DNA from: an uncultured bacterium
Lineage (GTDB): Bacteria; Hydrothermota; Tepidihabitantia; SM23-42; CAYGYG01
Reading direction: 5' to 3'
DNA length: 64,000 nucleotides
Assembly (NCBI GenBank): GCA_964354155.1
Contig: CAYGYG010000007.1
Location: 49,903-113,902 of the forward strand
In this document: positions 1-64,000 of the stretch, in pieces
Numbering within the stretch: position 1 is the first letter of the stretch
Layout of the letters: every line of letters begins with the position of its first letter
Program-made: the position numbers and the translations under genes
The notes under the pieces: model-generated
Database searches by the model: none
Told to the model about the DNA's origin: nothing
The model's input: only the letters and a program-made list of their open reading frames with translations

Positions 1-1900
1 GACCAATTTCCGAGGCGTGTGGAAAACGGTCAACGGCGGGGCTTCGGACTGGATTGCGTGCAACAATGGTCTGGCTACGTCAGCGCAAAGAATCGCCTAC
101 GGCAGTGTCCACCCCAATCAGCCCAACAACCTCTGCATTCTTGCTTCAGGGGTGGGTATCTTCAAGTCAACCGACGGCGGCGGCCTCTGGGTCTCAAAGA
201 ACGCCGGCAATCCGGATTCGACAAGGATCAGCTGTTTTGAAAGGCAGCCTCAAGACCCGAATGTGCTTTTTGCCGCGACCTCAAACGGATTCATATACCG
301 GAGCACTGACAACGCCGAGACCTGGACCTGCCTGAATACCGGCAACGCGCTGCCGGTCAACCTGCGCGCCATGATAATCGACCCGAGAGATGTCAACCTG
401 ATGTATGCCGGTGCCAACGGTCAGAATCAGTTCTGGAAGAGCACGAACGGCGGTGTCAACTGGGCGCTCAAGAACAACGGGATCGTCGGCTTCGGCGGAT
501 GGATTCACGGTCTGACCATTGACCCGACGAACTCGGCGGTGCTGTATCTGAACGGGTACTCAGGTGCAATAATGAAGAGCACGGACCGCGGTGAGAACTG
601 GTTCTTTGCCGGCACTGGCATAGGACAGGAGATCAATGCGATAAATATCGACTACACGAATCCCAGCACCATCTATGCGGCAGGGATAGGCTGGATCGGC
701 GGTTCCGGCGTCTGGAAGAGTACCGACAAGGGTCTGACCTGGGCCAGGCTGACCGGTGGCTTCCCAACCGACCGGCCTTATCCATCGATCCAGGCAATGG
801 CTATGGATCCCGCAGATCCTCACATCCTGTACGTCGGCGGGTGGCCGATGAGCGGATTTGCGCCCATCGGCGTATACAAGACAACGGACGGTGGTGCAAA
901 ATGGGATTCAACCAATACGGGTCTGGGCAGTAGGGAGATCAGGGCGCTGGCGATTGATCCATTGAATCCAAGTACGGTATATGCAGCCACGGCCGGTGGT
1001 TTGTTCAAGACGAAAGACGGCGGTGCAAAATGGGATTCGACCAAACTGCTTACCCCGCTGGTCAGGTCACTGGCCATTGATCCTAAGGATACCAATGTCG
1101 TGTACGCGGGATTATATGGGGTAGCCACAGTCAGCAAGAGCACGGACGGCGGCGAGACTTGGAACGGCACGCGCCTGGCCGACGGCGATAGTACGGTAGT
1201 ATGTATTGCCATCGCTAGGGCGAACTCGAATATCATATACGCTGGAACCGTAGGTGATAATGCCGGCGTCTACGTTTACAAATCAACTGACGCAGGGCAA
1301 GCATGGCAAAAGAAAAGCAGTGGTCTGCCAAAGCTGCAGGATCCTGACAGCATGCGTTGGCATAGACCCAAAGGCCTGAATACTCTGGCCATCGATCCCT
1401 TCAATCCCAATGTTGTGTATGCAGGCGTTGCGCTTGAAGGCGGTATCTACAGAACTACTGATGGCGGTGAGAACTGGAGTGCGATGAACAGCGGCTATGA
1501 CGGGTTCCCGTTTACGGACAAACTGGTTATTGATCCTGCAGATCGGAAAACCTTGTATGCCGGGTCATATGCCGGGGTTTGGTCCTACACGGCCTTGACC
1601 ACGCCCGAGCCGGCCCCGGATACGAACCAGGCCGTGGCATTTCCCAACCCGGCCCGGGGCAATCGCGTGACCTTCGCCTACCATCTTGAGTTCAATGCCG
1701 AGGTGAGACTGAAAGTCTATGGCCTGTCCAAAGAGCTTGTCGCATCAGTAATCGAGCAAAAGACGGCCGGCGATTGCAGCACGGTGCTGGATATCACCGA
1801 CATTCGACCCGGAGTGTATTTCTTCCAGATCACGACCAAAAACGAGACCACGGATGAAATCGAGCATTGGAAGCGCCAGAGACTGGCGATAATCCGCTAA
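1..1900 (+). CDS. BNR/Asp-box repeat (sialidase/sortilin-like) secreted protein with T9SS C-terminal sorting domain; 5' partial (continues upstream of window)
   Basis: The 627-aa ORF has at least 10 'S/T-x-D-x-G-x-T/N-W' Asp-box motifs (KSTDGGGLW, RSTDNAETW, KSTNGGVNW, KTTDGGAKW and others). Its C-terminal ~80 aa match the conserved T9SS sorting-domain pattern (FPNPA...YDL.G..V...G.YF....T.). The reading frame stays open up to position 1, so the start lies upstream. Confidence 0.7.
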   Translation, partial: TNFRGVWKTVNGGASDWIACNNGLATSAQRIAYGSVHPNQPNNLCILASGVGIFKSTDGGGLWVSKNAGNPDSTRISCFERQPQDPNVLFAATSNGFIYRSTDNAETWTCLNTGNALPVNLRAMIIDPRDVNLMYAGANGQNQFWKSTNGGVNWALKNNGIVGFGGWIHGLTIDPTNSAVLYLNGYSGAIMKSTDRGENWFFAGTGIGQEINAINIDYTNPSTIYAAGIGWIGGSGVWKSTDKGLTWARLTGGFPTDRPYPSIQAMAMDPADPHILYVGGWPMSGFAPIGVYKTTDGGAKWDSTNTGLGSREIRALAIDPLNPSTVYAATAGGLFKTKDGGAKWDSTKLLTPLVRSLAIDPKDTNVVYAGLYGVATVSKSTDGGETWNGTRLADGDSTVVCIAIARANSNIIYAGTVGDNAGVYVYKSTDAGQAWQKKSSGLPKLQDPDSMRWHRPKGLNTLAIDPFNPNVVYAGVALEGGIYRTTDGGENWSAMNSGYDGFPFTDKLVIDPADRKTLYAGSYAGVWSYTALTTPEPAPDTNQAVAFPNPARGNRVTFAYHLEFNAEVRLKVYGLSKELVASVIEQKTAGDCSTVLDITDIRPGVYFFQITTKNETTDEIEHWKRQRLAIIR

Positions 1901-1912
1901 GGGAGGATTGAG

Positions 1913-2797
1913 ATGAAAACGATCATTGCCTTATTCCTGCTGATACCGGCGGTGGCACTTGCTGACCAGAGCGGCATGGAGTTCCTCAAGATCGGGGTCG
2001 GGGCAAGACCGATGGCTATGGGCGGTGCCTATGTTGGGTTTGCCGAAGGTGCCGAAGCCGGTTACTGGAACCCGGCCGGCCTGACCCAGATCGAGCACAT
2101 CGAGTTGTCCGCGACGCATCTTCAGTGGTCGACCGACGTGATGTATGAATTCCTGACCTACGGGCAGAAGCTTCCTGGTATCGGTTCGGTCGGCGCCAGT
2201 CTGTTCTATCTTGACGTCGGCGAGATCGACGCCCGGGATGATTTCGGTCAGGTGCTGCCGGTGATTACCGCCTACGACGCCTGCGGTATGGTCTCCTTCG
2301 CGCGGGCGATAAACCCGATGCTGAGTGCGGGCCTGAGTGTGAAGGGATTCCAGGAGAAGATCGGCGACGATGCGACTTCGGGCTTTGCGGTCGACGTCGG
2401 CGGCCTTGTCCGCTTGGCCAAGGTCAGTGTCGGTTTCAACGTCCAGAACCTCGGTATGAAGATGAAGTTCGTGGATGAGGAATTCTCCTTGCCGATGACC
2501 GGGCGGTTGGGCGTGGCCTTTCGTCCGCTGCCAGCATTGGCCCTGGCTCTTGACGGCGACTATCAGATCGTCAACGAGCGAGGCGCGGTGCATTTTGGCG
2601 GCGAGTACTGGATCAAAGAGATGGTGGCGGTCCGGGCCGGCTATCAGTACAAGAACAAAGACGATGAACTGGGGCTTCTGAACGGCCTGGGTGCCGGCTT
2701 GGGCGTTAAGTACATGAAGTTCGGTGTCGACTACGGTTATGAGCCTTCGCCTGAGTTGGGCGATATCCATCGCATCTCTCTGAAAGTCAGTCTGTAG
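1913..2797 (+). CDS. PorV/PorQ-family-like outer-membrane beta-barrel protein (T9SS-associated), putative
   Basis: It has a signal peptide and the N-terminal motif 'FLKIGVGARPMAMGGAYVGFAEGAEAGYWNPAGL', which is typical of the PorV/PorQ family. The rest shows beta-barrel-like alternating hydrophobicity. A GGAGG ribosome-binding site lies 7 nt upstream of the ATG. Confidence 0.5.
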   Translation: MKTIIALFLLIPAVALADQSGMEFLKIGVGARPMAMGGAYVGFAEGAEAGYWNPAGLTQIEHIELSATHLQWSTDVMYEFLTYGQKLPGIGSVGASLFYLDVGEIDARDDFGQVLPVITAYDACGMVSFARAINPMLSAGLSVKGFQEKIGDDATSGFAVDVGGLVRLAKVSVGFNVQNLGMKMKFVDEEFSLPMTGRLGVAFRPLPALALALDGDYQIVNERGAVHFGGEYWIKEMVAVRAGYQYKNKDDELGLLNGLGAGLGVKYMKFGVDYGYEPSPELGDIHRISLKVSL

Positions 2798-2856
2798 AAA
2801 GAATATCGGGCCAGGGCTGTATGGCCCTGGCCCGAATGTTTAAGGAGGCACGAATC

Positions 2857-3891
2857 TTGAGAAAGACCTGGCTGGGTGTTCTGCTTCTGGCATCGGTGGT
2901 CTGGTGCGTGAACCTGGACAGCCTGTATCAATCGGCCCAGCCCGGCGAAGGCTATGATAGGCTGCTCACATTGGATTCGCTCCAGACATATGAAGGTGGA
3001 TTCACGGCTCTAGAAGGGAAGAAGTCCGGTATGAAGGGGTTTGGAGCGATCATAGACTTGAGCCGTGGTGCCGTGCATCAAATCGCTGCCAAAGGTAGTG
3101 GAACGGTTCTTGATATGGCGCGCTGCGTAATCATTAATGGCGCAGACGTTCTGGCGGCCTTGGATTACAGTGATAGCGTCTCGGGGAGGCTTGACCATTT
3201 GACACTGGTCGGGGGCTACAACGGCATACAGTTTTGGCACGGGGAAAGCCTTATTCTCAGAAACAGCATAGTTGTGAATAGTTCGAATTATGGCGTGGTG
3301 ACGCATGATAGTTGTCTCACTTGTTTCTTAATTTCTTACAACGACGTCTGGAGTAATCAAAGAGGTAACTACATGTGCTGGTTTGGCTCTTGTTGAGAGC
3401 CCTATTGGGGAGAGTTCTCCCCATCTCCAGGTACGGGCAATATTAGTACGGATCCGATATTCGTTGACGCAGCCAATGCCAACTATCGGCTTAAAGAAGG
3501 TTCTCCATGTGAAAATCGTGCCGATGACGGTTACAACATGGGGGCGTACCTTGGCGTTTGGAAAGAACCGCCTAAACCCGACACGATTGTGATGAGTCAG
3601 GTCAACCAGAATCGGCCGAATCCTTTCAATAACAACACGCTGATAACGTATCAGATTCTTTCCAGAAGAAGCTCGGCTAACGTTGCCCTCGTAGTCTACA
3701 ACAATCGCGGCCAACGGGTCCGAACTTTGGTCTCGGAAGTGAAGACCAATGGAACGTACTATACGTACTGGAATGGCAAAGACGAAAGTGGCCAACCGGT
3801 AAGCTCGGGTTTCTACTTCTGTTGCCTCCGGGTGGGAAGTGAATACGTGTCATCGATCAAAATGCTGTGGGTAGTGCCGGTAACAAGATAG
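2857..3891 (+). CDS. Right-handed beta-helix (pectate-lyase-fold) secreted protein with T9SS C-terminal domain; single in-frame TGA at 3394-3396 (candidate selenocysteine codon or nonsense mutation)
   Basis: A TTG start at 2857 lies 8 nt after an AAGGAGG ribosome-binding site and is followed by a signal peptide. ORFs 2821-3396 and 3538-3891 share frame 1. Translation across the TGA is continuous (...YMCWFGSC-U-EPYWGEFSPSPGTGNISTDPIFVDAANANYRLKEGSPCENRADDGYN...), a typical beta-helix C-terminus, and there is no start for the downstream part. The C-terminal domain matches the T9SS sorting-domain pattern. Confidence 0.5.
3407..3422 (+). promoter_or_regulatory. SECIS-like hairpin downstream of in-frame TGA (GGGGAG-AGTT-CTCCCC)
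   Basis: It has a perfect 6-bp GC-rich stem and a 4-nt G-containing loop. The loop lies 17-20 nt 3' of the TGA at 3394. Confidence 0.3.
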
Positions 3892-3900
3892 GAATGAGCG

Positions 3901-4923
3901 GTGAAGACGTATTCAATGCCTAGAATCTGGCTCATGGTTTCTGTTTCATGCTGCTTTCTCGGGGCGAGTCAGCGAGCCGGTGCGGGATTCCTCCTGATAT
4001 GGCCCGGCGCGCGATCCACGTCCATGGCCGGGGCTTTTTCAGCGATCGCTGATGATGCCACAGCTTGTTACTATAATCAGGCGGGCCTGGCTTTTATGAA
4101 CGGTATTAACGCTTCCCTGCAACACTGTAACTGGCTGCCGGGGCTGGACAAGGGAATGTATTATGAATATGCCGGCGTCACCAAGTCGTTCACTAAGGGA
4201 ACAGCGGGAATCGATATTATCTATTTAACGACTGGTGAAACCAGCGTAGTGGGCGGTGACGGCACTCCGCAGGGAACATGTAAGGCCTTTGATATGGCCG
4301 CGGGTGTAAACTACGGCTTGAAGTTGAACCCGCGTCTGGGCATCGGTGCTGGTTGGAAGTTCATTTATTCATATCTGGTTGCTCCCTGGGTCTGGACGGC
4401 CATTCCAGATCTGCAGATAAGAGGCGGGGGAGTAGGATTGTCTTTCGCTTTCGACCTGGGGATGCTTTACAAACCCTCTGATTTATTCTCGTTCTCGACG
4501 GCCTTGCAGAACATCGGACCGAATATCAAGTACTGTGAAACCTCTACGGCAGATCCTTTGCCCTATACTCTCCGATTGGGTTTCAAACTCCAGCCCATCG
4601 AAACCAAAGCGATCAAGGGCACCCTTACGGCGGATATTACTAAAGTACTGGCGGGAATGTTTGGCTACCCCGACAAGAGCTCGCGCGAGAAGCTGAACTA
4701 TGAATTCAAAGAGGCCTGGAAGAGTGTTGGCCTTGAACTCAGCTACTTCGGCTTTGCCTTCATACGAGGCGGCTATTTCTCTGACTACGAGGGGTGCAGG
4801 AACGGATTCACATACGGTGCTGGGATCAAAGTCAAGGGATTTTCCCTGGACGTTGGAATAGACCAGGACCTCTATGGATTCAGCACCACCAACCAGAAGT
4901 TTTCCCTGTCCTGCCTACTTTAG
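3901..4923 (+). CDS. PorV/PorQ-family-like outer-membrane beta-barrel protein (second paralog), putative
   Basis: It has a signal peptide and the same N-terminal motif as the 1913-2797 paralog (GARSTSMAGAFSAIADDATACYYNQAGLA). It ends in an aromatic/hydrophobic C-terminal beta-strand (FSLSCLL). Confidence 0.5.
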   Translation: MKTYSMPRIWLMVSVSCCFLGASQRAGAGFLLIWPGARSTSMAGAFSAIADDATACYYNQAGLAFMNGINASLQHCNWLPGLDKGMYYEYAGVTKSFTKGTAGIDIIYLTTGETSVVGGDGTPQGTCKAFDMAAGVNYGLKLNPRLGIGAGWKFIYSYLVAPWVWTAIPDLQIRGGGVGLSFAFDLGMLYKPSDLFSFSTALQNIGPNIKYCETSTADPLPYTLRLGFKLQPIETKAIKGTLTADITKVLAGMFGYPDKSSREKLNYEFKEAWKSVGLELSYFGFAFIRGGYFSDYEGCRNGFTYGAGIKVKGFSLDVGIDQDLYGFSTTNQKFSLSCLL

Positions 4924-5063
4924 ATAATAGGATTACCAAATAAGAAGTGATGATACGGTTTGTTTCAATCAAAAACAGGGGAAAGCTGGATAAGGCGAAG
5001 ACAGCTTGAAAAGAATGGTCAAATCTTTTCATCAAGCAATCTGTTAGGAAGGCGAGAACCGGC

Positions 5064-5528
5064 ATGAAAAAAAGCGTCAAAGCCTATTTGTTGACACGCT
5101 TCAAGAACATCAAATGGGATGAGTATGGCCCAGATGTGGAGGCCGATCCACTAACTCATTGGCCGGACATAAAGGCCTGCGTGGAATCATCCTACTATCG
5201 CCATCCGGAGATACAACAGCATTGTCATACCGGCAGGAAGCCGGCGAAATTCGAGTGCACCGAGAGGTTTCTTAAGTCCTTAGAGAGATATTGCACAACA
5301 AAGAGCCTGAGATTGAGGCTGATTGATGCCTTGACTAAAAAGATATATGGAGTAGCGTGCAGTGGTTTGCGTGATGCACCAATCAAGGAAAGAAATGATC
5401 TTTGGCATTTCTACGTGTCTGCTTCGTGGCGGGTATTCTACCGCAAGAGCAATGATGGCCTGGTCTTTGAAGAATTCTGTCCGCATAAGAAGGTGCCGTA
5501 CTACCGGCGGCCCCGAGCGAGTCATTGA
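5064..5528 (+). CDS. RelE/ParE/HigB-superfamily toxin-like protein with N-terminal extension (putative)
   Basis: The C-terminal block 'LWHFYVSASWRVFYRKSNDGLVFEEFCPHKKV' resembles the RelE/ParE core (W..R..yRVIYR...DG.v.vL.igHRKdvY). It sits in a locally AT-rich stretch (about 4930-5760). Confidence 0.3.
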   Translation: MKKSVKAYLLTRFKNIKWDEYGPDVEADPLTHWPDIKACVESSYYRHPEIQQHCHTGRKPAKFECTERFLKSLERYCTTKSLRLRLIDALTKKIYGVACSGLRDAPIKERNDLWHFYVSASWRVFYRKSNDGLVFEEFCPHKKVPYYRRPRASH

Positions 5529-5938
5529 CTTCTCGGTCCTCGAATTCTGACCAGAAAGAAAGGCTCGACTTGACCGGACCTCGTATAGATGGAACGGGGA
5601 CGGATCTTCTTCTACCCTGGGCGTCAGCGCACTTACCTTACTGTCAGAGAGAAGATCTTTGCCGAAGCAACAGGGAAATGAAGACACGTCCCTGTCTTCA
5701 AGGGTCACTTGAATCTTTACAGGGGCACGGTTATGAATATAATACTGTATGATTCTTGATCGCGCAGAGCTCGAGAAGCACGAAAACGAATGGCGCAGGA
5801 AGAGTGCTCTCGATTTCAAGCGGAACCGGGCACTGTTTGAATCTATGTATCAAGAGGCACTCGTGCTTGGTGTCTTGCCGGATGACCACCCTTTGGAAGG
5901 CATAGAAGTTGACATCAGAATCGCCAGGATCCTGAACA

Positions 5939-6493
5939 GTGTTTCAGAGCCTGCTTAAGCGCCTTGCGCGCGGCCTGAGCCGGGCTCGCATTCCCTACAT
6001 GGTGATCGGCGGGCAAGCTGTGCTTTTATATGGCGAGCCGCGGCTGACCAGGGACATCGACGTTACTCTCGGGCTGGGCGTTGGGGAAGTTGATCGTGTT
6101 GTGACCGTGACCGAGCGTCTTGGTCTCAAGACAATCATCAGGAATTACCGTGCATTCGTGAACAAGACGATGGTGTTGCCGGTAATTGAGCCCAGGACGA
6201 GCATCCGCGTTGATTTCATATTCTCATTTACCGAATACGAAAGGCAGGCGATAAGTCGTTCGCGCCGGGTAAGGCTGGGCAACACGGGCGTCAGGTTCGC
6301 CTCCCTGGAGGACCTCATAATCCACAAGGTTATGGCTGGCCGGCCCAGGGATATCGAAGATGTCCAATCGATAATACTCAGAACTCCCAAGTACGATGTA
6401 CGGTATGTCACGAAATGGTTGAAGATACTGGAGCGGAATGTGGACGAAGAGCTGGTGCGCACATTCCGTCGAGTGATCAGGCAGAAGAACTGA
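5939..6493 (+). CDS. Nucleotidyltransferase-fold protein (AbiEii/DUF1814-like minimal NTase), putative toxin/antitoxin-module component
   Basis: It carries an 'IGGQAVLLYGEPRLTRDIDVTL' NTase motif (GG.A...yG..R.T.DiDv) and a C-terminal 'LEDLIIHKVMAGRPRDIEDVQSII' block. It overlaps an upstream 69-aa ORF (5749-5958) that could be its partner. Confidence 0.4.
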   Translation: MFQSLLKRLARGLSRARIPYMVIGGQAVLLYGEPRLTRDIDVTLGLGVGEVDRVVTVTERLGLKTIIRNYRAFVNKTMVLPVIEPRTSIRVDFIFSFTEYERQAISRSRRVRLGNTGVRFASLEDLIIHKVMAGRPRDIEDVQSIILRTPKYDVRYVTKWLKILERNVDEELVRTFRRVIRQKN

Positions 6494-6521
6494 ATCTGGC
6501 AGTATTGATCGAGGAGGTCTG

Positions 6522-6848
6522 ATGTCAAAACAGAAAGCGATCATCGGGCTGGGGTTGTTGCTTGTGCTCGTTCTGGTGTCCGCAGGCTGTGCGCCGGGCA
6601 ACGAGCGGTGGAATCAGGATTTGAATCCTGGCCACCGCGCCGGGTTCTGGGCTGGACTCTGGCATGGCTTGATTATTGTCATAACCTTTGTGGTCAGTCT
6701 CTTCACCAGGGAAGTGAATATCTATGAAGTGAATAATGCCGGCTGGCCCTATAATCTCGGTTTTATTATCGGGTTGTGTTTTTCTTTCCTTGCGCCCTGG
6801 CGTCGGGGCATCTTCCGGAAGAAAAAACCGCAACCATCAGCCAGCTAA
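6522..6848 (+). CDS. Small lipoprotein/membrane protein, hypothetical
   Basis: It has a signal peptide with lipobox LVSAGC and two predicted transmembrane helices. Confidence 0.4.
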   Translation: MSKQKAIIGLGLLLVLVLVSAGCAPGNERWNQDLNPGHRAGFWAGLWHGLIIVITFVVSLFTREVNIYEVNNAGWPYNLGFIIGLCFSFLAPWRRGIFRKKKPQPSAS

Positions 6849-6882
6849 GTTGCTTCAAACGGCAATATGCGGCCAGTCCTGA

Positions 6883-8181
6883 TTACGGACCGGTGGGTTT
6901 GAACAAGCGGTAGGTGCTTCGACCGGACGCTTTGGCCCGGTACATGGCAATGTCGGCGTTCTTGACCAGCTCTTCAGTGTTCTTGCCGTCCGACGGATAG
7001 AGGCTGATGCCGATGCTGGCCGTGACCCGTAGTGTCCGGCGTTCGAATCTGAAAGGGCGGCCAAAAGCGACTAGGATCTTGCGGGCGACCTTTGTCGCAT
7101 CGGCATGACTCTGCAACTCGGGTATGACAAATGCAAATTCATCACCGCCCAGCCTGGCTACGGTGTCCATCTTTCGAACGCGTGCCCTCAGACGTTTGGC
7201 TACGGATTTGAGCAAACGGTCGCCGATGGTGTGCCCAAGCTCATCGTTGACGTTCTTGAAGTAGTCGATGTCGAGCAGCATTACGGCAACAATCTTGTGG
7301 TAGCGTTCGGCCGCCGAAATCGCGTGACCCAGTCGATCCTGGAACAGCACACGATTGAGCAATCCAGTTAGCATATCGTGATGCGCCAGGAAATTGAGGC
7401 GAGCTTCAGTCTTCTTGCGGTCGGTGATGTCCCTTTGGATTGCGAGAAACCCCACGATGGCGCCGTCGCGGTCATAGATCGGATTAGCTGAGCCGTCGAT
7501 ATTGAGGAACGCACCGGATTTTGTTTTGTTGATGAACTCGCCGCGCACGACTTGACCGCCAAGGATGTTTTTCCAGAAAGCGCGGTAGTGGTGAGGTTGC
7601 ATCTTCCCACTTTTCAGGATGCGGGGCGTCTTCTTATTCACGACTTCCCGCGCCTTGAACCCGTAGAGCTTTGTAAACGCGGGATTGATGTAAGTGACGA
7701 CGCCTTTCCGGTCGGTCATGAAGATTGCCTCGCCCGATGCCTCAACTGCCTGTTGCAGCTTGATGAGTTCTTGTTCGAGTTTCTTACGGGAGACGATGTT
7801 TCGCGCCACATGGATCACGTAGGCGACCCGGCCCTTCGCGTCTTTGATCGGCGAGGCCGAAACTTCGAAGGGAACTCGCTGACGGTTGCGCAGGATGTGC
7901 ACGTGTTCGAACAATGAAGACCGCGCCGTCTTCACGGTCTGCACCAGGGGGCAGGGGTGGCCGGGCGGCCGGCACGACGTCTTGCGGTTATGTGTAATCT
8001 CGTAGCAATGTCGACCGATGACTTGATGTCTCTTCAGGCCAACCTGCCTGAGAAACGCGCGGTTTGCGTCGACAATGCGATAGTTGCTGACATCAATAAT
8101 GCTTATTCCCTCCTGGATGCTATTAAGGATCTTTGAACAGAAGTTGGGCGGATACAGAGGTTTGTCTAGGTTTCGTGCCAT
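6883..8181 (-). CDS. PAS-PAS-GGDEF diguanylate cyclase
   Basis: It has two PAS-like segments (GISIIDVSNYRIVDANRAFL...; GEAIFMTDRKGVVTYINPAFTKLYGF...). Its GGDEF domain shows RLGGDEFAFVI, so the active site is intact. Confidence 0.85.
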   Translation of the reverse strand: MARNLDKPLYPPNFCSKILNSIQEGISIIDVSNYRIVDANRAFLRQVGLKRHQVIGRHCYEITHNRKTSCRPPGHPCPLVQTVKTARSSLFEHVHILRNRQRVPFEVSASPIKDAKGRVAYVIHVARNIVSRKKLEQELIKLQQAVEASGEAIFMTDRKGVVTYINPAFTKLYGFKAREVVNKKTPRILKSGKMQPHHYRAFWKNILGGQVVRGEFINKTKSGAFLNIDGSANPIYDRDGAIVGFLAIQRDITDRKKTEARLNFLAHHDMLTGLLNRVLFQDRLGHAISAAERYHKIVAVMLLDIDYFKNVNDELGHTIGDRLLKSVAKRLRARVRKMDTVARLGGDEFAFVIPELQSHADATKVARKILVAFGRPFRFERRTLRVTASIGISLYPSDGKNTEELVKNADIAMYRAKASGRSTYRLFKPTGP

Positions 8182-8341
8182 AGGCGAGCCGAATTATGCT
8201 CGCCAGGACATAAAAATCAAGAGAAATGAGCGCTGACCCCATTATTTCTCTTGACAATTGCCGAATTCCGAGCATCATTATTCTCAGTCTCAGATTCAGA
8301 GTAGCCGTGCGTGAACCGTAACAAACAAGTAAGGAGGTTTT

Positions 8342-9370
8342 ATGAAACGATTGAATGCTTTGGTCATATGTCTCGTGCTCGGACTGGGCCTGCTGAGTGG
8401 AGCTTTTGCTGCCCAGCGAGTGGTTTTGTGTGAAATGCTTTATGGAGAAGGTTGAGGAAGTTGCCCTGCAGCTAGTAGTCTACTAGCAACCCTGGCGATA
8501 AGATATCCGGGTCGGATTGCCCAGACTGAACTGCATTGCGCGTCCGGCTATCCACTTTACCGAGCCGAAGCCTATAATCGGGCGATGTGGTACGGTGCTC
8601 AATACTACAGCGATACCTACATGGACGGCACGTATGCCGGCCATTCGGGCAATTCCGCCAACTGGGAAAACTTGCTGGTCGCTCGTATGAATAGGCCTTC
8701 GCCGATGACGGCGACGATGTGGGGTACGTATAATCCGACCACTCGAAATGGCAGGATCTACTCCAAGTTCCGGAATGATTCGACCGGAACCATAGCGGGG
8801 AATATCTACTTCCTTATCATTCGGGACAGTGTTCGTTATTCATCCCCCAACGGTGACCTTTGGCATAACTACGTCGCGCACGACTACCTGCCAAGTGAAG
8901 TAGGTACTCCGGTAACGGTCCTTCCGGGCGATACCGTAACCCAGTACCGTGATTTTTCGATACCCGATTCATTCAATGTCAGCAAGTGCATGATCTATGC
9001 CTGGGTACAAAGAACCACGGGGACCAGGGAGACCTATCAATCTGGCATCAAGAATGTGACGAGTCTTCTTGAGGTTGCCGAGCAGTCGAGTCGGGTTCCG
9101 GATTTGGCCAAGATCGAGCTTGTCCCGAATCCCTGCAACGGAGAAACCAGCTTCCTGCTTGAGCTACCGGCGGGCGCGCCTTATGCCATTAAGCTCTTCG
9201 ATATGTCAGGAAGACAAATAAGGGTAATGGCAGGTCAAGCAAAAGGCGGCAAGGCAAGAATAACCTGGAATTGCAGAGATGACCGGGGCCGGTCGGTTAA
9301 CCCGGGAGTCTATTTCTATGCCCTGAACAGCAGTAGAATCAACGCTTCGGGTAAGATCATTGTAAGATAG
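8342..9370 (+). CDS. Secreted hypothetical protein with T9SS C-terminal domain; single in-frame TGA at 8453-8455 (candidate selenocysteine, U-G-S-C context)
   Basis: An AAGGAGG ribosome-binding site precedes an ATG at 8342, and a signal peptide (MKRLNALVICLVLGLGLLSGAFAAQ) follows. The TGA and the downstream ORF 8585-9370 are in the same frame. The read-through peptide (GEG-U-GSCPAASSLLATL...) is continuous, and the downstream part has no signal peptide or start of its own. A T9SS C-terminal domain is present (ELVPNPCNGETSFLLELP...GVYFYAL). Confidence 0.5.
8471..8487 (+). promoter_or_regulatory. SECIS-like hairpin downstream of in-frame TGA (GCTAGTA-GTC-TACTAGC)
   Basis: It has a perfect 7-bp stem and a G-containing 3-nt loop. 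The loop lies 23-25 nt 3' of the TGA at 8453. Confidence 0.3.
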
Positions 9371-9381
9371 GCTACAAAGAA

Positions 9382-9414
9382 GCCCAAGGGTTGGAGGAAT
9401 ACCAACCCTTGGGC
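9382..9414 (+). terminator. Stem-loop after T9SS cargo gene (GCCCAAGGGTTGG-loop-CCAACCCTTGGGC)
   Basis: It has a 13-bp perfect stem and a 7-nt loop. There is no strong T-run, so it may be rho-dependent or merely structural. Confidence 0.4.
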
Positions 9415-9583
9415 TGACAACACCATTGGCGTAAAAGAAACACCGGGACTGCCCAGTTCGATTGTTGACACTGCATATAATCCGTATATGCTATCACCGT
9501 GAATGATTCGACGCATTGAATGCTGTAATCCTTCAACGCGCTGTGGTCTGAATTCGCCGTAATTCGCGACATTCGAACCGGAG

Positions 9584-10237
9584 ATGTCTCTCCACGGAGG
9601 CAATTTGGGCTTCGATGATATTAAAAATGCCATTGTTGGATTCGACGATGATCGGATTAGAACCCTCGTGAATTTGGCGCTGAAAGAAGGGATTGCGCCG
9701 GCGGAGCTTTTGGAGAAGGGGTTAATCCCGGGCATGAAGGAAGTCGGAGAGCGGTTTGCTCGAAAAGAGTACTTCGTGCCGGAAGTATTGATGGCGGCTG
9801 AAGCGTTCTATGCGGGGTTCGACCTGGTGAAGCCCTTGATTAAGAGCACTGACCGGAAAGCAAGAGGCAAGATTGTGATCGGGGTTGTTGAGGGTGATAT
9901 CCACGATATCGGAAAGAATATCGTCAAGGTAATGCTAGAGGCTTCTGGGTACGAAGTGGTGGACCTGGGCAAGGACGTTCCGATCGCGAGGTTCATCGAG
10001 ACGGCCGCAAAGGAAAAACCGCAGGTTCTGGCCCTGTCCAGCCTTATGACAACGACAATGGTCAGAATGGGCGATGTGATTCAGGGGCTGCAAAAGAAGG
10101 GGTTACGTAAGGGCATCAAGATCATTGTCGGGGGCGCGCCAGTCAACCAGGATTTTGCCGACAAGATCGGGGCTGATGCTTATGGTGAGGATGCGGCCGC
10201 AGCAATGAAGGTGGTGGACAGCCTTCTGCAACCGTAG
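9584..10237 (+). CDS. Corrinoid (cobalamin-binding) protein of a methyltransferase system (MtmC/MtbC/MtaC-like)
   Basis: It has an N-terminal B12-binding cap followed by a Rossmann B12-binding domain. The DxHxxG motif is present (VEGDIHDIGKN), as is an SxL motif (ALSSLMTT). Confidence 0.8.
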   Translation: MSLHGGNLGFDDIKNAIVGFDDDRIRTLVNLALKEGIAPAELLEKGLIPGMKEVGERFARKEYFVPEVLMAAEAFYAGFDLVKPLIKSTDRKARGKIVIGVVEGDIHDIGKNIVKVMLEASGYEVVDLGKDVPIARFIETAAKEKPQVLALSSLMTTTMVRMGDVIQGLQKKGLRKGIKIIVGGAPVNQDFADKIGADAYGEDAAAAMKVVDSLLQP

Positions 10238-10302
10238 CGAGGGTTGTCGTTGGGGATAAACCCCAACGCTACAGTCTCGTAGCGCCGGGGCTCGTCCCCG
10301 GC
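10234..10302. repeat. REP-like intergenic palindromic element (GTAGCG...[GTTGGGGATAAACCCCAAC]GCTACAG...GTAGCG[CCGGGGCTCGTCCCCGG])
   Basis: Two hairpin modules are bracketed by GTAGCG/CGCTAC arms. The element overlaps the TAG stop codon of the corrinoid-protein gene. A second copy lies at 24119-24177. Confidence 0.6.
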
Positions 10303-10322
10303 AATTATGCATATGTTGATTT

Positions 10323-11246
10323 ATGAATAAAATTGAAGACGTTCTTAATAACAAAAAGGGATTCGCGGTCTTCCCGATTGTTTGTGCCGATCACTGTGCT
10401 CATTTGTCTAAAATGGATTTTGTTGAGATGGCGCACAGTGGCGAGAAGCTGGCGGAAGTCATAGAATATGGCTATCGCCTCTATCAGTACGACATGGTTT
10501 TGGTCTTTGTCGATGCCTATGTTGAGGCGCAGGCGATGGGCTGTGAGATAGAGTTTGTTCCGTATCCGAGACTTAAATCAGATACACACGGATTGAAGCG
10601 GATGCAAACGGATACGAACCGAACCGGTGAGATTATAAAGGCGGCAAAGATCCTTAAGAAGAAAGTTGATGTTCCAGTATTTGTTTCGATCAAGGGGCCC
10701 TTCACGCTTGCTGCCTTCCTAGCGGGCCTCGATGAATTTTTGAAGATGCTTATTCGAGATCCGGAGAAGGCCCAGGCGATCATCAAACAGGCGCTCGATT
10801 TCCAACTCGCGTACCTGGAGCGACTGCTTGAAGTCGATGCCGACATCTTCATCGGCGACCCGATCGCTTCGGCCAGCGTTATTTCTCCGAGGAGTTTTGA
10901 ACGGTTCGCGTTACCGGCGCTGAAAACCTTAATGGGGAAAATCAAAGACCAAGGACATGTGGGCGGCATTCACATCTGCGGCGAGACCGGACCGATCGCG
11001 ACGGCGCTTGATGAATGCCGCGTCGACATTCTCTCGATCGAAGACATAACGGTGCCGACCAAAACCTTGAAGATGGGCGGCGTGTCAACATCAACCATAC
11101 TTGGCGGCGACCGGTCGGCGATCGAGAGTGAAGTCGAGGCCGCGTTACGCGAGCCATATCTTATTGTCTCAACTTCATGCGATGTCCCGGTTGAGACGCC
11201 GGTGGAAAACATCAAGGCAATGATTGAATATGCCAGAAACTCGTAG
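10323..11246 (+). CDS. Uroporphyrinogen-decarboxylase (URO-D) family corrinoid methyltransferase (MtaA/CmuA-like)
   Basis: It has a URO-D-like TIM-barrel sequence with conserved blocks (DAYVEAQAMGCEIEF; IGDPIASASVISP; HICGETG). Confidence 0.75.
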   Translation: MNKIEDVLNNKKGFAVFPIVCADHCAHLSKMDFVEMAHSGEKLAEVIEYGYRLYQYDMVLVFVDAYVEAQAMGCEIEFVPYPRLKSDTHGLKRMQTDTNRTGEIIKAAKILKKKVDVPVFVSIKGPFTLAAFLAGLDEFLKMLIRDPEKAQAIIKQALDFQLAYLERLLEVDADIFIGDPIASASVISPRSFERFALPALKTLMGKIKDQGHVGGIHICGETGPIATALDECRVDILSIEDITVPTKTLKMGGVSTSTILGGDRSAIESEVEAALREPYLIVSTSCDVPVETPVENIKAMIEYARNS

Positions 11247-11318
11247 CCGTTCTATTCGTCGAGCCAGGTGCTGGCCTGGACATCCCGGTATTTTCATGAG
11301 TCGTAATGTGATGATTCT

Positions 11319-12686
11319 ATGATCTTGCTCGACCTGCTAATCAAGCGACGCAGCCTGATCCCGGCCGGATGCAGCGGCCGGGGTCGGTGCGGGCAGTGCC
11401 GGATAAAAATGGTTAAACCCCGGAAACCGGATGAGATTGAGCGCCAGCTCATCCCGTCCGCGGTTCTTGACCAGGGCTATCGTCTTGCCTGCAGAAGAGA
11501 AGCCCACGAGAAATTCGTGCCCCGAGTGCGGACCACGCCCCGGATCCGAACCAGCAAGAGCAAAGAAATCGGACTGGCCCTTGATCTGGGCACGACAACG
11601 ATCAAAGGGCTGGCGGTTGATCTTAGGAGCGGCCGGACCATTGGGAAGGAAGCGGTCTTCAATCCTCAGAACGTCTTGGGGGCTGATGTCATCTCCCGAA
11701 TCGGCGCCGCGCTTGAAGGGAAATACACCTATCTCAGAAAACTGCTGATGTCGGGAGTCGAGGAAGTCATCCGGCGGTTGGGGATCAAGCAGCCGGTCTT
11801 TACTGCGGTCGCGGCCAACCCGGTGATGCGGTCCTTCTATCTCAATGATGCAGTCCAGGGACTCGCCCAGTACCCCTTTGAGAGTGTCCGTCGCGAAGCC
11901 GTCTGGCTTAAGAACCCCACCCGGTACGTCTTCCCGGTTATCGGCGGATTCGTCGGCGGGGACACAATTGCGGGGTTGCTTGCCGACCGTACACTGGAGA
12001 CGCGCTGTACCGTTCTCTACGCCGATCTGGGCACGAACGGTGAAGTTGGGCTGGCCTGGGGCGGCAAGATCGTTCTGGTTTCAACCGCCGCCGGTCCGGC
12101 ATTCGAGGGGTCGGGCATCAAGGGCGGCAGTCTGGCGCTACCGGGGGCAATCGACCGCGTTGGCTATCAGGGTGGTTTCAGGATTCGGACGATCGGGAAC
12201 AGAAAACCGGTTGGCTTCTGCGCCTCGGGACTGCTTGACTTGCTGGCTGTTCTGCGGCGCCGTGGGTGGCTGACTCCGGACGGTCGGCTGATGAAGCCGG
12301 TGGAGATCGGCGGCATCGCGATTGAGCAACAAGCGATTCGGCAGCTCCAACTGGCCATCGGCGCCATCCACGTCGGCATCATGGTGCTGCTTCTCAAATA
12401 CTCGATAGCCCCGGCCGAAGTCAGCCGGGTTATCCTGACCGGTGAATTCGGCGCCCATCTCAATCCCCGATCCCTGGTCGAGGTGGGCCTGATACCAACA
12501 GGCATCAAGAAAATCTCTATGGCCAGCGACCTACCGCTGCAAGGCGCCCTGAAATTCTTGCTTGACGCCAACGGCCTGGACGCGGTGAAATTGGTTCATC
12601 GGAACGCCCATCATCTGGAACTGGCACAGGAACCGGCCTTCGAACGGCTTTTTATTAAATCGCTCAGGTTGGCGCCATGGGATTGA
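11319..12686 (+). CDS. RACo-type reductive activator of corrinoid enzymes (N-terminal [2Fe-2S] ferredoxin + ASKHA ATPase, DUF4445)
   Basis: A plant-type ferredoxin cysteine pattern (CSGRGRCGQC...AC) is followed by ASKHA phosphate-binding motifs (LALDLGTTTIKG; ADLGTNGEV). Confidence 0.75.
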   Translation: MILLDLLIKRRSLIPAGCSGRGRCGQCRIKMVKPRKPDEIERQLIPSAVLDQGYRLACRREAHEKFVPRVRTTPRIRTSKSKEIGLALDLGTTTIKGLAVDLRSGRTIGKEAVFNPQNVLGADVISRIGAALEGKYTYLRKLLMSGVEEVIRRLGIKQPVFTAVAANPVMRSFYLNDAVQGLAQYPFESVRREAVWLKNPTRYVFPVIGGFVGGDTIAGLLADRTLETRCTVLYADLGTNGEVGLAWGGKIVLVSTAAGPAFEGSGIKGGSLALPGAIDRVGYQGGFRIRTIGNRKPVGFCASGLLDLLAVLRRRGWLTPDGRLMKPVEIGGIAIEQQAIRQLQLAIGAIHVGIMVLLLKYSIAPAEVSRVILTGEFGAHLNPRSLVEVGLIPTGIKKISMASDLPLQGALKFLLDANGLDAVKLVHRNAHHLELAQEPAFERLFIKSLRLAPWD

Positions 12687-13921
12687 TCCCGTTAGAAATC
12701 GGCGACTCTATGTTGGGTCACTCATCATCTGATGCTGATGCGAGAGACCGGGGCAGATTTCTAACGGGGCTGACCCCATTAGAGACTAAGCATACAGAGC
12801 GTTGTGCGCCTGATGGTAAGGGCTGTCCTGAAAAGGGCGGCAAGTCTCTAACGAGACTGACCCCATTAGAGACTAACGAGTCGGAAGGTTGTCCCCGTGA
12901 GGCGGGTGCCTGTCCTGCTAACCCCAGCAAGTCTCTAACGGGGCTTATCGGCTACACGTGTTCGTACACGCCGGTCGAAATACTGTCGGCAACCGGCTTC
13001 AGGCCCTATCGGTTGCTGCACGGAGATAGCGGGCGGTCAAGCGCGGGCGAACTGTATGTGCGGATTGACTCCTGTCCGTTGGTTAGATCGAACATCCGGT
13101 ATCTTGTCGAAAACAAGGATGACTTTGTGGCAATTGTCGGTTCCAGCGGATGCGATATGGCGCGGCGGATGCTCGAAGTCGTCGCGTACGAGACGAAGAT
13201 GCCGACCTTTCTGTTCAATAATCCGAGGACCGATAACCGGCGGATGTTCAACGACGAGATTGACTGGCTGGTTCAGGAACTGGAACGTTTTTCAGGCCGG
13301 GACTTGTCGGACCAGGCGTTGGCGCGAGAAATCGACCGCTGGGAAAGCGCCCGCTCGGTTTTTCGAGGACTTGACGCAAAGCGCCGTAGTCGCCCTTCGA
13401 TGATTTCAACAACGCGGCTGCACCAGGCGGCGATGAGCTATCATCAGGGTGCACCGAATGCGGCGCGGGAAGTCCCGGAAGAGGCTTCGGATCGACCCAG
13501 GATCTACCTGATCGGCAGCCCGATATCCTATGAATCGACCCCGATATTGTCGCGGATCGAGGAACAACTGCGCATTGTCGGTGATTTCAACTGCGGCATC
13601 TCGCGGTTTGCGGACCTGAAGGTTGAAGAGAAGAGCCGGCGCGGTATCAAGCAGGCCTATTATGGCCAGACGGCGTGCATCGTCAAACGGCCGAACACTG
13701 CGTTCTACGACCGAATCTACCGAGAGATCAAGGATCGCGAGTGCGTCGGTGTTGTTGCCTGGACATTAGACTTCTGCGATGCGTTTGAATTCGAGCTCAA
13801 TCGAATGGAACGCAAGATCGGGTTACCGATGTTGCGACTGAAGAGCGATTTCTCGGTCCAGAACCTAGGCCAGTTGAAAACCAGGATCGGGGCCTTTACC
13901 GAGATGCTGGATCACGAATAG
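12677..13921 (+). CDS. 2-hydroxyacyl-CoA dehydratase / benzoyl-CoA reductase BcrB-like subunit (HgdB-like); start uncertain
   Basis: The conserved core starts near 12940 (LIGYTCSYTPVEILSATGF...SCPLVRS...SSGCD) with the cysteine ligands of the HGD-D family. The first ~85 codons of the ORF are a tandem hairpin repeat and may not be coding. Confidence 0.65.
   Translation: MGLIPLEIGDSMLGHSSSDADARDRGRFLTGLTPLETKHTERCAPDGKGCPEKGGKSLTRLTPLETNESEGCPREAGACPANPSKSLTGLIGYTCSYTPVEILSATGFRPYRLLHGDSGRSSAGELYVRIDSCPLVRSNIRYLVENKDDFVAIVGSSGCDMARRMLEVVAYETKMPTFLFNNPRTDNRRMFNDEIDWLVQELERFSGRDLSDQALAREIDRWESARSVFRGLDAKRRSRPSMISTTRLHQAAMSYHQGAPNAAREVPEEASDRPRIYLIGSPISYESTPILSRIEEQLRIVGDFNCGISRFADLKVEEKSRRGIKQAYYGQTACIVKRPNTAFYDRIYREIKDRECVGVVAWTLDFCDAFEFELNRMERKIGLPMLRLKSDFSVQNLGQLKTRIGAFTEMLDHE
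12688..12945. repeat. Tandem structured repeat (about 87-bp period, about 2.2 copies), each unit a nested hairpin (GTCTCTAA-CGRGRCTGACCCCA-TTAGAGAC), preceded by an inverted arm CCCGTTAGAAATC
   Basis: Direct repeat units lie at 12756-12787, 12844-12877 and 12931-12945. The arm at 12688-12700 is the reverse complement of the GATTTCTAACGGG at the start of the first unit. Confidence 0.6.
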
Positions 13922-13951
13922 CGCGAATGGCAGCGAATAGCAGGATGATCC

Positions 13952-15283
13952 ATGTTTGACGATCCCAGACCCAGAAAGATTACGCTCCATGAATGGAGCG
14001 AGCAGTTTCGGCAGCTCGACGAGAGCATCATCAGGCAATTCACCTATTACGGCAATCCGCAATGGGGCAACTACCTTTCACCGCCGGCAACATTCATGGT
14101 TTATGGGGCGAAGGAGCTGAAGCGACTGCGACTGGATAACTCGCTGGCTGCGCTTCGCCTCTGGGGCTTCGTTTTCAACGAATCCGAGAGATTGTTTCGG
14201 GCTCGCCAGGTCGGCAAGAAGGTTATCGCGACGATGGGCGATTTGGGCATCGTGCCGGCCATCGTCATGGCCTTCCCGGATTGTGTGCCTTTCTATCCGG
14301 AGTGTATCTGGTGGACGCCCTTTTTTAGGGAATCCAAAGACCTGCTCCATACCGCGACCATGCTGGGCACCCCTGAAGCCAGCTGTTTTGTCCGTGCCGC
14401 CCTTGCGGCATTCTACAAGAAGGCCTATTTCCCCAATCCGGACTTGCTGATCGGCTCAACCGGCGCTTCGTGCGATGACTATTCCGGCGTGATGCAGCTG
14501 GTCGAAGATCTGGGCCATGAGGTGCTGTGGGTCGAAATACCGATGAGGAAAGGCGCTCGAGCCGAAGAATATCTGCTAGCTGAGTACGAGCGAATCTTAG
14601 GGAGAATGAAACAGTTGACCGGGGTTGCGTCGGATCGTGGATTGATCGAGAGCATCCAGAAAGCCAACCGATTGAGAGGGACGGTCAAGAAGTTGAAACA
14701 GCTCTGCTACAACGCCCCGATTGCGCCTCTGCCTGCGCTGGAATTGATGACGATTGAGTTTGGGAATATGTACGGCTACGGCGATTTCGATGAATGGACA
14801 AGAATCGTGGAAGCGGTGTACGAGACGGTCGAACAGCGGGTCGCCCTGAAACGCGGCGTGCTTAATGCGGACGCGGTGCCGATTGCCTGGGTGAGCCCAT
14901 CGCCGGATCCGTACGTGCTCAATCTGGTTGAAGACCTCGGCGGCCGGGTTGTCGCGACCGAATACGTGATCAACCAGGCTCTCGTCGAGATCGACGAGAG
15001 TATCGAGCCGGTGCGGGCGCTGGCCCGGGCTTTTCTGCAGGCTTCGCTCATTGGCTCGACCGAGGAGAGGGTTGGCAGAATCCGAAAGCAGATTGAGGCC
15101 GGCACGGTGCGCGGGGTTCTGATCACCAACTCAATGGGTGCGTCCCACTGTGCGATGGAGACGCGGCTGATCGAGAAGATGCTGGGTAAGGTTCCGGTGC
15201 TTTCGATCGACATCCCGGAGCCGTTCGGCATCTCCGGGCAGGTTCGAACCCGGCTTGAGGCCTTTATGGAAATGATTGGATAA
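13952..15283 (+). CDS. 2-hydroxyacyl-CoA dehydratase / BcrC-like subunit (HgdA-like)
   Basis: It shows HGD-D family conservation (FPDCVPFYPECIWW; GASCDDYSG) and directly follows its partner subunit. Confidence 0.65.
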   Translation: MFDDPRPRKITLHEWSEQFRQLDESIIRQFTYYGNPQWGNYLSPPATFMVYGAKELKRLRLDNSLAALRLWGFVFNESERLFRARQVGKKVIATMGDLGIVPAIVMAFPDCVPFYPECIWWTPFFRESKDLLHTATMLGTPEASCFVRAALAAFYKKAYFPNPDLLIGSTGASCDDYSGVMQLVEDLGHEVLWVEIPMRKGARAEEYLLAEYERILGRMKQLTGVASDRGLIESIQKANRLRGTVKKLKQLCYNAPIAPLPALELMTIEFGNMYGYGDFDEWTRIVEAVYETVEQRVALKRGVLNADAVPIAWVSPSPDPYVLNLVEDLGGRVVATEYVINQALVEIDESIEPVRALARAFLQASLIGSTEERVGRIRKQIEAGTVRGVLITNSMGASHCAMETRLIEKMLGKVPVLSIDIPEPFGISGQVRTRLEAFMEMIG

Positions 15284-15474
15284 GCGAATGACTCAAATGA
15301 CAGCGAATGACTCGAACAGCGAACCTACGACACGTTTTGTCATTGCGAGTCCCTGTGGGACGTGGCAATCTCATTCTCATGCAGAATCGTGTACTGTAAC
15401 GGTTGGATTCATCCGATGTGATGCAGCATCATTCGCCAAGGTCGCTGGAATCCGTCATATTCGCGAGTGATGGC

Positions 15475-16500
15475 ATGAAGGATATTTTAACTCCCCGAGA
15501 ACGATTCGGTCTGCTCATCATTGACGAGAAGCCGGATCGATGCAATGTCATCCCGCTGATCACGTCACATGCGGCCATTGTCGCCGGAGTATCGGTTAAG
15601 AAGTACTACACGCAGGGCGAAGTAATGGCCCGGGCGCAGCTTGCGGCCATCGAAGAGTACGGCCATGATGCGATTTCGATCTTCTCGGAGGTCGGCATCC
15701 TGGCCGAGGCCATGGGCTCGAAGTTCGAATACCCGGAAGATGACCTGCCGATCTTCAGGGAGCCGGCCTTAGGCAAAGCCGGGCCTGAAACGCTGTCAAC
15801 ACCCAATCCGACCCAAACCGGGCGCTTGCCCGTCTATCTTGAAGCGATCCGCTGTGCTTACGATGCAGTCGGGGATACTATCCCGGTGCTTGCTTACGTG
15901 CCGGCGCCGTTCACGACCGGAATGATGCTCTGTCAGCCGGAGCAGTTCCTGATTGACCTGGCGCGGAATCCGGCACGGGTTGATGCCATTATGCAAAAAG
16001 CATTGGATGCTGCGATCGAGTTCTGCTACGAAATAATCAATGCTGGAGGCCTGCCGGTCCTGGTCGATCCACTGGCCTCAGGGAGTGTCATCAGCCCGGC
16101 AACCTATCGGAAATTCGCTCTGCCGTACGAAGCCGAACTGATAAAATTTCTTCACCGGTACGATCTCGACATTATTCTCCATATCTGCGGTGATACGAGG
16201 CCGATCGTTGATATATTGCCCGAGACCGGGGCCGACCTGATGAGCTTCGATCATCTGGGAATCGACGTGGCCCTGGAGCGGTTGTCAGGCCGGATGCGTT
16301 TGATAGGTAATTTCGACACGTCCCGTCTGGTCCTGTCTTCAGCTGATGTAATCGGCCGGGAAGTGGGCGCAATGGTCGCGGGCGCGAAGGAGGCTGGGAG
16401 AGGTTACGTCGCATCCACTGGCTGCGAGGTGCCTTTATGCGCGCCGCGCGACAATGTTTTGGCCTTTGTCAAAGCCGCCAAAGAAGCCGGAGCCTATTGA
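15475..16500 (+). CDS. URO-D family corrinoid methyltransferase (second MtaA/CmuA-like paralog)
   Basis: It contains URO-D-like blocks (LTPRERF; VDPLASGSVISP; HICGDT). The ATG at 15475 (MKDILTPRERF) fits the family N-terminus better than the upstream ATG at 15403. Confidence 0.7.
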   Translation: MKDILTPRERFGLLIIDEKPDRCNVIPLITSHAAIVAGVSVKKYYTQGEVMARAQLAAIEEYGHDAISIFSEVGILAEAMGSKFEYPEDDLPIFREPALGKAGPETLSTPNPTQTGRLPVYLEAIRCAYDAVGDTIPVLAYVPAPFTTGMMLCQPEQFLIDLARNPARVDAIMQKALDAAIEFCYEIINAGGLPVLVDPLASGSVISPATYRKFALPYEAELIKFLHRYDLDIILHICGDTRPIVDILPETGADLMSFDHLGIDVALERLSGRMRLIGNFDTSRLVLSSADVIGREVGAMVAGAKEAGRGYVASTGCEVPLCAPRDNVLAFVKAAKEAGAY

Positions 16501-16559
16501 CGACCCGGTGACAACGCATCGGGGCGGTCCGCAATCCGGCATTCCGACATTATCAGCGG

Positions 16560-16588
16560 TTGACTTGTCAGTCCCGATTGGTATACTT
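16560..16588 (+). promoter_or_regulatory. Sigma70-like promoter (TTGACT-17-TATACT) with extended box TTGACTTGTCA
   Basis: The -35 element is at 16560-16565 and the -10 element at 16583-16588. The ATG at 16600 is only 11 nt downstream, so the leader is very short or absent. Confidence 0.5.
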
Positions 16589-16599
16589 CCTGCCGTACT

Positions 16600-19500
16600 A
16601 TGACCAGACCCATCGAAGAGCGTCGTCTTATTACGATTCTGTTTGCCGACCTTTCCGGGTTCACCACGCTCTCAAGAGTACTTGATCCGGAGGAGGTCCG
16701 CGAGGTCGTCAATGTCTGTTTTGAGTCGCTGAACGAGGCCGTCATTCAAGAAGGGGGCGTGATCCACAAGTACGAAGGCGATCTGGTGATTGCCCTATTT
16801 GGACTCCCTGCAGTCCATGAAGATGATCCGGAACGGGCGATCCGTGCCGGGCTTCGGATGATGGGGCTTATTCCCAGCATCAACGAGACCATCGGCAAGA
16901 AGCTGAGACGCAAGACGACACTCGGACTCCATGCCGGTATCAACAGCGGCACGGTTTTTGTCGGGGAAGTCGGCTCGTTGGAAAAGAGAGAATATACGAT
17001 AATGGGCGATGCCGTTAACCTGACCTCGCGACTGAAGGACGTGGCTGGTCCGGGCGAACTGATTGTGTCCGAAACGGTGTTCCGGGCATCGCGCTACATG
17101 TTCGACTATGAGCCTCGCCCGCCCGTTACCCTGAAAGGTTTCGCCGAACCGGTGAAGGTATTCAGGCCCACGGGGGTAAAACCGCGGCCTGAGCCCAAGC
17201 GCGGCATCAAGGGACTCCAGTCGCCGTTGGTGGGACGCAAGGCGGAACTGACCGCGGTCCGCGGGGCGATCGACCGGCTCAGCACGGGTATCGGCGGCGC
17301 CGTATTCGTGCTGGGTGACGCCGGTTTGGGTAAGACTCGCCTGCTGAGTGAATTGAAACAGCAGCTTGCCCCAGGCCGAGTCGAATGCCTTGAAGGGAGG
17401 TGTCAATCGTCCAGTGAGAACGTACCCTACCTTGCCATCCTGCAGATTCTCCAGGCGGTCTTTTCGATTGGCGAACACGATTCGCGGGGAGTGGTTAAGG
17501 AGTGCCTGCTGAGCAAGACCCGCGAGTTTTTCCCGGGGGAATGGGAGACGGTCGCGCCCTATCTCGGACACCTGTTTTCTGTCCGTTTTGAGGACGGGCT
17601 GGACGAAAAGATAAGGCACTTGAGTCCCGAGAACCTCCACACTCAGGTGCGGGCCAGCGTGAGGAAGCTGCTCTTTGCTCAGGCCAAGGAACACCCGGTG
17701 ATGCTTGTAATCGAGGACTATCACTGGATCGACCGGGCCTCGCTGGAGCTTGTTGACTTTGTCTTTTCCGCCGAGGAAGGTGCTTTTATGCCGGAGCGGA
17801 CTCCGCTCTTGCTGCTTGCGCTGTCGCGCGTCGAAAAGGAGAAAGCGCCCTACGAACTGAAGGAGGAACTCAAGAAACGGTTGGGAGAACATTGCCTGGA
17901 GATCGTGCTCAAGCCACTGGCCGAGGCGGAAACAAGTGAGTTCATCAGGAATTTGTTGGACGTGTCGGGCATTCCCGAATCCTTGCGCCGCAGAATCATT
18001 GAGCGGGCCGAAGGGAACCCATTCTATATCGAAGAGATCATTCGTTCTTTGATCGATGCCGGAGTGCTTGTCCTGCAAGACGGCGTGTGGAGAGTGCGCC
18101 CAGGTGCCGCGCCCGAGAGCTTGACCGAAATACCCAGCACCGTGCAGGCGGTCATTGCGGCACGGCTCGATAAGCTGGACCCGGAGGTGCGCAGCGTCCT
18201 TCAGGCCGCCTCGGTTATTGGGCGCAGTTTTGGTGCGGCGGTCTTGGAGCGTCTCGGTGGGGAGGATAGCCTGATGCTGAGTGTTCACCTGGCGACACTC
18301 GAGGATTTTGAATACATCGCCGCGACGAGCCAGGGACGCGAGGTCGAGTACGTGTTCCGTCATCCTCTGCTCCATGAAGTTGCCTATAACGGCCTTTTGA
18401 AGCGACGGCGCCGCGAGCTGCACCTCCGGATTGGCGGAATAGTCGAAGGGCTCTATGCTGATCGCCTCGATGAATTTGCCGAGTTTTTGGCGAACCAGTA
18501 CTACCGGAGTGATAATTCGGCCAAGGCCCTGTTCTGGCTGCAGCGGGCCGGGCAGAAGGCACGCGAGCGGTATACGCTGGCCGAAGCAAGTACCTTCTAC
18601 GGCCGGATCACGGAATTGCTTGAAGACAGTGATTTTTCGACCGCGGAACACCGGATGCTGGCCCAGGAAGCCCATGAAGCTTTGGGCGATGCGTACCGAC
18701 TGCGCGGCGATTATGAGCGAGCACTGGAATCGTACCGGCGACTCGAAGCCCTGGCGGTTGACAAGAATGACCCAGTCCTTGCCCACAGCCGCCTGAAACG
18801 GGCAATGATCGACGTTCACCGCGGCAGTCTTGACCAGGCCCTGGCGAACCTGGACCAGGCCGATGCGCTCTTGAGCGGCAGCAGTGAGGAGGTCATGCTT
18901 GAACGGGCCGAAGTCGGCACCCGGCGTGGTCAGGTCATGCGACTGAAGGGGAGGACCGAGGATGCACGGCGTGCGGTGCTGCAGTCGATCGAGGCGGCGG
19001 AAACGGTCGTGGGGCGGAAACCCGGGACCGATGTTGCCCGGCGGGCGAAAAAGATTATTGCCAGCTCCCATCACGATCTCGGGCTGACCTTCGCGGTCCT
19101 GGGCCGGTACGAGGAAGCCGTTGCCCTGTATCGGCAGTGCATTACCGATTTTCAGGAATTGGGTGATAAGTTCGCCGTTGCCAGTGCCATGCACAATCTG
19201 GGCCGGATATATCAGGATCTTGGCGAGAGCCACAAGGCGCTCGACATGTTCGTCAAGAGCCTGGACACGTTTGAGCGGATCGGTTTTGGCCAGGGCGTGG
19301 CTACCGCGCACAACAGCATCGGCTATACCTACCACGAGCTGGGCGACCTCAAGAAGGCGGATGAAATGTACCGGAAGTACTGGGCGATTTCGCAGGAGAT
19401 CGGCTACAAGCGGGGCATTGGCGGTGCCCAGTGTAACCTTGGGGCAATTCACCGGGAGCGCGGCGAGTATGAGCCGGCGCTGGCATATTTCCAGAACTAT

Positions 19501-20049
19501 CTAAGAGGGGCTGAGGAAATGGACGACCGTGGCGAAATCGGTGACGCCCATGCCGCGATCGCGCTGCTCTTCCTCGACCAGGGCAAGAATGAGCAGGGTT
19601 TTGCTCACATCGAGAAGGCGGAAGTCGTCTTCCGTTCGATGAATGAAAAACGGAACCTGCTCGATGTCTTGCGCACCAAAGCCGAACTGCTCATGGGTTC
19701 AGATGCCGGCCGGTCTCTGGCTTGTGCCCATGAGGCGCTGGCGCTCTCCGGGGAGATCGGTTCTGATTTCTGCCTGGGCAATAGCCATTTGACGATGGGC
19801 CGGGTTTCTCTTGCGGTCGGCGATTTGAGCAATGCGGCGAGAAACCTCAAAGTTGCAGTCGATCTGCTGGTCAAGGTCGGACAGAAGAAACCAATGGCCG
19901 ATGCCTACCTTGAATACGCGCGATTCCTCAAGAGCCAGACGGTGCGCAACGGCTTGCCGCGCGAGGAAGCCGAGGTCTATTTCCGCAAGGCACGCCAGCT
20001 CTATGAGGAGATGGGGCTGCCCAACATAGTCGCAAAATGTGTCTGGTAG
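16600..20049 (+). CDS. Class III adenylate/guanylate cyclase fused to a STAND/AAA ATPase and C-terminal TPR repeats
   Basis: A CHD cyclase domain is N-terminal (LFADLSGFT...KYEGDLVIALFG...GINSGTVFVGEVG). A Walker A motif follows (GDAGLGKTRL), and the C-terminal ~450 aa carry multiple TPR-like repeats. Confidence 0.85.
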   Translation: MTRPIEERRLITILFADLSGFTTLSRVLDPEEVREVVNVCFESLNEAVIQEGGVIHKYEGDLVIALFGLPAVHEDDPERAIRAGLRMMGLIPSINETIGKKLRRKTTLGLHAGINSGTVFVGEVGSLEKREYTIMGDAVNLTSRLKDVAGPGELIVSETVFRASRYMFDYEPRPPVTLKGFAEPVKVFRPTGVKPRPEPKRGIKGLQSPLVGRKAELTAVRGAIDRLSTGIGGAVFVLGDAGLGKTRLLSELKQQLAPGRVECLEGRCQSSSENVPYLAILQILQAVFSIGEHDSRGVVKECLLSKTREFFPGEWETVAPYLGHLFSVRFEDGLDEKIRHLSPENLHTQVRASVRKLLFAQAKEHPVMLVIEDYHWIDRASLELVDFVFSAEEGAFMPERTPLLLLALSRVEKEKAPYELKEELKKRLGEHCLEIVLKPLAEAETSEFIRNLLDVSGIPESLRRRIIERAEGNPFYIEEIIRSLIDAGVLVLQDGVWRVRPGAAPESLTEIPSTVQAVIAARLDKLDPEVRSVLQAASVIGRSFGAAVLERLGGEDSLMLSVHLATLEDFEYIAATSQGREVEYVFRHPLLHEVAYNGLLKRRRRELHLRIGGIVEGLYADRLDEFAEFLANQYYRSDNSAKALFWLQRAGQKARERYTLAEASTFYGRITELLEDSDFSTAEHRMLAQEAHEALGDAYRLRGDYERALESYRRLEALAVDKNDPVLAHSRLKRAMIDVHRGSLDQALANLDQADALLSGSSEEVMLERAEVGTRRGQVMRLKGRTEDARRAVLQSIEAAETVVGRKPGTDVARRAKKIIASSHHDLGLTFAVLGRYEEAVALYRQCITDFQELGDKFAVASAMHNLGRIYQDLGESHKALDMFVKSLDTFERIGFGQGVATAHNSIGYTYHELGDLKKADEMYRKYWAISQEIGYKRGIGGAQCNLGAIHRERGEYEPALAYFQNYLRGAEEMDDRGEIGDAHAAIALLFLDQGKNEQGFAHIEKAEVVFRSMNEKRNLLDVLRTKAELLMGSDAGRSLACAHEALALSGEIGSDFCLGNSHLTMGRVSLAVGDLSNAARNLKVAVDLLVKVGQKKPMADAYLEYARFLKSQTVRNGLPREEAEVYFRKARQLYEEMGLPNIVAKCVW

Positions 20050-20262
20050 TGGATGGTGAAACGGTGAAGGTCGGCACGAATGTGTCTCGGAGAGAAAAGC
20101 GACTGGCCGCGGTACGGCTCAGCGCCGTCGTCCGCAGAAAATCCCCATCGCTGACGCCTTGAAAGACGTGCATCGGCTGTTGAGCCCGGCGGGAACGGTT
20201 CACGTCGGTTCCAAATAGTACCGTCCGACCCAAACGGGCGGACCACGCATAACCGGCCTTAG

Positions 20263-21372
20263 CTACTCGAAGAGCTTCAAGTATTCGGCGTAGCCTTCCT
20301 TCACCAGATCCTCCTTAGGGATGAAGCGGAGCGAGGCGGAATTGATGCAGTAGCGCAAACCGGTCGGGGCAGGCCCGTCATCAAAGACATGGCCGAGGTG
20401 GGAATCAGCGTGCTTGCTTCGTACTTCGGTCCGGACCATCCCTTGGTTCGTATCTGGCTTTTCGACGACCACCGCGGCGTCGATAGGCTTGGTGAAGCTG
20501 GGCCAGCCGCATCCGGAGTCGAACTTGTCTTTCGAGCTGAAGAGCGGTTTGCCAGAGACGATATCGACGTAGATCCCGTCGCGCTTGTTGTTCCAGTATT
20601 CGTTGCCGAAAGGTCGTTCGGTTTGGTTTTCCTGGGTTACCGTGTACTGAAGTGGGGTCAGTCGTTTCTTCAACTCCTCGGCCGAGGGTTTGATATGCGG
20701 GTTATTATTCATCGATAACTCCTTTTTTTCTTCACGGCCCCAGGTCTTCTTGATGTAGGCGTCACGGCCCGACAGGAGTCGATAGCTCTTGTAGCGCACC
20801 GGGCACTTCTTGTAGTAGTCCTGATGATATTCCTCGGCGGGGAAAAACTCGGTCAACTTGAGAATCTGGGTCGCGATCTCTTTCTTGAACCGACCGCTCT
20901 CTTCAAGGGACTTCTTCGACGCCTCGGCCAGCCTCTTCTGGTCGTCGCTCGTGTAGAAGATCGCGGTCTGATATTGGCTCCCGCGGTCCGCAAATTGGCC
21001 GCCGGCATCGGTGGGATCGATCTCGTGCCAGAACACATCGAGCAGTCTCTCATAGCTTGTTCGTTTTGGATCGTACGTGATCTGAACCGCTTCAGTGTGG
21101 CCGGTTGTCCCGGAACAGACCTCTTCGTAGGTGGGATTCCTGACCGTACCCCCGGTGTAGCCCGCGGTCACCTCAATAACCCCTTCAATCTTTTCAAAAG
21201 GCGCCTCAAGGCACCAGAAACAGCCGCCGGCAAATACGGCCTTGGCCAGCTTGGCGTCCGGGCCAGTAGCCGCCTTTGCTTTCTTGGACGACGGACTGCT
21301 TTGAGAGAAGCTCAACAGTACCGGCATGAAAACTACAAATAAAGTCAGCGTTTTCATTATTGTGTTCTCCAT
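20263..21372 (-). CDS. msrAB: Bifunctional peptide-methionine sulfoxide reductase MsrA/MsrB with signal peptide
   Basis: It has the MsrA motif GGCFWC and the MsrB motifs CGWPSF and RYCINS. A signal peptide is present at the N-terminus. Confidence 0.9.
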
Positions 21373-21549
21373 ACGGTTCAGGCTTTAGACAATCCGAGAG
21401 TCGGAACGTTTACTGGTCTTGCCGACGACGCGGCCCGTTTCAGATTCCCGACGCCCGTGAACGAAATGAAACATAACCCGCGCTGTGTCGCCCGGCGACA
21501 ATGCGATTGACTTAAAGCCGGGTCGGCATATACTTGGCCCGGGAAAGAC

Positions 21550-21933
21550 GTGAAGAAATCACGCAATTCGCTCACGCCCTGCGGCCTTGACTGCGCGGCC
21601 TGTTCGATTCATCTGCGGACCGAAGAGGAGCTGGACTACTGGGGTAAGCAGAATGTCGACCCGGATAAGATCCGCTGTGACGGTTGCCGGTCCGACCGCC
21701 GAGGGGCACACTGGTCGCCGGACTGCAAAATCCTGCAGTGCTGCGCATACGACAAGGGCTTGGAGTTCTGCGCGCAGTGCAGTGATTTTCCTTGTACCGC
21801 CTTGCAAGAGTGGGCCGGGGGATACGGCCACCATGCCATGGCGGTTGCCCGGCTCAAACAAATGAAGCAGCAAGGCATCGAGGAGTGGATCCGGTCATAC
21901 TTGGTTCTTGACCCGGGGACTCATGAGCCTTGA
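21550..21933 (+). CDS. Cys-rich DUF3795-family protein
   Basis: It shows multiple CxxC-type clusters (PCGLDCAACS; CDGCRS; CAQCSDFPC). Confidence 0.5.
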   Translation: MKKSRNSLTPCGLDCAACSIHLRTEEELDYWGKQNVDPDKIRCDGCRSDRRGAHWSPDCKILQCCAYDKGLEFCAQCSDFPCTALQEWAGGYGHHAMAVARLKQMKQQGIEEWIRSYLVLDPGTHEP

Positions 21934-22786
21934 CGCGATTGCCGTATTTCTTCTTCTTGCGCAGGGCGGGTTGATTCAGCCCTCGCCCGCCGCAAGGCAC
22001 GACAGCCTGTATGAAAAGCACGTCGCCGGGCTTAAGCAGAAATACGACCTTTCTAAATTCGCCGTTGTCATTGAGAAGCCATTTGTTGTGATCGGCGATG
22101 AGGTCCCGGGCCAGGTCAAACAGCGTGCCGAGAATACCATCCGATGGACGGTTGACCGACTGAAGCAAGATTTCTTTACCGATGACCCGAGCGAGATAAT
22201 CGATATCTGGCTTTTCCGGAATGATCTGAGCTACCAATTCCACGCCAAGAGCTTTTTTGGTGACATCCCTTCAACGCCTTTCGGATACTACTCAAGTGAA
22301 CACAAGGGCCTGATCATGAACATCGCGACCGGCGGGGGCACGCTCGTCCACGAAATCGTCCATCCCTTCATGAGGGCGAATTTCCCCTCTTGTCCCCCGT
22401 GGTTCGACGAGGGACTGGCTTCGCTCTACGAGGCTTGTCAGGAGCGGGACGGCCACATAGTGGGCCTGCCTAACTGGCGCCTGCGAATACTTAAGAAAGC
22501 AATTGGCCTGAAGGCAGTGCCGTCGTTTTACCGGCTCACCTCGCTTGATGCCGATGAGTTTTACGGGGAAAACCAGGGCGTTTACTACAGCCAGGCCCGG
22601 TACCTCTGCTACTACCTGCAGGAGAAAGGGCTCCTGGTTCGATACTATCACGAGTTTCGGGATAATCGAGAGCGCGACCCAACTGGTTACAAGACGCTGG
22701 TCCGGATTCTGGGACAGAAAGATATGAAGGTCTTCAAGAAGAAGTGGGAGAAATTCACCCTCTCGATTGACTTTCCAGAAGAGTAA
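21923..22786 (+). CDS. Secreted HExxH zinc metallopeptidase-like protein (gluzincin-like, DUF1570-like)
   Basis: It has a signal peptide. The HEIVH motif is followed 18 aa later by the glutamate-containing WFDEGLASLYE. Confidence 0.45.
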   Translation: MSLDAIAVFLLLAQGGLIQPSPAARHDSLYEKHVAGLKQKYDLSKFAVVIEKPFVVIGDEVPGQVKQRAENTIRWTVDRLKQDFFTDDPSEIIDIWLFRNDLSYQFHAKSFFGDIPSTPFGYYSSEHKGLIMNIATGGGTLVHEIVHPFMRANFPSCPPWFDEGLASLYEACQERDGHIVGLPNWRLRILKKAIGLKAVPSFYRLTSLDADEFYGENQGVYYSQARYLCYYLQEKGLLVRYYHEFRDNRERDPTGYKTLVRILGQKDMKVFKKKWEKFTLSIDFPEE

Positions 22787-22816
22787 GGAGGATTCCATCT
22801 ATCAAGGAGGTTCTTT

Positions 22817-23275
22817 ATGCTGAAAGAGTTTCGCGAGTTCGCCATGAAGGGCAACGTGGTGGACATGGCGATCGGCATCGTCGTGGGTGCGGCGTTCGGA
22901 ACGATCGTCAACTCGCTCGTCAGCGATGTGATCATGCCGCCGTTCGGTGTGCTCCTGGGGAATGTCGATTTCTCCAGCCTCTTCATTGTCCTCAAGAGCG
23001 GCAAGATCGCCGGACCCTATATCTCTCTGGCTGAGGCCAAGGCCGCCGGCGCGGTGACAATCAACTACGGCGTGCTCATCAATGCCATCATCAGTTTCCT
23101 GATCGTTGCCTTCGCGATGTTTATGGTGGTACGGAGCATGAACCGGCTGCGGAAAAAGCAAGCTCCGCCTGCCGCGGCGCCGACCACCAAGGAATGCCCG
23201 TTTTGCTATACGGCAATTCCGCTCAGGGCGTTGCGCTGTCCGAATTGCACTTCACAACTTGAGGTCGTCAAGTAG
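22817..23275 (+). CDS. mscL: Large-conductance mechanosensitive channel MscL with C-terminal 4-Cys zinc-ribbon extension
   Basis: The MscL core is present ([30 protein letters not shown]; two transmembrane helices). The usual C-terminal helix is replaced by [19 protein letters not shown]. Confidence 0.85.
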
Positions 23276-23426
23276 GGGGCCTTGTCTCGGGCCGATGGGC
23301 TTGGCCGGAGACAACTTGGCGTAATCCATTGATTCATCAGGTTGTCTAAATGGGGTATTGGGAGCGAAGAACACCGACGCTTGGGCCGGTTATCTTCGAA
23401 TGTGAAGGGTTAGGAAGGAGTTAGAG

Positions 23427-23936
23427 ATGGATATCAAGGCGATTCTGGACGGAATGAAGATTGCTCTGCAGACTGAGCTGAATGGCATTCAGTTCTACAA
23501 GACAGCGGCCGAGCATACCGAAGACAAAAAGGGTAAAGAGACTTTCCAACTGCTGGCCGGTGATGAAGCCCGCCATTTCGTAGCGTTGAAAAAGCAGTAC
23601 GATGCTTTGGCCAAGTCAGGCAAGTGGGCCGAACCAGTTGAGCTTGGTGATGCCTCAATCCTCAAAGGACCCAGTCCGATCTTCTCAGACGAATTCAAGG
23701 CGGGCATCAAGGACCGGCACTACGAGATGTCCGCACTGAGTATTGGCGCACTGCTGGAAACGAATTCGATTGATTTCTACAGGAAGATGAAGGAGCAGGT
23801 AAGCGACCCGCCGGCGCGTCGGCTTTTTGAAGAACTCCAGAAGTGGGAGGAGAATCACCTGTCGGCAATCGTTGCGCAGCTCAATCTGGTTAAAGAAGAT
23901 TACTGGGCTCAGGCTAATTTTGTACCGCTGTTCTAA
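23427..23936 (+). CDS. Ferritin-like/rubrerythrin-family diiron protein
   Basis: It has paired E...ExxH helices (ELNGIQFY...GDEARHF; LLETNSIDFY...WEENHL). Confidence 0.6.
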   Translation: MDIKAILDGMKIALQTELNGIQFYKTAAEHTEDKKGKETFQLLAGDEARHFVALKKQYDALAKSGKWAEPVELGDASILKGPSPIFSDEFKAGIKDRHYEMSALSIGALLETNSIDFYRKMKEQVSDPPARRLFEELQKWEENHLSAIVAQLNLVKEDYWAQANFVPLF

Positions 23937-23954
23937 CTAAGAAAGGAGACGCAA

Positions 23955-24122
23955 ATGACCAAGAAGAAGACGGTGAATAGGACCAAGAGCAAGAAAGGCG
24001 CCAAGTTTGTATGCACCGATTGCGGACTGGTGGTAACCGTGGACCGTGATTGTGGCTGCCTGGATATGCATGAGCTGACCTGCTGTGGCCGGCCCATGAA
24101 GCTGAAAAGGACAAGAAAGTAG
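23955..24122 (+). CDS. Small desulforedoxin/rubredoxin-like Cys-rich protein (55 aa), putative
   Basis: An AAGGAG ribosome-binding site lies 7 nt upstream. The motifs FVCTDCG and LTCCGRPMKL resemble the desulforedoxin domain of the downstream dfx gene (VYKCEICG...[10 protein letters not shown]). Confidence 0.4.
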   Translation: MTKKKTVNRTKSKKGAKFVCTDCGLVVTVDRDCGCLDMHELTCCGRPMKLKRTRK

Positions 24123-24177
24123 CGCCGGGGCTTGTCCCCGGCCAGGGTTGTGGTTGGGGATGAACCCCAACGCTACA
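24119..24177. repeat. REP-like intergenic palindromic element, copy 2 (GTAGCG[CCGGGGCTTGTCCCCGG]...[GTTGGGGATGAACCCCAAC]GCTACA)
   Basis: It has the same two hairpin modules and GTAGCG/CGCTAC arms as the element at 10234-10302. It overlaps the TAG stop codon of the small Cys-rich gene. Confidence 0.6.
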
Positions 24178-24244
24178 TTTTGTTTAAAAGGTACATTTTT
24201 CTGGATCACCTGTAAGCAGAGTAGCACAAAGTGGAAGGAGTGTT

Positions 24245-24619
24245 ATGACTAAGAAACTGCAAGTCTATAAATGTGAAATATGTGGTAACATCGTTGAGGT
24301 CCTGCATGAGGCCGACGGTGAGTTGGTGTGCTGCGGCCAGCCGATGAAGCTGATGGTTGAGAACACAGTTGATGCCTCAAGAGAGAAGCATGTACCGATG
24401 ATCGAAAAGCAGACCGGCGGCATCATGGTGAAGATCGGCAGTGTGCCCCATCCGATGGAGGACAAACACCACATCGAATGGATCGAGTTGATTGCCGACG
24501 GCCGGATCTGCCGCCATTTCCTGAAGCCCGGTGAAAAACCCGAGGCTTTCTTCAAGATCGACGGAGGAGTACTAACCGCACGGGAATACTGTAACCTGCA
24601 CGGCCTCTGGAAGAGTTAG
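24245..24619 (+). CDS. dfx: Desulfoferrodoxin (2Fe superoxide reductase)
   Basis: An N-terminal desulforedoxin domain (CxxC...CC) is followed by a C-terminal SOR domain with a conserved His/Cys pattern (HVPMI...[14 protein letters not shown]...C..H). Confidence 0.85.
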
Positions 24620-24707
24620 CGCTCGGCGGGTATCAAACGACCAGCCGGCGGTCCCTTTTTTGAAGGGACGGTCTTGAGAGATCGATCACTGAAAAAAGGA
24701 GCGATTA

Positions 24708-25649
24708 ATGATTAAACCAATAGCCATTGGCCGCCGAGTGCCGTTTTTCGTGCTTAAAGACCAGAATGGTAGCGACGTGCGGATGAGCAAGCTGGCGGGC
24801 AAGCGTGTTTTGCTGTCGTTTCACCCGCTGGCATGGACGAAAATATGCTCTCGACAAATGAAGTCGCTGGAAAAGAATCAGTCCGTATTCGACAAGCTGA
24901 GGACGCTTGCATTGGGCCTGAGTGTCGATACGATACCATCCAAATTCGCATGGGCTAGGTCGCTGTCGATCAAGAAGACGCAGTTGCTGTCGGACTTCTG
25001 GCCCCATGGGCAGGTGGCCAAGAGACTCGGCCTATTCCGCGCCAAGCAGGGATTCTCGGAGCGAGCCAACGTTGTCATCGACGAAAAGGGAAAGGTAGTA
25101 TTTGTAAAAGTCTACCCGATCAAGGAACTTCCTGATATCAAGGAGATAATCAGTTTTCTCAAGGGTGCTGGCACGGTCAAGGGTGATTTGGACAAGCTTC
25201 TGGTCGCGGCCATGGAGAGCGAGGTGATGGCTCAGAAATTTTATACGAAGGCGGCGGCCCGCGCGGCAAGCGATACCGGAAAGGAATTCTTCAACGAATT
25301 GGCTGCATTCGAACACTTCCATTATGAAAATGTGAAGAAAATAATCGAATCTCGGAACAAAAACCGGACGTTAAGGCTGACTGGTCCGAAGCCAAGATTG
25401 AGGGAGGTTACGTCGGAAGTGAAGGGCGAGTTTGAGCCTAATAAGGATGAAATCATTAATGTGTTGGGTCTGGCAATCAGAGCGGAGAAGGAAGCGCAGG
25501 AAAGGTACAAGAGAATAGCGCGGATGATGGAAGACGATGAAGGCAGGGAAATATTCAGCGGTCTGGCCCACGATGAATTCCGCCACCAGCGCTTGCTTGA
25601 AGACCAGCTCTACCAGATATCCAACCGGGGAACGATAATCTGGGAATAA
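24708..25649 (+). CDS. Peroxiredoxin (AhpC/TSA, Bcp-like) fused to a C-terminal ferritin-like/rubrerythrin diiron domain
   Basis: The N-terminal part has 'FHPLAWTKICSRQ' (peroxidatic T-x-x-C). The C-terminal part has two E...E/HxxH helices (ESEVMAQKFY...FEHFHYENV; AEKEAQERY...AHDEFRHQ). Confidence 0.7.
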   Translation: MIKPIAIGRRVPFFVLKDQNGSDVRMSKLAGKRVLLSFHPLAWTKICSRQMKSLEKNQSVFDKLRTLALGLSVDTIPSKFAWARSLSIKKTQLLSDFWPHGQVAKRLGLFRAKQGFSERANVVIDEKGKVVFVKVYPIKELPDIKEIISFLKGAGTVKGDLDKLLVAAMESEVMAQKFYTKAAARAASDTGKEFFNELAAFEHFHYENVKKIIESRNKNRTLRLTGPKPRLREVTSEVKGEFEPNKDEIINVLGLAIRAEKEAQERYKRIARMMEDDEGREIFSGLAHDEFRHQRLLEDQLYQISNRGTIIWE

Positions 25650-25719
25650 CCGCAAGGACCGTCGAGTCACCCGGTGCGGTTGATCCGGTCCTGGTTAGAC
25701 TCAAGACAAGGAGGCTTTT

Positions 25720-26067
25720 ATGTTGATGCGATTGGCGATGCTGTGCTCAGTTCTGGCAGGCGTGACCTCGGCCCACCCACCTTCCGGTATTGATCTTAAG
25801 TTCGATGTCGGGTCGAGCTTGCTCAGCGTGCGGATTGAGCATCAAGTAAAGGACATGACCACACACTTTGTTGGCAAGGCCGTGGTGATGCTGAACGGGG
25901 AGGAGATCATCACGCAGAAAATGTCCCGGCAAATGAATAATGTCGAGCAAGGCTTGATCTACAAGATCATCGACGCTAAGCCGGGTGATGAAATAGCGGT
26001 GAGCGCAACCTGCAGTATCTCGGGCAAGAAGAAGGCCTCGATCAAGGTGGCGGGGAGTAGGGAGTAA
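25720..26067 (+). CDS. Secreted hypothetical protein
   Basis: It has a signal peptide and a ribosome-binding site. No motif was recognised. Confidence 0.35.
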   Translation: MLMRLAMLCSVLAGVTSAHPPSGIDLKFDVGSSLLSVRIEHQVKDMTTHFVGKAVVMLNGEEIITQKMSRQMNNVEQGLIYKIIDAKPGDEIAVSATCSISGKKKASIKVAGSRE

Positions 26068-26139
26068 CCGGACTTCCCTACCACCCGGTACGCCAGGCGG
26101 AGAAATTCACGGTCGGCTTGAAGTAAGCGCCGGGTATCC

Positions 26140-27741
26140 CTACTTCACCAGGTAGATCTCGACGCGGCGGGAAAGATCGGCTTGTTCCTTGATTGGCTTG
26201 GTCTTGGAGAAGGCCATGACCGCAATCCTTTCTTTTTCCACGCCGTGGAGCTTCACCAGATAGTCAAGCACGCTGTTGGCCCGGGCCAGCGACAGAATCT
26301 CGTTATACTCGATGCTGCCGGAGAGGTCGGTATGGCCGCGCAGTTCAGCTTTGACCTGGGCGTGGCCTTTCAAAAACTCGGCGATACGATCGAGCTCCGG
26401 TTTCTGGTCGTCGCGGATGTTCGCGTTATCTATGTCAAAATAGACAACGGCCTCGGGCGTCTCGCCCAACAGCTCGATCGGCCGGAGCCGGAGCGTGTCA
26501 AACTGATCATCGGCAATCGCAATCTTACTCGAGAGCTGAACATAGTTGTTCTTATTGACTTTGACTTCGTAACTGCCGGGCTTGAGCGTGAGTTCGAAAT
26601 ATCCGTCGGAGTTGGCGGTCACGGCATGCCGTGTCGCACCGGTGACATCGACCCGGGCATCGGACGCCGGGATTCCGCTCTTTTGATCAAGAACGAGGCC
26701 GGCGTAGGTGACGCTCACCCGGTCGAGCAGGAAGCTACTCAAAGTCGCCTTCTGAGATTCAACCACCACGGCCCTTGATTCGGGCGCGTAGTTCTGAGCT
26801 TCCACTTTGACGGTGTAGACACCTTTGGGCAGACCGTAGAATCTGTAGACGCCGTAATCCTTTGTCGACGTTACCTTTTCATCAAGCTCGACGACGGTGG
26901 CTTGGGCTAGGACCGGGGCCTTTGTATTTCCGTCGCGAATCTCGCCGGCAACCATTCCGGTCGGCATGATTTCGCGCTCGCGGGTCAAGGACGAGTTGAA
27001 CGACAGACCGAGGTTCGCGCCGAGAAGGCGGAAGTCGCTGACCAGTCCGAGATCCGCGCCCAAAGTCAGGCTCAAGCGATGAAATGGATGGAATTTGAGT
27101 CCGGGTGTAACCCGCCAGAGCCAATCACGCTCATGATTGCGGGAGAGTTCCATGAAATAGGTGAAAAATTTCGAAGGCAGCTCAGCCGCAAACGCAAAAG
27201 TAACGGGAAACTCAGACGACAAGCCTTTACGGCCAAGCGGTACGCCTAAATTGAGGTGGCCCCGGACCGGCAGCAGACTCCAGCGCCGTCCGAAGTCGTA
27301 GGTCCCGAGTACTTTCGGGTAGGCGATGAACTGATCATTCGAGTAGGGGTCGCGGCCGATCGGCAGAGTCAGAGAAAGATCACCGGCAAGATAGAAGTCA
27401 CCTTTCGAAAGCCAGAGGTTCTTGATGCCGATGTCGGTATCGCCCATATCGTTTTCGAAATCACTTTCGTTGAGCGGATTTCGGGCGCGTCCGATGCCAT
27501 GAATGCGCCAGATTGAGTACAGTTCCACGCGCCGCCTGGGGACGTAGGCGACCCCGATGCGGCCCGACGCATAGTCAATCACGGTGTCACTATAATCGTA
27601 ACGATAGCCTTCGCCGTCGGCAGTCATTATCAACATGGCCCGTTCGTCGACGAGCCACTCAACGTCGGCGCATTTCGTACGATAGATACCCTTCCCCCCA
27701 AACGTCGACGGAAAGCTCAATAATATCAGCAAGAACACCAT
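26140..27741 (-). CDS. OmpA-family outer-membrane protein with carboxypeptidase-regulatory-like domains
   Basis: Its C-terminus has an OmpA-like domain (ELRGHTDLSGSIEYNEILSLARANSV). Internal CarboxypepD_reg-like segments are present (GVYTVKVEAQNYAPES; GSYEVKVNKNNYV). Confidence 0.75.
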   Translation of the reverse strand: MVFLLILLSFPSTFGGKGIYRTKCADVEWLVDERAMLIMTADGEGYRYDYSDTVIDYASGRIGVAYVPRRRVELYSIWRIHGIGRARNPLNESDFENDMGDTDIGIKNLWLSKGDFYLAGDLSLTLPIGRDPYSNDQFIAYPKVLGTYDFGRRWSLLPVRGHLNLGVPLGRKGLSSEFPVTFAFAAELPSKFFTYFMELSRNHERDWLWRVTPGLKFHPFHRLSLTLGADLGLVSDFRLLGANLGLSFNSSLTREREIMPTGMVAGEIRDGNTKAPVLAQATVVELDEKVTSTKDYGVYRFYGLPKGVYTVKVEAQNYAPESRAVVVESQKATLSSFLLDRVSVTYAGLVLDQKSGIPASDARVDVTGATRHAVTANSDGYFELTLKPGSYEVKVNKNNYVQLSSKIAIADDQFDTLRLRPIELLGETPEAVVYFDIDNANIRDDQKPELDRIAEFLKGHAQVKAELRGHTDLSGSIEYNEILSLARANSVLDYLVKLHGVEKERIAVMAFSKTKPIKEQADLSRRVEIYLVK

Positions 27742-27838
27742 ATGTCGTCTCCTTTTGGTTAACTTATCCCATTATAGCAATGTCTAAACATATGTCAAGC
27801 GGGACACTCGGTCGAGTAGTTCGGTGAGGGCAAAGAGC

Positions 27839-27866
27839 TTGACTTGTCATGGATATCCTCTATAAT
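27839..27866 (+). promoter_or_regulatory. Sigma70-like promoter (TTGACT-16-TATAAT) with extended box TTGACTTGTCA
   Basis: It shares the same extended -35 box as the promoter at 16560. A ribosome-binding site (AAAAGGA) and the ATG at 27886 follow. Confidence 0.5.
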
Positions 27867-27885
27867 CTATAGAAAAGGATGACTT

Positions 27886-28449
27886 ATGTCGCTAAAGGAA
27901 ATAATCGATGCGCGTCGTGCCTATCGTTCCCTGGAGCGGATTGAAATCTCCGCGGACCTGATCGCGGACTTGGGCGAACACGCAAGATTGTCGCCTTCGT
28001 GTTTTAATAACCAACCCTGGCGATATGTTTTCGTAAGAGACCGGACGATTCTCGGGAAATTCCGGGAAGCTCTGGCCAAGGGCAATGAATGGGCCAACGA
28101 TGCTTCCATGATTGTGGTCGTCTATACCCGCAAGGAACTCGACTGCGACGTAAAAGGCCGGGAGTATTTCCTTTTTGACACCGGTATGGCCACGGCCTTC
28201 ATGATCTTACGTGCCACCGAATTAGGATTGGTGGCGCATCCGATTGCCGGCTACCACGAAGACAAGGTGAAAGAAATCGTCGAACTGCCCGGTGATGTGC
28301 AAGTCATTACCCTGGTTATTGTCGGCAAACACTCAGGCGAGATAAAGCCGGTCCTGTCGGAAAGACAGGTTGAGTGGGAGAAGACCCGGCCCGACCGCCT
28401 GCCCCTGAAGAAATTCGTCTTTTTCGACCGGTACGAGGCGGACAAATGA
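27886..28449 (+). CDS. Nitroreductase-family protein
   Basis: It has the nitroreductase fold signature (RRAYRSL...SPSCFNNQPWRYVFV). Confidence 0.8.
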   Translation: MSLKEIIDARRAYRSLERIEISADLIADLGEHARLSPSCFNNQPWRYVFVRDRTILGKFREALAKGNEWANDASMIVVVYTRKELDCDVKGREYFLFDTGMATAFMILRATELGLVAHPIAGYHEDKVKEIVELPGDVQVITLVIVGKHSGEIKPVLSERQVEWEKTRPDRLPLKKFVFFDRYEADK

Positions 28450-29681
28450 TGGATGTTTATCTTGATAACCATTCGGCAACCAGGCTGGACGACCGGGTCT
28501 TGAACGACATGATGCCGTACTTGCAGGGCGAGTACGGTAACGCCCAATCGATGCATGATCCGGGCAGCCGGGCCAAAGATGCGATTGAAAAGGCCCGGGA
28601 CCAGGTTGCGCGCTTGATTCATGCGCGACCCGAAGAGTGCTACTTCACTTCATGTGGTTCGGAGGCGAACAACCTGGCGATCAAGGGCAGTGCCCAGGGA
28701 CTTGCCGAAAAGGGGAAGCACATTATTGTGTCGAGCATTGAGCACTTCTCCGTGCTCTACGCGGCACGGCGGTTGGCGCAGCAGGGATACGAGACTACCT
28801 TCCTGCCGGTTGACAAGGACGGGTTGGTCACCCCGGGTGCGGTTCGGGAGGCAATGCGGAGCGATACGGTGTTGGTTTCGGTCCATCATGCCAACTCCGA
28901 GATCGGCACGGTTGAACCGATTGAAGAAATAGGACGGATCTGTCATGAAAAAGATGTGCTCTTTCATACCGATGCCATTGCGACATGCGGAATTCTGCCG
29001 GTCGAGGTGAAGGCTCTCAATGTCGACCTGCTCAGTATCGCGGCCTCGCAATTTCATGGCCCGAAGGGAGCCGCTGCTCTGTTCGTAAGAAAGGGTCTCC
29101 GCGTCATTCCGCAGATCGACGGCGGCGTCCAGGAGAGTGGGCGCCGGGCCGGGACCGAGAATGTCGCCGCGATCGTTGGTATGGGTAAGGCCTGTGAGAT
29201 TGCCCAATCCGAGATGGCGGCGAATCGCCTCAAGATAACGGGATTGCGCGACCGGCTGGTCCGAGAACTGCCCAGGTATATCGACTACGTCTATCTCAAT
29301 GGACATCCTGAGAAGCGGCTGCCGGGGAATGTCAATTTTTCCGTAGAGTTTGTCGAAGGCGAGGGGCTGCTCCTGCTTTTAAACGAGAAGGGCATCTATG
29401 TTTCAAGCGCCTCGGCGTGCGCATCCAAGGCGCTCAAGATGTCCCATGTGCTGACGGCGACGAACATTGACGCCGCGGTCGGCCAGGGAACCATACTGAT
29501 GACGTTCTCCAAGTACAATACCGAGAGCGATGTCGATTATGTGCTCAAGGAGTTTCCGCCGGTGGTGAAGAGGCTGCGGGAGCTTTCTCCGCTCTATGCG
29601 TATTTTCTCAAAACGGGCAAACGGCAGGCCGCGGGTCCGGGCACTGACTACGAACGCAGGCACGAAGGCGAAGAAGAATAG
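28446..29681 (+). CDS. Cysteine desulfurase (NifS/IscS family)
   Basis: It has the PLP-binding motif (SASQFHGPKG with lysine) and the active-site loop SSASACAS. Its ATG overlaps the nitroreductase stop (ATGA). Confidence 0.85.
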   Translation: MMDVYLDNHSATRLDDRVLNDMMPYLQGEYGNAQSMHDPGSRAKDAIEKARDQVARLIHARPEECYFTSCGSEANNLAIKGSAQGLAEKGKHIIVSSIEHFSVLYAARRLAQQGYETTFLPVDKDGLVTPGAVREAMRSDTVLVSVHHANSEIGTVEPIEEIGRICHEKDVLFHTDAIATCGILPVEVKALNVDLLSIAASQFHGPKGAAALFVRKGLRVIPQIDGGVQESGRRAGTENVAAIVGMGKACEIAQSEMAANRLKITGLRDRLVRELPRYIDYVYLNGHPEKRLPGNVNFSVEFVEGEGLLLLLNEKGIYVSSASACASKALKMSHVLTATNIDAAVGQGTILMTFSKYNTESDVDYVLKEFPPVVKRLRELSPLYAYFLKTGKRQAAGPGTDYERRHEGEEE

Positions 29682-29721
29682 CGGGCGGTGATTATCGGAA
29701 CACTTTTGGCACAATAAGAGA

Positions 29722-29748
29722 GAAGGCCGTCTTGACAAGACGGCCTTC
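29722..29748. terminator. Bidirectional stem-loop terminator (GAAGGCCGTCTTG-A-CAAGACGGCCTTC)
   Basis: It has a 13-bp perfect stem between convergent genes. Confidence 0.5.
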
Positions 29749-29766
29749 TTCGTTGATCACCGACAA

Positions 29767-30573
29767 CTAATCTTCGTCTTGCTTTAGACCCGGGAGCGCG
29801 AGGGAGATCTTCTTGTAGTCATCCGGTATTCTAAAGAGTTGATCCGATAGCGGCTTAGTACTCAAGTCGGACATGGTTGTTGCATGGGTCCGGATGCTTT
29901 CCTTGCCTTTCTGGTCCACGGTCTTATCGGTGGTTATGGACTTAAGGAAGAGGCCGATTTCTTTATAAGGCTCCATTTGAATCTGAATCAGAGTGTCGAG
30001 ACCGGCCATCCCCGTGCGGAACGCCTTGCGGTTGAAGGCCGTCGCCATATCCTTCAACGCGATATCCTTGGTGCCCCAAATCTCGCGCGTCTGCTCAGAG
30101 TGTTGCTTCACTTTCATGATCATGACTTTCATTTCCATATCATAGGAAGTGGTGATCATGATGTGCTTGCATTGATAGCCGGCCACAGCATCATCCGGCA
30201 ATTCAGTTACCTCGACCTTGAGGTTCGTGATCTTCATCTGGATGAGCTGACTCATCGCTCCCGTGAACTGGAGCATAGAGTCAAGATTGACCGCGGTGTA
30301 GGTCTTTTCCTCAGGGTCGACGATGTAGACGAGGTTGCTGTCGCCGCGATACAGCCACCAGTTACCTTTCTCGTTGAAGCCCTTAGCGCCTTTCGCGGTC
30401 TTGACGAATTCCTCACGGACGTTACCGTCCTGAGCGTAAGCGTGGGTGACAGTTGTGTCGGTTTCGCCGCCGGTTTTAGACACGGTTGTCGCCTGCCACT
30501 CAAGTCCGGCGAACATAGGGCTTGCGGATAGGATCAACAGAGCAATACACATAACGACCAACTTCACTTTCAT
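29767..30573 (-). CDS. Secreted hypothetical protein (possible LolA-like/DUF4412-like fold)
   Basis: It has a signal peptide. No catalytic motif was recognised. Confidence 0.35.
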   Translation of the reverse strand: MKVKLVVMCIALLILSASPMFAGLEWQATTVSKTGGETDTTVTHAYAQDGNVREEFVKTAKGAKGFNEKGNWWLYRGDSNLVYIVDPEEKTYTAVNLDSMLQFTGAMSQLIQMKITNLKVEVTELPDDAVAGYQCKHIMITTSYDMEMKVMIMKVKQHSEQTREIWGTKDIALKDMATAFNRKAFRTGMAGLDTLIQIQMEPYKEIGLFLKSITTDKTVDQKGKESIRTHATTMSDLSTKPLSDQLFRIPDDYKKISLALPGLKQDED

Positions 30574-30794
30574 GAAAAACCTCCTGTTGCAGTAAGCCTA
30601 ATCAGTTTGGATTGCGACTTGAATCGATGCTGATATGATAACCAGAAAGGGGCCGGTGTCAACGCGAGATACGATTGGCCTTCTCGGTAATCGACAGAAA
30701 GGACTTGACATAGAGCACGCAGAGCATAGGATGTCCGTGCTGGGAATAGTCCTCAAGATGAGACCTTTGCTTTCTCTTGCCCGGCGAGGAATCG

Positions 30795-32183
30795 ATGATG
30801 CGTGTTGCTGTTCTGCTTGGCGCCGCGGTCTTGTTTGGTCTGGCACCGTGCGGCACCGGGTTACTATTCGGGCCGTTTGAGAGCAAGCCGTATCTCACGC
30901 CAACCGGCACGCCCTGGAGTTCGGTCAATATCGGCTGGAATACGGCGACGCTCGAGTCAACCAGGGTTGCCTATGGACTGACCTCGGCGCTGGGCGACAC
31001 GATCAGACTAGAGGGTGTGCGTAACTACCACCACGCAAGGATCACTGGATTGCTGCCTGACTGCGAATACTACTACCGCGTGCTGCCGGCCGGGAATCTG
31101 AACCGATTCAGGACTTTCCCGGCCCGATCGGACACCGGCGTATTTATCGTCGTGGGGGATACCCGTACGGATTCGGCTGCCCACCAGTCCGTGGTCAATG
31201 AAATTGCCGGGTACGACCACGATTTCATCATCAACTGCGGCGACCTGGTCGAGGACGGTAACCTTGACAGCCTCTGGCAGATGTTTTTCAGTATCGAAGA
31301 TACCTTGCTTGAGACAACGCACTTCCTGCCGGTACTAGGCAACCACGAAGCGCCCTATTGGCAATATGATACGCTCTTCAGCCTGCCGGACTCGGAAGAG
31401 TACTATTCAGTGGACTGCGGCAATATTCATGTCGTGGCGCTCAATACCGAGACCAACCTTGTCGGCCCGCAGCTGTCATGGCTGAGGCAGGATCTGGAAC
31501 GGAACCGAAATAATGACCGGACTGACTGGACGATTGTCGCCTTCCATCGTCCGCCCTACTCATCCGGCAGTCACGGCAGCCAGCTCGACGTGCGCGAGGC
31601 TTGGTGCCACCTTTTCGAGACTTACCAGGTTGACCTGGTTTTCGCCGGGCATGATCACGACTACGAGCGCACCGTACCGATCAACGGGGTCGTTTACGTT
31701 ATCTCGGGTGGGGGTGGAGCGCCGCTGCGCGGGGTCGGCACTAATCCGTGGACTGCCTATGCGGAGAGTACGTACCAGTTCTGTCAGGTCGAAATCAAGA
31801 ACCGTTATCTAAGAATGCGAGCCGTCAAACCCAACGGTACGGTGTTCGATTCATTGATCATCGACAAAGGCCGATTCGAACCCAAGGGGACGACGGGTCT
31901 GCCCAACCGCAGACTTAGCGTCATTCCCAACCCGATGCACGACCAGGTGGTGATCAGCTGTCAGCTCGACCAGCCCCGGCGACTCCGGCTCAGCATCGCC
32001 GACCACGCGGGTCGCGAAGTGACAATCCTCAAGGACACTGATGAACCGGCCGGACTCTACCTTCTGATCTGGGATGGTCGGGATCGGCGCGGAAAATCGG
32101 TCGGTGCTGGCGTCTACTTTGTGGTCGCGCAGGTGGGCGGCGAGGTATGGATGAATAAGATCACACGGGTGTCGGGCGATTGA
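30795..32183 (+). CDS. Purple-acid-phosphatase-like metallophosphoesterase with T9SS C-terminal domain
   Basis: The metallophosphoesterase motifs are present (GDTRTD; GDLVEDG; VLGNHE; AFHRPPY; GHDHDYER). The C-terminal domain matches the T9SS pattern (IPNPMHDQVVIS...GVYFVVAQ). Confidence 0.75.
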   Translation: MMRVAVLLGAAVLFGLAPCGTGLLFGPFESKPYLTPTGTPWSSVNIGWNTATLESTRVAYGLTSALGDTIRLEGVRNYHHARITGLLPDCEYYYRVLPAGNLNRFRTFPARSDTGVFIVVGDTRTDSAAHQSVVNEIAGYDHDFIINCGDLVEDGNLDSLWQMFFSIEDTLLETTHFLPVLGNHEAPYWQYDTLFSLPDSEEYYSVDCGNIHVVALNTETNLVGPQLSWLRQDLERNRNNDRTDWTIVAFHRPPYSSGSHGSQLDVREAWCHLFETYQVDLVFAGHDHDYERTVPINGVVYVISGGGGAPLRGVGTNPWTAYAESTYQFCQVEIKNRYLRMRAVKPNGTVFDSLIIDKGRFEPKGTTGLPNRRLSVIPNPMHDQVVISCQLDQPRRLRLSIADHAGREVTILKDTDEPAGLYLLIWDGRDRRGKSVGAGVYFVVAQVGGEVWMNKITRVSGD

Positions 32184-32206
32184 CAGGCTTAGTGGAACCC
32201 CAAAAA

Positions 32207-32240
32207 AAGAGGACCCTGGTTCATCAGGGTCCTCTTTCTC
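32207..32240. terminator. Bidirectional rho-independent terminator (AAAGAGGACCCTG-loop-CAGGGTCCTCTTT)
   Basis: A 13-bp stem is flanked by an A-run and a T-run between convergent genes. Confidence 0.7.
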
Positions 32241-32253
32241 TCAAGGGTTTGAA

Positions 32254-33936
32254 TCAGTGACTGACGACCATTTTTCTTGTTGCCACGCCCTGCTCAGTCT
32301 CAAGGCGGTAGAAATAGACGCCCGAAACGACCGGCTTGCCTGACGCATCTGTGCCATCCCAGTAAGCTGAGTGTCGGCCCGCCGCAAGTCTGCTCTCAAG
32401 AACCGTTGTCACCAGCTTGCCGGACAGGTCGAATACCCTGAGTGACGCGCGCGATGGCACTTCAAGCTGGAACGCAATCCTGGTTCCGGCCACAAGCGGG
32501 TTGGGCGTGTTCTGAGCCAGCACGAACCGGCTCTGCTCCCAGCGGCTGCCGCTTACCTGCTCTTCAATCCCGACGGCAGGCAGAGGCCGGCGCCCGGCCG
32601 CGATGTAGCTCCAGGTTGTCCGGCCATTGCGGTGGTCGGACCACTCGCAGTAGACATAGTTCGAGTCGGTGTCGATCTGCTGGTAATCGCCCTGCTGTGA
32701 GGAACTCGCCGCTGTATATGAAGGCGTGACATCGTTCACTCGTTCATTTGGACGCCAGGTTACGCCGCCGTCGGTCGAGTATGAATAGTAGGTGTCGCCA
32801 GAGTTGGTTGGATAGTAATTGCGGGAATCAAGCCAGAAGACGTGGGGCCGGTTGTAACGGTCAATGCTGATCCATGAGCAGTACTGGTCAGAATCAGTAT
32901 TGGTATCATCGTTAGCCCTTACCGGTGCGCCCCAGGTCGTGCCGCCATCGGTTGACGATATTACGCAGATGTCCCAGCCGGCGCCGCGCATACTGTTCTG
33001 AACCGTAACGTAGATCTTGCCGGTCGCATCGCAGGCCATGGATGGAAAACTATGATTGGCCCGCCAGCCGCTGAGATGGCTCGACGATGTCAGAGAGAGA
33101 ATCCGGGTCGCGGTACCCCAGGAAGCGCCGTTGTCCGTAGAGCGGTTGAACCAAATTTCGGTCGGGACCCACTGGCACGGCTGTCCCCAGACTGCATAGA
33201 CGTGGCCGTTGGTCGGATTGACCGCCGGGCACGAGCCTTGGCCGCCGGCGCTTGATATATTCTGGTCGCCGGTATTCCAGGTTCGACCCCAGTCCGAAGA
33301 GCGGCACATACGGATCCAGTTGGTGCCGCCCGTGAAGTCGCTGTAGGAGCAATAGAGATAGCGTCCCCAGGTCTTAAACATCGGTTTGTCCGTGAAAGTA
33401 CTGGTCCCGCGATCAACGCGAACCGTATCACTCCAGGTCAGCCCGTAATCGGACGAGAATCGGATGAAGAGATGATAACCTCCGCCCGATGGCTGGTTAA
33501 TGCCCAAATTGTAGCAGGAATCACGGCCATTGCCGTTGATGCAAACGTCGACCCAGAACCAGCCTTGATGGTCGTAGTAGGCGGTGTAGGTTTGACCAGA
33601 GTTCGTGCTGCGAGCCCAACGACATTGCCAGGCCGAGCCAGTGTTGTAGTTGTAGCCAAGAACGATGTATCCCGGTTGGGTGCCACCCTTGCGTACGACG
33701 AACAACGCTCCATCCGGAGGGTTGGAGTAATCCATGCTGTCCGCTAGTGCGTTGGCCAGCCACGGCGGGTCGGGATTGAGGAATCGCTGGGGAGGGTCGG
33801 TCGGTACCGAAACCGGGCCAGTTGGACTGTAATCGGGAATCGTCGGCATCGCTTGCTGGGCAAAAGCCCCGCCGACCCCACCGAAATAACCACCAAACAG
33901 TAGGCCTACAGAGAGCAGACACGCAAGCTTTCTCAT
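32254..33936 (-). CDS. BNR/Asp-box (sialidase-like) secreted protein with T9SS C-terminal domain
   Basis: The likely start is the internal ATG at 33936, which gives the signal peptide MRKLACLLSVGLLFGG and has an AAAAGGAG ribosome-binding site. Asp-box motifs are present (SDYGLTW, SDWGRTW, STDNGASW, STDGGTTW, STDGGVTW). The C-terminal domain matches the T9SS pattern (GVYFYRLETEQGVATRKMVVSH). Confidence 0.7.
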   Translation of the reverse strand: MRKLACLLSVGLLFGGYFGGVGGAFAQQAMPTIPDYSPTGPVSVPTDPPQRFLNPDPPWLANALADSMDYSNPPDGALFVVRKGGTQPGYIVLGYNYNTGSAWQCRWARSTNSGQTYTAYYDHQGWFWVDVCINGNGRDSCYNLGINQPSGGGYHLFIRFSSDYGLTWSDTVRVDRGTSTFTDKPMFKTWGRYLYCSYSDFTGGTNWIRMCRSSDWGRTWNTGDQNISSAGGQGSCPAVNPTNGHVYAVWGQPCQWVPTEIWFNRSTDNGASWGTATRILSLTSSSHLSGWRANHSFPSMACDATGKIYVTVQNSMRGAGWDICVISSTDGGTTWGAPVRANDDTNTDSDQYCSWISIDRYNRPHVFWLDSRNYYPTNSGDTYYSYSTDGGVTWRPNERVNDVTPSYTAASSSQQGDYQQIDTDSNYVYCEWSDHRNGRTTWSYIAAGRRPLPAVGIEEQVSGSRWEQSRFVLAQNTPNPLVAGTRIAFQLEVPSRASLRVFDLSGKLVTTVLESRLAAGRHSAYWDGTDASGKPVVSGVYFYRLETEQGVATRKMVVSH

Positions 33937-34187
33937 ATTACGCTCCTTTTGTTTGTCCTCAACTATGCAGATTCTCTCATCTTGTAAAGATGTTTGGACA
34001 AGATGCGTGACAGTTGGTTTAGTCAATAAGGGCGGTCTACGCGAGGCTTTGCTCAAGTCATCATATTCAATGAGTTTGGCCCAGGCGGAGAAATGATCGC
34101 CAATCGACAGATCGTACACCTGCTGTCTGCACCCGCACGATTTTGGCACCTTCATCGATCGTACATGGAATTCTTCTATTTGCCTAT

Positions 34188-34215
34188 TGACATGCGACGG
34201 CCGACGGTTATACTG
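34188..34215 (+). promoter_or_regulatory. Sigma70-like promoter (TTGACA-16-TATACT) followed by inverted repeat TTCGC-GAATT-GCGAA (34237-34251)
   Basis: It has consensus -35 and -10 elements. The palindrome lies about 20-35 nt downstream of the predicted transcription start, which is a candidate operator position. Confidence 0.45.
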
Positions 34216-34311
34216 GCGAGTTAACATTAGTTGGATTCGCGAATTGCGAAACAGGTGGCGGGCCCATAATGAGGCATGCGGCATCATGTGAAAACAACAA
34301 GGAGGTCTAAT

Positions 34312-36534
34312 TTGAAGACGAAGTGTCTGCTCCTTACTCTGCTTCTATTAGTGACAGCTGGGCTTGCCGACTGGGAAGCGGTCGGTCCGTACGGGGGATA
34401 CCTGCGCTCGGTCGTCGTGTCGCACACCAACGATAATATCGTCTACGCGGTATCGTACAACTACCCGGCGCAGTACGCACGATCGACCAACGGCGGAGCC
34501 ACCTGGACGACCATGGGCGGCATCCCGAGTAACGCCTACGCCACGGCGATCGACCCTACCGATCATAACAAGCTCTACACCGGCGGCGGCTCCTATTTCT
34601 ACCGTTCGACGAACGGCGGCACGACCTGGCTCAGCACCTACGCATCAAACACATATCCGTACGGGATGGTCGTGAATAGTTCGACGCCCACGACCGTGTA
34701 TGGGGCCGGCTACACCTACGACGGCACCAAGTGGCGCATGTCATTCTACAAGAGCAGCAACAGCGGCGCGAACTGGAGCACAACCTATCTGGCCGACAGT
34801 GCGAGTTACGCCTACTGCATCGGTCTTGACCGAACCAATCCCAGCAACATCTACGTCGGCGGCTACACCTACATGAACAGCACGTACTATCCCATGATCT
34901 ACAAATCAAGCAACGGCGGTACGAATTGGACCCAGCTGACCAATGGCATCCCAACGTCCGGGTACTACGTATATTCGGTGGCGGTGCATCCGACCAACTC
35001 GAACATCGTCTATCTCGGCATCTACACGGCAGGGATCTACCGGTCAACCGACGCCGGCGCCTCGTGGACCCAGGTTTCGACCCACTACTACAACTATGCC
35101 ATGGCCACGAGCATTGCCGACCCAAATGCTGCCTTGGTCACCGGCTACAATGACGCGTACAAGACGACGAACGCCGGTGCGACCTGGTTTGCCGACACGG
35201 TCGGGTTCAAGGGATTGAGTGCCTTCGGTCTGGCCATGAGCCAGACCAATGGACAGGTTGCCTATGTCGGTGACAACATGGGTGCTTTCAAGACGACCAA
35301 TGGCGGGACACGGTGGTTTTCGACCAACAACAATCTTAACCTCGGGGCGATCGCCAGTTTTGCGGTGGCACCTTCGTCACCGGCGACGATCTATACTTCG
35401 TTTGAGGAAGTTGGTGTGTTCAAAACGACCAACAGCGGCACGTCGTGGACTCAATTGCCGACCCCGGTGGCCTGTGGCAACATCTGTGAATTTGCCGTCC
35501 ACCGGACCAGCCCGCTTGTTGTCTACGGGTTGGAAGGCGCAGGCTGAGGCAACGCCGAGCTCTACAAGAGCACAGACGGCGGGGCCGTCTGGTCAAGTGC
35601 GCTAGATAGTTACTATGCCGATGGCGGTGCCTTAATAATCGATCCGAACAACAACTCGGTGTTGTACAGCGGTGGTGCGATTTACGACGGATCGACTTAT
35701 CTGATGGGCGTGTCGAAGTCGACCGATGCCGGTGTAACCTGGAGCCGCGATACGCTGACCACGGCCTACAGTGTCACCTACGCGCTGGCGGTCGATCGCA
35801 GTAATTCGAATGTCGTCTACGCCGGCGGCTATACCGGCCTGTACAAGAGTACCGACGCTGGCAATACTTGGTTTCAGTCCTCAATCGGGCTTACCGGACA
35901 GGTATACGACATTGCAGTCGCTTCAACTAAGGCCAATATCGTCTATGCCGGATCCAGTGCGGGTGTGTTCAAGTCGACCAATGCCGGTGCGTCCTGGACC
36001 AATACCGGGTGCACCGGGGTGAACGCAGTTCTCATCAATCCCAGTAACGAGAATGAGATATATGCCGCGACGTCGAGCGGTGTATTCAAGAGTACCACCG
36101 GAGGCGGCGGATGGACGGCGATGAACGCCGGCCTTCAAAGCCTGAACACGACATCGCTCGGGATCTACCCGGCGCAGTATCTTTACACGGGTACGGACGG
36201 TGCCGGCCTATATCGCTGGAGCTTCCTGCTCGGGACACAAGAACAGGAACCCAGCCAGGGCAGGACGGTCTTGGCGGCACAGCCCAATCCTTGCCGGGGC
36301 CGGACCCAGATCACGTACCAGCTGGTACGCACGGTCAAGGTCAATCTTGGGGTGTACGATGCGCAAGGCCGACTGGTTAGACAGCTGGCGTGCGGCGAGC
36401 AGCCCCAGGGCGTACATTCAGTGGCCTGGGATGGTCTTGATCGACGTGGCGACCGGGTCGCCAACGGCGTCTATTTCTGCAGACTGAAGGCGGATGGACT
36501 GAAGCAGATGCAGAAACTGGTGATCGTTGAGTAG
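34312..36534 (+). CDS. BNR/Asp-box repeat secreted protein with T9SS C-terminal domain; single in-frame TGA at 35545-35547 (candidate selenocysteine or nonsense)
   Basis: An AAGGAGG ribosome-binding site plus a TTG start at 34312 gives the signal peptide MKTKCLLLTLLLLVTAGLA. ORFs 34276-35547 and 35659-36534 are in the same frame. The repeat protein runs continuously across the TGA (...VVYGLEGAG-U-GNAELYKSTDGGAVWS...). The C-terminal domain matches the T9SS pattern (GVYFCRLKADGLKQMQKLVIVE). Confidence 0.5.
35573..35591 (+). promoter_or_regulatory. SECIS-like hairpin downstream of in-frame TGA (CAGACGGC-GGG-GCCGTCTG)
   Basis: It has a perfect 8-bp stem and a GGG loop. The loop lies 34-36 nt 3' of the TGA at 35545. 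Confidence 0.3.
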
Positions 36535-36548
36535 GATTGAATCGATCA

Positions 36549-36588
36549 AAAAGCGCCCGGCAAGTAACGCCGGGCGCTTTTCTTTTGA
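36549..36588. terminator. Bidirectional rho-independent terminator (AAAAGCGCCCGG-loop-CCGGGCGCTTTTCTTTT)
   Basis: It has a GC-rich stem flanked by A/T runs. Confidence 0.8.
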
Positions 36589-36591
36589 CTT

Positions 36592-38004
36592 CTAGCTCGC
36601 CGGGCCTTTTGGTCTCAGGCGGGGTCCGGACGGCGTATCTTCGACCACAAAGCCAAGTCCATCGATTTCGCCGCGCACGGCGTCGGCTTCGGCGTACTTT
36701 CTCTGCTTGCGGAGCTGAGTTCTTCTCTGGGCAAGCTCCTGTGCCTTGTTCTCGTTCTCTAATGATTTGACCTGGAGCTTGTGCAGTTCGTCGATCCGCC
36801 GGGCCGAGTGTTTGAGGTCCAGTCCGAGCACCTGGTCCATTGTCTCAACTTGAGCCAGGACGTTTCCCGAGCGGGAATTGAATGTCTCAAGAAGGACCGC
36901 CAGAGCCTTGGCCGTGTTAAGGTCATCGGCGATGGCCTCATCAAAACCGGGGGTCGGTTCTCGTGATGACCGGGCCGCGGTAGGCATCCCAAGGCCAGCG
37001 CATTTCTGCCAGAGTCGGACCAAGGTGGTCTGAGCCGAGCCCAAGGCCTCCCACGTGAAGTTGGATGGTTTTCGGTAGGAGCCGCCCAGAAAGAAGTAGC
37101 GGGCCGAAAGAGGATGGAATCCACGTTGTATCAAGTCGTCAACTGTGTAGAGGTTGCCGAGGGATTTGGACATCTTCTGACCGTCAACATTGAGGAATTG
37201 AGTGTGGAACCAGTATTGGACAAAACGCTTGCCGGTTGCGCCTTCGGACTGAGCGATTTCATTGGTGTGGTGAATTCTAACATGATCGATGCCGCCGGTG
37301 TGAATGTCAAACTGTTCGCCCAAGTACTTCATGCTCATGGCTGAGCATTCGATGTGCCAACCCGGGAAGCCTCGGCCCCAGGGGCTGTCCCACTGCATAA
37401 TGTGCTTGGGTTGGTTGGTCACCCAGAGCGCAAAGTCCCAGGGCTGCCGGCGCTCGGCATCGACCTCGACCCTGAGACCGGCCTGCTGTTCTTCAAGATC
37501 AAGTTGGGCAAACTTCCCGTAGTCCGGGAACTTCGATGTGTCGAAGATGACGCCGACTTTAGTTCGGTAGGTCAAACCCCGTTCTTCAAGCCTCTTTATG
37601 AGCGCAATCATGTCGGCAATGTGTTCGGTTGCACGGCATACGATGTGCGGCCTCAAGACGTTGATCAAGTCCATGCTTCGCCAGAAGTAGTCTTCGTAGA
37701 ATCGGGCAATCTCCAACGGGGGTTTGCCTTCTTTCTGAGCCCGGGCTTCGATCTTGTCGTCACCCGAGTCTTCGTCGCTGGTCATGTGGCCGACATCAGT
37801 AACGTTCATGACTTGCTTGACTCGGAATCCCGCATACTCGAGGGTGCGGCGCAGGATGTCGCTGTTCGTGTAGGCGCGCAGGTTGCCGATGTGAGTGTAA
37901 AAATAGACGGTCAAGCCGCAGCAATACATGCCGACCTGACCCGAGACAAGGGGGACAAATTCATCGACCCGGCGTGAAGATGTGTTATAGAGACGAAGAT
38001 TCAT
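36592..38004 (-). CDS. cysS: Cysteinyl-tRNA synthetase
   Basis: It has the HIGN (HIGH-class) motif and the KMSKS motif. The start is assigned to the internal ATG (MNLRLYNT...) that matches the family N-terminus. Confidence 0.9.
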   Translation of the reverse strand: MNLRLYNTSSRRVDEFVPLVSGQVGMYCCGLTVYFYTHIGNLRAYTNSDILRRTLEYAGFRVKQVMNVTDVGHMTSDEDSGDDKIEARAQKEGKPPLEIARFYEDYFWRSMDLINVLRPHIVCRATEHIADMIALIKRLEERGLTYRTKVGVIFDTSKFPDYGKFAQLDLEEQQAGLRVEVDAERRQPWDFALWVTNQPKHIMQWDSPWGRGFPGWHIECSAMSMKYLGEQFDIHTGGIDHVRIHHTNEIAQSEGATGKRFVQYWFHTQFLNVDGQKMSKSLGNLYTVDDLIQRGFHPLSARYFFLGGSYRKPSNFTWEALGSAQTTLVRLWQKCAGLGMPTAARSSREPTPGFDEAIADDLNTAKALAVLLETFNSRSGNVLAQVETMDQVLGLDLKHSARRIDELHKLQVKSLENENKAQELAQRRTQLRKQRKYAEADAVRGEIDGLGFVVEDTPSGPRLRPKGPAS

Positions 38005-38050
38005 CGGGCCCGCGTTGGCTTGCTTCTCGATACGAACAATCCGACTTGTC

Positions 38051-38998
38051 CTATTGGCCGAGATAGACGATTTTCCCGGTACGGGCGGCGGTGCCGGCTC
38101 GGGCTTGGAAAAAGTAGACGCCCGGTGTGACGCGGCGGCCGATGCTATTCGTGCCGTCCCAGTCGATGAGCGATGAGACAGCGTCAAAGGATTTGACCAG
38201 GCGGCCAGAAGCATCATGGATTTGCATTGAGAGTTTTCGGTCGGCAGCCCGGGGACCTAAGACAATGAACCTGGTTGTCTTACGGAACGGGTTAGGTGAT
38301 ACCAGAACCGACCACGAAGGGATCGGTGTTTCTTCGACCGAAGGATCCTGGACCCCAACGATACCACTGACTTTGTAGACCCAGCCGGTCCGGGAATTGG
38401 TGCTGAACCACAGAAAGCCGCCGCCGATCGCAAGGCCGGCGGAATTGGCGCGCTCGGTCGGATAGCTGTTGATGACGTTCATGTTGGCCGGATCGAGTTC
38501 ATAGATCGTCGTATTACCGCCTATCGCCCAGAGGTGGCCACCGTAGTATTCCAGGTCCTGAGGCCGCCAGCTGACATTGAACGTCGCCAGCACCTGGGTA
38601 GGGTCGTTGTAGCTCAGCCGATAGATCGCCTGTGCGTTCTGGTCTGAATGCCACAAGTCCTGACCATCATAGGCCATGCCGTAGGAATAGGATCCAGGCG
38701 ATGTCCAGGTGCCGACTGCGTTGCCGCTCGTGTCGATCTTATGGATTGCATTAGGATAGTAGCCGAGCCACAGATATGTACCATCATGGCCCAACCCATC
38801 CAGTCCGCCCGCGTACGATATCGTGGAAACAACCTGCATGTTGCTGGGGTCGATCTTGAATATTTGATCGACCGCATTCTCGCAAGCCCAAACATAACCG
38901 TTGCCAAAGGCGACTCCGTTGGCATAATCACCGACATCAACCGAGTCGACAATGGTGAAGTTAGCCGCAATCAGAACCAATGTACATAGTGCTGACAT
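38051..38998 (-). CDS. Secreted beta-propeller-like hypothetical protein with T9SS C-terminal domain
   Basis: It has repeated ~45-aa blades with conserved W/Y/G. The C-terminal domain matches the T9SS pattern (LVSPNPFRKTTRF...GVYFFQARAG...KIVYLGQ). Confidence 0.55.
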   Translation of the reverse strand: MSALCTLVLIAANFTIVDSVDVGDYANGVAFGNGYVWACENAVDQIFKIDPSNMQVVSTISYAGGLDGLGHDGTYLWLGYYPNAIHKIDTSGNAVGTWTSPGSYSYGMAYDGQDLWHSDQNAQAIYRLSYNDPTQVLATFNVSWRPQDLEYYGGHLWAIGGNTTIYELDPANMNVINSYPTERANSAGLAIGGGFLWFSTNSRTGWVYKVSGIVGVQDPSVEETPIPSWSVLVSPNPFRKTTRFIVLGPRAADRKLSMQIHDASGRLVKSFDAVSSLIDWDGTNSIGRRVTPGVYFFQARAGTAARTGKIVYLGQ

Positions 38999-39019
38999 AG
39001 AACCTCCTTGGTTGATTGA

Positions 39020-40069
39020 TTACTTCAGGGTACATACTCTTTTCAACTGCTTGATCTGCTCCGGGGTTCCGAAGGTGATCAGGGTATCGCCGGGCTGGAT
39101 TACCCGGTCTGGACTGGGATTGAACACCAGGCGCTCCTCCCCGGCCGGTTTGATCGCGGGGATGACGATGCCGATATTCCTCGATATCGCCGCATCGCGC
39201 AGGGTCGTGCCGGCCAGGTGACAGGCGTCGGCCACCTTCACTTCCTCCAGCACCACATTGACGACCTCACCGTGGAGGATCGCGTCGAGAAACGAAGTTA
39301 CGGTTGGTTTCAAGGCGGCCTCGGCCAGGCGCAGACCGCCGATCTTCTCCGGCGAAAAGACATAGTCGGCACCGGCCTTCTTCAGTTTGGCAATGGATCC
39401 GCCGTGAATGACCCGGGCGATAATCCGGAGTTTCGGATTGAGAGCCCGGGCGGTAAGACAGATATAGAGGTTGTCAGCATCGTCGCCCAGCACCGCGATG
39501 ATGCCTTGGGCCCGATCGATCTGCGCATTCTTGAGCACGTCTTCTTCAGCGGCGTTGCCGACTACGTAAACCACCCGGGGGTGATCTTCGGCCAGCTGCT
39601 TGAGGACTTCCTCATTACGGTCGACAATGACAAAAGGTTTTTTGGCCCGGATGAACTCGTGCACGACGTCTTCACCGACCGCACCCAGGCCGCAGATGAT
39701 AAAATGGTCCTTAATCCTAGCCAATCGCTGCTCCTTTCTTCGTTTCTTGACCGCTTCGCCAAAAGCGCCTTCGACGACCGAATAGAAGACAAAACTGGCG
39801 CTGGTCGAAATAGTCGCGATTCCAATCAGAATCAGGCCGATGGTGAACAGCTTGCCCGACGCGGACAGAGGTCTGACCTCGCCGAAACCAACGGTCGAGA
39901 TCGTGATGATCGTCATGTAAAGAGACTCGGTAAACGACCAGCCTTCAATGATATGATAGCCGAGCAGGCCGATTACGATCACCGTCGCAATCATTGCAAA
40001 GATGATGGCAAAACGTCGGTGGATCACCGCATGAGTATAGGGCAACCGCGGATACAAGTCAATAACCAA
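39020..40069 (-). CDS. Two-TM potassium channel with tandem RCK/TrkA domains (MthK-like)
   Basis: The selectivity filter TVGFGE is present. The RCK Rossmann motif IICGLGAVG occurs twice. Confidence 0.85.
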   Translation of the reverse strand: MVIDLYPRLPYTHAVIHRRFAIIFAMIATVIVIGLLGYHIIEGWSFTESLYMTIITISTVGFGEVRPLSASGKLFTIGLILIGIATISTSASFVFYSVVEGAFGEAVKKRRKEQRLARIKDHFIICGLGAVGEDVVHEFIRAKKPFVIVDRNEEVLKQLAEDHPRVVYVVGNAAEEDVLKNAQIDRAQGIIAVLGDDADNLYICLTARALNPKLRIIARVIHGGSIAKLKKAGADYVFSPEKIGGLRLAEAALKPTVTSFLDAILHGEVVNVVLEEVKVADACHLAGTTLRDAAISRNIGIVIPAIKPAGEERLVFNPSPDRVIQPGDTLITFGTPEQIKQLKRVCTLK

Positions 40070-40088
40070 CTGACCCCCGTAGCGGCGT

Positions 40089-40116
40089 AAAAAAAGGGCG
40101 GTCGTGAAGACCGCCC
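40089..40116 (-). terminator. Rho-independent terminator for the minus-strand PQQ-propeller gene (GGGCGGTC-loop-GACCGCCC then T-run on minus strand)
   Basis: An 8-bp GC stem is followed by a 7-nt T-run on the minus strand. Confidence 0.7.
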
Positions 40117-40147
40117 CGGAGGTTTGACTTGGCTCTGGTGGTTAGAA

Positions 40148-41608
40148 TTATTTATTGTGCTCGGAGTTGCCGCCCCACATATACCAGCCGTCGTCATTGA
40201 CATCGCCGGTATTGATGCAGTAGAGGTTTCCGTTGTCGCACGCGACAAAAACCATGCCCTTGGCAATGGCGGGTTGAAAGCTCACCGAACCTTCGACTTT
40301 TTCTTTCCACAGGAGTTTACCGCTGCGCTCTTGAATGCAGTAGACTTCACCGTTGCCGGAACCGAAGAAAAGCTTGTTGTTGGCCCAGGCCGGCGGGGCG
40401 AAGAAACGGCCGCCGATACCTTCTTCTTTTATATCGTATTTATTCGACCATATCTTGCGGCCGGTCTTGGCGTCGACACACTGAACCTCGTCGCCCATGG
40501 CGTTGTAGGCGCGGCTGTTCCTTACGACCGGTCTTGAACCCTGATACGCCCAACATCCCGCAACCGATGCCTGCCCGACATTGTCTTTTGCCTGGTTGAT
40601 TTTGGCGGTACTGGGTGCCGAACCGAAGCCGACACTGGCGTCAAGTTCGGCCTGGGCACTGGTCTTAGCTCCGCTCCGGCCGTGGACCAGGTAAGGGGCT
40701 TCGCGCCTGACCCAGAGGTCTTTCTGCTGCTGTTTGCCGGTCGCATTGTCGAGAGTGGCCAGGCCTTCATATTGCTTCACCTTGTCTTGGCCGACCTTTT
40801 CTGTCTGGCGCAGGCTGACGAAAACCTTGTCTTCGTATATCGTCGGCGCGCTGGTCGCTTGCTTACTGTCGGACCAGACCAGTTTGCCAGTTTCTCTTGC
40901 ATATCGATAGATTGTGCCGTCAAAGCAGGTGATGTAAACCGAACCCTTATCGATGATCGGCGCGGATATCAGGTCACCGGCGATCTTGACGTCCCAAACT
41001 GGCTTACCGTGCGCCAGGGTCATACAGGCAAGATGATGCGTGCCGTCGTTTCCCGGATAGGCCATGTAGACGTACTGATCATCCGCGGCCGGCTGGCTCA
41101 TCAAGGGATCGCCCAGCCATTTTTCCCAGACTTTTTCTCCAGTCTTCGATTTCAGGACGTAGATGATGCACGATTCGGTGTTGAAGACCACGTATCCTTT
41201 TCTGACGACCGCGGCGGTGGGACCATCGTCGCCCGCCTTGAACATCCAGGCGACCTTGCCGGTTGTTGCTTCAATGGCGTAGAACTCGTAACTGCCGTAG
41301 CCGCCGCCGACAAAAATCAGACCGTCTTCGTAGGCGACCGTGGCCAACGGCCGATTGCCCGGAATCGTCAGCTTCCAGCCCGAATGGCCTGAACCGAAAC
41401 GCATTCTCTCTGGTATAATCTTCTCGCCGGTGTCCGGTGAACGAGGGGATTGGACCACATTGCCCTGATTCGTCTGCTGTGGTTCGGCATTAACCTGTGC
41501 AAAGACAAGAGATGTTAATGATATTGCTAATGTGAGAATCTTAAAGAACATTGTTGTCTCCTTTTGTATGAATATACAGCACACCGGCCCGGATATTCCG
41601 TCGACCAC
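40148..41608 (-). CDS. PQQ-like beta-propeller repeat protein (BamB-like fold), secreted
   Basis: It has a signal peptide and eight or more repeats with the 'A.D..TGK..W' pattern. Confidence 0.7.
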   Translation of the reverse strand: MVDGISGPVCCIFIQKETTMFFKILTLAISLTSLVFAQVNAEPQQTNQGNVVQSPRSPDTGEKIIPERMRFGSGHSGWKLTIPGNRPLATVAYEDGLIFVGGGYGSYEFYAIEATTGKVAWMFKAGDDGPTAAVVRKGYVVFNTESCIIYVLKSKTGEKVWEKWLGDPLMSQPAADDQYVYMAYPGNDGTHHLACMTLAHGKPVWDVKIAGDLISAPIIDKGSVYITCFDGTIYRYARETGKLVWSDSKQATSAPTIYEDKVFVSLRQTEKVGQDKVKQYEGLATLDNATGKQQQKDLWVRREAPYLVHGRSGAKTSAQAELDASVGFGSAPSTAKINQAKDNVGQASVAGCWAYQGSRPVVRNSRAYNAMGDEVQCVDAKTGRKIWSNKYDIKEEGIGGRFFAPPAWANNKLFFGSGNGEVYCIQERSGKLLWKEKVEGSVSFQPAIAKGMVFVACDNGNLYCINTGDVNDDGWYMWGGNSEHNK

Positions 41609-41860
41609 CGGTCACTCAACCAGATCGTGCCCGGCTCAAAGGGCACTTTCTCAACAAGATGCACGGCGCGAACGACCCGGATGGCCAGGATCACCTGAAA
41701 GATCCAGTACAATAGACCTGTGACGGCCGCGGTTGCGACAAAGACTTTGAGAACGACCATTATTCTACGATTCTACATGATAGGGAACGAAAGTCAAGCA
41801 GCGCCGAAAATCTCCACATCACGGATTTCTGGTCTTTTTCAGAAATCGCTGCAAAACCAG

Positions 41861-41888
41861 TTGACGGCGGAGCAAAGGGCTTTATAAT
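41861..41888 (+). promoter_or_regulatory. Sigma70-like promoter (TTGACG-16-TATAAT) placed 5 nt before the ATG (leaderless transcript predicted)
   Basis: The -10 element is at 41883-41888 and the ATG is at 41894. Confidence 0.5.
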
Positions 41889-41893
41889 TAGGC

Positions 41894-43843
41894 ATGAAAA
41901 CTAAGATAATTCTGCCATTGTTTCTTGTTGCTCCGTTACTTTTTTCCGGCATTGACAATCTTCGCTTTCTTGGTCACAACGAAGTGAACCGGGCCCACCT
42001 TATGGACGCTGAGGTGGTGGGGACTCGCGCCTATCTCTGCGTCGGGATGAATCCCGGTCTTGAAGTCTACAACATTGCGAATCCGGCGAGTCCAACGCGG
42101 CTGTACCAGGCAGGACCGGCGGCCTGGCGGTGCTTTGCTGACCGTGACACGACGCTCTTTCTCTTCTGTCGGCGTGACGGTGTCATTCTCTATGATATCT
42201 CTGGCGCCGGCGCCCCGGGTCAGCTCGGGCAATACGATCCGCCCGGCAATCTCGAGGCGTTGGAGGGTGGAGATTTGATCGGCGATACCCTCTATTGTGC
42301 GGCGCACCAGAACGGCATCTATGCGATCGATATCACGAATCCCTCCAATCCGACCAAGGTCGGACAGATTTCGCTTGATACCTCTGCCGCCTGGAATGTC
42401 GAAGCCCGGGACTCGTTTCTTTTCGTCGCCAACGGCCGGTTCGGTCTCTCGGTTGTGGGCGTGCGGGGCGGCATGCACCTTATGTCGCGCCTGGCTCTGC
42501 CGGGGCTGGCCAATGACATCGTGCTCGACGGTAATGTCGCCGCTGTATCATTAGGCGGGCACGGCCTGGCTACGGTTGATATCAGCAATCCTCATGCCCC
42601 GGTTCTGCTTGACACGGCCATGACCGCGGGCGCGGTCTGGGGTTCAGGCATCACCGGCCATCAGGTTGTTACAGGTTCATGGTACGTTCTTGAGACCTTT
42701 GACGTCTCCGTCCCGGCCAACATCGTACGGACCGGCTGGGACAACACCAAGACTTTTGCCCACGGTGCCGACATCAGGAGTGACAGCTTGATCGCGATCG
42801 CCGATTGGCGCGGCATGTCTTGCTACCACATCGGTAGTGATCTGGGTGCCGATATCGATCTTGAGTTTGAGACTCTCGACTTCGGAGCGGTGCCGGTTTC
42901 GCGCGACACAACGGTTCTGGTGCGTAACACCGGTAGTGTGGCCCTTAACGTTACCTCGATTCGTGTTCCGGCCGGTATCTCGGCGACGCCCAATTCATTT
43001 ACGGTTCAGCCGGGCGACTCCGTTTCGGTACGGGTAACGGCGGCCGGTCCAGGGGCAGTCTCCGACACCATCATTTTCAACTCCAATGACCCGGATGAAG
43101 CCCGAAAACTGCAAGAAGTGTACAAGAATAACACGTCGTTTCCTCAATACGGTTCGATCGCACCCGACTTCACGCTCCAGGGGACCGACGGGCGGAGCCA
43201 CACCCTGTCCGCATATCGAGGCAAGGTTGTCTTTCTCCAGTTCGGTGGAGGGTGGTGACCGCTCTGCGGATCGCAGGCTGCGATCACCGACGGCTCGATT
43301 TTTTCACGCTATGACACTTCACGGGTCAGGATCTTTGAGATCGGTTCGAATTCCGGCGAACTCGCCGAATTCATTCAGGTCTTTGGCCAGCGCTACGTCG
43401 GCTTGACCGATAATATCGGGGTCTATTCAACCTACCGCGTGCCCCGGCCCGAGGCCCCTTACCCGCAAGACTACATCATTGATCAGCAAGGCATTGTCCG
43501 ATACTGGTCGGATGAATATGACCCGCAGAGAATAATCAAAATCGTTGACCGGTTGCTAGTAACCGGCGTAGAGGAGAATCCACGCGAAGTGGTCCAAAAA
43601 GGCCCAGAGCTCAGGATCTACCCGAATCCGACTCGTAACGCGGTCACCATTCAAGCAACAGGTTTGGCCAAAGGCGGATTTTCGGTCAGGATCTACGATT
43701 CCAGCGGACGGATGGTCCAGGACAATCACTTCGTTGATGACGGCAAGATGCCGTTGCGTCTGAAGTTGCCGGCCGGTGTCTATTTCGTCTGCATTGAATC
43801 AGCAGGAGTGTTAACCAGAACCAGCATGATTGTTGTCAAGTGA
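41894..43843 (+). CDS. Multidomain T9SS cargo: LVIVD-repeat beta-propeller + thioredoxin-fold (TlpA/redoxin-like) domain with candidate selenocysteine (TGA 43256-43258, W-U-P-L-C) + T9SS C-terminal domain
   Basis: LVIVD-like repeats are present (YAIDITNPSNPTKVGQ; ATVDISNPHAPVLL). ORFs 41894-43258 and 43403-43843 are in the same frame. Across the TGA the sequence reads ...IAPDFTLQGTDGRSHTLSAYRGKVVFLQFGGGW-U-PLCGSQ...PQDYIIDQQGIVRY. This matches the TlpA/ResA pattern APDFTL..DG....LS..RGKVV.LNFWASWCGPC...P..FLID..G.I with U in place of the first Cys. The C-terminal domain matches the T9SS pattern (IYPNPTRNAVTI...GVYFVCIESAGVLTRTSMIVVK). Confidence 0.6.
43269..43285 (+). promoter_or_regulatory. 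SECIS-like hairpin downstream of in-frame TGA (GATCGCA-GGC-TGCGATC)
   Basis: It has a perfect 7-bp stem and a GGC loop. The loop lies 18-20 nt 3' of the TGA at 43256. Confidence 0.35.
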
Positions 43844-43914
43844 TCGGCGATCGGTGAAAGCGCCGACATTCTAGCAGTTGTTGGCACATCACTGCGTTGC
43901 ACGACAGAAGAGGC

Positions 43915-43942
43915 TTGACTTCTGCTCGATTCTGGATATAAT
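43915..43942 (+). promoter_or_regulatory. Sigma70-like promoter (TTGACT-16-TATAAT) about 340 nt upstream of the 44289 ATG (long 5' leader)
   Basis: It has consensus hexamers. No ORF lies between it and the next gene. Confidence 0.45.
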
Positions 43943-44288
43943 TGATAACGTTGATGGGGGTGTGTGGTTCTGGACCAGGGAAGGTGCAGAGCCATGAGAA
44001 TGAAGACGAAGACGTTGGGAAAAGCGTAGTACCCATTCCTTTGTCCTTTTTCAAGACACCTTGTGTTTTCCCGCGGGTGAGCCGTTTTGTATTTGTTGAT
44101 GCCTGACTCTTGCAACGTGCCTGTCTTCGAATCACGCTATTTGCGGCGAATCGGAAACCTTGAATGATGAACACAGTAATACGAACAAGGGGCACCACGG
44201 ATATGGTTTGGTGTTCTAATCGAGCATTAAGGTGCCCGGTTAGGGCACGCATACGTAAACCTACGTTCAAGGATAAGGAGAAGAAAAG

Positions 44289-46049
44289 ATGAGACGATTC
44301 TTAATAGTGAGTCTTGTGTGTCTCTTTGCTGTGGCAATGGCTGAGGAATTCCCCTATGTTCCGGGAATGAAGGTGAACCTCGGTACTGGCGACGTCCGGC
44401 CCGATCAGGAGACCAAGGTGATGGATAGCTATACGGACCCAGTCTGGAAACATCTTGAGAAGATGACGCTGGTGGATCGCAAGAACTCACAGATAAATAT
44501 CGAACTCGAACCGCAGGCCAGCCAGGCGGCACTCGACTTGGCCCGTCAAATCGAGAATCTGTGGAACGGTGGGTCGTTCGAAGAAGCGCTCTCCCGTTTT
44601 CCGGAACTCGGTAATCTTACCGATGTTGGCCAAATGGCGATCGGCAATGCCTGGCGTGTACCCATCCCGACCTACACTCAGTCCAAATGGGGTCACGATG
44701 TAAGGGTCGGCAACCGTGATTCGGTTATGGGGACGCACCTTGACATTCATCGTGCCTCAGGCAACCTTCTCTCGGTGTTGCTGCTTGATGAACCGGGGAA
44801 CAACTGGCGTTGGACGATGAATCTGTCGACTAACGGCGGCGCGACCTGGATCGAGACCTACGATTGGTGGGCCAGTTTCGAGATCGACATCGGTGCAACC
44901 GTGCTGGCCAATCATATCTATGTCGGCTACGCTCATCAGACCTACGGACGGATCCGGCGTTGCCGTGCCAATAATGGCGCGAGTGAGAACTTCAACAACG
45001 GTCAGGCGTTCATTAACGTCTACACGACGACCCCCCCGGATTCGGTCAACGAAATCGCAATAACGGGCAACCAGGACTTCTTCAACAACCGCCTCTACTA
45101 TGTGTCACTGACCACACAGGGCAACCTTGCCTACTACTGGAGCGATTCAGGCGCGATCAGCTGGACCGAAGTGACGACCGGCGTCACCAACGGCCATCGC
45201 GGACTCGATGCAGCCTGCAATGAAGGATATGCGGACTATTTCCTGCTTGCTTCCTACATCAGTCAGCGGGACAGCGTCTATATCGACGGCCGTAGCAGCA
45301 CAGCCTGGACGCACTTTATCCGCTACCCGATCGGTTCACACTCGGTCTATGACTACACCGCAATCGGGGGCTGGCGCGATACGATTTTCGGTGTCTTCGG
45401 TTTTCGGGGCCCGGTTACCTATCATTGTCGATATCTGACTAACTACACGGCCGGCGGCGGCACATGGTTCTTCGGCAATATCGGCGGCGATACGACTACG
45501 ACCTCCGAATCGCCCGATGCGACCCTACGCGATGGCGGCGGCTGTGGCGTTGTTTACCGCTATTACACAGCAACGCGTCAGATGCGCTACACCTGGCGCC
45601 GCTATGCTGGTTCGTGGTCCACCCCTGTTTCGGTTGCTGATTACGAACCCTACTATACCAAGCCGGCAATTGAGTACCTGGGCAGCAGTGTCTTTGGCAC
45701 GGTCTATCATACCTGGAACACTCCATACCGATGGGCCTACTTTGATCGTAGCGATTGGATCGGTATCGACGAAGAGAATACCGCCCGATTGACTCAGCTG
45801 GGACATCTAGCGCCCAATCCGGCACGCCTGCTGACCAACCTGACTTACGCGTTGAAGAACGCCGGCAATGTGAAGATCGCGCTCTATGATGCGACCGGTC
45901 GGGTGGTGAAGACGCTGGTTAATGAGCAGATGAACGCTGGTGAGCACAATGTGCGTATCAGCGCGCAGGATCTGACGGCTGGTGTCTACTTCGTACGGAT
46001 GGATACACCAGATGGCATTTCGAGCACACCGATGACGATAGTGAAATAG
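44289..46049 (+). CDS. Secreted hypothetical protein with T9SS C-terminal domain
   Basis: An AAGGAG ribosome-binding site and a signal peptide (MRRFLIVSLVCLFAVAMA) are present. The C-terminal domain matches the T9SS pattern (LAPNPARLLTNLTYAL...GVYFVRMDTPDGISSTPMTIVK). Confidence 0.55.
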   Translation: MRRFLIVSLVCLFAVAMAEEFPYVPGMKVNLGTGDVRPDQETKVMDSYTDPVWKHLEKMTLVDRKNSQINIELEPQASQAALDLARQIENLWNGGSFEEALSRFPELGNLTDVGQMAIGNAWRVPIPTYTQSKWGHDVRVGNRDSVMGTHLDIHRASGNLLSVLLLDEPGNNWRWTMNLSTNGGATWIETYDWWASFEIDIGATVLANHIYVGYAHQTYGRIRRCRANNGASENFNNGQAFINVYTTTPPDSVNEIAITGNQDFFNNRLYYVSLTTQGNLAYYWSDSGAISWTEVTTGVTNGHRGLDAACNEGYADYFLLASYISQRDSVYIDGRSSTAWTHFIRYPIGSHSVYDYTAIGGWRDTIFGVFGFRGPVTYHCRYLTNYTAGGGTWFFGNIGGDTTTTSESPDATLRDGGGCGVVYRYYTATRQMRYTWRRYAGSWSTPVSVADYEPYYTKPAIEYLGSSVFGTVYHTWNTPYRWAYFDRSDWIGIDEENTARLTQLGHLAPNPARLLTNLTYALKNAGNVKIALYDATGRVVKTLVNEQMNAGEHNVRISAQDLTAGVYFVRMDTPDGISSTPMTIVK

Positions 46050-46065
46050 CGAACTCAAGCAGAAG

Positions 46066-46096
46066 AAAAGGGGCTGGCTCTGCCAGCCCCTTTTTC
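46066..46096. terminator. Bidirectional rho-independent terminator (AAAAGGGGCTGGC-TCT-GCCAGCCCCTTTTT)
   Basis: A 9-bp GC stem is flanked by A4 and T5 runs between convergent genes. Confidence 0.85.
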
Positions 46097-46111
46097 ATTT
46101 CTGTTCCGGTG

Positions 46112-47407
46112 TCAGCGCAGCAGCAAGACTTTCTTCGTGTAGTTGTCAGTCGGCGTTTCGAGCCGGACAAAGTAAACACCGGCGGGCAGTGGCCGACCCG
46201 CATCATCAGTACCGTCCCACGTGACGTAGTGCGAAGGATGTGGGACGTGGGACGATATGTCAAATCTCTTTACCGCCTGCCCGGATACATCATAAATCAG
46301 TAATCTGGTTTCTTGCTTCTGACTTCCTTCACTTTCTGACCGCCGGCCTCTATCGTCTCCATTCTCGTATCGTGTATCCTGGATCATGTATCGGATAACG
46401 GTGTGTCTCCGGAACGGGCTACCTTGAACCTCCAGCAAGTCGGACTTGCCCAGACGACCGACGTTTTCTTCCGCGATGCCAGGGCGCCAATGTCGACTCC
46501 ACCAGGCCTGGGCTGAATCCGCGTGTACTTTCAGACTGAACGTGTCAAGAGCACCAATGATTGCAAACCCCAACCCCCAGACTTCCTGCCCCGCGGCGAG
46601 CGAAAAGGGCCCATAAGCCGTGCAGATCGAATAGTCGTATGGTCGGGTGGCCTCAGACAAGTGGATGGTTCCGCTGAGGAAATCAAATTTGGTCGTTTCG
46701 CTCATCTGGGTTGGTGGATAGACGTAGTACGCAGCATCAATCAGCGACAGATTGGACACTCGCCATGGTTGCAGCAGTTTGACCCCCACGGCAACATTTG
46801 GCGGAGCGGATGGCCACATGTAGACTAAGCGTCTTGCCGAGTCGGTTCTACCCCAATCGTCAGTCGCGTTTCCGTTTAGATCGAAGTCACACATGACGCC
46901 GACGTAGACGCCGCTCATCGTATTGTTGCTTCTATTCTGCACGTCGTAGCGAACTATTACGAAGTCATCATAGCCCGTCAAAGGCGCACCACGCCCTCCC
47001 CAGTAGCTGCGGACCTGGATTCCCTGGGCCTGAGTGGGACGGCTCGTATCGACGAGAGCACAGCGGAAAAGTTCGTGGGCGCCAAACCAAAGCGGAAAGA
47101 CATCGACAAGAGTGTCTCTGATCACCCAGTCATTGTGCAGGGCCGAGAATGGACGACTGTAGAAGTGGTCATGGACAGAATTGGGTGAATTCGCCACCAA
47201 CAACGATCCGAAGTAAAGGTGATTGAGTCCGCCTCTCTCATAGCGGAATCCGATGCCCGCCCCAGTATCCGGGGCGGTAAACCCAATGCCACCATTATAG
47301 GCACCGCTGAGTTGGGCATTACCTGTGTCGATCTCAACGGTTGTCCGCCCCTGAGGCCAGGCGAGAGCCGTCAATAGCAGTGACGTAACAAAAACGCCAA
47401 CCTTCAT
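46112..47407 (-). CDS. Secreted hypothetical protein with T9SS C-terminal domain
   Basis: It has a signal peptide. The C-terminal domain matches the T9SS pattern (LLIYDVSGQAVKRF...GVYFVRLETPTDNYTKKVLLLR). Confidence 0.55.
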   Translation of the reverse strand: MKVGVFVTSLLLTALAWPQGRTTVEIDTGNAQLSGAYNGGIGFTAPDTGAGIGFRYERGGLNHLYFGSLLVANSPNSVHDHFYSRPFSALHNDWVIRDTLVDVFPLWFGAHELFRCALVDTSRPTQAQGIQVRSYWGGRGAPLTGYDDFVIVRYDVQNRSNNTMSGVYVGVMCDFDLNGNATDDWGRTDSARRLVYMWPSAPPNVAVGVKLLQPWRVSNLSLIDAAYYVYPPTQMSETTKFDFLSGTIHLSEATRPYDYSICTAYGPFSLAAGQEVWGLGFAIIGALDTFSLKVHADSAQAWWSRHWRPGIAEENVGRLGKSDLLEVQGSPFRRHTVIRYMIQDTRYENGDDRGRRSESEGSQKQETRLLIYDVSGQAVKRFDISSHVPHPSHYVTWDGTDDAGRPLPAGVYFVRLETPTDNYTKKVLLLR

Positions 47408-47502
47408 TTTCCCTCCGCTGAAATAAGTATACTCTCCCCCTGTCGTGTGTCAAGTGTTTTTAGGAAACTTCTGAAAGAACGTAGAAATCTTCGATTATTC
47501 AC

Positions 47503-47566
47503 CCCGTTAGATATGTATTCTATGATTGCTATCAGTACTCTGCTGCATCAATAGTATCTAACGGGG
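47503..47566. repeat. 12-bp perfect inverted repeat CCCCGTTAGATA...TATCTAACGGGG (40-nt spacer), related to the CCGTTAGA/TCTAACGG arms of the 12688-12945 repeat
   Basis: The arms lie at 47503-47514 and 47555-47566. It sits in the intergenic region between the OPT gene stop and the start of the 46112-47407 gene. Confidence 0.55.
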
Positions 47567-47659
47567 CAAGGCAATCGAACCATGACCCAGCGATGACGTC
47601 TGGCGGAACGTCGCCGGCACCGTTCTCCAAACAGACTATGTGACTATAAGACCATCAGA

Positions 47660-49591
47660 CTATTCGACCTTCTTCTCTCTTCGCACCGTCACGAACCAGA
47701 GGCTGAGCGCGACCACCAAAAACAGCATCAGCGAACCGATATCGGCAAACTTACCGAGCCAGGCACTAATGGGTAGCTTGTCGTGCAGTTTTCCGATTAC
47801 GGGGATGCTGACAACAAAAGCGATCAAGACGCTGACCAAGGCATCGCCGGCGACCAGGCCGGAAGAGAAAATGATGCCTCGCTCTCCACGCTCCTTCACG
47901 ACTGTGTCTCGGAGAGAGAGGATGTCGGATTTGACATTCCTCGAAACGATCATGTTGATCAGGGCTCCAATCATGATCGGTGCCGAGAGCGAAAAGGGCA
48001 GATACAGTCCGATCGCAAACGGCAGGGCGGAAATGCCCAGCAGCTCAACGGCCAACCCGATCACACCGCCCAGAACAACAAGGGTCCAGGGCAGGGTGCC
48101 GGTCAGAACCCCCTTGACGACAAAAGACATCAACGTGGCTTGGGGCGCGGGCAGTTTAGCCGAACCGATGACCATAGTCTTGTGAAGCAGCATTAATACT
48201 GCGCCCATGAAGAAGCAGGGAATCAGGACGCCGATGAATTCAGCCAGCTGCTGGTAGTATGGCGTCGCACCGCAGAGATAGCCGGTCTTAAGATCCTGGG
48301 ATGCGTCGCCGGCCATGCAGATGGCAATACAGACGACACTGCCGACTGACATGGCGCCGATCATGCCCGGCAATCCTTTCCAGCCGAAGAGCACGTAGAC
48401 CAGACAGGTAACCAGCAGTGTGGCAATGGTCATGCCCGACACCGGGCTTGAGGAACTGCCGACAATGCCGACGATGCGGGATGCAACCGTGACGAAGAAG
48501 AAACTGAAGACGACCACGAGCAGCGCACCGATGAAGTTGATCTTGGCCTGAGGCACAAGAAAGAGAGTCACGGCAATGAGGACGGAGCCGATGATGACGA
48601 CCGGCATGGGAATGTCTTTGTCGGTCCGGACAAGGTTCTTGTCCGGGAAGAGTCTGAACCCCTTGGTCAACTGTTCAAAACCCAGCCTGAAGCACCGGTA
48701 TATCACGGGACAGGCGCGGATCAGGCTGATGAGTCCGCCGACCGCAACACCGCCGGCGCCGATGTATCTGATGTAGTAGTTCCTTATGTCGCCCGGGGTC
48801 ATGGTTGAGATCAGGTCGGTTGCCGGCGGAATCGCTACGCTGAGGTGGCTGCCAAGGAAAGCGATCAACGGGCTGATTACCAGATAGCCCAGGCAGGCGC
48901 CGGCCAGCATGAATGACGCGATGCGAGGTCCGATGATGAAGCCGACGCCCAACAGGGCTGGGGCAACGTCGACCCCGACTTCAGCACCTTTCAGCGGTTT
49001 GACAAGCCAGCTGGCGGTTTCTTTCCAGAGCTTGAATCCGCTCATCAAGATCTTATAGAGAGCGGCCAGCCCCACGCCCAGGAAAACGAGCTGCGCCTTG
49101 GAACCGCCGGTATCGCCCGCTTGCAGAATCTCGGCACAGGCCGTGCCCTCTGGATACGGGAGATTCTTGTGCTCCTGGACGATTAGATAACGTCGTAATG
49201 GGATCATGAAGAGGATTCCGAGAAAGCCGCCGAGGATGGAAATAATGATGATCGTCCACGAGGATGGGAAGAAGCCCCACATGAAGAAAGCCGGAATGGT
49301 GAAGGCGATGCCGGCGGCGAGCGATTCACCCGATGAACCAATCGTCTGGACGATGTTGTTTTCCAGCACCGTCCCGGTGCGGAAGATCCCCCGCAGAATG
49401 GCCATCGAGATGACCGCGGCCGGTATCGAAGCCGACACGGTCATGCCGACCTTGAGCCCGAGATAGGCATTGGCTAGGCCGAAGACGATCGCCAGCACAC
49501 TGCCCAGAATAATCGCTCGTACGGTGAATTCCCGGACGTTTTCATCGGCGCAAACATAGGGCTTGAATTCTTGCTTGTCATCGCGATTCAT
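47660..49591 (-). CDS. OPT-family oligopeptide transporter
   Basis: It has about 16 predicted transmembrane helices and conserved OPT N-terminal blocks ([41 protein letters not shown]). Confidence 0.85.
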
Positions 49592-49743
49592 TTCACCTCC
49601 TATCGCCCGACGGTGGTCGACTTCGCCATACCCCCGAGGGCCTCGCGCGAGCCGGCGACTGAGTAGTGGACTCTACCCGCCTGCAACACAAGTTTTCATA
49701 TTTAAGCAATTGGTTAAGCTTGAAAATAGCCATGTCTGGCGCG

Positions 49744-50052
49744 TCAGTAGTCTTTGATTCTGATGTGTTTGATCATCTCTTCCATGGTGGCCAGCAGGGT
49801 CAGCACGGCCTCTTCTTTTATCCAGTAGCGGCGTTCGTGGCTTCTCACATCGTACCGGACCAGGTCGAGCCGACGCAAAGCGCGCTAGACCTGCGAGACG
49901 GCCGGGATACTGATACCGAGACGCCGCGCAAGCTCAGTCGGGGTCATGCGGGCACCGCGCAAGAGACAGACCGTCTCGTACGCCGTCGGATTGCCCAGAA
50001 CCCGGCAGACCCTTGAGGCCCGGTAGTGATTCTCAGGGATTTTCGCCTTGGC
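49744..50052 (-). pseudogene. ArsR/SmtB-family HTH regulator interrupted by an in-frame TAG in the recognition helix (GTG start)
   Basis: Translation gives VAKAKIPENHYRASRVCRVLGNPTAYETVCLLRGARMTPTELARRLGISIPAVSQV-*-RALRRLDLVRYD... The TAG at 49885-49887 sits where the conserved Q/H of 'AVSQHL' is expected. Confidence 0.45.
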
Positions 50053-50144
50053 CACATGCGAGTATAGTCAATTCCGGCATTTTGGCAATTACGTAAATGG
50101 CAAAACTGGCCGCGAAGGATGACCGCCGGGACGGCACGAGGATA

Positions 50145-50172
50145 TTGACTTTGGTTCATATGTGACTATAAT
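50145..50172 (+). promoter_or_regulatory. Sigma70-like promoter (TTGACT-16-TATAAT) 6 nt before the ATG (leaderless)
   Basis: The -10 element is at 50167-50172 and the ATG is at 50179. Confidence 0.5.
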
Positions 50173-50178
50173 CGCCTG

Positions 50179-51246
50179 ATGAAAGGCCTTGTCCTCGCCG
50201 GTGGGTTCGGTACCCGACTGAGACCTCTCACCTATACCGGCGCCAAACAGCTTATCCCCGTCGCAAATAAGCCGATTCTTTTCTACGTCATCGAGAATCT
50301 CAAGACGGCGGGGATTGATGAGATCGGCATCGTCGTCGGCGAGACGAAAAAGGACATCATCGAAAAGGTTGGTGATGGTTCGAAATTCGGTGCGAAGATA
50401 ACCTACATTGAGCAGGCGGAGCCATTGGGTTTGGCTCACGCGATCAAAATTTCCAGCAGTTTTCTGAAGAACGATTCCTTCATTATGTATCTGGGCGACA
50501 ACCTGCTCAAAGAGGAAATCAAGCCGCTGATCGATAATTTCGAACGCAACAAACCGAATGCGTTGATTCTGCTGACCAAGGTGAAAAACCCCCAGGATTT
50601 CGGCGTGGCGGTGGTTGATGGCCAGGGGGTGGTACAGAAACTTATCGAGAAGCCCAAGGAGCCGCCGTCAGATTTGGCCCTGGTCGGTGTCTATATGTTC
50701 GATAAGAGCATATATGCCGCGATCGAAAAGATCAAACCTTCGTGGCGCAATGAACTGGAGATCACCGACGCCATTCAATGGCTGCTTGACAATAAGTACC
50801 GGGTTGAGTCCCATCTCGTGACTGGTTGGTGGAAGGACACGGGCAAGCCGGAGGATCTGATCGAGGCCAATCTTCTCGTGCTCAATGATCTTGCACCGAT
50901 GAGCCAGGGGACCGTGCAGGATTGTGAGATCTCGGGCAGAGTACGGATCGAGGCGGGCGCGGTGGTCGAGAAGTCAACGGTCCGAGGGCCGACCATCATT
51001 GGTAAGGATGCAAGGATCAGCCGTTCCTACATCGGTCCGTTCACCGCGATCGGCGACAGCGTGGTGATCGAGAATTCGGAAATCGAGTGCAGCATCATCA
51101 TGGAAGGTTCCCGGATCGTCAATGTGCGGACCCGCATTGACCGCAGTGTCATCGGGCGGGGCGTGACCGTAACCGAGTGCGACCATTCGCCGAGAACCTA
51201 CCGTTTCACGGTGGGCGACCAGAGCTACATTGAACTGGTCAAATGA
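50179..51246 (+). CDS. Glucose-1-phosphate thymidylyl/nucleotidyltransferase, long form with C-terminal left-handed beta-helix
   Basis: It has the 'LAGGFGTRLRPLT' sugar-NTase motif. The C-terminal region shows hexapeptide repeats. Confidence 0.8.
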   Translation: MKGLVLAGGFGTRLRPLTYTGAKQLIPVANKPILFYVIENLKTAGIDEIGIVVGETKKDIIEKVGDGSKFGAKITYIEQAEPLGLAHAIKISSSFLKNDSFIMYLGDNLLKEEIKPLIDNFERNKPNALILLTKVKNPQDFGVAVVDGQGVVQKLIEKPKEPPSDLALVGVYMFDKSIYAAIEKIKPSWRNELEITDAIQWLLDNKYRVESHLVTGWWKDTGKPEDLIEANLLVLNDLAPMSQGTVQDCEISGRVRIEAGAVVEKSTVRGPTIIGKDARISRSYIGPFTAIGDSVVIENSEIECSIIMEGSRIVNVRTRIDRSVIGRGVTVTECDHSPRTYRFTVGDQSYIELVK

Positions 51247-51267
51247 CCGCGGGGCTCGTCATATTTA

Positions 51268-51295
51268 TTGAAAAAGGGATGGAAATCAGTATAAT
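51268..51295 (+). promoter_or_regulatory. Sigma70-like promoter (TTGAAA-16-TATAAT) 6 nt before the ATG (leaderless)
   Basis: The -10 element is at 51290-51295 and the ATG is at 51302. Confidence 0.45.
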
Positions 51296-51301
51296 TGTGC
51301 C

Positions 51302-51790
51302 ATGAGCGAGATTATCGGATTCAAAGGAAAGGCGTTGATCGGCGGTGTTAAGGTCAAGAAACTACGGCTGGTGCCGGATGAACGGGGCCGGCTGATGGAG
51401 ATTCTGCGCCGCGACGATGACTTCTTCGAACAGTTCGGTCAGGTCTACATGACGACGACCTTTCCGGGCGTCGTCAAGGGCTGGCACTACCACAAGATCC
51501 AGAATGACAACATGACGGTCATCGGCGGCATGGCCAAGATTGTTCTTTTCGATGACCGTGAGGGCAGTCCGACCAAGGGAATGATCAATGAGTTCTTCGT
51601 CGGTGAACACAACCCGCTTATCATTCACATCCCCAGGTTGGTCTGGCATGGCTTCAAGTGCATCAGCGAGACCGAGGCCATCATGGTCAACGTTCCGACC
51701 GAACTCTATGATTACAAGAACCCCGATGAATACCGCAAGCCCGCGCACGACAGCGGAATTCCCTACGACTGGGCACGCAAGGACGGATAG
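51302..51790 (+). CDS. dTDP-4-dehydrorhamnose 3,5-epimerase-family cupin (RmlC-like)
   Basis: It has a cupin fold with 'GWHYHK' and sits between rmlA-like and rmlB genes. Confidence 0.6.
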   Translation: MSEIIGFKGKALIGGVKVKKLRLVPDERGRLMEILRRDDDFFEQFGQVYMTTTFPGVVKGWHYHKIQNDNMTVIGGMAKIVLFDDREGSPTKGMINEFFVGEHNPLIIHIPRLVWHGFKCISETEAIMVNVPTELYDYKNPDEYRKPAHDSGIPYDWARKDG

Positions 51791-51795
51791 CTAGC

Positions 51796-52818
51796 TTGAA
51801 GATCCTTGTCACCGGCGGGGCCGGTTTTATCGGCTCGAACTTCATCTACTTCATGCTCAAGAAACACCCCGAATACCGGCTTGTCAACCTGGACCTATTG
51901 ACCTATGCCGGCAACCTCGAGAACTTGAAGGCGGTCATTAAGAACAAGGGCCACCGGTTTATCAAGGGCGATATCGGTGATGGAAGGATGCTCAAGAGAG
52001 TATTCAGGAAAGAAAAATTCGATGCCGTCATCAACTTCGCCGCCGAGTCGCACGTCGATCGCTCAATCGTGGATGCCGCACCGTTCCTGCATACCAATTT
52101 CGCGGGGGTCGGGGTTTTGCTTGACCTGGCGCTCGAATACGGCGTCAAACGTTTTCTGCAAATCTCAACCGATGAAGTATACGGGTCGATTTCTCACGGC
52201 ACGTTCAAGGAAGACGACCGGCTGCATCCGTCAAGCGCGTATGCGGCGAGCAAGGCGGGCGCCGAGCTTCTGGTAATGTCCTATTACCGGACGCACCAAC
52301 TGCCGGTCGTGATAACGCGCTCTTCGAACAACTACGGGCCCTACCAATTTCCTGAGAAGCTGATCCCCCTGGTCGTGACCAACGCGTTAGAGAACAGGAA
52401 AATCCCGGTTTACGGCGACGGGCTGAACGTCCGCGACTGGCTCTACGTCGTCGACAACTGCCGCGCGATCGATCTTGTGCTCCACCAGGGCGGGATCGGC
52501 CAGACGTACAACATCGGCGGCAACAACGAACGGCACAATATCGACGTCGTGAAAGCGGTTCTCCAGAAGCTCAACAAATCAATGAAACTGATTCACTTTG
52601 TCCAGGACCGGCCCGGCCACGACCGACGCTATGCACTGGACACGACCAAGATCAAACATAACCTGGGCTTTGAGCCGGAAGTTGATTTCGAGCAGGGCAT
52701 TGCCATGACCATTGATTGGTACGTCAAGAACCGAGAATGGCTCCGCCACGCCCGATCCGGCGAATACAAGAAGTTTTACAAGAAGCACTACTCCAAGCTG
52801 CGCCTCAAAACGAAATAG
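51796..52818 (+). CDS. rfbB: dTDP-glucose 4,6-dehydratase
   Basis: It has the 'VTGGAGFIGSNF' Rossmann motif and the YxxxK motif (YAASK). The TTG start overlaps the upstream stop. Confidence 0.9.
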   Translation: MKILVTGGAGFIGSNFIYFMLKKHPEYRLVNLDLLTYAGNLENLKAVIKNKGHRFIKGDIGDGRMLKRVFRKEKFDAVINFAAESHVDRSIVDAAPFLHTNFAGVGVLLDLALEYGVKRFLQISTDEVYGSISHGTFKEDDRLHPSSAYAASKAGAELLVMSYYRTHQLPVVITRSSNNYGPYQFPEKLIPLVVTNALENRKIPVYGDGLNVRDWLYVVDNCRAIDLVLHQGGIGQTYNIGGNNERHNIDVVKAVLQKLNKSMKLIHFVQDRPGHDRRYALDTTKIKHNLGFEPEVDFEQGIAMTIDWYVKNREWLRHARSGEYKKFYKKHYSKLRLKTK

Positions 52819-52888
52819 CACTGATGCTCGGCGACGCCGAGGCACTCTTTGCCGTTGACGGTTCCCCCTTTCTGACTATCATTCAGCC

Positions 52889-53668
52889 ATGACCCCCAAG
52901 GTACTGGTTTTGCGAACCGCCGGCACCAACTGTGATCTGGAAACCCAATTCGCTTTTGAGAAGGCCGGTGCCGAGACAACCCGGCTCCACATAAACCAAG
53001 CCCGGAGTACAACCTTCCGGCAGTACCATGTGCTGGTCTTCCCGGGGGGGTTCACTTACGGTGATGATATCTCGGCCGGCAAGATAATGGCCAATGAGGT
53101 TGTGCACCGATTCAAAGAATCGCTGCTGAGGTTCATCGAAGACGGCAAGCTGATGCTGGGCATCTGTAATGGGTTTCAGATTCTGGCCAAGGCCGGTCTC
53201 CTGCCTGCGCTCGGCGGTTACTTCAGACGCCAGGAAGTCACCCTGGCCTTCAACGATTCAAACCGGTTTGAAGACCGCTGGATATACCTCAAGCCGGCCT
53301 CCAAGACCTGTATCTTCACCAAGGGGATGGAGCGAGTCATCACCCTGCCCATTGCGCACGCCGAAGGTAAGTTCGTAGCCGCCAACCGGGTTGTGCTCAC
53401 CCGGCTTAAGAAGAATGACGGTATCGTCTTTCGCTATGTTGACGAAAGAGGGAGATCCGGGGACTACCCGGTCAATCCGAATGGTTCGACCGACCACATC
53501 GCCGGGATATGCGACAAGACCGGCCGGATCATGGGTCTAATGCCGCATCCGGAACGGCATGTCTCCTACCTCCAGAACCCTCACCATACCCGCAAGAACC
53601 TGCCGGAAGAAGGGGATGGCATGATGATCTTCCGGAACGCGGCGCAGTACGTCAGAGAAAACCTGTAG
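52889..53668 (+). CDS. purQ: Phosphoribosylformylglycinamidine synthase subunit PurQ (class I glutamine amidotransferase)
   Basis: It has the catalytic triad context of GICNGFQ (Cys) and the terminal HPE. Confidence 0.8.
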   Translation: MTPKVLVLRTAGTNCDLETQFAFEKAGAETTRLHINQARSTTFRQYHVLVFPGGFTYGDDISAGKIMANEVVHRFKESLLRFIEDGKLMLGICNGFQILAKAGLLPALGGYFRRQEVTLAFNDSNRFEDRWIYLKPASKTCIFTKGMERVITLPIAHAEGKFVAANRVVLTRLKKNDGIVFRYVDERGRSGDYPVNPNGSTDHIAGICDKTGRIMGLMPHPERHVSYLQNPHHTRKNLPEEGDGMMIFRNAAQYVRENL

Positions 53669-53959
53669 TCGGGCTTGATGAACCCTTCGCTGGTCCGGGG
53701 GCTTGTGCTCTTTTTCCTTTTGATAACGGCTGGCGTCATCGCAAGCGTAATTTTGATCCGGCATGCCCGGAGTTGGGAATCAAGGATGATTGTCTTCCGG
53801 GTGCTGGCGTTGGTGTGGATTGCGATAAACCTCGTCATGCTTCTGCTCGTCATCTTGCTCAAGTGAGATTTCTGGGAAGATCCAGAAATCTTTGATTACA
53901 GTGATGTGCTGAAGATTACAGTGATGACAAGCCCGGCAAGATCACAATTGCGGTTTTCT

Positions 53960-55210
53960 TCAACCGGTCTCGACCGGACCGGGTTTCATGAGGTGGCGAC
54001 GCGGGATGAGGAGGACGGCAAAAACCGCGACGAGAAGCAGAAACCCGCCGATGACATAAAGCAGGGTCACGTAGTTGGTCGGACGCGAGACCAGACCGAT
54101 GAACAGAGCGCTCGACAAGAATGACCCGCTGGCAACGAACTCCTTGGTTGAGAAGATGCGTCCCCGGATATGCGCGGCGACCTCTTCCTGGAGGATCGTA
54201 TCCTGGCAGATGCCGATGAATGAGAAAGTTATGCCCGAGACAAAACCCACGATGAGAAGGATGGCCTTCCTTATATAAGAAGGGCCGATGACAAAGAGCA
54301 GCCCTAGCACGGCAATACTTAAGATGATGACCGTAAAGCGATTCCAGTTCTTGCCCATCGAGCCAAGCAGGGCCGCCCCCGCGAGCATCCCGATGCCGAT
54401 GATCGCGCCGAGGAGACCAACACCGCTCGTACCCATACCCAGCACCTGTTGGACGATGTAGATGAGAATTGTGTACGAGACCGCCGCGACGAACGGGAGC
54501 ACCCAGACCGAGATCATTACAAAAATCACGACGCGGTCGTGGAACAGCAGCTTGATCAATTCCCAGAGGTCGAGATAGAAATGCCGGAATGAATTGGCAA
54601 TGTCCCGGTAGAAAAGCGGGGCCAGCGTCTCACGGATGCCTGCCGCCGTGATACCGAGGATGAGAAGTCCGGCCGCAAGATGCGTCGAGGCATCGATGTA
54701 GAATCCAAGGTGCCAACCGACGGCGTCGATCAATACCCCGCCTAAAAGCATGCCAGTAAAAGTCGACAGGCGAAGGACGGTGATCATGATCGAGTTGGCT
54801 TGAAGCAGTTGGTCCCGGTTCACCACGAGGGGCAGCGTCGAGTTGCGCGCCGCATTGTTAAAAAGGTCAAGTCCGAAGAAAAGGAAGACGGTGAACCATA
54901 TCGGAATCATGGATCCAGTGAGCTTTACGAACAACGGCGTGGCGGCAACGATGGCCGCCTGGATTACGTGGGCCGTGAACATAATCCGGCGTTTGGATAG
55001 ATGGTCGACAACCACGCCGGCAACCGGGGCCAGAATCATCACCGGGAGCGTGAAATACACCGCAAAATCGGAGAACGCATTGATGCGGCCCGGGGCGTAG
55101 ACACTGATCAAGGTGATTATCACCATGTGAGTCAGCCGGTCGCCGAGCTGGGAAACGCTTGAGGAGAGGGTCAGGAAGAGAAGATTGTGGGTCTTGAGGA
55201 TTCTGAACAT
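53960..55210 (-). CDS. MFS transporter
   Basis: It has 12 predicted transmembrane helices with MFS-like loop motifs. Confidence 0.7.
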   Translation of the reverse strand: MFRILKTHNLLFLTLSSSVSQLGDRLTHMVIITLISVYAPGRINAFSDFAVYFTLPVMILAPVAGVVVDHLSKRRIMFTAHVIQAAIVAATPLFVKLTGSMIPIWFTVFLFFGLDLFNNAARNSTLPLVVNRDQLLQANSIMITVLRLSTFTGMLLGGVLIDAVGWHLGFYIDASTHLAAGLLILGITAAGIRETLAPLFYRDIANSFRHFYLDLWELIKLLFHDRVVIFVMISVWVLPFVAAVSYTILIYIVQQVLGMGTSGVGLLGAIIGIGMLAGAALLGSMGKNWNRFTVIILSIAVLGLLFVIGPSYIRKAILLIVGFVSGITFSFIGICQDTILQEEVAAHIRGRIFSTKEFVASGSFLSSALFIGLVSRPTNYVTLLYVIGGFLLLVAVFAVLLIPRRHLMKPGPVETG

Positions 55211-55235
55211 GGTCGGATAGCGATGCGGCTCGGTG

Positions 55236-55709
55236 TTATCGGCCGAGGAGGAACTTCAACCGGATCCGGGCCTCCTTAAGCATCAATTGAGCGAGACGAT
55301 CCGGGTACGGTTTCTTGGTTACGATCTCTCTGATCTTGGCGTTAATGATCATCTTGGTACAGATGAAGCAGGGCTGGTGCGTGGTGTAGATAGTCGCACC
55401 GGCAACATTGAGTCCGAAATTGGAGGCCTGGATGATTGCGTTCTGCTCGGCGTGAATGCCGCGACATAGCTCGTGCCGCTGTCCGGGCGCGACCTTGAGC
55501 TTCTTCCGCAGACAGCCGACCTCAGCACAATGCTTGAGTCCAGCCGGTGCCCCGTTGTAACCGGTGGTGATGATTCTCTTATCTTTGACAATGACGGCGC
55601 CGACGCTTCTTCGGAGGCAGGTGGAGCGCTGGGCCACGAGCTCGGCGATTGAGATGAAGTAATCATGCCAGGGAATCCGCCCCTCTTTCTGTTTGGTGCG
55701 ACGGGTCAG
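55236..55709 (-). CDS. dCMP deaminase (ComEB/cytidine-deaminase fold); start codon unclear
   Basis: The zinc-binding motifs HAEQNAI and PCFICTKMI are present. The conserved N-terminus (IPWHDYFISIAELVAQRSTC) extends in frame upstream of the GTG at 55637, right to the gyrA stop codon, with no ATG/GTG/TTG available. Confidence 0.65.
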   Translation of the reverse strand: MTRRTKQKEGRIPWHDYFISIAELVAQRSTCLRRSVGAVIVKDKRIITTGYNGAPAGLKHCAEVGCLRKKLKVAPGQRHELCRGIHAEQNAIIQASNFGLNVAGATIYTTHQPCFICTKMIINAKIREIVTKKPYPDRLAQLMLKEARIRLKFLLGR

Positions 55710-58130
55710 CTAACTCTCCTCTCGAACCCGGGCGATGTCAACGACCTGGTCGCTTTCCTTCATGGTCATGACCCGGACTCCCTTGGCCGGTCGGCTCAAG
55801 ATCCGAATTTGGGCAACCGGCGTGCGAATCGCGTTGCCTTCTTTGGTCATGAGAATGATCTCGTCGGTTTCGGCGACGCCCATAGCGCCGGCAATCTCGC
55901 CGGTCTTTTTGTCGAGTTTGATGGCGATGACGCCTTTGGCGCCGCGGCGGGTGAAGCGAAAATCCTCAAACGCGGTGCGTTTGCCGTAGCCATTGCGGGT
56001 AACGATCAACAGGTGTTCATTGGGCCGGACCAGGCAGCTGCCGCAGACGGCGCCGTCTTTCTGGAGCCGGATGCCGATGACGCCGGCGGCGTTACGGCCC
56101 ATGGGCCGGACGTCCTTTTCCGAGAACTTGACCGACAGGCCATGCTTGGTGATGATGATGATGTCGTTTTTACCGTCGGTCAGTTTGGCCCCGATCAGGC
56201 TATCGCCCTTATCGAGCTTGATGGCGATGATTCCCTTGCGACGGGTATTGGCAAAATCCTCGAGCGGCACTTTCTTGACCGTGCCCTGACGGGTGGCCAT
56301 AAAAATGAAGTTTTTGTTTTCGAAGTCCTTCACCGGCAGAACCGCGGTGATCCCTTCATCTTTCGCAAGCTCAATCAGGTTGGCAATGAAGCGTCCTTTG
56401 GCCACCGGACTTGCCTCGGGTATCTCGTAGACTTTGATACAGCAGGCTTTGCCCTGGTTGGTGAAGAACAGGAGATGGTCGTGGGTCTGAGCAATCAGTA
56501 GCTCCTCGGCGAAATCCTCTTCGCCGATGTCAGTGATGGTTCGTCCCACGCCGCCCCGGATTTGCTTGCGGTAGATGGACACGGCCTGACGCTTGATGTA
56601 ACCGCGATGCGAACGCGTGATGACCATGTCTTCCAGGGCGATCAAGTCTTCGATCTTCAGCTCCTCGACTTTGCCTTCGATGATCTGCGTCCGCCGGTTG
56701 TCACCGTAGCGCTTCTTGACCTCGGCCAGCTCGCCCTTGATCACCCTCATGATACTTGCCTTGGAAGCCAGAATCGACTTCAAGCGGGCGATATCCTTGA
56801 TGAGCGCCAGATACTCCTCTTCGAGCTTGTCTTTTTCGAGACCGGTAAGCCGGGCCAATTTCATATCGAGAATAGCCTGGGCCTGAAGCTCGGTGAGCTT
56901 GAACTTCTTAATCAGGCGGGCCCGGGCTTCGTCGACGTCGCGGGAGGTCTTGATCAGTTCAACGACCGCGTCGATGTGGCTGACGGCGATCTTCAAGCCT
57001 TCCAGGATGTGAGCCTTGCGCTCAGCTTCGGCCAGTTCGAATTTCGTACGCCGGGTGACGACTTGAACCCGGAAGTCGATGAAGTGCTGAAGCGCGGTCT
57101 TGATGGGGAGCGTCTTGGGGATGTTGTCGACCAGCGCCAGGAGTGTAATGCCGAAAGTCGTCTGCAGGAGAGTGTAGCGATATAGCTGATTGAGAACCAC
57201 CTCGCGGTTGGCGTCACGCTTGAGCTCAATGACAATCCTCATGCCCTCTTTGTCCGACTCATCGCGCAAATCAGAAATGTCTTCGATCTTCTTTTCTTTC
57301 ACGAGCGCCGCAATGCGCTCAATCAGCGCGGCTTTATTGACCTGGTAGGGGATTTCGGAGATGATGATCTGATCCTTGCCGCCCTTCTTCTCTTCAAAGC
57401 CGACTTTGCCGCGAACCACGACTTTGCCTTTGCCGGTCTCGAAACTCTCTTTGATCCCTTCTTTGCCGATGATGATCCCGCCGGTGGGAAAGTCCGGGCC
57501 CTGGATATGTTTCATCAATGCCTTGGCCGTGATATCCGGGTCGTCGATGACGGCAAGCAGTCCGTCGATCAGTTCGGCGAGATTATGCGGTGGAATGTTG
57601 GTGGCCATGCCGACCGCAATGCCGGAGGAACCATTGGCCAGCAAGTGTGGGATCGCGGCGGGCATGACCGTCGGCTCCTTGAGCCGGCCGTCGTAGTTGG
57701 CAACGAAATCGACGGTCTCCTTTTCCAGGTCGTTAAGCAGTTCTCCGGCGATGGGGTTGAGTCGTGCCTCCGTATACCGGTAGGCCGCCGGTGCGTCGCC
57801 GTCGATCGAGCCGAAGTTACCCTGGCCGTCAATCAGGGGATAACGCAGTGAGAAATCTTGGGCCATCCGGGCCAGGGCGTCATAGATCGCCATGTCACCG
57901 TGCGGGTGATACTTGCCCAGGACGTCACCGATGACGGTTGCGCTTTTCTTATAAGGCCGGTTGGACAACAGACCGAGCTCTTTCATCCCAAACAGGATGC
58001 GCCGCTGCACCGGTTTGAGGCCGTCACGGACATCGGGCAAGGCCCGTCCCACGATGACGCTCATCGCATAGTTAAGATAGGAGGTTTTTATTTCATCTTC
58101 AATGTAGACGGGGGTCAGGCGCTCGGCCAT
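55710..58130 (-). CDS. gyrA: DNA gyrase subunit A
   Basis: The QRDR/active-site region is present ([34 protein letters not shown] with the catalytic Tyr context). The C-terminal beta-pinwheel repeats are present. Confidence 0.95.
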
Positions 58131-58150
58131 GGCCCTATTATACCCGGGAA

Positions 58151-59257
58151 TCAGTCAGTGTCAATGGGTACAAATCGGTACGCGACCCAACCCAGAACCG
58201 ACATCACCGCGGCTGAAACCATCAGCACTTCGAAGCCAAAAGAGCTCAAGAACCCGCCCAGCAGTGGTCCGACGATGCCGCAGAGACCGGCGACCGAATT
58301 GAAGATGCCGATCGATGTGGCCCGTTCGACATTACGTTCCAGGAGGAACTTGAGCGAGCCCAGATAGAGACCGGACCAGGACAGGGCCAGAACGATTTGA
58401 ATCAACGCGAACAGCTTGTAGTCTTTGACCACGCCGAAGAGCACGAAGGTGAGGGCCGAAAAGATCAAGCCCAGCGGTACGAGCTTGGTCGATTTATGGC
58501 GGTCAAGAAAGAGCATGAAGAAGAATTGGGCGACGGGATTGATCGTGTAGACGACACCGATCCAGAATTTGTCCGCGCCCATGGCGGACAAGAACAGCGG
58601 GTAGACGGCCCAGACGCCCATGGCCCCGGTATGACGGAGGAAAAACGCCAGGTAGACTCTGAGATTCTTCCGGATAATTGACAAAGGCAGGAGCGGGGGC
58701 GGGCTGATCTTCTTGTTAACACGGTCGGTCATGGCCCGCGAGAAGAGGAAGGCGATGAGAAAGAGGACTGCGGACATGATGAAAAGGATTTGATAGTTGC
58801 CGACAAGGCCGGAGACGAACGAACCGACACCCCAGCCGAGCGAGCCGGCGGCGGTGAAGATCCCGAAGACGAAATTGGACTCGAAGACAAGGGACGCCAG
58901 TGCCGCCGGGTACATACCAGCAGTAAAGCCGGTAAGGATTCGAATGATGAAGAGCGACTTCAAGTCATGGACCAGGAGGTGGAGCAGAAAGCTGGCGCCG
59001 CAAAGGGCAAGGCCGAGGTTGACGAAATGCTTCTTACCTTGAGCGTCGGCCATCCGGCCGAAAAGAACCGACGCGAGAAGAATGGCACCGTTGTAGCTGG
59101 CGACGACGAGACCGATCAGAAACCGATTGCGGGTAAAGCTATCCGCCATCAGCGGGACAAAGATCGAGGTCGTAACCATGGCCGCATTGGTGAGGAATTG
59201 AACCACGTAGACGCTGGAATTCCTCGGATGATAAAACGAACCGGAATTACTCATCAA
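58151..59257 (-). CDS. MFS transporter
   Basis: It has 12 predicted transmembrane helices. Confidence 0.7.
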
Positions 59258-59388
59258 TTCAGGCTTGAATCAGGAGTGGGGCGTACGGTGCCATGGCCGA
59301 TTATAGCCGGATTCAGGCCGGTTTCAACCGAAAACCCGGGATAAGGAAGCAAGGGTGAGACCTCCGGGAGGAACCGGCGCGGGAGGGA

Positions 59389-60648
59389 TCAGATCTTGGA
59401 ACCGAGCGGGAGTCTGATTCGGACCGTTGTGCCGAACTTGACCTGGCTTTCGATCTCCACGGTCCCGTCGTGGAGTTCAACCACCTTTCGTACAAAGGGT
59501 AGTCCCAGGCCCACACCGCCTTCCTTCGAGCTGAAAAAGGGATAGAAGACCCGGTCCAGATCTTGAGGCGCAATGCCGACCCCGTCATCGCTGATTTCAA
59601 TCACGATACCCCCGTCATCGCAACGGGTCGTGACCGTCAGCTGTCCCTTAGGTTTTGCTTCAAGCGCATTCTTGATGACGTTGGTGAAGGCGCGGGTCAG
59701 CAATTCCCAATCGCCGGTAGTCTCAGGCAAATCCGGCTGCAGGTTGCGGCGGAACTTGACGCCCCGGGGCGGCCGCAAATCGGAGAGGATGTCTTCAAGA
59801 AGGCTATTGATAATGAGACTTGACGAGTCGAGTTTCATGGGCCGGGTGAAGTCAATAATGTGCTTGATCAGGCCTTCCATAAGGCGCAGTTCCTTGTCGA
59901 TGAGGGCGATGGTGTTCTTACGGCGCGGCTTGCCTCTCACCAATCCGGCGATGGCCGCCAGCGAGTTGCGAAACTCGTGGGCGACGAGCGAAGCCAAGCG
60001 TTGGATTTCTTCTTCCTTCTTGCGCAGCCGGGACAGCATTTCGTCGAAAGACTGGCGTAAGAAGTCTTCTTGGCGCGTTGAGATGCCGAGGTCGGTTATC
60101 CGGTCCAGGACCGTGTCGATGGGACGCAGCGCGCGCCAGACCAGGAAAACGCCGAGACCGCCGACAAAAACCAAAGATACGACGAGGTAGATGAACTGCC
60201 AGCGGGCGAGAAGGTTTATATGTTCATGGGCGGTCAGGTCGAGATAGAGAAACGCATAACGGTACTGGCCGTTAACGTCGGTCGTGATGCTGACAAAACC
60301 GTCCTCGACCGCGACTAACCTGCCTTCATTAAGCATGCGTCGGTCGACATTACGGATTGCCTCGAAGGTTCCTTGTTGAAGGAAGGTGTCGTAGATAAAC
60401 CGGCCGGTCGTGTCGGTAATCACGAACCGCGCCAGGTTGAAGCCGCGGCTTATTATGCGGTAGCTGTTTTCGTTGGGTGGCAGCGAATTGATGACGCTGA
60501 CGATGACCGAGACCTGATTGAGCAGCGCATCGTGCTGGGTGCGGCGAAATTGAAGCAGAAGGTATATGTTGACGAGGCCGGCGAAGATGACGGCGAGGAG
60601 GAAGACAAGGCTTGCCCCTCGGATTTCACGCAGACGGTCTGGTTTCAT
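59389..60648 (-). CDS. Sensor histidine kinase (two TM helices, HisKA + HATPase_c)
   Basis: The H-box is VAHEFRNSLAAI. The N-box (NVIKNALEA) and G-boxes (DDGVGI; GGVGLGLPFV) are present. It overlaps the upstream protease gene by 1 nt (TAATG). Confidence 0.8.
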   Translation of the reverse strand: MKPDRLREIRGASLVFLLAVIFAGLVNIYLLLQFRRTQHDALLNQVSVIVSVINSLPPNENSYRIISRGFNLARFVITDTTGRFIYDTFLQQGTFEAIRNVDRRMLNEGRLVAVEDGFVSITTDVNGQYRYAFLYLDLTAHEHINLLARWQFIYLVVSLVFVGGLGVFLVWRALRPIDTVLDRITDLGISTRQEDFLRQSFDEMLSRLRKKEEEIQRLASLVAHEFRNSLAAIAGLVRGKPRRKNTIALIDKELRLMEGLIKHIIDFTRPMKLDSSSLIINSLLEDILSDLRPPRGVKFRRNLQPDLPETTGDWELLTRAFTNVIKNALEAKPKGQLTVTTRCDDGGIVIEISDDGVGIAPQDLDRVFYPFFSSKEGGVGLGLPFVRKVVELHDGTVEIESQVKFGTTVRIRLPLGSKI

Positions 60649-62315
60649 TACCTGATGATCGTCAGCCGGCCTTTGTTGCGTTCAGCTTTTTCGCCCAGGC
60701 TCTCAAACAGGTAGAAATACATGCCGCTGGTGACTTCCTGGTTTTTGTCGTTTTTCAAATCCCAGAACGCGCGACGGGTGTAGCGGTCGACCTCGCTGCC
60801 CGGCACATCCAGGGTACGGATTTTCTCGGCCGCGATGTTGAAGATCGTCACTTTGAACTCAGGATACGTGTTGATAAATTCGGTGGAATCAGACGGTACG
60901 TAGGTGATGATGAGCTTATTGACGGTCTGGGATTTTACGTAGGGATTGGGGAAGGAATAGACCCGTCCGAGCAGAACCGGGGTCACCCACAAATCAGCAT
61001 GCATGAGCGACTCGGCCGCCGAAATATTGTAAACCCAGACACCGGTCGGGTTGCCGATGTAGTCGTAGCTTGCCGGCCGGGACGTATCGCCGAACCCGTA
61101 CGAAGAGCTCTTCCACAGATCGGCTTCTGAACCGCGGTCCGAACCGGACAGGGTTGGGCTGGTGTGACCGTCGGCCTGCATTATTCCAACGATGGGGTGA
61201 TCATCGTCACGGTTATCGCTCTTGCGGTCGTCGATGTGAAGAATCAACAGCCCGTTGCCGGGCAGCCCCCGGTCAAAACCGGCACGATATCGGTTTTCAA
61301 CGAGGAAGTACTCGCCTGAACCTTGACCGCTTTCTTTCCAGTCCGGGCCTTTCGGATCCTCAAGCATTCGGTACGATGTGGAATCGGTTGCGGCGGCGGG
61401 CAGGGGAGCATTCTTGATTTCCTTCAGTCCGCGACGTTCTATTGCTACCGGGGTCGACCACCCGAGCTGGTACTTGGCCCAGGCGCAGGGATGGACCGGC
61501 GACGAGCCCGGCGGGTCGCTGGGCGCAGCCCGTGCCCAGGAGCCGGCGGCCATCAGGCAGAAAACCCCCATACCGTTCGAGGAGTAGTCGATGTCGTAAA
61601 GGTCGGGCAGGCCGATCTGATGCCCGAATTCATGGACAAAGACGCCGACGGTAATGAGTGAGGCCGGGCTGTTGAATTTCTCCGGCTCGGTCGAATAGTG
61701 ATCAACGCGCACACCTTCCTGCGTCTGGTAAGGTCCGGGGCAGCCCATCGAATTGTCCGAAAGCTGCCATTTGTGGGACCAGATGTGGCGTGGATCACCG
61801 GTTTCTTCAGCCCCGGGTCCGGCGTGGACGATGAAGACATTATCGACAACGCCGTCGCCGTTCTCGTCAAACTGGGCGAAGTTGACGAAGGGATCGATCA
61901 GCCGGCAGGCTTCGTAGACTAAGCCTTGAGAATTCCTCGGGTAATTACTGTAAATGCCGAAGGAATCTCCGACATAGTAGCTGTAGGTACTGGCGGCTCT
62001 CTGCCAATCGGTCACCAGACTGGTCTGGTCGATCAGTAGTTTGCCATAGGAAGCTTCTTGGTAGTAGTTGCGCATCGACTTGGCGCTGGTGCCGTAGATG
62101 AGGGAATCGAAATTGTACTTGGCGTACGAGTAGGCGTTATCCGGGAAATCGACGAGAATGACCAGGGCTTTCTTTGTGCCGAAGATCCGCTCGATCCGGA
62201 CCGGCTTGTCAACCATGCCCGGCATCCTGGGAATATGGAAGCCGATCTTAGCGTCAGCATAGGGATTGGGCGGCATGAGAAACAGGAAGGAAGTCAGAAG
62301 GAACGTCAACATCAT
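60648..62315 (-). CDS. M6-family (immune-inhibitor-A-like) metalloprotease domain protein with T9SS C-terminal domain
   Basis: It has the zinc motif 'HEFGHQIGLPDLYD' characteristic of M6/InhA. The C-terminal domain matches the T9SS pattern (YSFPNPYVKSQTVNKLII...GMYFYLFESLG...RLTIIR). Confidence 0.7.
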   Translation of the reverse strand: MMLTFLLTSFLFLMPPNPYADAKIGFHIPRMPGMVDKPVRIERIFGTKKALVILVDFPDNAYSYAKYNFDSLIYGTSAKSMRNYYQEASYGKLLIDQTSLVTDWQRAASTYSYYVGDSFGIYSNYPRNSQGLVYEACRLIDPFVNFAQFDENGDGVVDNVFIVHAGPGAEETGDPRHIWSHKWQLSDNSMGCPGPYQTQEGVRVDHYSTEPEKFNSPASLITVGVFVHEFGHQIGLPDLYDIDYSSNGMGVFCLMAAGSWARAAPSDPPGSSPVHPCAWAKYQLGWSTPVAIERRGLKEIKNAPLPAAATDSTSYRMLEDPKGPDWKESGQGSGEYFLVENRYRAGFDRGLPGNGLLILHIDDRKSDNRDDDHPIVGIMQADGHTSPTLSGSDRGSEADLWKSSSYGFGDTSRPASYDYIGNPTGVWVYNISAAESLMHADLWVTPVLLGRVYSFPNPYVKSQTVNKLIITYVPSDSTEFINTYPEFKVTIFNIAAEKIRTLDVPGSEVDRYTRRAFWDLKNDKNQEVTSGMYFYLFESLGEKAERNKGRLTIIR

Positions 62316-62410
62316 ATTAGAGGGATTATAGTCAAGCGCCCAAGATTGTCAACGGTGGGGTGTGGTCGGTGTAGCGGTGGCATCGCCATTTCATGTCTTA
62401 ATAAAAATTC

Positions 62411-62486
62411 GCGTGATAAATCTTTTTTGTAGGAAGTTTGATAAATCAAACCGCTACAGGTATGTGCGATAAATCGCACCGCTACG
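62411..62486. repeat. Array of three palindromic GATAAATC boxes (GTGATAAATC; TTGATAAATCAA-ACCGCTACAGG; GCGATAAATCGC-ACCGCTACGG) in the promoter region of the M6-protease/kinase operon
   Basis: The boxes are spaced 26-28 bp apart. Two are perfect 12-bp palindromes, each followed by an ACCGCTAC tail. The inverted copy GTAGCGGT lies at 62363. Confidence 0.5.
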
Positions 62487-62505
62487 GTTAAATTGTGCTT
62501 TGTGC

Positions 62506-63000
62506 CTATTCGGTTCTCGTTATTTTCTGTTTTGCCGCGCGCAGCAAATAGGTCTTGCCGTCTTTGACCGAAACCAACCGGACGACGGCCTCGACCTCAA
62601 TGCCCGACTCCCATTTGGGACCATCACCGGCTGACTTCTCGAGCTGGTTCGGTTCGGTACCCCGGTTCTCGCCGGTAAAGTCGGTCTCCCACAGCTCCTT
62701 CCGGTCCTTGATGACCCAGAGACGGTCGGCGTTGAGGCCGGGCGGGAACTCGAGTCCATCATGGGCCGTGATCTTGATCACCGCCATCAGGGGCGAACCT
62801 GCGGGCGGGGTCATCGGCATGAAATCGCGCCAGAGGTGCGCGGCAATCGTATAGGTTCGGCCTTCGACCTGGAGTTTCTCGGGTGTCGCCAGGAGGGCTT
62901 CAATCGTAATCACCGGCGGCGCGGTCTTGGTGAATCGGCATCCGATCGCCGATAGGGCCATAACGGCCACGATGGCAACAAAAGTCGTTAGTCTCAACAT
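62506..63000 (-). CDS. Hypothetical lipoprotein
   Basis: The internal ATG gives the signal peptide MLRLTTFVAIVAVMALSAIGC with a lipobox. Confidence 0.4.
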   Translation of the reverse strand: MLRLTTFVAIVAVMALSAIGCRFTKTAPPVITIEALLATPEKLQVEGRTYTIAAHLWRDFMPMTPPAGSPLMAVIKITAHDGLEFPPGLNADRLWVIKDRKELWETDFTGENRGTEPNQLEKSAGDGPKWESGIEVEAVVRLVSVKDGKTYLLRAAKQKITRTE

Positions 63001-63013
63001 GATTCCTCCTTTT

Positions 63014-64000
63014 CTACTTTCCAACACAGAACTCAGCGAAGATCCTATTCAGGATATCCTCGGGCGCGACCGTGCCGACGAGTTCCCCGAGCGCATCGAG
63101 CGCAATGCGCAGTTCCACGGCAACGGTCTCGTAGTATTCCTGGTCTACGGCACGGGTCAAAGCGGCCCGGGCTTTTTCGAGAGCGTCGATGTGCCGGCGC
63201 CGCGTGATGAAAAGCCCTTCGACCGGCGGCAGTCCGGTGAACTGGTTGACGATTTCCTGTTTCAGGCTTTCGATTCCGTCACCGGTCTGGGCCGAGACTT
63301 CGATATGCTTGCAGGCCGGACTGCGGCGGATCACCGCGGCCTTGTCCAGAACTCGGTTCAGGTCGCTCTTGTTGAAGACCAAAATCGTTTTCTTGCCGCC
63401 GGCCTGGTCTACGAATTCATCGTCGGCGGTCGAGGCCGGCGCCGAAAGATCGAAGACAACGAGCAACAGCTGAGCCTGCGCCACGAGCGCCTCAGTTTTC
63501 TGGCGCGCCGCGGCTTCGATTTCATTGACCGGTCCGGCGAGCCCGGCAGTATCAACCATGCGAAAATGATGATCACCGATCGTAGTGTCTTCTTCAACGT
63601 AGTCCCGGGTCGTGCCCGGCATCCCGGTGACGATGACCCGGTCTTGACCAATGATTTGATTAAAGAGACTCGATTTGCCGACGTTGGCCCGGCCCACGAT
63701 TACGATCCGGGGTCCTTCCCGCAGCACAACACCGGCGTCGGCACCGGCCACCAGCCGGGTCAGGGGTCCGGTTTCCTCCCGGATGCGGGTCTTGAGTTCG
63801 GGCAGTTCTTGCCATTTTTCGTCTTCGGGGAAGTCAAGATTGGCCTCAACTTGCACGAGGAGCGTGGTCAGACGACCGGCAGTTTCCCGGACGCGGCGCG
63901 AAAGCGCTCCGGTGAGCTGCTGTAACGCGTTCTTTCTCGTCCATTCGCCCCGGGCGGTTGCCAGGTCAAGAACGGCCTCGGCCTGGACCAAATCGAGCTT
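63014..64000 (-). CDS. mnmE: tRNA modification GTPase MnmE (TrmE), 3' portion; gene continues beyond window end
   Basis: The G-domain motifs are present (GRANVGKSSL; DTAG; NKSD). The C-terminus ends in the FCVGK (CxGK) motif. Confidence 0.8.
   Translation of the reverse strand, partial: KLDLVQAEAVLDLATARGEWTRKNALQQLTGALSRRVRETAGRLTTLLVQVEANLDFPEDEKWQELPELKTRIREETGPLTRLVAGADAGVVLREGPRIVIVGRANVGKSSLFNQIIGQDRVIVTGMPGTTRDYVEEDTTIGDHHFRMVDTAGLAGPVNEIEAAARQKTEALVAQAQLLLVVFDLSAPASTADDEFVDQAGGKKTILVFNKSDLNRVLDKAAVIRRSPACKHIEVSAQTGDGIESLKQEIVNQFTGLPPVEGLFITRRRHIDALEKARAALTRAVDQEYYETVAVELRIALDALGELVGTVAPEDILNRIFAEFCVGK

What the first reader, a model, noticed from the sequence alone, without database searches (positions are those of the whole stretch)
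9584..16500. Corrinoid methyltransferase module with a HgdAB/BcrBC-like iron-sulfur pair inserted next to a RACo-type ASKHA activase
The gene order is corrinoid protein, URO-D-family methyltransferase, RACo ([2Fe-2S] + ASKHA ATPase), HgdB-like, HgdA-like, second URO-D-family methyltransferase. The two URO-D methyltransferases plus corrinoid protein plus RACo resemble the four-component O-demethylase or methyl-amine-type systems of anaerobes. 2-hydroxyacyl-CoA dehydratase or benzoyl-CoA-reductase-like pairs normally need their own ASKHA electron-injecting activator (HgdC/BcrAD), which is absent here. The only ASKHA ATPase nearby is the RACo. The cluster may therefore couple methyl transfer to a radical dehydration or reduction step, or the RACo-like protein may double as activator for the HgdAB-like pair.
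Basis: inference. Interest (0 to 1): 0.6.

Follow-up and report, generated by a model that had tools for sequence, protein, structure and literature searches.

The report
Selenium-linked corrinoid methyltransferase operon with iron-sulfur reductase
This is a six-gene operon of an uncultured WOR-3 bacterium that joins a vitamin-B12-type methyl-transfer system, of the kind used to strip methyl groups from selenium or sulfur compounds, to an ATP-driven iron-sulfur reductase; the combination is conserved and already noted in the literature, and the "missing" activator gene is present in almost all relatives.

Summary
Window 9584-16500 (+) encodes, in order: a corrinoid protein, an MtaA-like methyltransferase, a short RACo/RACE activase, two HGD-D paralogs, and a second MtaA-like methyltransferase. 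No BcrAD/HgdC gene lies anywhere in the 64 kb.

- Across 72 distinct related loci (WOR-3/Stahlbacteria plus deeper lineages) the module is conserved.
- In 56 of 62 loci with sequence beyond the last methyltransferase, a canonical HgdC-type ATPase gene follows it, usually overlapping it by 16 nt.
- RACo is optional; it is absent from 11 loci.
- The window belongs to a small subclade in which the adjacent ATPase gene is gone, yet the HGD-D pair stays under purifying selection.

The methyltransferases have the His-Cys-Cys zinc site of S/Se methyltransferases. Their nearest named relatives are Methanococcales proteins that sit next to corrinoid proteins. Relatives of the cluster lie among selD, yedE, selA and selB.

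The HGD-D pair looks like BzdNO: one subunit has six double-cubane cysteines and the other has three [4Fe-4S] cysteines.

This fits the published "type 1 mlp gene cluster" plus double-cubane protein association with methyl-selenide metabolism. I rate it a new variant of a known kind. The reductase's substrate is unknown.

The parts
9465..9492 (+). Promoter-like site (TTGACA-16-TATGCT) about 90 nt upstream of the first gene; probable operon start
   Evidence: Consensus scan. A match to a consensus only, not shown to be functional. A strong hairpin at 9381-9415 separates it from the upstream gene.
9584..10237 (+). Corrinoid (cobalamin-binding) methyl-carrier protein, 217 aa
   Evidence: PF02607 + PF02310. 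TIGR02370, 244 bits, above the 215 cutoff. DxHxxG motif with invariant His107. 51% identical to the corrinoid protein next to the Methanococcus maripaludis URO-D gene.
10323..11246 (+). MtaA-like (URO-D superfamily) zinc methyltransferase 'MT1', 307 aa; optional in relatives
   Evidence: PF01208, 3e-54. Best solved relative is MtaA 4AY7, with H217-x-C219 and C286 aligned to the HxC...C zinc ligands. Missing from the WOR-3 loci L007, L008, L013 and L054 and from the deeper lineage L049.
11319..12686 (+). Short RACo/RACE-type reductive activase of corrinoid proteins ([2Fe-2S] + ASKHA ATPase), 455 aa
   Evidence: PF14574 164 bits, PF17651 89 bits, Fer2. Cys18/24/27/58 form a plant-type [2Fe-2S] motif. 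Aligns to C. hydrogenoformans RACo 3ZYY but lacks about residues 86-202, the linker and middle domains. Its stop overlaps the next gene's start by 10 nt, as in 29 of 36 RACo-containing loci.
12677..13921 (+). HGD-D paralog 'beta' (HgdB/BzdN/DCCP-like), predicted [8Fe-9S] double-cubane subunit, 414 aa including an 87-aa N-terminal insertion
   Evidence: PF06050, 3.5e-55. Best NCBIfam hit is double_cubane NF040772 at 149 bits, below the 350 cutoff. Six invariant Cys (95, 133, 159, 306, 334, 367) align with the Cys of DCCP 6ENO/7YYL at the positions of its published Cys motif. The seventh motif Cys is an invariant His115.
13952..15283 (+). HGD-D paralog 'alpha' (HgdA/BzdO/HadB-like), predicted catalytic [4Fe-4S] subunit, 443 aa
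   Evidence: PF06050, 2.4e-38. Only C145, C174 and C400 are conserved in all lineages, including the distant L049; it lacks the C-terminal-half double-cubane Cys. AlphaFold model pLDDT 82. Foldseek finds only DCCP, BzdO/MbdO and HadB/C chains, E 1e-17 to 1e-11. It is among the best-conserved proteins of the module: 95% identity to the sister locus and 44% to the distant lineage.
15403..16500 (+). MtaA-like zinc methyltransferase 'MT2' (invariant member of the module); ORF from 15403, probable start at Met25 = 15475
   Evidence: PF01208, 1.6e-68. H260-x-C262 and C341 align with the MtaA 4AY7 zinc ligands. Among 1.84 billion representatives the nearest named relatives are Methanococcales URO-D family proteins, one of them next to a corrinoid protein. 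Homologs align from residue 25.
16560..16587 (+). Promoter-like site of the next, unrelated gene (adenylate cyclase-AAA-TPR, 16600-20049). It marks the end of the operon at the place where relatives carry the HgdC-type ATPase gene.
   Evidence: TTGACT-16-TATACT. The junction sequence is conserved in sister locus L041. In L005 the genes for the HgdC-type ATPase, PdxJ, SecD, SecF, PgpA and CinA lie between MT2 and the orthologous cyclase gene.

Best explanation
The region is one operon for a corrinoid-dependent methyl-transfer system of the Sdm / 'type 1 mlp gene cluster' kind. This is the kind implicated in removing methyl groups from methyl-selenium, or in some organisms methyl-sulfur, compounds. 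It is genetically fused to an ATP-dependent low-potential iron-sulfur reductase of the benzoyl-CoA-reductase / 2-hydroxyacyl-CoA-dehydratase / double-cubane (BCR-I/HAD/DCCP) superfamily.

Proposed working (inferred from homology unless marked otherwise):
1. The zinc (His-Cys-Cys) methyltransferases move a methyl group from a methyl-selenide or methyl-sulfide donor onto Co(I) of the corrinoid protein, and from there to a thiol-type acceptor.
2. The RACo-type ATPase re-reduces accidentally oxidised Co(II).
3. The two HGD-D paralogs form a BzdNO-like heterodimer. The beta subunit stores electrons on an [8Fe-9S] double cubane. The alpha subunit carries a three-Cys [4Fe-4S] active site.
4. This heterodimer is normally energised by its own HgdC-type ATPase, encoded directly after the second methyltransferase.
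5. It most likely performs a difficult reduction on the same substrate stream. Examples are reductive C-Se/C-S cleavage or reduction of an oxidised organoselenium compound, analogous to the MarHDK reductases that accompany the sulfur-type clusters. Selenide would then be delivered to SelD.

In the window's subclade the adjacent HgdC-type gene has been lost or moved. The activator is then most likely encoded elsewhere in the genome.

Shown here: gene content, cofactor-ligand motifs, conserved synteny, translational overlaps, purifying selection, and selenium-gene neighbourhood in relatives.
Inferred only: the substrate, the direction of methyl flow, and the role of the reductase.
For: Domain content.

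Conserved order, SAM-MT-CP-(MT1)-(RACo)-HgdB-like-HgdA-like-MT2-BcrAD:
- 34 GTDB species loci and 50 metagenome loci, 72 distinct in all.
- These include lineages only 43-49% identical in the alpha subunit (L086-L095), and L049, where selD, selB and selA flank the core.
- An HgdC-type gene follows MT2 in 56 of 62 loci.
- The MT2/ATPase overlap is 16 nt in 40 loci. The RACo/HgdB-like overlap is 10 nt in 29 of 36 loci.

Selenium genes (selD, yedE, tusA, selA, selB) lie within the fetched flanks of 30 of 72 distinct loci.

Zinc-site His-x-Cys...Cys in both methyltransferases, aligned to MtaA.

Nearest named relatives of MT2 are Methanococcales proteins, one of them adjacent to a corrinoid protein.

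Literature:
- Sdm genes and a second corrinoid-protein/methyltransferase pair are induced by selenium starvation in M. maripaludis (PMC11097638).
- Type 1 MGCs are linked to methyl-selenide, often with DCCP/DCCPR and selABCD; ClMlp2 methylates selenide (PMC10418091).
- 955 of 970 strong DCCPs occur in SelD-containing genomes (bioRxiv 10.1101/2022.07.06.499078).

Cluster ligands:
- The six beta Cys align with the Cys of DCCP at the positions of its published motif, and their spacing is like BzdN Cys36/73/100/263/293/327.
- The alpha subunit has three conserved Cys, the same number as the three [4Fe-4S] ligands of BzdO (Cys95/128/380).

Fold.

Purifying selection on all six genes, window versus sister locus: dN/dS 0.07-0.20.
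Against: - No selenium gene (selD, selA, yedE) and no SAM methyltransferase was found in this 64-kb window. The selenium link here rests on relatives only.
- Assignment of MT1 and MT2 to the Mlp1/2/3 subclusters that define a type 1 MGC could not be made, because no reference sequences were available.
- Conserved synteny within one phylum is partly shared ancestry.
- No experiment exists on any member of this heterodimeric HGD-D pair, so its substrate is a guess.
- The cluster functions in this lineage without an adjacent HgdC-type gene. The model does not explain this beyond 'encoded elsewhere'.
- Both HGD-D proteins score far below the NF040772, HadC and BzdN/O equivalog cut-offs.
Confidence: 0.65

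Rival explanations
1. In the window's subclade the RACo-type ASKHA ATPase is the only ATP-driven electron injector and serves both the corrinoid protein and the HGD-D pair.
For: - Six distinct loci lack the HgdC-type gene after MT2: the window, L041, L047, L048, L078 and L085. They come from at least two separate lineages.
- Every one that can be assessed has RACo. No locus lacks both RACo and the HgdC-type gene (0 of 11 RACo-less loci).
- The HGD-D pair remains under purifying selection since the loss (dN/dS 0.14-0.20).
- The RACo stop overlaps the HgdB-like start by 10 nt.
- No BcrAD homolog lies in the 64 kb.
Against: - 56 of 62 orthologous clusters keep a dedicated HgdC-type ATPase even when RACo is present (39 loci), so RACo does not normally replace it.
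- The RACo/BcrAD pattern is not significant. The chance that all four fully assessable losses fall in RACo-containing loci is about 0.4.
- Only 64 kb of a roughly 2-Mb genome is visible. Related genomes carry a second DCCP-reductase-type ATPase elsewhere.
- From general knowledge: RACE ATPases donate from a [2Fe-2S] ferredoxin domain to cobalt. All known HGD-D partners are reduced by a dimer-bridging [4Fe-4S] archerase.
Confidence: 0.08
2. The HGD-D pair with its HgdC-type ATPase acts on the corrinoid system itself. It would be either an alternative reductive activator of Co(II) or a way to discharge the methyl group from methyl-Co(III) reductively.
For: - The invariant core in all lineages is corrinoid protein + one methyltransferase + HGD-D pair + HgdC-type ATPase.
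- RACo and MT1 are dispensable: RACo is absent from 11 loci, including five complete WOR-3 chromosomes.
- With a single methyltransferase no obvious methyl acceptor enzyme is encoded.
- Genes of the two subsystems are interleaved and translationally coupled.
Against: - 39 loci keep both RACo and the HgdC-type ATPase, which argues against simple redundancy.
- RACo may be encoded elsewhere in the RACo-less genomes; this was not testable.
- MtsA-type methyltransferases can catalyse both half-reactions (general knowledge).
- No member of the BCR-I/HAD/DCCP superfamily is known to act on a protein-bound corrinoid.
Confidence: 0.12
3. The operon is an aromatic O-demethylase coupled to a benzoyl-CoA-reductase- or dehydratase-type step for degrading methoxylated aromatic or hydroxyacyl-CoA compounds.
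For: - Two URO-D methyltransferases + corrinoid protein + RACE resemble Odm/Mtv/Mto systems.
- The HGD-D pair has the BzdNO-like cluster pattern.
Against: - Both methyltransferases have the His-Cys-Cys zinc site. O-demethylases replace Cys by carboxylates (PMC10418091).
- No tetrahydrofolate methyltransferase, CoA ligase or transferase, or dienoyl-CoA-processing genes appear in any of the inspected neighbourhoods.
- Scores against the BzdN/BcrC/HadC equivalog models are 19-49 bits, against cut-offs of 420-700.
- The neighbours are selenium genes.
Confidence: 0.05
4. The two modules merely happen to sit next to each other and have no functional relation.
For: None beyond the absence of experimental data.
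Against: - The same interleaved order occurs in 72 distinct loci, including lineages at 43-49% identity with different flanks.
- Reading frames overlap.
- All six genes are under purifying selection.
Confidence: 0.02

Closest known systems
Type 1 mlp gene clusters (MGC; Kountz & Balskus, bioRxiv 2023, PMC10418091) and the SdmABC dimethylselenide system of Methanococcus (Niess & Klein 2004; PMC11097638)
   Same: - Corrinoid protein + MtaA-like URO-D methyltransferases with a His-Cys-Cys zinc site + Ram/RACE activase.
- No tetrahydrofolate methyltransferase.
- Found in strict anaerobes.
- Frequent neighbours are selABD, yedE and double-cubane protein with its reductase.
- The nearest named relatives of MT2 are Methanococcales proteins next to corrinoid proteins.
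   Different: - Two methyltransferases (only one in several relatives) rather than the usual three.
- Assignment to the Mlp2/Mlp3 subclusters was not tested.
- The phylum is WOR-3. The preprint found 73% of the MGC-encoding genera in Firmicutes; its full phylum list (Fig. 4) was not available to me.
- The reductase is a two-gene heterodimer embedded between RACE and the last methyltransferase, not a single accessory DCCP gene.
- The window's copy has no selenium genes nearby.
Double-cubane cluster protein DCCP / DCCP-R of Carboxydothermus hydrogenoformans (PDB 6ENO, 7YYL; NCBIfam NF040772)
   Same: - It is the best sequence and fold match of both HGD-D proteins.
- The beta subunit keeps all six [8Fe-9S] ligand cysteines.
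- Relatives encode a DCCP-R/HgdC-like ATPase.
- There is a strong genomic link to selenium use.
   Different: - DCCP is a homodimer of one gene. Here there are two diverged paralogs, and the alpha one has lost three of the six ligands.
- The seventh motif Cys is His.
- Scores of 149 and 79 bits are far below the 350-bit cutoff.
- No reductase gene lies in the window.
Class I benzoyl-CoA reductase core BzdNO (PDB 8S02; PMC11971306) and 2-hydroxyisocaproyl-CoA dehydratase HadBC (3O3M)
   Same: - Heterodimer of two HGD-D paralogs.
- One subunit has six Cys for an electron-storing [8Fe-9S], with spacing nearly identical to BzdN.
- The other, longer subunit has three Cys for a catalytic [4Fe-4S].
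- It is energised by an ASKHA archerase.
   Different: - 13-18% identity in the Foldseek alignments of the alpha model to BzdNO, MbdON and HadBC chains.
- Far below the equivalog cut-offs.
- No CoA-ester metabolism genes nearby.
- Relatives have a single HgdC-type gene (homodimer type) rather than the BzdPQ/BcrAD heterodimer.
- The context is corrinoid and selenium, not aromatic degradation.
RACo of C. hydrogenoformans (PDB 3ZYY) / RACE-type activating enzymes
   Same: N-terminal plant-type [2Fe-2S] motif and the ASKHA ATPase domains (PF17651, PF14574).
   Different: About 175 residues shorter. It lacks the linker and middle domains (about residues 86-202 of RACo). It scores 179 bits against the 800-bit AcsV cutoff.

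Membership tests
Type 1 mlp gene cluster / Sdm-type methyl-selenide corrinoid methyltransferase system | At least two MtaA-like (SCMT-related) URO-D superfamily methyltransferases | tested here: met
   PF01208 at 3e-54 and 1.6e-68. The best solved relative of both is MtaA 4AY7. The top NCBIfam hits are the MtaA/CmuA and methylcobalamin:CoM methyltransferase subfamilies, though below their cut-offs.
Type 1 mlp gene cluster / Sdm-type methyl-selenide corrinoid methyltransferase system | Membership of the methyltransferases in the Mlp2 and Mlp3 sequence subclusters (the formal definition of 'type 1') | not testable with these tools
   Reference ClMlp1-3 sequences were not obtainable. There is indirect support only: the nearest named relatives of MT2 are Methanococcales, Clostridia and other anaerobe URO-D proteins.
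Type 1 mlp gene cluster / Sdm-type methyl-selenide corrinoid methyltransferase system | His-Cys-Cys zinc coordination sphere (S/Se type, not O type) | tested here: met
   MT1 H217/C219/C286 and MT2 H260/C262/C341 are conserved in 31-33 homologs and align with HxC...C of MtaA.
Type 1 mlp gene cluster / Sdm-type methyl-selenide corrinoid methyltransferase system | [quoted passage not shown] | tested here: met
   TIGR02370 above its cutoff; RACo domains present. No pterin-binding methyltransferase in the operon or among the ORFs scanned in the window.
Type 1 mlp gene cluster / Sdm-type methyl-selenide corrinoid methyltransferase system | Association with selenium-utilisation genes | tested here: inconclusive
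   Met in relatives: selD, yedE, tusA, selA or selB lie in the flanks of 30 of 72 loci. Not met in this window: tblastn for SelD, SelA and YedE was negative. The rest of the genome is unseen.
Double-cubane cluster protein (DCCP, NF040772) | Six cysteines that ligate the [8Fe-9S] cluster | tested here: met
   Applies to the beta subunit only. C95, C133, C159, C306, C334 and C367 are invariant and align with the Cys of DCCP at the positions of its published motif. The alpha subunit lacks three of them.
Double-cubane cluster protein (DCCP, NF040772) | Complete seven-Cys motif and a score above the family cutoff (350 bits) | tested here: not met
   The seventh Cys is replaced by the invariant His115. 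Scores are 149 and 79 bits. A true DCCP (460 bits) exists as a separate gene in relatives.
Double-cubane cluster protein (DCCP, NF040772) | Adjacent HgdC-type reductase (DCCP-R) | tested here: not met
   Absent from the 64-kb window. Present in 56 of 62 related loci.
Class I benzoyl-CoA reductase (BzdNO/BcrBC) or 2-hydroxyacyl-CoA dehydratase (HgdAB/HadBC) | Heterodimer of two HGD-D paralogs, with an [8Fe-9S] or [4Fe-4S] accessory subunit and a three-Cys catalytic subunit | tested here: met
   Two adjacent paralogs. The six-Cys spacing is like BzdN. The alpha subunit has three conserved Cys (C145/C174/C400), the same number as the [4Fe-4S] ligands of BzdO. Fold matches to BzdO and HadB. Heterodimer formation itself is inferred.
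Class I benzoyl-CoA reductase (BzdNO/BcrBC) or 2-hydroxyacyl-CoA dehydratase (HgdAB/HadBC) | Equivalog-level sequence similarity and a CoA-ester pathway context | tested here: not met
   BzdN, BcrC and HadC models score 19-49 bits against cut-offs of 420-700. No CoA ligase, CoA transferase or dienoyl-CoA genes appear in any inspected neighbourhood.
RACo / RACE-type reductive activase | [2Fe-2S] ferredoxin domain plus RACo-type ASKHA ATPase domain | tested here: met
   The Cys18/24/27/58 motif; PF17651 and PF14574 above their cut-offs; alignment to 3ZYY. The linker and middle domains of RACo are absent.
Aromatic O-demethylase (Odm/Mtv/Mto) | Zinc site with carboxylate ligands; tetrahydrofolate (or H4MPT) methyltransferase partner | tested here: not met
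   His-Cys-Cys in both enzymes. No pterin-binding methyltransferase in the operon.

The most novel reading that the evidence does not exclude
The heterodimeric HGD-D pair is the missing physiological example of a double-cubane-type reductase. It would be an ATP-driven enzyme that reductively cleaves carbon-selenium (or methyl-cobalt) bonds in concert with a corrinoid methyltransferase system. In the subclade represented by this window, it would receive its energised electrons from a RACE-type [2Fe-2S] ATPase instead of an HgdC-type archerase.
Probability: 0.07. Interest if true: 0.85.

Novelty: new variant of a known kind. Interest (0 to 1): 0.4.

Why it matters
The physiological substrates of double-cubane-type reductases are unknown, although these enzymes track selenium use very closely across genomes. 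Here a BzdNO-like derivative is translationally interleaved with a methyl-selenide-type corrinoid methyltransferase system in at least 72 distinct loci. This offers a compact, conserved operon in which that question can be tested biochemically with a short list of candidate substrates.

The natural variants allow direct tests of which ATPase feeds which acceptor. These variants are RACE present or absent, HgdC-type ATPase present or absent, and one or two methyltransferases.

For this window specifically, the result is mainly a correction. The "missing activator" is a lineage-specific gene loss or relocation, not a property of the system.

Tried and rejected
- tblastn of three HgdC-type proteins, SelD, SelA, YedE, the SAM methyltransferase, PdxJ, SecD/F, PgpA and CinA against the window: only the HGD-D genes matched, via the DCCP query.
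- I could not search the rest of the source genome. The exact-match look-up returned only the 27.7-kb Logan contig, not the 134-kb NCBI contig. The window's species is not among the GTDB representatives (best match 58%).
- Tandem Repeats Finder on the HgdB-like N-terminal insertion: nothing at the DNA level.
- Rfam at gathering threshold and ARAGORN on the whole window: no hits, so no cobalamin riboswitch and no tRNA-Sec.
- Foldseek of the alpha-subunit model does not discriminate between DCCP, BzdO and HadB.
- I tested whether the N-terminal extension of the HgdB-like protein goes with the presence of RACo. It does not: the median extension is 3 aa in both groups.
- I tested whether loss of the HgdC-type gene is statistically tied to RACo. 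It is not significant.
- Three cited papers (PMC9879109, PMC5866592, PMC415765) are not held. I used the preprint or review versions instead.
- I did not use the third homolog search for HgdC-type proteins.

Full report
**1. What is in the window**

Six co-directional ORFs fill 9584-16500 on the + strand.

- 9584-10237: a corrinoid protein. It has B12-binding_2 + B12-binding, scores 244 bits on TIGR02370 (above cutoff), and carries the DxHxxG motif.
- 10323-11246: a URO-D/MtaA-like methyltransferase, here called MT1.
- 11319-12686: a 455-aa RACo-type protein. It has the plant-type [2Fe-2S] motif Cys18/24/27/58 and the RACo ASKHA domains. It lacks about residues 86-202 of the C. hydrogenoformans enzyme.
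- 12677-13921 and 13952-15283: two HGD-D family proteins.
- 15403-16500: a second MtaA-like methyltransferase, MT2. It probably starts at Met25 = 15475, because homologs align from there.

Promoter-like sites lie before the first gene (9465-9492) and after the last (16560-16587, serving the next gene). These are consensus matches only.

The next gene (16600-20049) is an adenylate cyclase-AAA-TPR protein. tblastn with three HgdC/BcrAD-type proteins finds nothing in the 64 kb.

**2. Source and relatives**

The same contig occurs in metagenome runs ERR4334735 and ERR4334734. All close homologs are from candidate division WOR-3 / Candidatus Stahlbacteria.

I collected 34 loci from GTDB species representatives, 50 from JGI metagenomes, and a dozen by exact-protein look-up. 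I annotated them with BLAST against a reference set checked by Pfam and NCBIfam. After collapsing near-identical copies there are 72 distinct loci.

The consensus order is: SAM-dependent methyltransferase, corrinoid protein, (MT1), (RACo), HgdB-like, HgdA-like, MT2, HgdC-type ATPase.

**3. The "missing" activator**

- In 56 of the 62 distinct loci that extend at least 800 nt beyond MT2, a 240-aa BcrAD_BadFG gene follows MT2.
- That gene scores 238 bits on TIGR00241 and has both conserved cluster cysteines.
- In 40 loci it overlaps MT2 by 16 nt.
- This holds in lineages whose alpha subunit is only 43-49% identical to the window's (L086-L095). It also holds in L049, where selD/selB and selA flank a minimal core without MT1 and RACo.
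- RACo is absent from 11 loci, including five complete WOR-3 chromosomes. The HgdC-type gene is present in all of those.

The system therefore normally has its own canonical activator.

The window is one of six exceptions: window, L041, L047, L048, L078 and L085.
- The first four are each other's closest relatives (alpha subunit at least 70% identical). L078 and L085 are a separate lineage.
- In the sister locus L041 the MT2-cyclase junction is conserved base for base. In L005 six genes, including the ATPase gene, lie between MT2 and the orthologous cyclase gene. The simplest reading is a deletion or rearrangement in the ancestor of the subclade.

**4. Is the HGD-D pair still functional here?**

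Between the window and L041 (dS 0.2-0.8), dN/dS is 0.20 for the beta gene and 0.14 for the alpha gene. This is within the range of the other four genes, 0.07-0.18. All cluster-ligand cysteines are intact.

The pair is thus maintained by selection without an adjacent activator gene. Either the ATPase is encoded elsewhere or RACo substitutes. Related genomes carry a second DCCP-reductase-type gene next to a canonical DCCP, which makes the first option plausible.

All BcrAD-less loci that can be assessed have RACo, and no locus lacks both. With these numbers that pattern is not significant, with a probability of about 0.4 by chance. I could not inspect the rest of the genome.

**5. What the HGD-D pair is**

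A profile of the beta subunit matches the double-cubane protein DCCP best (6ENO/7YYL, E 4e-35), then HadC and BzdN.
- Its six invariant cysteines (95, 133, 159, 306, 334, 367) align with the Cys of DCCP at the positions of its published motif.
- The seventh Cys of the published motif is an invariant His.
- The spacing (37, 25, 146, 27, 32) is close to BzdN Cys36/73/100/263/293/327.

The alpha subunit is longer.
- It lacks the C-terminal-half ligands.
- Across all lineages it keeps only C145, C174 and C400. Three is also the number of Cys that ligate the catalytic [4Fe-4S] of BzdO (Cys95/128/380).
- Its AlphaFold model (pLDDT 82) hits only DCCP, BzdO/MbdO and HadB/C.
- The alpha subunit is conserved across the distant lineage (44% identical) while beta has drifted (28%, with two of the six Cys lost). 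This is as expected if alpha is the catalytic subunit.

The pair works like a BzdNO-type heterodimer, but it is not a member of the BCR, HAD or DCCP equivalog families. Its scores are 19-149 bits against cut-offs of 350-700, and no CoA-ester genes accompany it.

**6. What the methyltransferase part is**

Both methyltransferases align best with MtaA (4AY7) and keep the His-x-Cys...Cys zinc ligands.

According to Kountz & Balskus (PMC10418091), this His-Cys-Cys sphere marks S- or Se-methyltransferases, whereas O-demethylases have carboxylates.

In a search of 1.84 billion cluster representatives, MT2's nearest named relatives are URO-D family proteins of:
- Methanococcus maripaludis, M. aeolicus, Methanothermococcus and Methanocaldococcus;
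- then Clostridia, Anaerolineae, Bipolaricaulota and Promethearchaeota.

The M. maripaludis protein sits directly after a corrinoid protein. That arrangement matches the second corrinoid-protein/methyltransferase pair reported to be induced by selenium starvation, alongside the SdmABC-like operon (PMC11097638).

In the WOR-3 relatives the cluster is embedded among selD, yedE, tusA, selA and selB, and often next to a true DCCP with its reductase and an FtrB-like gene. Thirty of the 72 distinct loci show at least one selenium gene in the fetched flanks.

**7. Comparison with the literature**

- The combination of corrinoid protein, MtaA-like methyltransferases and Ram/RACE, with accessory DCCP/DCCPR and selABCD, was described as "type 1 mlp gene clusters" and tied to methyl-selenide metabolism. 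A purified Mlp2 methylates selenide.
- Haft & Gwadz found that 955 of 970 strong DCCPs lie in SelD-containing genomes.
- Lin et al. saw HGD-family proteins and their activase linked to yedE/yedF/selD.

The general association is therefore known. Three things differ here:
- The reductase is a diverged two-gene, BzdNO-like heterodimer.
- It is interleaved with the methyltransferase genes. RACo is coupled to the beta subunit, and MT2 is coupled to the HgdC-type ATPase.
- The core of corrinoid protein + one methyltransferase + heterodimer + ATPase is nearly invariant across 72 distinct loci.

Formal membership in "type 1" (Mlp2 and Mlp3 subclusters) could not be tested.

**8. Mechanism and verdict**

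Best-supported model, at about 0.65 for the overall identity: this is a methyl-selenium (or methyl-sulfur) corrinoid demethylation system whose substrate stream also needs an ATP-driven, very low-potential reduction by the BzdNO-like enzyme. The analogy is to the MarHDK reductases that accompany the sulfur-type clusters.

The chemical step catalysed by the heterodimer is not known. Reductive C-Se/C-S cleavage, reduction of oxidised organoselenium, corrinoid reactivation and methyl-cobalt discharge all remain possible.

It is not excluded for this subclade.

The finding is a real, conserved system. It is a new variant of a known kind and of moderate interest.

Noticed in passing
window 12677-12940: The HgdB-like ORF keeps the usual start that overlaps the RACo stop. 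It then carries an in-frame 87-aa insertion made of three degenerate ~29-aa units (GLIPLE..., LTGLTPLE..., LTRLTPLE...) before the conserved LTGLIGY core. The sister locus L041 has two units, a few WOR-3 homologs have one, and most have none. No DNA-level tandem repeat was detected.
   Followed up: partly
L003 5156-8317; L045 1957-4780; L009, L010, L015, L027, L061, L069, L074: Many WOR-3 relatives carry three genes just upstream of the cluster: an FtrB-like gene, a canonical double-cubane protein (NF040772, 460 bits) and a second HgdC-type ATPase. These are followed by a SAM-dependent methyltransferase with DVU_1556/ArsM-like and weak CpaM similarity. None of these genes is in the window.
   Followed up: partly
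L005 2810-3715; L045 419-1375 and 4919-5965: The called SelD gene in L005 begins at position 46 of the SelD model. That is what one would expect if an N-terminal selenocysteine codon truncated the gene call. L045 has two SelD paralogs.
   Followed up: no
L049 / L095 7390-10004: In a distant lineage (alpha subunit 44% identical) the beta subunit is only 28% identical and retains four of the six double-cubane cysteines. The alpha subunit keeps C145/C174/C400 but not C111/C118. The cluster type of the beta subunit may therefore differ between lineages.
   Followed up: partly
window 16600-20049 and 6883-8181 (-): A 1149-aa adenylate/guanylate cyclase-AAA-TPR protein and a PAS-PAS-GGDEF diguanylate cyclase flank the operon. 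Both are conserved next to it in sister locus L041. The cyclase gene has a conserved TTGACT-16-TATACT promoter-like site.
   Followed up: partly
window 20263-25649: An anaerobe oxidative-stress set: an MsrA-MsrB fusion (- strand), DUF3795, MscL, rubrerythrin, desulfoferrodoxin and an AhpC-rubrerythrin fusion. Similar genes follow the cluster in L047 and L048.
   Followed up: no
window 28374-29681: A class-V aminotransferase (cysteine desulfurase / selenocysteine lyase family). In L048 the corresponding gene is followed by DsrE-like and TusA genes, a sulfur or selenium relay set.
   Followed up: no
window 17-4923, 8585-9370, 32254-36534, 41894-47407: Many predicted secreted proteins with FlgD_ig or Por_Secre_tail C-terminal domains, PorV-like proteins, and BNR/Sortilin repeats. 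This fits a type IX secretion system, as in the FCB group to which WOR-3 belongs.
   Followed up: no
L041 9576-9884: The sister locus has an ArsR/SmtB-family metalloregulator inserted between the alpha subunit and MT2. It is absent from the window.
   Followed up: no
window 1-64000: No tRNA gene and no Rfam family at gathering threshold in the whole 64 kb. In particular there is no cobalamin riboswitch ahead of the corrinoid operon.
   Followed up: yes

What the first reader, a model, noticed from the sequence alone, without database searches (positions are those of the whole stretch)
34312..36534. 753-aa BNR-repeat T9SS cargo split by one in-frame TGA with an 8-bp hairpin 34 nt downstream
ORFs 34276-35547 and 35659-36534 share a frame. 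The Asp-box repeat architecture continues without a break across the TGA at 35545 (...VVYGLEGAG-U-GNAELYKSTDGGAVWS...). A perfect CAGACGGC/GCCGTCTG stem with a GGG loop follows. Unlike the other three cases there is no nearby Cys, so this could be Sec without a resolving Cys, programmed read-through, or a real nonsense mutation. It is the weakest of the four but fits the pattern.
Basis: partly seen in the sequence, partly recalled or inferred. Interest (0 to 1): 0.55.

Follow-up and report, generated by a model that had tools for sequence, protein, structure and literature searches.

The report
Conserved selenocysteine site in secreted propeller protein
The "stop" codon that splits this secreted bacterial protein is kept in nearly a hundred related genes and is followed by a conserved RNA hairpin, so it almost certainly encodes selenocysteine, making this an apparently undescribed family of selenium-containing surface proteins.

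Summary
One reading frame runs from TTG 34312 to TAG 36534 and is interrupted only by TGA 35545-35547. It is not a nonsense mutation. The same in-frame TGA occurs at 96 of 97 homologous junctions from WOR-3-type genomes and metagenomes (40-65% protein identity). The single GGA exception lies in a frameshifted copy.

The 36 nt after the TGA are almost invariant at synonymous sites: normalised codon entropy is 0.13 there against 0.86 elsewhere. They form two hairpins. The second (window 35573-35591) meets all four published bacterial SECIS criteria.

A tRNA-Sec gene lies beside one family member. The window holds three more TGA-split secreted genes with U-x-x-C or C-U motifs. TGA also ends 12 ordinary genes, so the genetic code is not reassigned.

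The protein has a signal peptide, two GH74-like seven-bladed Asp-box propellers and a T9SS sorting domain. The Sec sits in a blade loop, and a Cys 24 residues upstream is invariant.

Best reading (about 0.85): a genuine, apparently undescribed selenoprotein family. Its biochemical role is only inferred.

The parts
34187..34214 (+). Promoter-like site (TTGACA-16 nt-TATACT)
   Evidence: Consensus scan, 11 of 12 matches. This is a consensus match only, not evidence of function.
34299..34305 (+). Ribosome-binding site AAGGAGG, 6 nt before the TTG start
   Evidence: Read directly from the sequence.
34312..34368 (+). Start codon TTG and signal peptide (MKTKCLLLTLLLLVTAGLA / DWEAV)
   Evidence: Translation. 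The orthologue N-termini align here. The cleavage site was judged by eye.
34312..35544 (+). Upstream coding part, 411 codons. It covers the first propeller plus the first blade of the second, with 8 Asp-boxes.
   Evidence: More than 90 database proteins of about 408-415 aa end exactly here at ...EG-x-G.
35473..35487 (+). C-G-N-I-C motif. Cys388 is invariant in the family and Cys392 is present in 81/86. Cys388 is the candidate partner of the Sec.
   Evidence: The motif is absent from full-length homologues that lack the TGA.
35545..35547 (+). In-frame UGA, read as selenocysteine 412 (inferred)
   Evidence: TGA at 96 of 97 homologous junctions. The frame continues to a T9SS domain in all 46 loci that hold the complete gene.
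35557..35592 (+). Block of near-invariant nucleotides, including synonymous sites
   Evidence: Normalised synonymous-codon entropy is 0.13 here against 0.86 elsewhere. It is the lowest 10-column window of the whole gene.
35559..35571 (+). Hairpin H1: GCUCU-ACA-AGAGC. It starts 11 nt after the UGA and has no G in its loop. Probably a spacer or helper hairpin.
   Evidence: -4.1 kcal/mol. The top pair is U-A or U-G, and C-G in L152.
35573..35591 (+). Hairpin H2: CAGACGGC-GGG-GCCGUCUG. This is the probable SelB-binding SECIS hairpin. It is encoded by the Asp-box codons T-D-G-G-x-V-W.
   Evidence: -12.5 kcal/mol. It has 7-8 bp with loop GGG or CGGGU in the family. There is a compensatory G-C to A-U change in 3 sequences. 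It meets the bSECIS criteria quoted in PMC13188914.
35548..36531 (+). Downstream coding part, 328 codons: the rest of the second propeller and the sorting domain
   Evidence: About 118 database fragments of 270-336 aa match it at 40-66% identity. The first possible start codon lies 16-113 codons after the TGA and is not conserved.
36274..36531 (+). T9SS type A C-terminal sorting domain (approximate limits)
   Evidence: TIGR04183 scores 34.7 bits against a cut-off of 23. FlgD_ig scores 48 bits, and Por_Secre_tail 23.6 bits, which is below its cut-off.
36532..36534 (+). True stop codon TAG
36549..36591 (+). Intrinsic terminator-like hairpin with a T tract
   Evidence: 13-bp stem with 9 G-C pairs. 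No promoter-like or terminator-like site was found between the two halves.

Best explanation
This is one gene, with one promoter-like site, one RBS and one terminator. It encodes a 740-residue precursor: a signal peptide, two tandem seven-bladed Asp-box beta-propellers with a GH74-like fold, and a T9SS C-terminal sorting domain.

Codon 412 is UGA and is decoded as selenocysteine. When the ribosome reaches the UGA, the mRNA just downstream forms two adjacent hairpins. The second hairpin (7-8 bp, with a small loop carrying GG followed by G, U or A, starting 32-33 nt after the UGA) is the element that SelB carrying Sec-tRNA(Sec) binds. The first hairpin, whose loop sequence is not conserved, probably acts as a compact spacer.

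The hairpin is written into the codons of the Asp-box that follows the UGA. This fixes those codons, and the box carries Val where the other Asp-boxes of this protein carry Thr or other residues.

Only chains that insert Sec acquire the rest of the second propeller and the sorting domain, so only those can be exported to the cell surface.

The Sec sits in the loop between the second and third strands of a blade. It probably lies next to the invariant Cys388, which enters the first strand of the same blade. The two would form a selenenylsulfide or ligand-binding centre on the propeller face.

Shown: the conservation of the UGA, of the frame and of the RNA element; the fit to the SECIS criteria; the fold; the sorting domain; and tRNA-Sec beside one member.

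Inferred: the actual insertion of Sec, which hairpin binds SelB, the Cys-Sec proximity, and the chemistry.
For: 1. TGA sits at the same position in 96/97 junctions on 90 sequences, at 40-65% protein identity. The one GGA copy (L087) also carries an upstream frameshift and still has the intact hairpins.

2. All 46 loci that hold the complete gene keep both halves in one frame with a single stop. The N- and C-terminal halves show similar identity ranges. No conserved start codon follows the TGA, yet the 15 codons right after it are the most conserved of the gene.

3. Synonymous-codon entropy is 0.13 in codons +3 to +15 against 0.86 in 271 other conserved columns. The minimum of the whole gene lies at codons +4 to +14. 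For example Leu is CTC in 86/86 and Ser is AGC in 86/86.

4. RNAalifold recovers H1 and H2. 93.5% of cells are paired. G-C changes to A-U compensatorily at one H2 pair in 3 sequences, and U-A to C-G at an H1 pair in L152.

5. H2 meets the bSECIS model quoted in PMC13188914. Its loop is 3-5 nt, its stem 7-8 bp, G occupies loop position 1 or 2 and is followed by G, the spacing is 32-33 nt, and the energy is -12.5 or -9.3 kcal/mol.

6. A covariance model of the element hits once in the 64-kb window (81 bits). It hits nowhere (E < 0.1) in 74 loci of distant Asp-box homologues.

7. tRNA-Sec lies directly upstream of a family member in L150 (ARAGORN, and Rfam RF01852 at 74 bits against a gathering score of 47).

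8. The same window has three more TGA-split secreted genes with redox-type motifs: W-U-P-L-C in an AhpC/TSA-Redoxin domain, G-U-G-S-C, and C-U. Each has a 6-7-bp hairpin with G in loop position 1 or 2.

9. TGA ends 12 other genes in the window.

10. Cys at -24 is invariant (86/86) only in the TGA-bearing subfamily. In the model of homologue P0006 the site is a loop between two strands of one blade.
Against: - No sel genes and no tRNA-Sec occur in the window itself. The Sec machinery of this genome, and of the complete genome CP070705.1, could not be checked.
- The usual Sec/Cys pairing is weak. Full-length homologues without the TGA (31-41% identity) carry Leu, Cys, Tyr, Gly or a gap at the site, and no close Cys orthologue was found.
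- The SECIS-like hairpin is further from the UGA than in the other three genes: its loop starts at +35/36 against +19 to +25.
- An alternative long stem that uses part of H2 fits the alignment equally well.
- Sequence variation is too low for strong covariation statistics.
- There is no proteomic or selenium-labelling evidence.
Confidence: 0.85

Rival explanations
1. Sec-independent programmed read-through. The UGA is a leaky stop whose suppression by a near-cognate tRNA is stimulated by the downstream hairpins. This would give a fixed ratio of a short form without the sorting domain and a long exported form. The identity of the inserted residue would not matter.
For: The stop codon is essentially never replaced by a sense codon, not even Cys, in the subfamily. 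More distant homologues tolerate Leu, Tyr, Gly or Cys at the site. The hairpin lies further downstream than in the three other candidate Sec genes.
Against: The stop is always UGA (96/96), never UAG or UAA. The hairpin fits the SECIS criteria, including the conserved GG loop. The organisms have tRNA-Sec (L150) and other U-x-x-C genes. An invariant Cys co-occurs with the UGA. The truncation point is inside the second propeller, not at a domain border. From general knowledge, conserved read-through of cellular genes is rare in bacteria.
Confidence: 0.07
2. Another UGA recoding. A dedicated or variant tRNA inserts Cys or Gly at this UGA, for example a SelB-like factor with a Cys-charged tRNA, or a Gly suppressor.
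For: One copy has GGA (Gly) at the site. The surrounding sequence is Gly-rich (G-U-G).
Against: The GGA copy is frameshifted and keeps the hairpins, so it looks like an error or a recent decay. A canonical tRNA-Sec lies beside one member. TGA is an ordinary stop in 12 genes of the window. No evidence for such a tRNA was found.
Confidence: 0.04
3. The stop is a true stop and there are two proteins: a 411-residue propeller protein, and a separately initiated downstream protein that carries the sorting domain.
For: Every public annotation calls two genes.
Against: No conserved start codon or RBS exists: the first possible start varies from 16 to 113 codons downstream. The 15 codons immediately after the TGA are the most conserved in the gene. 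A downstream product would lack the signal peptide that T9SS cargo needs. The cut falls inside a propeller.
Confidence: 0.03
4. Nonsense mutation, sequencing error or pseudogene in this genome.
For: None beyond the presence of the stop codon.
Against: The same TGA occurs in 96 independent junctions from many assemblies, including a complete genome. Both halves are under purifying selection.
Confidence: 0.01

Closest known systems
Bacterial selenoprotein genes with an in-ORF SECIS (E. coli fdhF type; bSECIS consensus model)
   Same: An in-frame UGA is followed within the coding sequence by a small stable hairpin. The hairpin's apical loop has G in position 1 or 2, and the loop lies 16-37 nt after the UGA. 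The UGA is conserved among orthologues. The trait occurs in organisms with tRNA-Sec.
   Different: Two adjacent hairpins instead of one, with the SECIS-like one distal. The nucleotide sequence is unusually invariant across a large, diverged family. No close Cys-containing orthologues were found. The host protein is a beta-propeller, not a thioredoxin-fold or molybdopterin redox enzyme. The family does not appear in the term searches of the 2025-2026 reviews and database papers held here.
GH74 glycoside hydrolases (xyloglucanases such as PDB 4lgn, 6p2n, 2cn2, 1sqj)
   Same: Two tandem seven-bladed Asp-box propellers. The top 25 Foldseek hits of the homologue model are all GH74 (TM about 0.6). 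There are weak sequence hits as well.
   Different: Only 17-20% identity. The catalytic Asp pair was not examined. GH74 enzymes are not known to contain Sec. Here the propellers are fused to a T9SS sorting domain.
T9SS type A cargo proteins and PorZ (PDB 5m11)
   Same: A signal peptide plus a C-terminal sorting domain (TIGR04183). PorZ also has two propellers followed by a CTD (rank 26). PorV-like genes are present in the window.
   Different: No T9SS cargo with Sec was found in the held literature. Here the sorting signal lies downstream of the recoded UGA.
Secreted thiol-oxidoreductase-like selenoproteins (Redoxin/TlpA-like with a U-x-x-C motif)
   Same: They are extracytoplasmic, and Sec is paired with a Cys. 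One such gene lies in the same window at 41894-43843.
   Different: In the target the Cys partner is 24 residues away, on a different strand of a propeller blade, and the fold is unrelated.

Membership tests
Bacterial selenoprotein gene (Sec-UGA plus bSECIS) | In-frame UGA conserved among orthologues, with coding sequence continuing downstream | tested here: met
   96/97 junctions have TGA. 46/46 complete genes keep one frame with a single stop.
Bacterial selenoprotein gene (Sec-UGA plus bSECIS) | bSECIS model: apical loop of 3-9 nt, upper stem of 4-16 bp, G in the first two loop positions, 16-37 nt between UGA and loop, MFE <= -7.5 kcal/mol (PMC13188914) | tested here: met
   H2 has an 8-bp stem, loop GGG, 33 nt spacing and -12.5 kcal/mol in the window. 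Most orthologues have 7 bp, loop CGGGU, 32 nt spacing and -9.3 kcal/mol. H1 alone fails the loop-G criterion.
Bacterial selenoprotein gene (Sec-UGA plus bSECIS) | Sec machinery (tRNA-Sec, SelA, SelB, SelD) in the same genome | tested here: inconclusive
   tRNA-Sec lies next to a family member in L150. None was found in the 64-kb window. Whole genomes could not be scanned.
Bacterial selenoprotein gene (Sec-UGA plus bSECIS) | Homologues with Cys aligned to the UGA | tested here: inconclusive
   One distant full-length homologue (P0009, 41% identity) has Cys. Others have Leu, Tyr, Gly or a gap. No close Cys orthologue was found.
Bacterial selenoprotein gene (Sec-UGA plus bSECIS) | Selenium actually present in the protein | not testable with these tools
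   This needs 75Se labelling or mass spectrometry.
GH74 glycoside hydrolase | Two tandem seven-bladed beta-propellers | tested here: met
   AlphaFold model of homologue P0006 (pLDDT 86). The top Foldseek PDB hits are all GH74. The window protein has 13 clear Asp-boxes plus one degenerate.
GH74 glycoside hydrolase | Conserved catalytic Asp pair in the cleft, and significant full-length sequence similarity | not tested
   Only partial, repeat-driven sequence hits were found (E 1e-11 to 4e-4). The catalytic residues were not aligned.
T9SS type A cargo | C-terminal sorting domain | tested here: met
   TIGR04183 scores 34.7 bits against a cut-off of 23. Pfam Por_Secre_tail scores 23.6, below its cut-off of 27, and FlgD_ig scores 48.
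T9SS type A cargo | N-terminal signal peptide, and T9SS components in the genome | tested here: met
   A hydrophobic N-terminus MKTKCLLLTLLLLVTAGLA (judged by eye). PorV-like ORFs at 1913-2797 and 3901-4923 score 28.5 and 30.2 bits against a cut-off of 27.
Genome-wide UGA reassignment (genetic codes 4 or 25) | UGA not used as a stop codon | tested here: not met
   12 long ORFs in the window end at TGA and are followed by only 2-44 further codons before the next stop.
Rfam RNA families | Match to a curated covariance model | tested here: not met
   No hit at gathering score in the window. Only a chance-level hit (E = 3) occurs around the site.

The most novel reading that the evidence does not exclude
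The UGA may act as a selenium-gated export switch. The rest of the second propeller and the T9SS sorting domain lie downstream of the UGA. This holds here and in the three other TGA-split cargo genes of this window. Chains would therefore be completed and sent to the cell surface only when Sec-tRNA(Sec) is available. Otherwise a 411-residue fragment without the sorting domain would be released. On this reading WOR-3 bacteria couple surface display of a whole set of proteins to selenium supply. The Sec itself would serve as an extracellular ligand-binding or redox residue in a glycan-binding propeller that has no Cys-containing equivalent.
Probability: 0.15. Interest if true: 0.75.

Novelty: new member of a known kind. 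Interest (0 to 1): 0.6.

Why it matters
If it holds, this adds a large and apparently undescribed selenoprotein family with several unusual features.
- The fold is a GH74-like Asp-box double propeller, not a classical redox fold.
- The protein is exported by the type IX secretion system.
- It lacks close Cys-containing counterparts.
- It is often present in several copies per genome in the uncultured WOR-3 lineage.

Every public annotation seen here splits these genes in two. Hundreds of database entries are therefore truncated, and the selenoproteome of this phylum is underestimated. The window alone holds four such genes in 64 kb.

The element also shows plainly how an RNA signal can be written into a protein repeat: the Asp-box codons form the SECIS hairpin and are frozen by it. 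The near-invariant 36-nt element gives a simple probe for finding further members.

Tried and rejected
- A 23-sequence alignment was too diverse for the search for related loci.
- The genome-contig scan with a 4-sequence alignment was swamped by generic Asp-box relatives. It gave only six true orthologues (L004-L009).
- Rfam gave nothing at gathering threshold, and only a chance hit near the site.
- MAFFT misplaced the C-terminal fragments on the repeats, so they were left out of the structure alignment.
I therefore modelled the natural full-length homologue P0006. The tool returns no coordinates, so the Cys388-Sec412 distance could not be measured and rests on beta-propeller topology.
- The exhaustive representative search was dominated by giant multi-repeat proteins. 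Only a handful of hits with the same architecture were usable, and none had Cys in the family motif.
- The last homologue search, using a junction peptide carrying Cys, retrieved only 7 candidates and no junction-spanning Cys form.
- Global UGA reassignment was considered and rejected.
- An alternative long stem with H1 as apical hairpin fits the alignment as well as H1+H2. I did not prefer it because its loop lacks the conserved G and it does not explain the compensatory change at pair 30:44.
- No sel genes were found by Pfam in the 43 of the 48 long window ORFs that were scanned.
- Literature searches for any BNR, propeller, Asp-box, T9SS or WOR-3 selenoprotein found nothing relevant.
Full report
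**Observation**

The window has a single reading frame from TTG 34312 to TAG 36532-36534. The start is preceded by AAGGAGG at 34299-34305. The frame is broken only by TGA at 35545-35547. The translation reads ...HRTSPLVVYGLEGAG*GNAELYKSTDGGAVWS... Asp-box repeats occur eight times before the TGA and five clear times after it.

The 8-bp stem CAGACGGC/GCCGTCTG with loop GGG is at 35573-35591. It folds at -12.5 kcal/mol, z = -4.1. A promoter-like site (34187-34214) precedes the gene and a strong terminator-like hairpin (36549-36581) follows it. Nothing of either kind lies between the two halves.

Orthologue N-termini, and the 97%-identical database protein P0001, begin at the TTG. That gives 740 codons.

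**It is not a nonsense mutation**

A protein search with the joined sequence returned dozens of clusters of 408-415 residues at 40-64% identity. All of them stop at the same ...EG-x-G. A search with the downstream part returned about 118 fragments of 270-336 residues at 40-66% identity.

I fetched the DNA for two of the N-terminal proteins: a 586-kb contig, and the complete 2.3-Mb WOR-3 genome CP070705.1. In both, an in-frame TGA is followed by GNAELYKSTDGG and then by a frame that runs on to a T9SS domain.

Scans of genome and metagenome collections brought 89 loci of this subfamily. Two search patterns were used in the metagenome scan, and one of them (CG[NS][IL]C...) lies upstream of the TGA and is independent of the downstream element. 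Together with the window these loci hold 97 homologous junctions, and several contigs carry two tandem copies. 96 junctions have TGA and one has GGA. The GGA copy (L087) also has a frameshift about 150 codons upstream and still carries the intact hairpin sequence. It is therefore either an assembly error or a recently decaying copy.

In all 46 loci that hold the complete gene, about 400-500 codons precede the TGA (148 in the frameshifted L087) and 318-342 follow it, in one frame. The first possible start codon after the TGA lies anywhere from 16 to 113 codons downstream. The 15 codons immediately after the TGA are nevertheless the most conserved of the protein. They can therefore only be translated by passing through the UGA.

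**The RNA element**

Across 86 distinct junction sequences, third-codon positions upstream of the TGA vary freely. From +12 to +47 they are nearly fixed: Glu is GAG in 86/86, Leu is CTC in 86/86, Ser is AGC in 86/86, Val is GTC in 83/86.

I built a codon alignment of 45 full-length genes. The normalised synonymous-codon entropy is 0.13 for codons +3 to +15 and 0.86 for the other 271 columns with a conserved amino acid. The lowest 10-column window in the whole gene is codons +4 to +14.

The block folds into two adjacent hairpins.
- H1 spans +14 to +26. It has 5 bp and a loop of three non-conserved bases without G.
- H2 spans +28 to +46. It has 7-8 bp and a loop of GGG, CGGGU, GGU or GGA.

RNAalifold recovers both hairpins, and 93.5% of cells are paired. 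Variation is scarce, but what exists fits the structure.
- One H2 pair changes from G-C to A-U in all three sequences that change it.
- The top H2 pair occurs as C-G, A-U or U-A.
- The top H1 pair is U-A, U-G or, in L152, C-G.

A competing long stem with H1 at its tip is equally compatible with the alignment, so the exact fold is not settled.

H2 satisfies every constraint of the published bacterial SECIS model: loop of 3-9 nt, stem of 4-16 bp, G in the first two loop positions, 16-37 nt from the UGA, and energy of -7.5 kcal/mol or lower (PMC13188914, read; values). H1 does not, because its loop lacks G.

A covariance model of the element finds exactly one hit in the window (81 bits). It finds none (E < 0.1) in 74 loci, about 560 kb, of distant Asp-box propeller genes. 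The element is therefore not a by-product of encoding Asp-boxes.

H2 is built from the Asp-box codons ACA GAC GGC GGG nCC GTC TGG. In this box the residue before Trp is Val in 85 of 86 family sequences. In the other twelve Asp-boxes of the window protein it is Thr (seven times), Asn, Ser, Arg or Gly, never Val. The GUC codon pairs with GAC.

**Sec decoding in these organisms**

ARAGORN run on all fetched loci found a tRNA-Sec (anticodon UCA) in L150. It lies directly upstream of, and divergent from, a member of the family. Rfam confirms it: RF01852, 74 bits against a gathering score of 47.

The window contains three further genes in which a signal peptide and a T9SS-type tail are separated by a single in-frame TGA.
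- TGA at 43256: ...GGGW-U-PLCG in an AhpC/TSA-Redoxin domain.
- TGA at 8453: ...GEG-U-GSC.
- TGA at 3394: ...GSC-U-EPYW.

Each is followed by a 6-7-bp hairpin whose loop has G in position 1 or 2. TGA also ends 12 ordinary genes of the window, so the code is not reassigned. No sel genes lie in the window, and I could not scan whole genomes.

**The protein**

Pfam and NCBIfam find Sortilin-Vps10, PSII_BNR and BNR repeats, FlgD_ig, and the T9SS type A sorting domain (TIGR04183, 34.7 bits against a cut-off of 23).

An AlphaFold model of the full-length homologue P0006 (39% identity, Leu at the site; pLDDT 86, pTM 0.77) matches GH74 xyloglucanases best. The top 25 PDB hits are all GH74, with TM about 0.6 and 17-20% identity. 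PorZ ranks 26.

In the model the residue aligned to the UGA lies in the loop 410-415, between strands 405-409 and 416-421 of one blade. The position aligned to Cys388 lies three residues before the first strand (392-397) of the same blade. By the usual beta-propeller topology both lie on the same face. This is inference, because the tool gives no coordinates.

Within the TGA-bearing subfamily the motif is C-G-x-[ILV]-C-x15-E-G-x-G-U-G-N-A-E-L. Cys at -24 and Gly at -23 are invariant in 86/86, and Cys at -20 is present in 81/86. Full-length homologues without the TGA (31-41% identity) lack the Cys motif and carry Leu, Cys, Tyr, Gly or a gap at the site. A paralogue at the start of the window carries Phe. 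The UGA and the Cys thus appeared together, which argues for a functional pair.

The truncation point lies one blade into the second propeller, not at a domain border. A terminated product is therefore unlikely to be a tidy functional isoform.

**Rivals**

- Sec-independent read-through would explain why the stop is never replaced by a sense codon. It does not explain the exclusive use of UGA, the SECIS-compliant GG loop, the co-evolving Cys, or the association with tRNA-Sec. I give it about 0.07.
- Other recoding (Cys or Gly insertion) gets about 0.04.
- Two separate genes gets about 0.03.
- An artefact or pseudogene gets about 0.01.

**Comparison and novelty**

Mechanistically this is an ordinary bacterial Sec-UGA with an in-ORF SECIS. 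It differs in its tandem hairpins, the distal position of the SECIS-like hairpin, and the exceptional sequence invariance.

As a protein family it is not in the term searches of the 2025-2026 selenoproteome review, of deep-Sep or of BSepDB. Full-text searches combining selenocysteine or selenoprotein with BNR, Asp-box, beta-propeller, T9SS, type IX secretion or WOR-3 found nothing relevant. The held library is incomplete, so prior description elsewhere cannot be excluded.

I rate it a new member of a known kind: a new selenoprotein family, unusual in its fold, its location and its lack of close Cys homologues. Its function is unknown. My best guess is a selenenylsulfide or ligand-binding centre on the face of the second propeller of a surface glycan-binding or glycan-cleaving protein (about 0.4).

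Noticed in passing
window 41894-43843 (+), TGA at 43256-43258: A second TGA-split T9SS cargo gene. It has LVIVD repeats, an Ig-like domain and an AhpC/TSA-Redoxin domain with the motif GGGW-U-PLCG (a classic U-x-x-C), followed by Por_Secre_tail. A 7-bp hairpin with loop GGC lies at 43269-43285, starting 10 nt after the UGA.
   Followed up: partly
window 8342-9370 (+), TGA at 8453-8455: A third case. A signal peptide is followed by ...LYGEG-U-GSCPAA (U-x-x-C) at codon 38, and the gene ends in a T9SS-type tail. A 7-bp hairpin with loop GUC lies at 8471-8487. There is no Pfam hit for the part after the TGA.
   Followed up: partly
window 2821-3891 (+), TGA at 3394-3396: A fourth case. The motif is ...CWFGSC-U-EPYWGEF (an adjacent C-U), and the gene ends in a FlgD_ig/CHU_C-type T9SS tail. 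A 6-bp hairpin with loop AGUU lies at 3407-3422. The gene is flanked by two PorV-like genes (1913-2797 and 3901-4923). All four TGA-split genes of the window are secreted T9SS cargo with the sorting domain downstream of the UGA.
   Followed up: partly
L150 1166-1256 (-): A tRNA-Sec gene (Rfam 74 bits) lies immediately upstream of, and divergent from, a member of the propeller family (TGA at 2633). This physically links the family to the Sec trait in that organism.
   Followed up: yes
L109, L110, L111, L113, L115, L123, L129 (two junctions each); L099 and L108 on one 200-kb contig: The family is multi-copy. Tandem paralogues about 2.2-2.4 kb apart each carry their own TGA and hairpins.
   Followed up: partly
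L087 2636 (GGA) and about 450 nt upstream: The only copy with a sense codon (GGA, Gly) at the site also has a frameshift in the N-terminal half. It keeps the hairpin sequence unchanged. This is the source of database protein P0002.
   Followed up: yes
window 2-1900 (+): A paralogous Asp-box propeller T9SS cargo (32% identity) runs off the window start. It has no TGA, carries Phe at the aligned position, and lacks the Cys motif.
   Followed up: partly
window 35569-35592: The Asp-box that encodes hairpin H2 reads S-T-D-G-G-x-V-W. Val precedes Trp in 85/86 family sequences, while the other twelve Asp-boxes of the window protein have Thr, Asn, Ser, Arg or Gly there. The protein sequence appears to be constrained by the RNA stem (GUC pairs with GAC).
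   Followed up: partly
window 35542-35556: RNAalifold also proposes a 3-bp mini-stem (GGY with GCC) that would place the UGA in its loop. The pairs are G-C or G-U in most sequences, but the stem is too short to evaluate.
   Followed up: no
window 20263-21372 (-), 23427-23936 (+), 24708-25649 (+): A cluster of oxidative-stress genes without TGA interruption: an MsrA-MsrB fusion, a rubrerythrin, and an AhpC/TSA-rubrerythrin fusion.
   Followed up: no
window 30777-32183, 32254-34287, 38051-38998, 44289-46049, 46112-47407: The window is unusually rich in further T9SS-type cargo genes (FlgD_ig or Por_Secre_tail C-termini). A cysteinyl-tRNA synthetase gene (36592-38217, - strand) converges on the target gene.
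   Followed up: no

What the first reader, a model, noticed from the sequence alone, without database searches (positions are those of the whole stretch)
41894..43843. Thioredoxin-fold T9SS cargo with TGA exactly at the first Cys of the WCxxC motif, predicting selenocysteine (W-U-P-L-C)
The two ORFs 41894-43258 and 43403-43843 are in the same frame and separated only by a TGA at 43256-43258. Read through, the sequence is a textbook TlpA/ResA-type redoxin block (IAPDFTLQGTDGRSHTLSAYRGKVVFLQFGGGW-U-PLC ... PQDYIIDQQGIVRYW). The TGA falls precisely at the nucleophilic Cys position of the CxxC motif. A 7-bp GC-rich hairpin with a GGC loop lies 18-20 nt downstream, where bacterial SECIS elements sit. 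The downstream half has no start codon or signal peptide of its own but carries the T9SS C-terminal domain, so the gene only makes sense as one read-through protein. Extracellular T9SS cargo containing selenocysteine is very unusual.
Basis: partly seen in the sequence, partly recalled or inferred. Interest (0 to 1): 0.85.

Follow-up and report, generated by a model that had tools for sequence, protein, structure and literature searches.

The report
Secreted selenocysteine redoxin, conserved UGA
This is one 649-residue secreted protein whose active-site cysteine codon is replaced by a conserved UGA followed by a conserved RNA hairpin, so it is almost certainly a selenocysteine enzyme that databases wrongly record as a truncated "hypothetical protein".

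Summary
The TGA at 43256-43258 joins two in-frame halves of one gene (41894-43843): signal peptide, LVIVD beta-propeller, Ig-like domain, TlpA/ResA-type redoxin and T9SS sorting domain.

The redoxin match spans the TGA, which sits on the first Cys of WCxxC. All 57 orthologous loci whose DNA I read, window included, carry TGA there. Their true terminators are a TAG/TAA/TGA mix, and the downstream frame is conserved (U-P-[LI]-C).

A 7-bp hairpin starts 10 nt after the UGA. It is paired in 98% of cells, has compensatory changes in 4 of 7 pairs, and suppresses synonymous variation at codons +4 to +8. Its apex resembles the E. coli fdhF SECIS.

No full-length Cys-form turned up among 1.84 billion representative proteins.

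The main gap: selA/B/C/D were not found, but only the window and small genome flanks could be searched.

UxxC thioredoxin-fold selenoproteins are a known kind. The architecture, the T9SS export signal and the lack of Cys orthologues are new. A second T9SS-cargo family in the window (TGA at 35545) also has a conserved UGA. A third gene (TGA at 3394) is a candidate.

The parts
41894..43843 (+). Complete selenoprotein gene: 649 codons with UGA at codon 455, plus the stop codon
   Evidence: Searches show one frame with a single internal TGA. Searches give the domain series. Orthologues have the same layout.
41894..41950 (+). N-terminal Sec-type signal peptide (MKTKIILPLFLVAPLLFSG), residues 1-19
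   Evidence: Read directly from the sequence: a basic n-region, a hydrophobic core and small residues. The AF2 model shows a low-confidence helix at residues 6-16 ahead of the propeller. Homologues have similar N-termini. No signal-peptide predictor was available, so this is an inference.
41960..42832 (+). LVIVD-repeat beta-propeller, residues ~23-313
   Evidence: Pfam PF08309 LVIVD, E = 5.5e-13. The AF2 model has pLDDT 88.6 and is all-beta blades. Foldseek hits are generic propellers.
42854..43126 (+). Ig-like domain (HYDIN/VesB/CFA65-like, 'choice-of-anchor D'), residues ~321-411
   Evidence: PF22544, E = 3.2e-09. NCBIfam choice_anch_D scores 29.2 bits, which is below its cut-off. The model shows a beta sandwich.
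43151..43504 (+). Thioredoxin-fold redoxin domain (AhpC/TSA, TlpA/ResA-like), residues 420-537, spanning the UGA
   Evidence: PF00578, E = 2.8e-12, profile positions 2-123 of 124. NCBIfam ResA subfamily, E = 1.3e-11, below its cut-off. PDB matches include 2ls5, 3c71 (ResA) and 3hdc.
43256..43258 (+). In-frame UGA (codon 455), predicted selenocysteine and the nucleophile of the U-P-L-C motif
   Evidence: It aligns with the first Cys of WCxxC in ResA/TlpA-like structures. It is TGA in 56/56 orthologous loci plus one distant relative.
43256..43267 (+). Redox motif U-P-L-C (Sec455 to Cys458)
   Evidence: The family consensus is U-P-[LI]-C, and the resolving Cys is present in >=90% of 50 sequences.
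43269..43285 (+). Apical stem-loop of the predicted bacterial SECIS: 7-bp stem and GGC loop, starting 10 nt after the UGA
   Evidence: 98.1% of cells are paired over 53 distinct sequences. Four of 7 pairs show compensatory changes, and slid controls pair in only 21-58% of cells. Third-codon-position entropy collapses at codons +4 to +8. The apex GCAGGCUGC resembles GCAGGUCUGC of E. coli fdhF at nearly the same spacing.
43256..43297 (+). Extended, weaker lower helix that includes the UGA itself
   Evidence: MFE structure. Conservation of the lower pairs is partial (14-41 in 28/28 sequences, 15-40 in 23/28, 17-38 in 25/28, others poor).
43616..43840 (+). T9SS type-A C-terminal sorting domain, residues 575-649
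   Evidence: PF18962 41.1 bits against a cut-off of 27, and TIGR04183 39 bits against 23. Of 50 orthologue downstream halves, 24 match FlgD_ig, 13 Por_Secre_tail and 2 CHU_C.
43841..43843 (+). True terminator, also a TGA, with no SECIS-like context
   Evidence: It shows that TGA is a normal stop in this genome.

Best explanation
41894-43843 is a single gene for a 649-residue exported selenoprotein.

During translation, the UGA at codon 455 is decoded as selenocysteine. The signal is a bacterial SECIS: an mRNA hairpin that begins 10 nt downstream, inside the coding sequence. It would recruit SelB carrying Sec-tRNA(Sec), as in E. coli fdhF.

The product has these parts, in order:
- a signal peptide for Sec-translocon export;
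- an LVIVD beta-propeller and an Ig-like domain, probably a binding platform;
- a TlpA/ResA-type thioredoxin-fold domain whose redox centre is a selenol/thiol pair, W-U455-P-L-C458;
- a T9SS type-A sorting domain that should take the folded protein across the outer membrane to the cell surface or the medium.

I propose that it acts there as a selenenylsulfide-forming oxidoreductase on extracellular disulfides, polysulfides or peroxides. Sec would be retained because it stays reactive and is reversibly oxidised where no cytoplasmic repair system is available.

Shown computationally: the conserved UGA, the conserved downstream frame, the domain homology across the UGA, and the covarying, synonymous-site-constrained hairpin.

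Inferred: actual Sec insertion (machinery not seen), T9SS export, and the substrate.
For: 1. One frame, with the redoxin domain spanning the TGA.

2. The TGA aligns with the nucleophilic Cys of WCxxC in solved ResA/TlpA-like proteins. The cis-Pro region (YPQDYIID against LPTTFLIN) also aligns.

3. Of the 112 closest database homologues (40-88% identity), 108 are called as ~458-aa proteins ending ...F(G/T)xxW.

4. In DNA, the next codon is TGA in 27/27 GTDB genome loci and 28/28 metagenome loci. Their real terminators are TAG 24, TAA 10 and TGA 18. A ~35%-identical relative has FWATW-TGA-PVCGPQ with the same architecture.

5. The downstream frame is under protein-level selection. Mean entropy at codon positions 1/2/3 is 0.93/0.81/1.41 bits downstream and 0.64/0.64/1.42 upstream. 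The family continues U-P-[LI]-C plus redoxin plus sorting domain.

6. RNA-level constraint. Third-position entropy falls to 0.00-0.77 at codons +4 to +8, mean 0.36. The 7-bp hairpin is paired in 98.1% of cells and 4 of 7 pairs change compensatorily (CG<->GC, CG<->UA), using Ala wobble bases. No shuffle out of 500 reached the covariation score.

7. Geometry and apex resemble the fdhF SECIS read from E. coli K-12.

8. TGA is an ordinary stop in this genome: it ends this very gene.

9. A second T9SS-cargo family in the same window has a conserved UGA plus conserved hairpins, with TGA in 8/8 loci. A third gene has a 6-bp hairpin at the same offset. Together these argue that the organism decodes Sec.

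10. PorV-like genes lie in the window.
Against: - No selA, selB or selD (tblastn with the E. coli proteins) and no tRNA-Sec were found in the window or in ~945 kb of flanks from family-bearing contigs. This is only a small sample of each genome, so it is uninformative rather than negative, but the defining machinery is unseen.
- Rfam has no matching family.
- The hairpin of this single sequence is not thermodynamically exceptional (z = -0.88).
- Its 3-nt GGC loop is shorter than the fdhF GGUC loop, and most members lack the loop U.
- No Cys-form orthologue exists, which is atypical for selenoproteins.
- One orthologue lacks the resolving Cys (L016, U-P-V-V), and one has a premature TAG (L061).
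- No conserved neighbouring gene suggests a redox partner.
Confidence: 0.88

Rival explanations
1. SelB-independent read-through. The UGA is suppressed by a near-cognate tRNA (Trp, Cys, Arg or Gly). The conserved hairpin acts as a generic read-through stimulator, giving a full-length protein without selenium.
For: The Sec machinery was not observed. The base after the UGA is always C, which from my own knowledge is a leaky termination context. In the second family one homologue has GGA (Gly) at the UGA position.
Against: The UGA sits exactly on the catalytic Cys position of a WCxxC redoxin, where only Sec or Cys gives a working enzyme. If Cys were wanted, TGC/TGT would be expected at least sometimes, yet 57/57 are TGA. 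The hairpin's spacing and apex match a known SelB-binding SECIS.
Confidence: 0.06
2. Genuine termination. The functional product is the 454-residue propeller/Ig protein, and the downstream redoxin and sorting-domain sequence is untranslated or is expressed separately from an internal start.
For: All gene callers annotate it this way. The representative library holds 125 short proteins that start just after the UGA. In-frame TTG/GTG/ATG codons exist downstream.
Against: The stop would cut a thioredoxin fold between beta1 and the active-site helix. The upstream product would carry a signal peptide but no sorting domain, and the downstream product a sorting domain but no signal peptide. The downstream frame shows codon-position entropy typical of a translated gene. 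The internal stop is always TGA, while real terminators vary. The called internal starts differ between homologues.
Confidence: 0.04
3. Sequencing or assembly error, or a recent pseudogene, in this window (true codon TGC/TGT).
For: The finding rests on a single base, and the source is a metagenome-derived contig.
Against: The identical codon occurs in 56 other independently assembled loci from several phylum-level lineages, at 40-88% protein identity.
Confidence: 0.01

Closest known systems
'Prx-like thiol:disulfide oxidoreductase' and 'thiol-disulfide isomerase-like / TlpA-family' bacterial selenoproteins (UxxC; PF00578 / cd02966), as listed in PMC13188914 Table 1 and PMC1088965
   Same: A thioredoxin-fold AhpC/TSA-type domain with Sec as the first residue of a UxxC motif, and a SECIS inside the coding region just after the UGA.
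   Different: Here the redoxin is the third module of a ~650-residue exported protein (LVIVD propeller + Ig + redoxin + T9SS sorting domain). No Cys-form orthologues were found, whereas those families have them. No dedicated NCBIfam model matches. I could not fetch the reference accessions (WP_010940744.1, MGB1650493.1), so direct relatedness is untested.
ResA / TlpA / extracytoplasmic thioredoxin-family reductases (PDB 3c71, 1st9, 2ls5, 3hdc, 2yp6, 4hqz)
   Same: The fold, the W-C-x-x-C position and the cis-Pro loop all align. These proteins also work outside the cytoplasm.
   Different: Those use Cys, are small, and are membrane-anchored or lipoproteins in the periplasm or at the wall. From my own knowledge they are recharged by CcdA/DsbD. 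This protein has Sec, scores far below the ResA subfamily cut-off (44.8 against 170 bits), carries an outer-membrane export signal, and has no conserved partner gene nearby.
E. coli fdhF SECIS
   Same: fdhF reads UGA + 11 nt + GGUUGCAGGUCUGCACC. This gene reads UGA + 10 nt + GAUCGCAGGCUGCGAUC. They share the GCAGG.CUGC apex.
   Different: The loop has 3 nt (GGC, or GUC/AGG in some members) instead of GGUC. No bulged U is evident. Binding by a SelB is untested.
MccSep of Geobacter sulfurreducens (gsu2937-2936), PMC13510729
   Same: An exported selenoprotein with a signal peptide that was annotated as two ORFs split at an in-frame UGA. Sec insertion was proven experimentally.
   Different: MccSep is a periplasmic multihaem cytochrome. 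It is not a redoxin and not T9SS cargo.
T9SS type-A cargo proteins (TIGR04183 / PF18962 sorting domain)
   Same: A C-terminal sorting domain above the cut-offs, an N-terminal signal peptide, many similar cargo genes nearby, and PorV-like genes in the window.
   Different: No selenoprotein cargo is described in the searchable literature. The host lineage is WOR-3-like, not Bacteroidota.

Membership tests
Bacterial selenoprotein gene (UGA recoded by a SECIS) | In-frame UGA with the coding sequence continuing downstream under purifying selection | tested here: met
   Entropy at codon positions 1/2/3 downstream of the UGA is 0.93/0.81/1.41 bits.
Bacterial selenoprotein gene (UGA recoded by a SECIS) | The UGA is conserved in orthologues and/or aligned with Cys in homologues | tested here: met
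   TGA in 56/56 loci plus one distant relative. It aligns with the first Cys of WCxxC in ResA/TlpA-like PDB chains. No Cys-form orthologue was found.
Bacterial selenoprotein gene (UGA recoded by a SECIS) | A stem-loop immediately 3' of the UGA, with its apical loop about 16-37 nt away and a G in the loop (bSECIS criteria recalled from my own knowledge) | tested here: met
   The loop is at +18 to +20. 98.1% of cells are paired, 4 of 7 pairs are compensatory, and synonymous sites are frozen. The apex is like that of fdhF. No Rfam model matches.
Bacterial selenoprotein gene (UGA recoded by a SECIS) | selA, selB, selC (tRNA-Sec) and selD in the same genome | tested here: inconclusive
   None in the 64-kb window or in ~945 kb of flanks. 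Whole genomes could not be read with these tools. Further UGA-containing genes in the window give indirect support.
Bacterial selenoprotein gene (UGA recoded by a SECIS) | Selenium demonstrated in the protein | not testable with these tools
   This needs 75Se labelling or mass spectrometry.
TlpA/ResA-type thioredoxin-fold oxidoreductase (AhpC/TSA, PF00578) | Domain match above the curated cut-off | tested here: met
   PF00578 47.1 bits against 26, and PF08534 30.5 against 26.6.
TlpA/ResA-type thioredoxin-fold oxidoreductase (AhpC/TSA, PF00578) | W-C-x-x-C active site and cis-Pro loop | tested here: met
   W-U-P-L-C, with YPQD aligned to LPTT of ResA. Sec replaces the first Cys.
ResA subfamily proper (NCBIfam NF002854) | Score at or above the subfamily cut-off (170 bits) | tested here: not met
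   44.8 bits. It works like ResA/TlpA but is not a ResA orthologue.
Known 'Prx-like thiol:disulfide oxidoreductase' selenoprotein family | PF00578 domain with a UxxC motif | tested here: met
Known 'Prx-like thiol:disulfide oxidoreductase' selenoprotein family | Sequence relatedness to the reference members (e.g. WP_010940744.1) and the same architecture | not tested
   The reference sequences could not be obtained. The exhaustive search with the post-UGA half returned only post-UGA fragments of this family type.
T9SS type-A cargo | C-terminal sorting domain (TIGR04183/PF18962) at the extreme C-terminus | tested here: met
   Residues 575-649; 39 and 41.1 bits, both above the cut-offs.
T9SS type-A cargo | N-terminal signal peptide | tested here: inconclusive
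   Typical by eye, and a low-confidence helix in the model. No predictor was available.
T9SS type-A cargo | T9SS machinery in the genome | tested here: inconclusive
   Two PorV-like ORFs just above the Pfam cut-off (28.5 and 30.2 against 27 bits). The core components were not searched genome-wide.

The most novel reading that the evidence does not exclude
WOR-3-type bacteria and their relatives run a T9SS-exported 'surface selenoproteome'. Each genome would carry several unrelated cargo families with a conserved UGA upstream of the sorting domain: this redoxin family, a BNR/sortilin-propeller family with Sec beside a CGxxC site, and possibly a beta-helix protein with a C-U dipeptide. Selenium chemistry would then be deployed outside the outer membrane. 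Selenium supply would also decide whether the sorting-domain-bearing (secreted) form or the truncated (retained) form is made.
Probability: 0.4. Interest if true: 0.78.

Novelty: new variant of a known kind. Interest (0 to 1): 0.62.

Why it matters
- Annotation: more than a hundred database entries from several uncultured lineages (WOR-3/Caldifarciminota, Stahlbacteria, Eisenbacteria, Gemmatimonadota-labelled and Phycisphaerales-labelled MAGs) are mis-annotated as ~455-residue hypothetical proteins. They are really ~650-residue redox enzymes.

- Localisation: this would be the first selenoprotein family I can find that carries a type IX secretion signal. That places Sec chemistry at or beyond the outer membrane, and it raises the question of what reduces it there.

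- Why Sec: the family has no Cys-form orthologues, unlike most selenoproteins. That makes it a clean case for asking why Sec is indispensable.

- Physiology: together with the second UGA-containing cargo family in the same window, it suggests that selenium availability could control the composition of the secreted proteome in these sediment and subsurface bacteria.

Tried and rejected
- Rfam, at gathering thresholds over the whole window and at E <= 10 around the site, found no SECIS family and only a spurious lncRNA hit.

- ARAGORN on the window and on all loci found no tRNA-Sec. One 'tRNA-Pro' lies inside the L006 coding region and is probably false.

- tblastn with E. coli SelA, SelB and SelD, taken from NC_000913, found nothing in the window or in 945 kb of loci.

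- The source of the window could not be identified. The look-up of encoding contigs found neither the window ORF nor P0001, and the listing of cluster members gave no name.

The model of the N-terminal 454 residues is confident, but Foldseek returned only generic propellers, so it gave no functional lead.

- Gene-neighbourhood clustering over 27 loci found no conserved partner.

- A regex for UGA plus the same hairpin apex found only family members in all held DNA.

- Literature searches for Sec in WOR-3, for LVIVD selenoproteins and for T9SS selenoproteins returned nothing relevant.

- Genome-wide TGA reassignment (code 4 or 25) was considered and rejected. Ordinary genes in the window are intact under code 11, and TGA terminates this gene and about a third of its orthologues.
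Full report
**Observation**

The window contains ATG at 41894, an in-frame TGA at 43256-43258 and a terminal TGA at 43841-43843. Read-through gives 649 codons with ...VVFLQFGGGW-UGA-PLCGSQ... at codons 445-460.

Its stem is GAUCGCA (43269-43275) paired with UGCGAUC (43279-43285), and its loop is GGC (43276-43278). Alone its folding energy is ordinary (z = -0.88). However, a perfect 7-bp hairpin at that offset occurs at only 0.1% of positions in the window.

**What the protein is**

I scanned the read-through sequence with U replaced by C. The results, in order along the protein:
- LVIVD repeats.
- A HYDIN/VesB-type Ig-like domain (residues 321-402).
- AhpC/TSA (residues 420-537, profile 2-123 of 124, 47.1 bits against a cut-off of 26), so the redoxin domain spans the UGA at residue 455.
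- A T9SS sorting domain (PF18962 41.1 bits, TIGR04183 39 bits).
- NCBIfam's ResA subfamily is the best redoxin match, but it is far below its cut-off (44.8 against 170 bits).

Against solved structures, FGGGW[U]PLC aligns with FTASWCGVC (2ls5), FWGTWCPHC (ResA 3c71) and FWASWCPYC (3hdc). The YPQDYIID segment aligns with the cis-Pro segment of ResA. The UGA is therefore exactly at the nucleophilic Cys of a WCxxC redoxin.

An AlphaFold model of residues 1-454 (pLDDT 88.6) shows a beta-propeller followed by a beta-sandwich. Foldseek finds only generic propellers.

**Comparative test of the UGA**

A search of 5.8 billion proteins with the read-through sequence returned 112 family members at 40-88% identity. 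Of these, 108 are called as ~458-residue proteins that end ...F(G/T)xxW, exactly where the window ORF ends. None is a full-length Cys-form.

I fetched DNA for 27 loci from GTDB species genomes and 28 from metagenomes.
- The codon after the conserved W is TGA in all 55, which makes 56/56 with the window.
- The true terminators of the same genes are TAG 24, TAA 10 and TGA 18.
- The frame continues as U-P-[LI]-C-x-x-Q-A-A-x-D..., through the rest of the redoxin domain. In most members it ends in a T9SS-type sorting domain (24 FlgD_ig, 13 Por_Secre_tail and 2 CHU_C of 50).
- Members from MAGs labelled Phycisphaerales or Gemmatimonadota end differently.

Record titles name candidate division WOR-3 (now Caldifarciminota), Stahlbacteria, Eisenbacteria, Gemmatimonadota and Phycisphaerales.

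An exhaustive HMMER search of 1.84 billion representatives with the 105 residues after the UGA found 127 proteins. Of these, 125 are at most 360 residues long. In nearly all of them the match begins within the first ~40 residues, so they are ORFs called just after the UGA. Several start 'MCGP...'. No ~650-residue Cys-form was found.

One of these more distant relatives (L124) has the same architecture with FWATW-TGA-PVCGPQ.

Sequencing error and pseudogene explanations are therefore excluded.

**RNA signal**

I used an ungapped alignment of 53 distinct sequences.
- The 7-bp helix (window 43269-43285) forms a standard pair in 98.1% of cells. Slid controls give 21-58%.
- Four of the 7 pairs show changes on both sides (CG<->GC/GU at 20-36, CG<->UA at 23-33, and others).
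- No shuffle out of 500 reaches the covariation score.
- The compensating bases are wobble positions of Ala codons that track second-position changes in Gly/Pro/Leu codons. This is not expected from protein selection.

Independently, third-codon-position entropy is 1.4 bits on average both upstream and downstream. It collapses to 0.58, 0.00, 0.39, 0.00 and 0.77 bits at codons +4 to +8.

I read the E. coli fdhF SECIS from NC_000913. It is UGA + 11 nt + GGUUGCAGGUCUGCACC. The window has UGA + 10 nt + GAUCGCAGGCUGCGAUC, with the same GCAGG.CUGC apex.

From my own knowledge, SelB binds the apical stem-loop of fdhF, and an ~11-nt spacer is required. Rfam holds no matching model.

**Is TGA otherwise a stop here?**

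Yes. It terminates this gene, and ordinary genes in the window are intact under code 11. Genome-wide reassignment is therefore rejected.

**Sec machinery**

This is the gap. I found no tRNA-Sec and no SelA/SelB/SelD homologue (queries taken from E. coli K-12). The search covered the 64-kb window and ~945 kb of flanks from contigs that carry the family. The flanks around each locus are at most about 20 kb. That is under 1% of a genome the size of the two closed WOR-3 chromosomes (2.4-3.3 Mb). The literature I could search says nothing about Sec in these lineages.

**Indirect support from the same window**

A scan for same-frame ORF pairs joined by one TGA gave two further T9SS-cargo genes.

(a) 34276-36534. 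It has a signal peptide, BNR/sortilin repeats, TGA at 35545-35547 (...LEGAG-UGA-GNAELYKSTDGG...) and a sorting domain.
- 42 of the best 120 homologues are called as 413-438-residue proteins ending ...EGxG.
- All 7 homologous copies whose DNA I read have TGA there, giving 8/8 with the window. These include tandem paralogues in L116 and L123.
- Their terminators are TAA or TAG.
- The sequence ACAGACGGCGGGUCCGUCUGG downstream is almost invariant at the nucleotide level.
- One homologue has GGA (Gly) at the site and another has Pro, so this Sec is not at a classical Cys position. A conserved CGxxC lies ~22 residues upstream.

(b) 2821-3891. It has a signal peptide, a beta-helix, ...CWFGSC-UGA-EPYWG... 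and a sorting domain.
- Homology to full-length beta-helix cargo proteins runs across the TGA.
- There are no close homologues, so this case is unresolved.
- It has a 6-bp hairpin at the same +13 offset.

Hairpins of at least 7, 6 and 5 bp at this offset occur at 0.1%, 0.36% and 1.1% of window positions.

**Context**

- The window is rich in FlgD_ig/Por_Secre_tail cargo genes.
- Two PorV-like genes lie at 1913-2797 and 3901-4923.
- The window also encodes an MsrA-MsrB fusion, a rubrerythrin, an AhpC-rubrerythrin fusion, CysRS, a class-V aminotransferase and a corrinoid-methyltransferase-like cluster.
- No neighbour of the redoxin gene is conserved across 27 loci.

**Mechanism**

I conclude, with confidence ~0.88, that UGA-455 is decoded as Sec through a coding-region SECIS. 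The product would be a signal-peptide-bearing, T9SS-sorted, multidomain oxidoreductase with a Sec455/Cys458 redox pair.

The substrate is inferred only. Candidates are disulfides in extracellular proteins, polysulfide or sulfur, and peroxides.

The lack of any Cys orthologue suggests the selenol is indispensable. A plausible reason is that Sec remains nucleophilic and is reversibly oxidised where no reductase system can rescue an over-oxidised thiol. This last point is general knowledge of Sec chemistry, not tested here.

**Comparison with what is known**

- UxxC thioredoxin-fold selenoproteins are established predicted families: 'Prx-like thiol:disulfide oxidoreductase' (PF00578) and 'thiol-disulfide isomerase-like / TlpA family' (cd02966).
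- Exported selenoproteins annotated as two ORFs are experimentally known, for example MccSep.
- New here are the architecture, the T9SS sorting signal, the exclusive use of Sec, the breadth of mis-annotation, and the co-occurrence of several UGA-containing cargo families in one genome.
- No NCBIfam model (release 20) is specific for the family, and no paper in the searchable library links selenoproteins with LVIVD or T9SS.

I therefore class it as a new variant of a known kind.

Noticed in passing
window 34276-36534 (+), TGA at 35545-35547: This is a second read-through T9SS cargo gene. It has a signal peptide, BNR/sortilin repeats, ...VYGLEGAG-UGA-GNAELYKSTDGG..., and a FlgD_ig/Por_Secre_tail sorting domain. 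42 database homologues are truncated at ...EGxG. TGA is present in 8/8 copies whose DNA I read, and the downstream nucleotides ACAGACGGCGGGUCCGUCUGG are nearly invariant. One homologue (P0241) has GGA/Gly and another (P0242) has Pro at the site. A conserved CGxxC lies ~22 residues upstream. It is probably a second, undescribed secreted selenoprotein family.
   Followed up: partly
window 2821-3891 (+), TGA at 3394-3396: This is a third candidate. It has a signal peptide, a beta-helix, ...NYMCWFGSC-UGA-EPYWGEFSPSPGTGN..., and a T9SS-type sorting domain. Homology to full-length beta-helix cargo proteins continues across the TGA. A 6-bp hairpin (GGGGAG/CUCCCC, loop AGUU) starts 10 nt after the UGA. 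No close homologues were found, and the aligned residue in distant ones is V, Y, S or P, so Sec (a 'CU' dipeptide), an error and a pseudogene cannot be told apart.
   Followed up: partly
window 1913-2797 (+) and 3901-4923 (+): Two PorV-like (PF19572) outer-membrane genes, just above the Pfam cut-off, flank the beta-helix candidate. They are evidence that T9SS components are encoded in this genome.
   Followed up: partly
L116 7333-9567 and 9793-12060; L123 10001-12244 and 12319-14589: The BNR-family gene occurs as tandem paralogues in other genomes. Each copy is split at the same TGA.
   Followed up: partly
L016 11321-11332; L061 about 976-1090: Two redoxin-family members are odd. L016 reads U-P-V-V and so lacks the resolving Cys. 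L061 has a premature in-frame TAG 36 codons after the UGA.
   Followed up: no
L010, L012, L019, L021, L059, L067 (downstream halves): Family members from MAGs labelled Phycisphaerales or Gemmatimonadota keep the UGA and the redoxin domain. They end in a different ~100-residue C-terminal region with no detectable T9SS sorting domain.
   Followed up: no
window 20263-21372 (-), 23427-23936 (+), 24708-25649 (+): An oxidative-stress gene set: an MsrA-MsrB fusion with a ~42-residue N-terminal extension, a rubrerythrin, and an AhpC/TSA-rubrerythrin fusion. An exported MsrAB would be a conceivable client of an extracytoplasmic redoxin. No linkage was shown.
   Followed up: no
window 28374-29681 (+): A class-V aminotransferase (PF00266), the family that includes cysteine desulfurases and selenocysteine lyases. 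It is not resolved further.
   Followed up: no
window 9584-16500 (+): A cluster of a B12-binding protein, two URO-D/MtaA-like methyltransferases, a RACo-like corrinoid activase and two HGD-D (2-hydroxyacyl-CoA dehydratase-like) genes. It looks like an anaerobic corrinoid-dependent methyl-transfer module.
   Followed up: no
L006 11716-11802: ARAGORN calls an 87-nt 'tRNA-Pro' inside the redoxin coding region of the WOR-3 bin69 orthologue. This is most likely a false positive.
   Followed up: no
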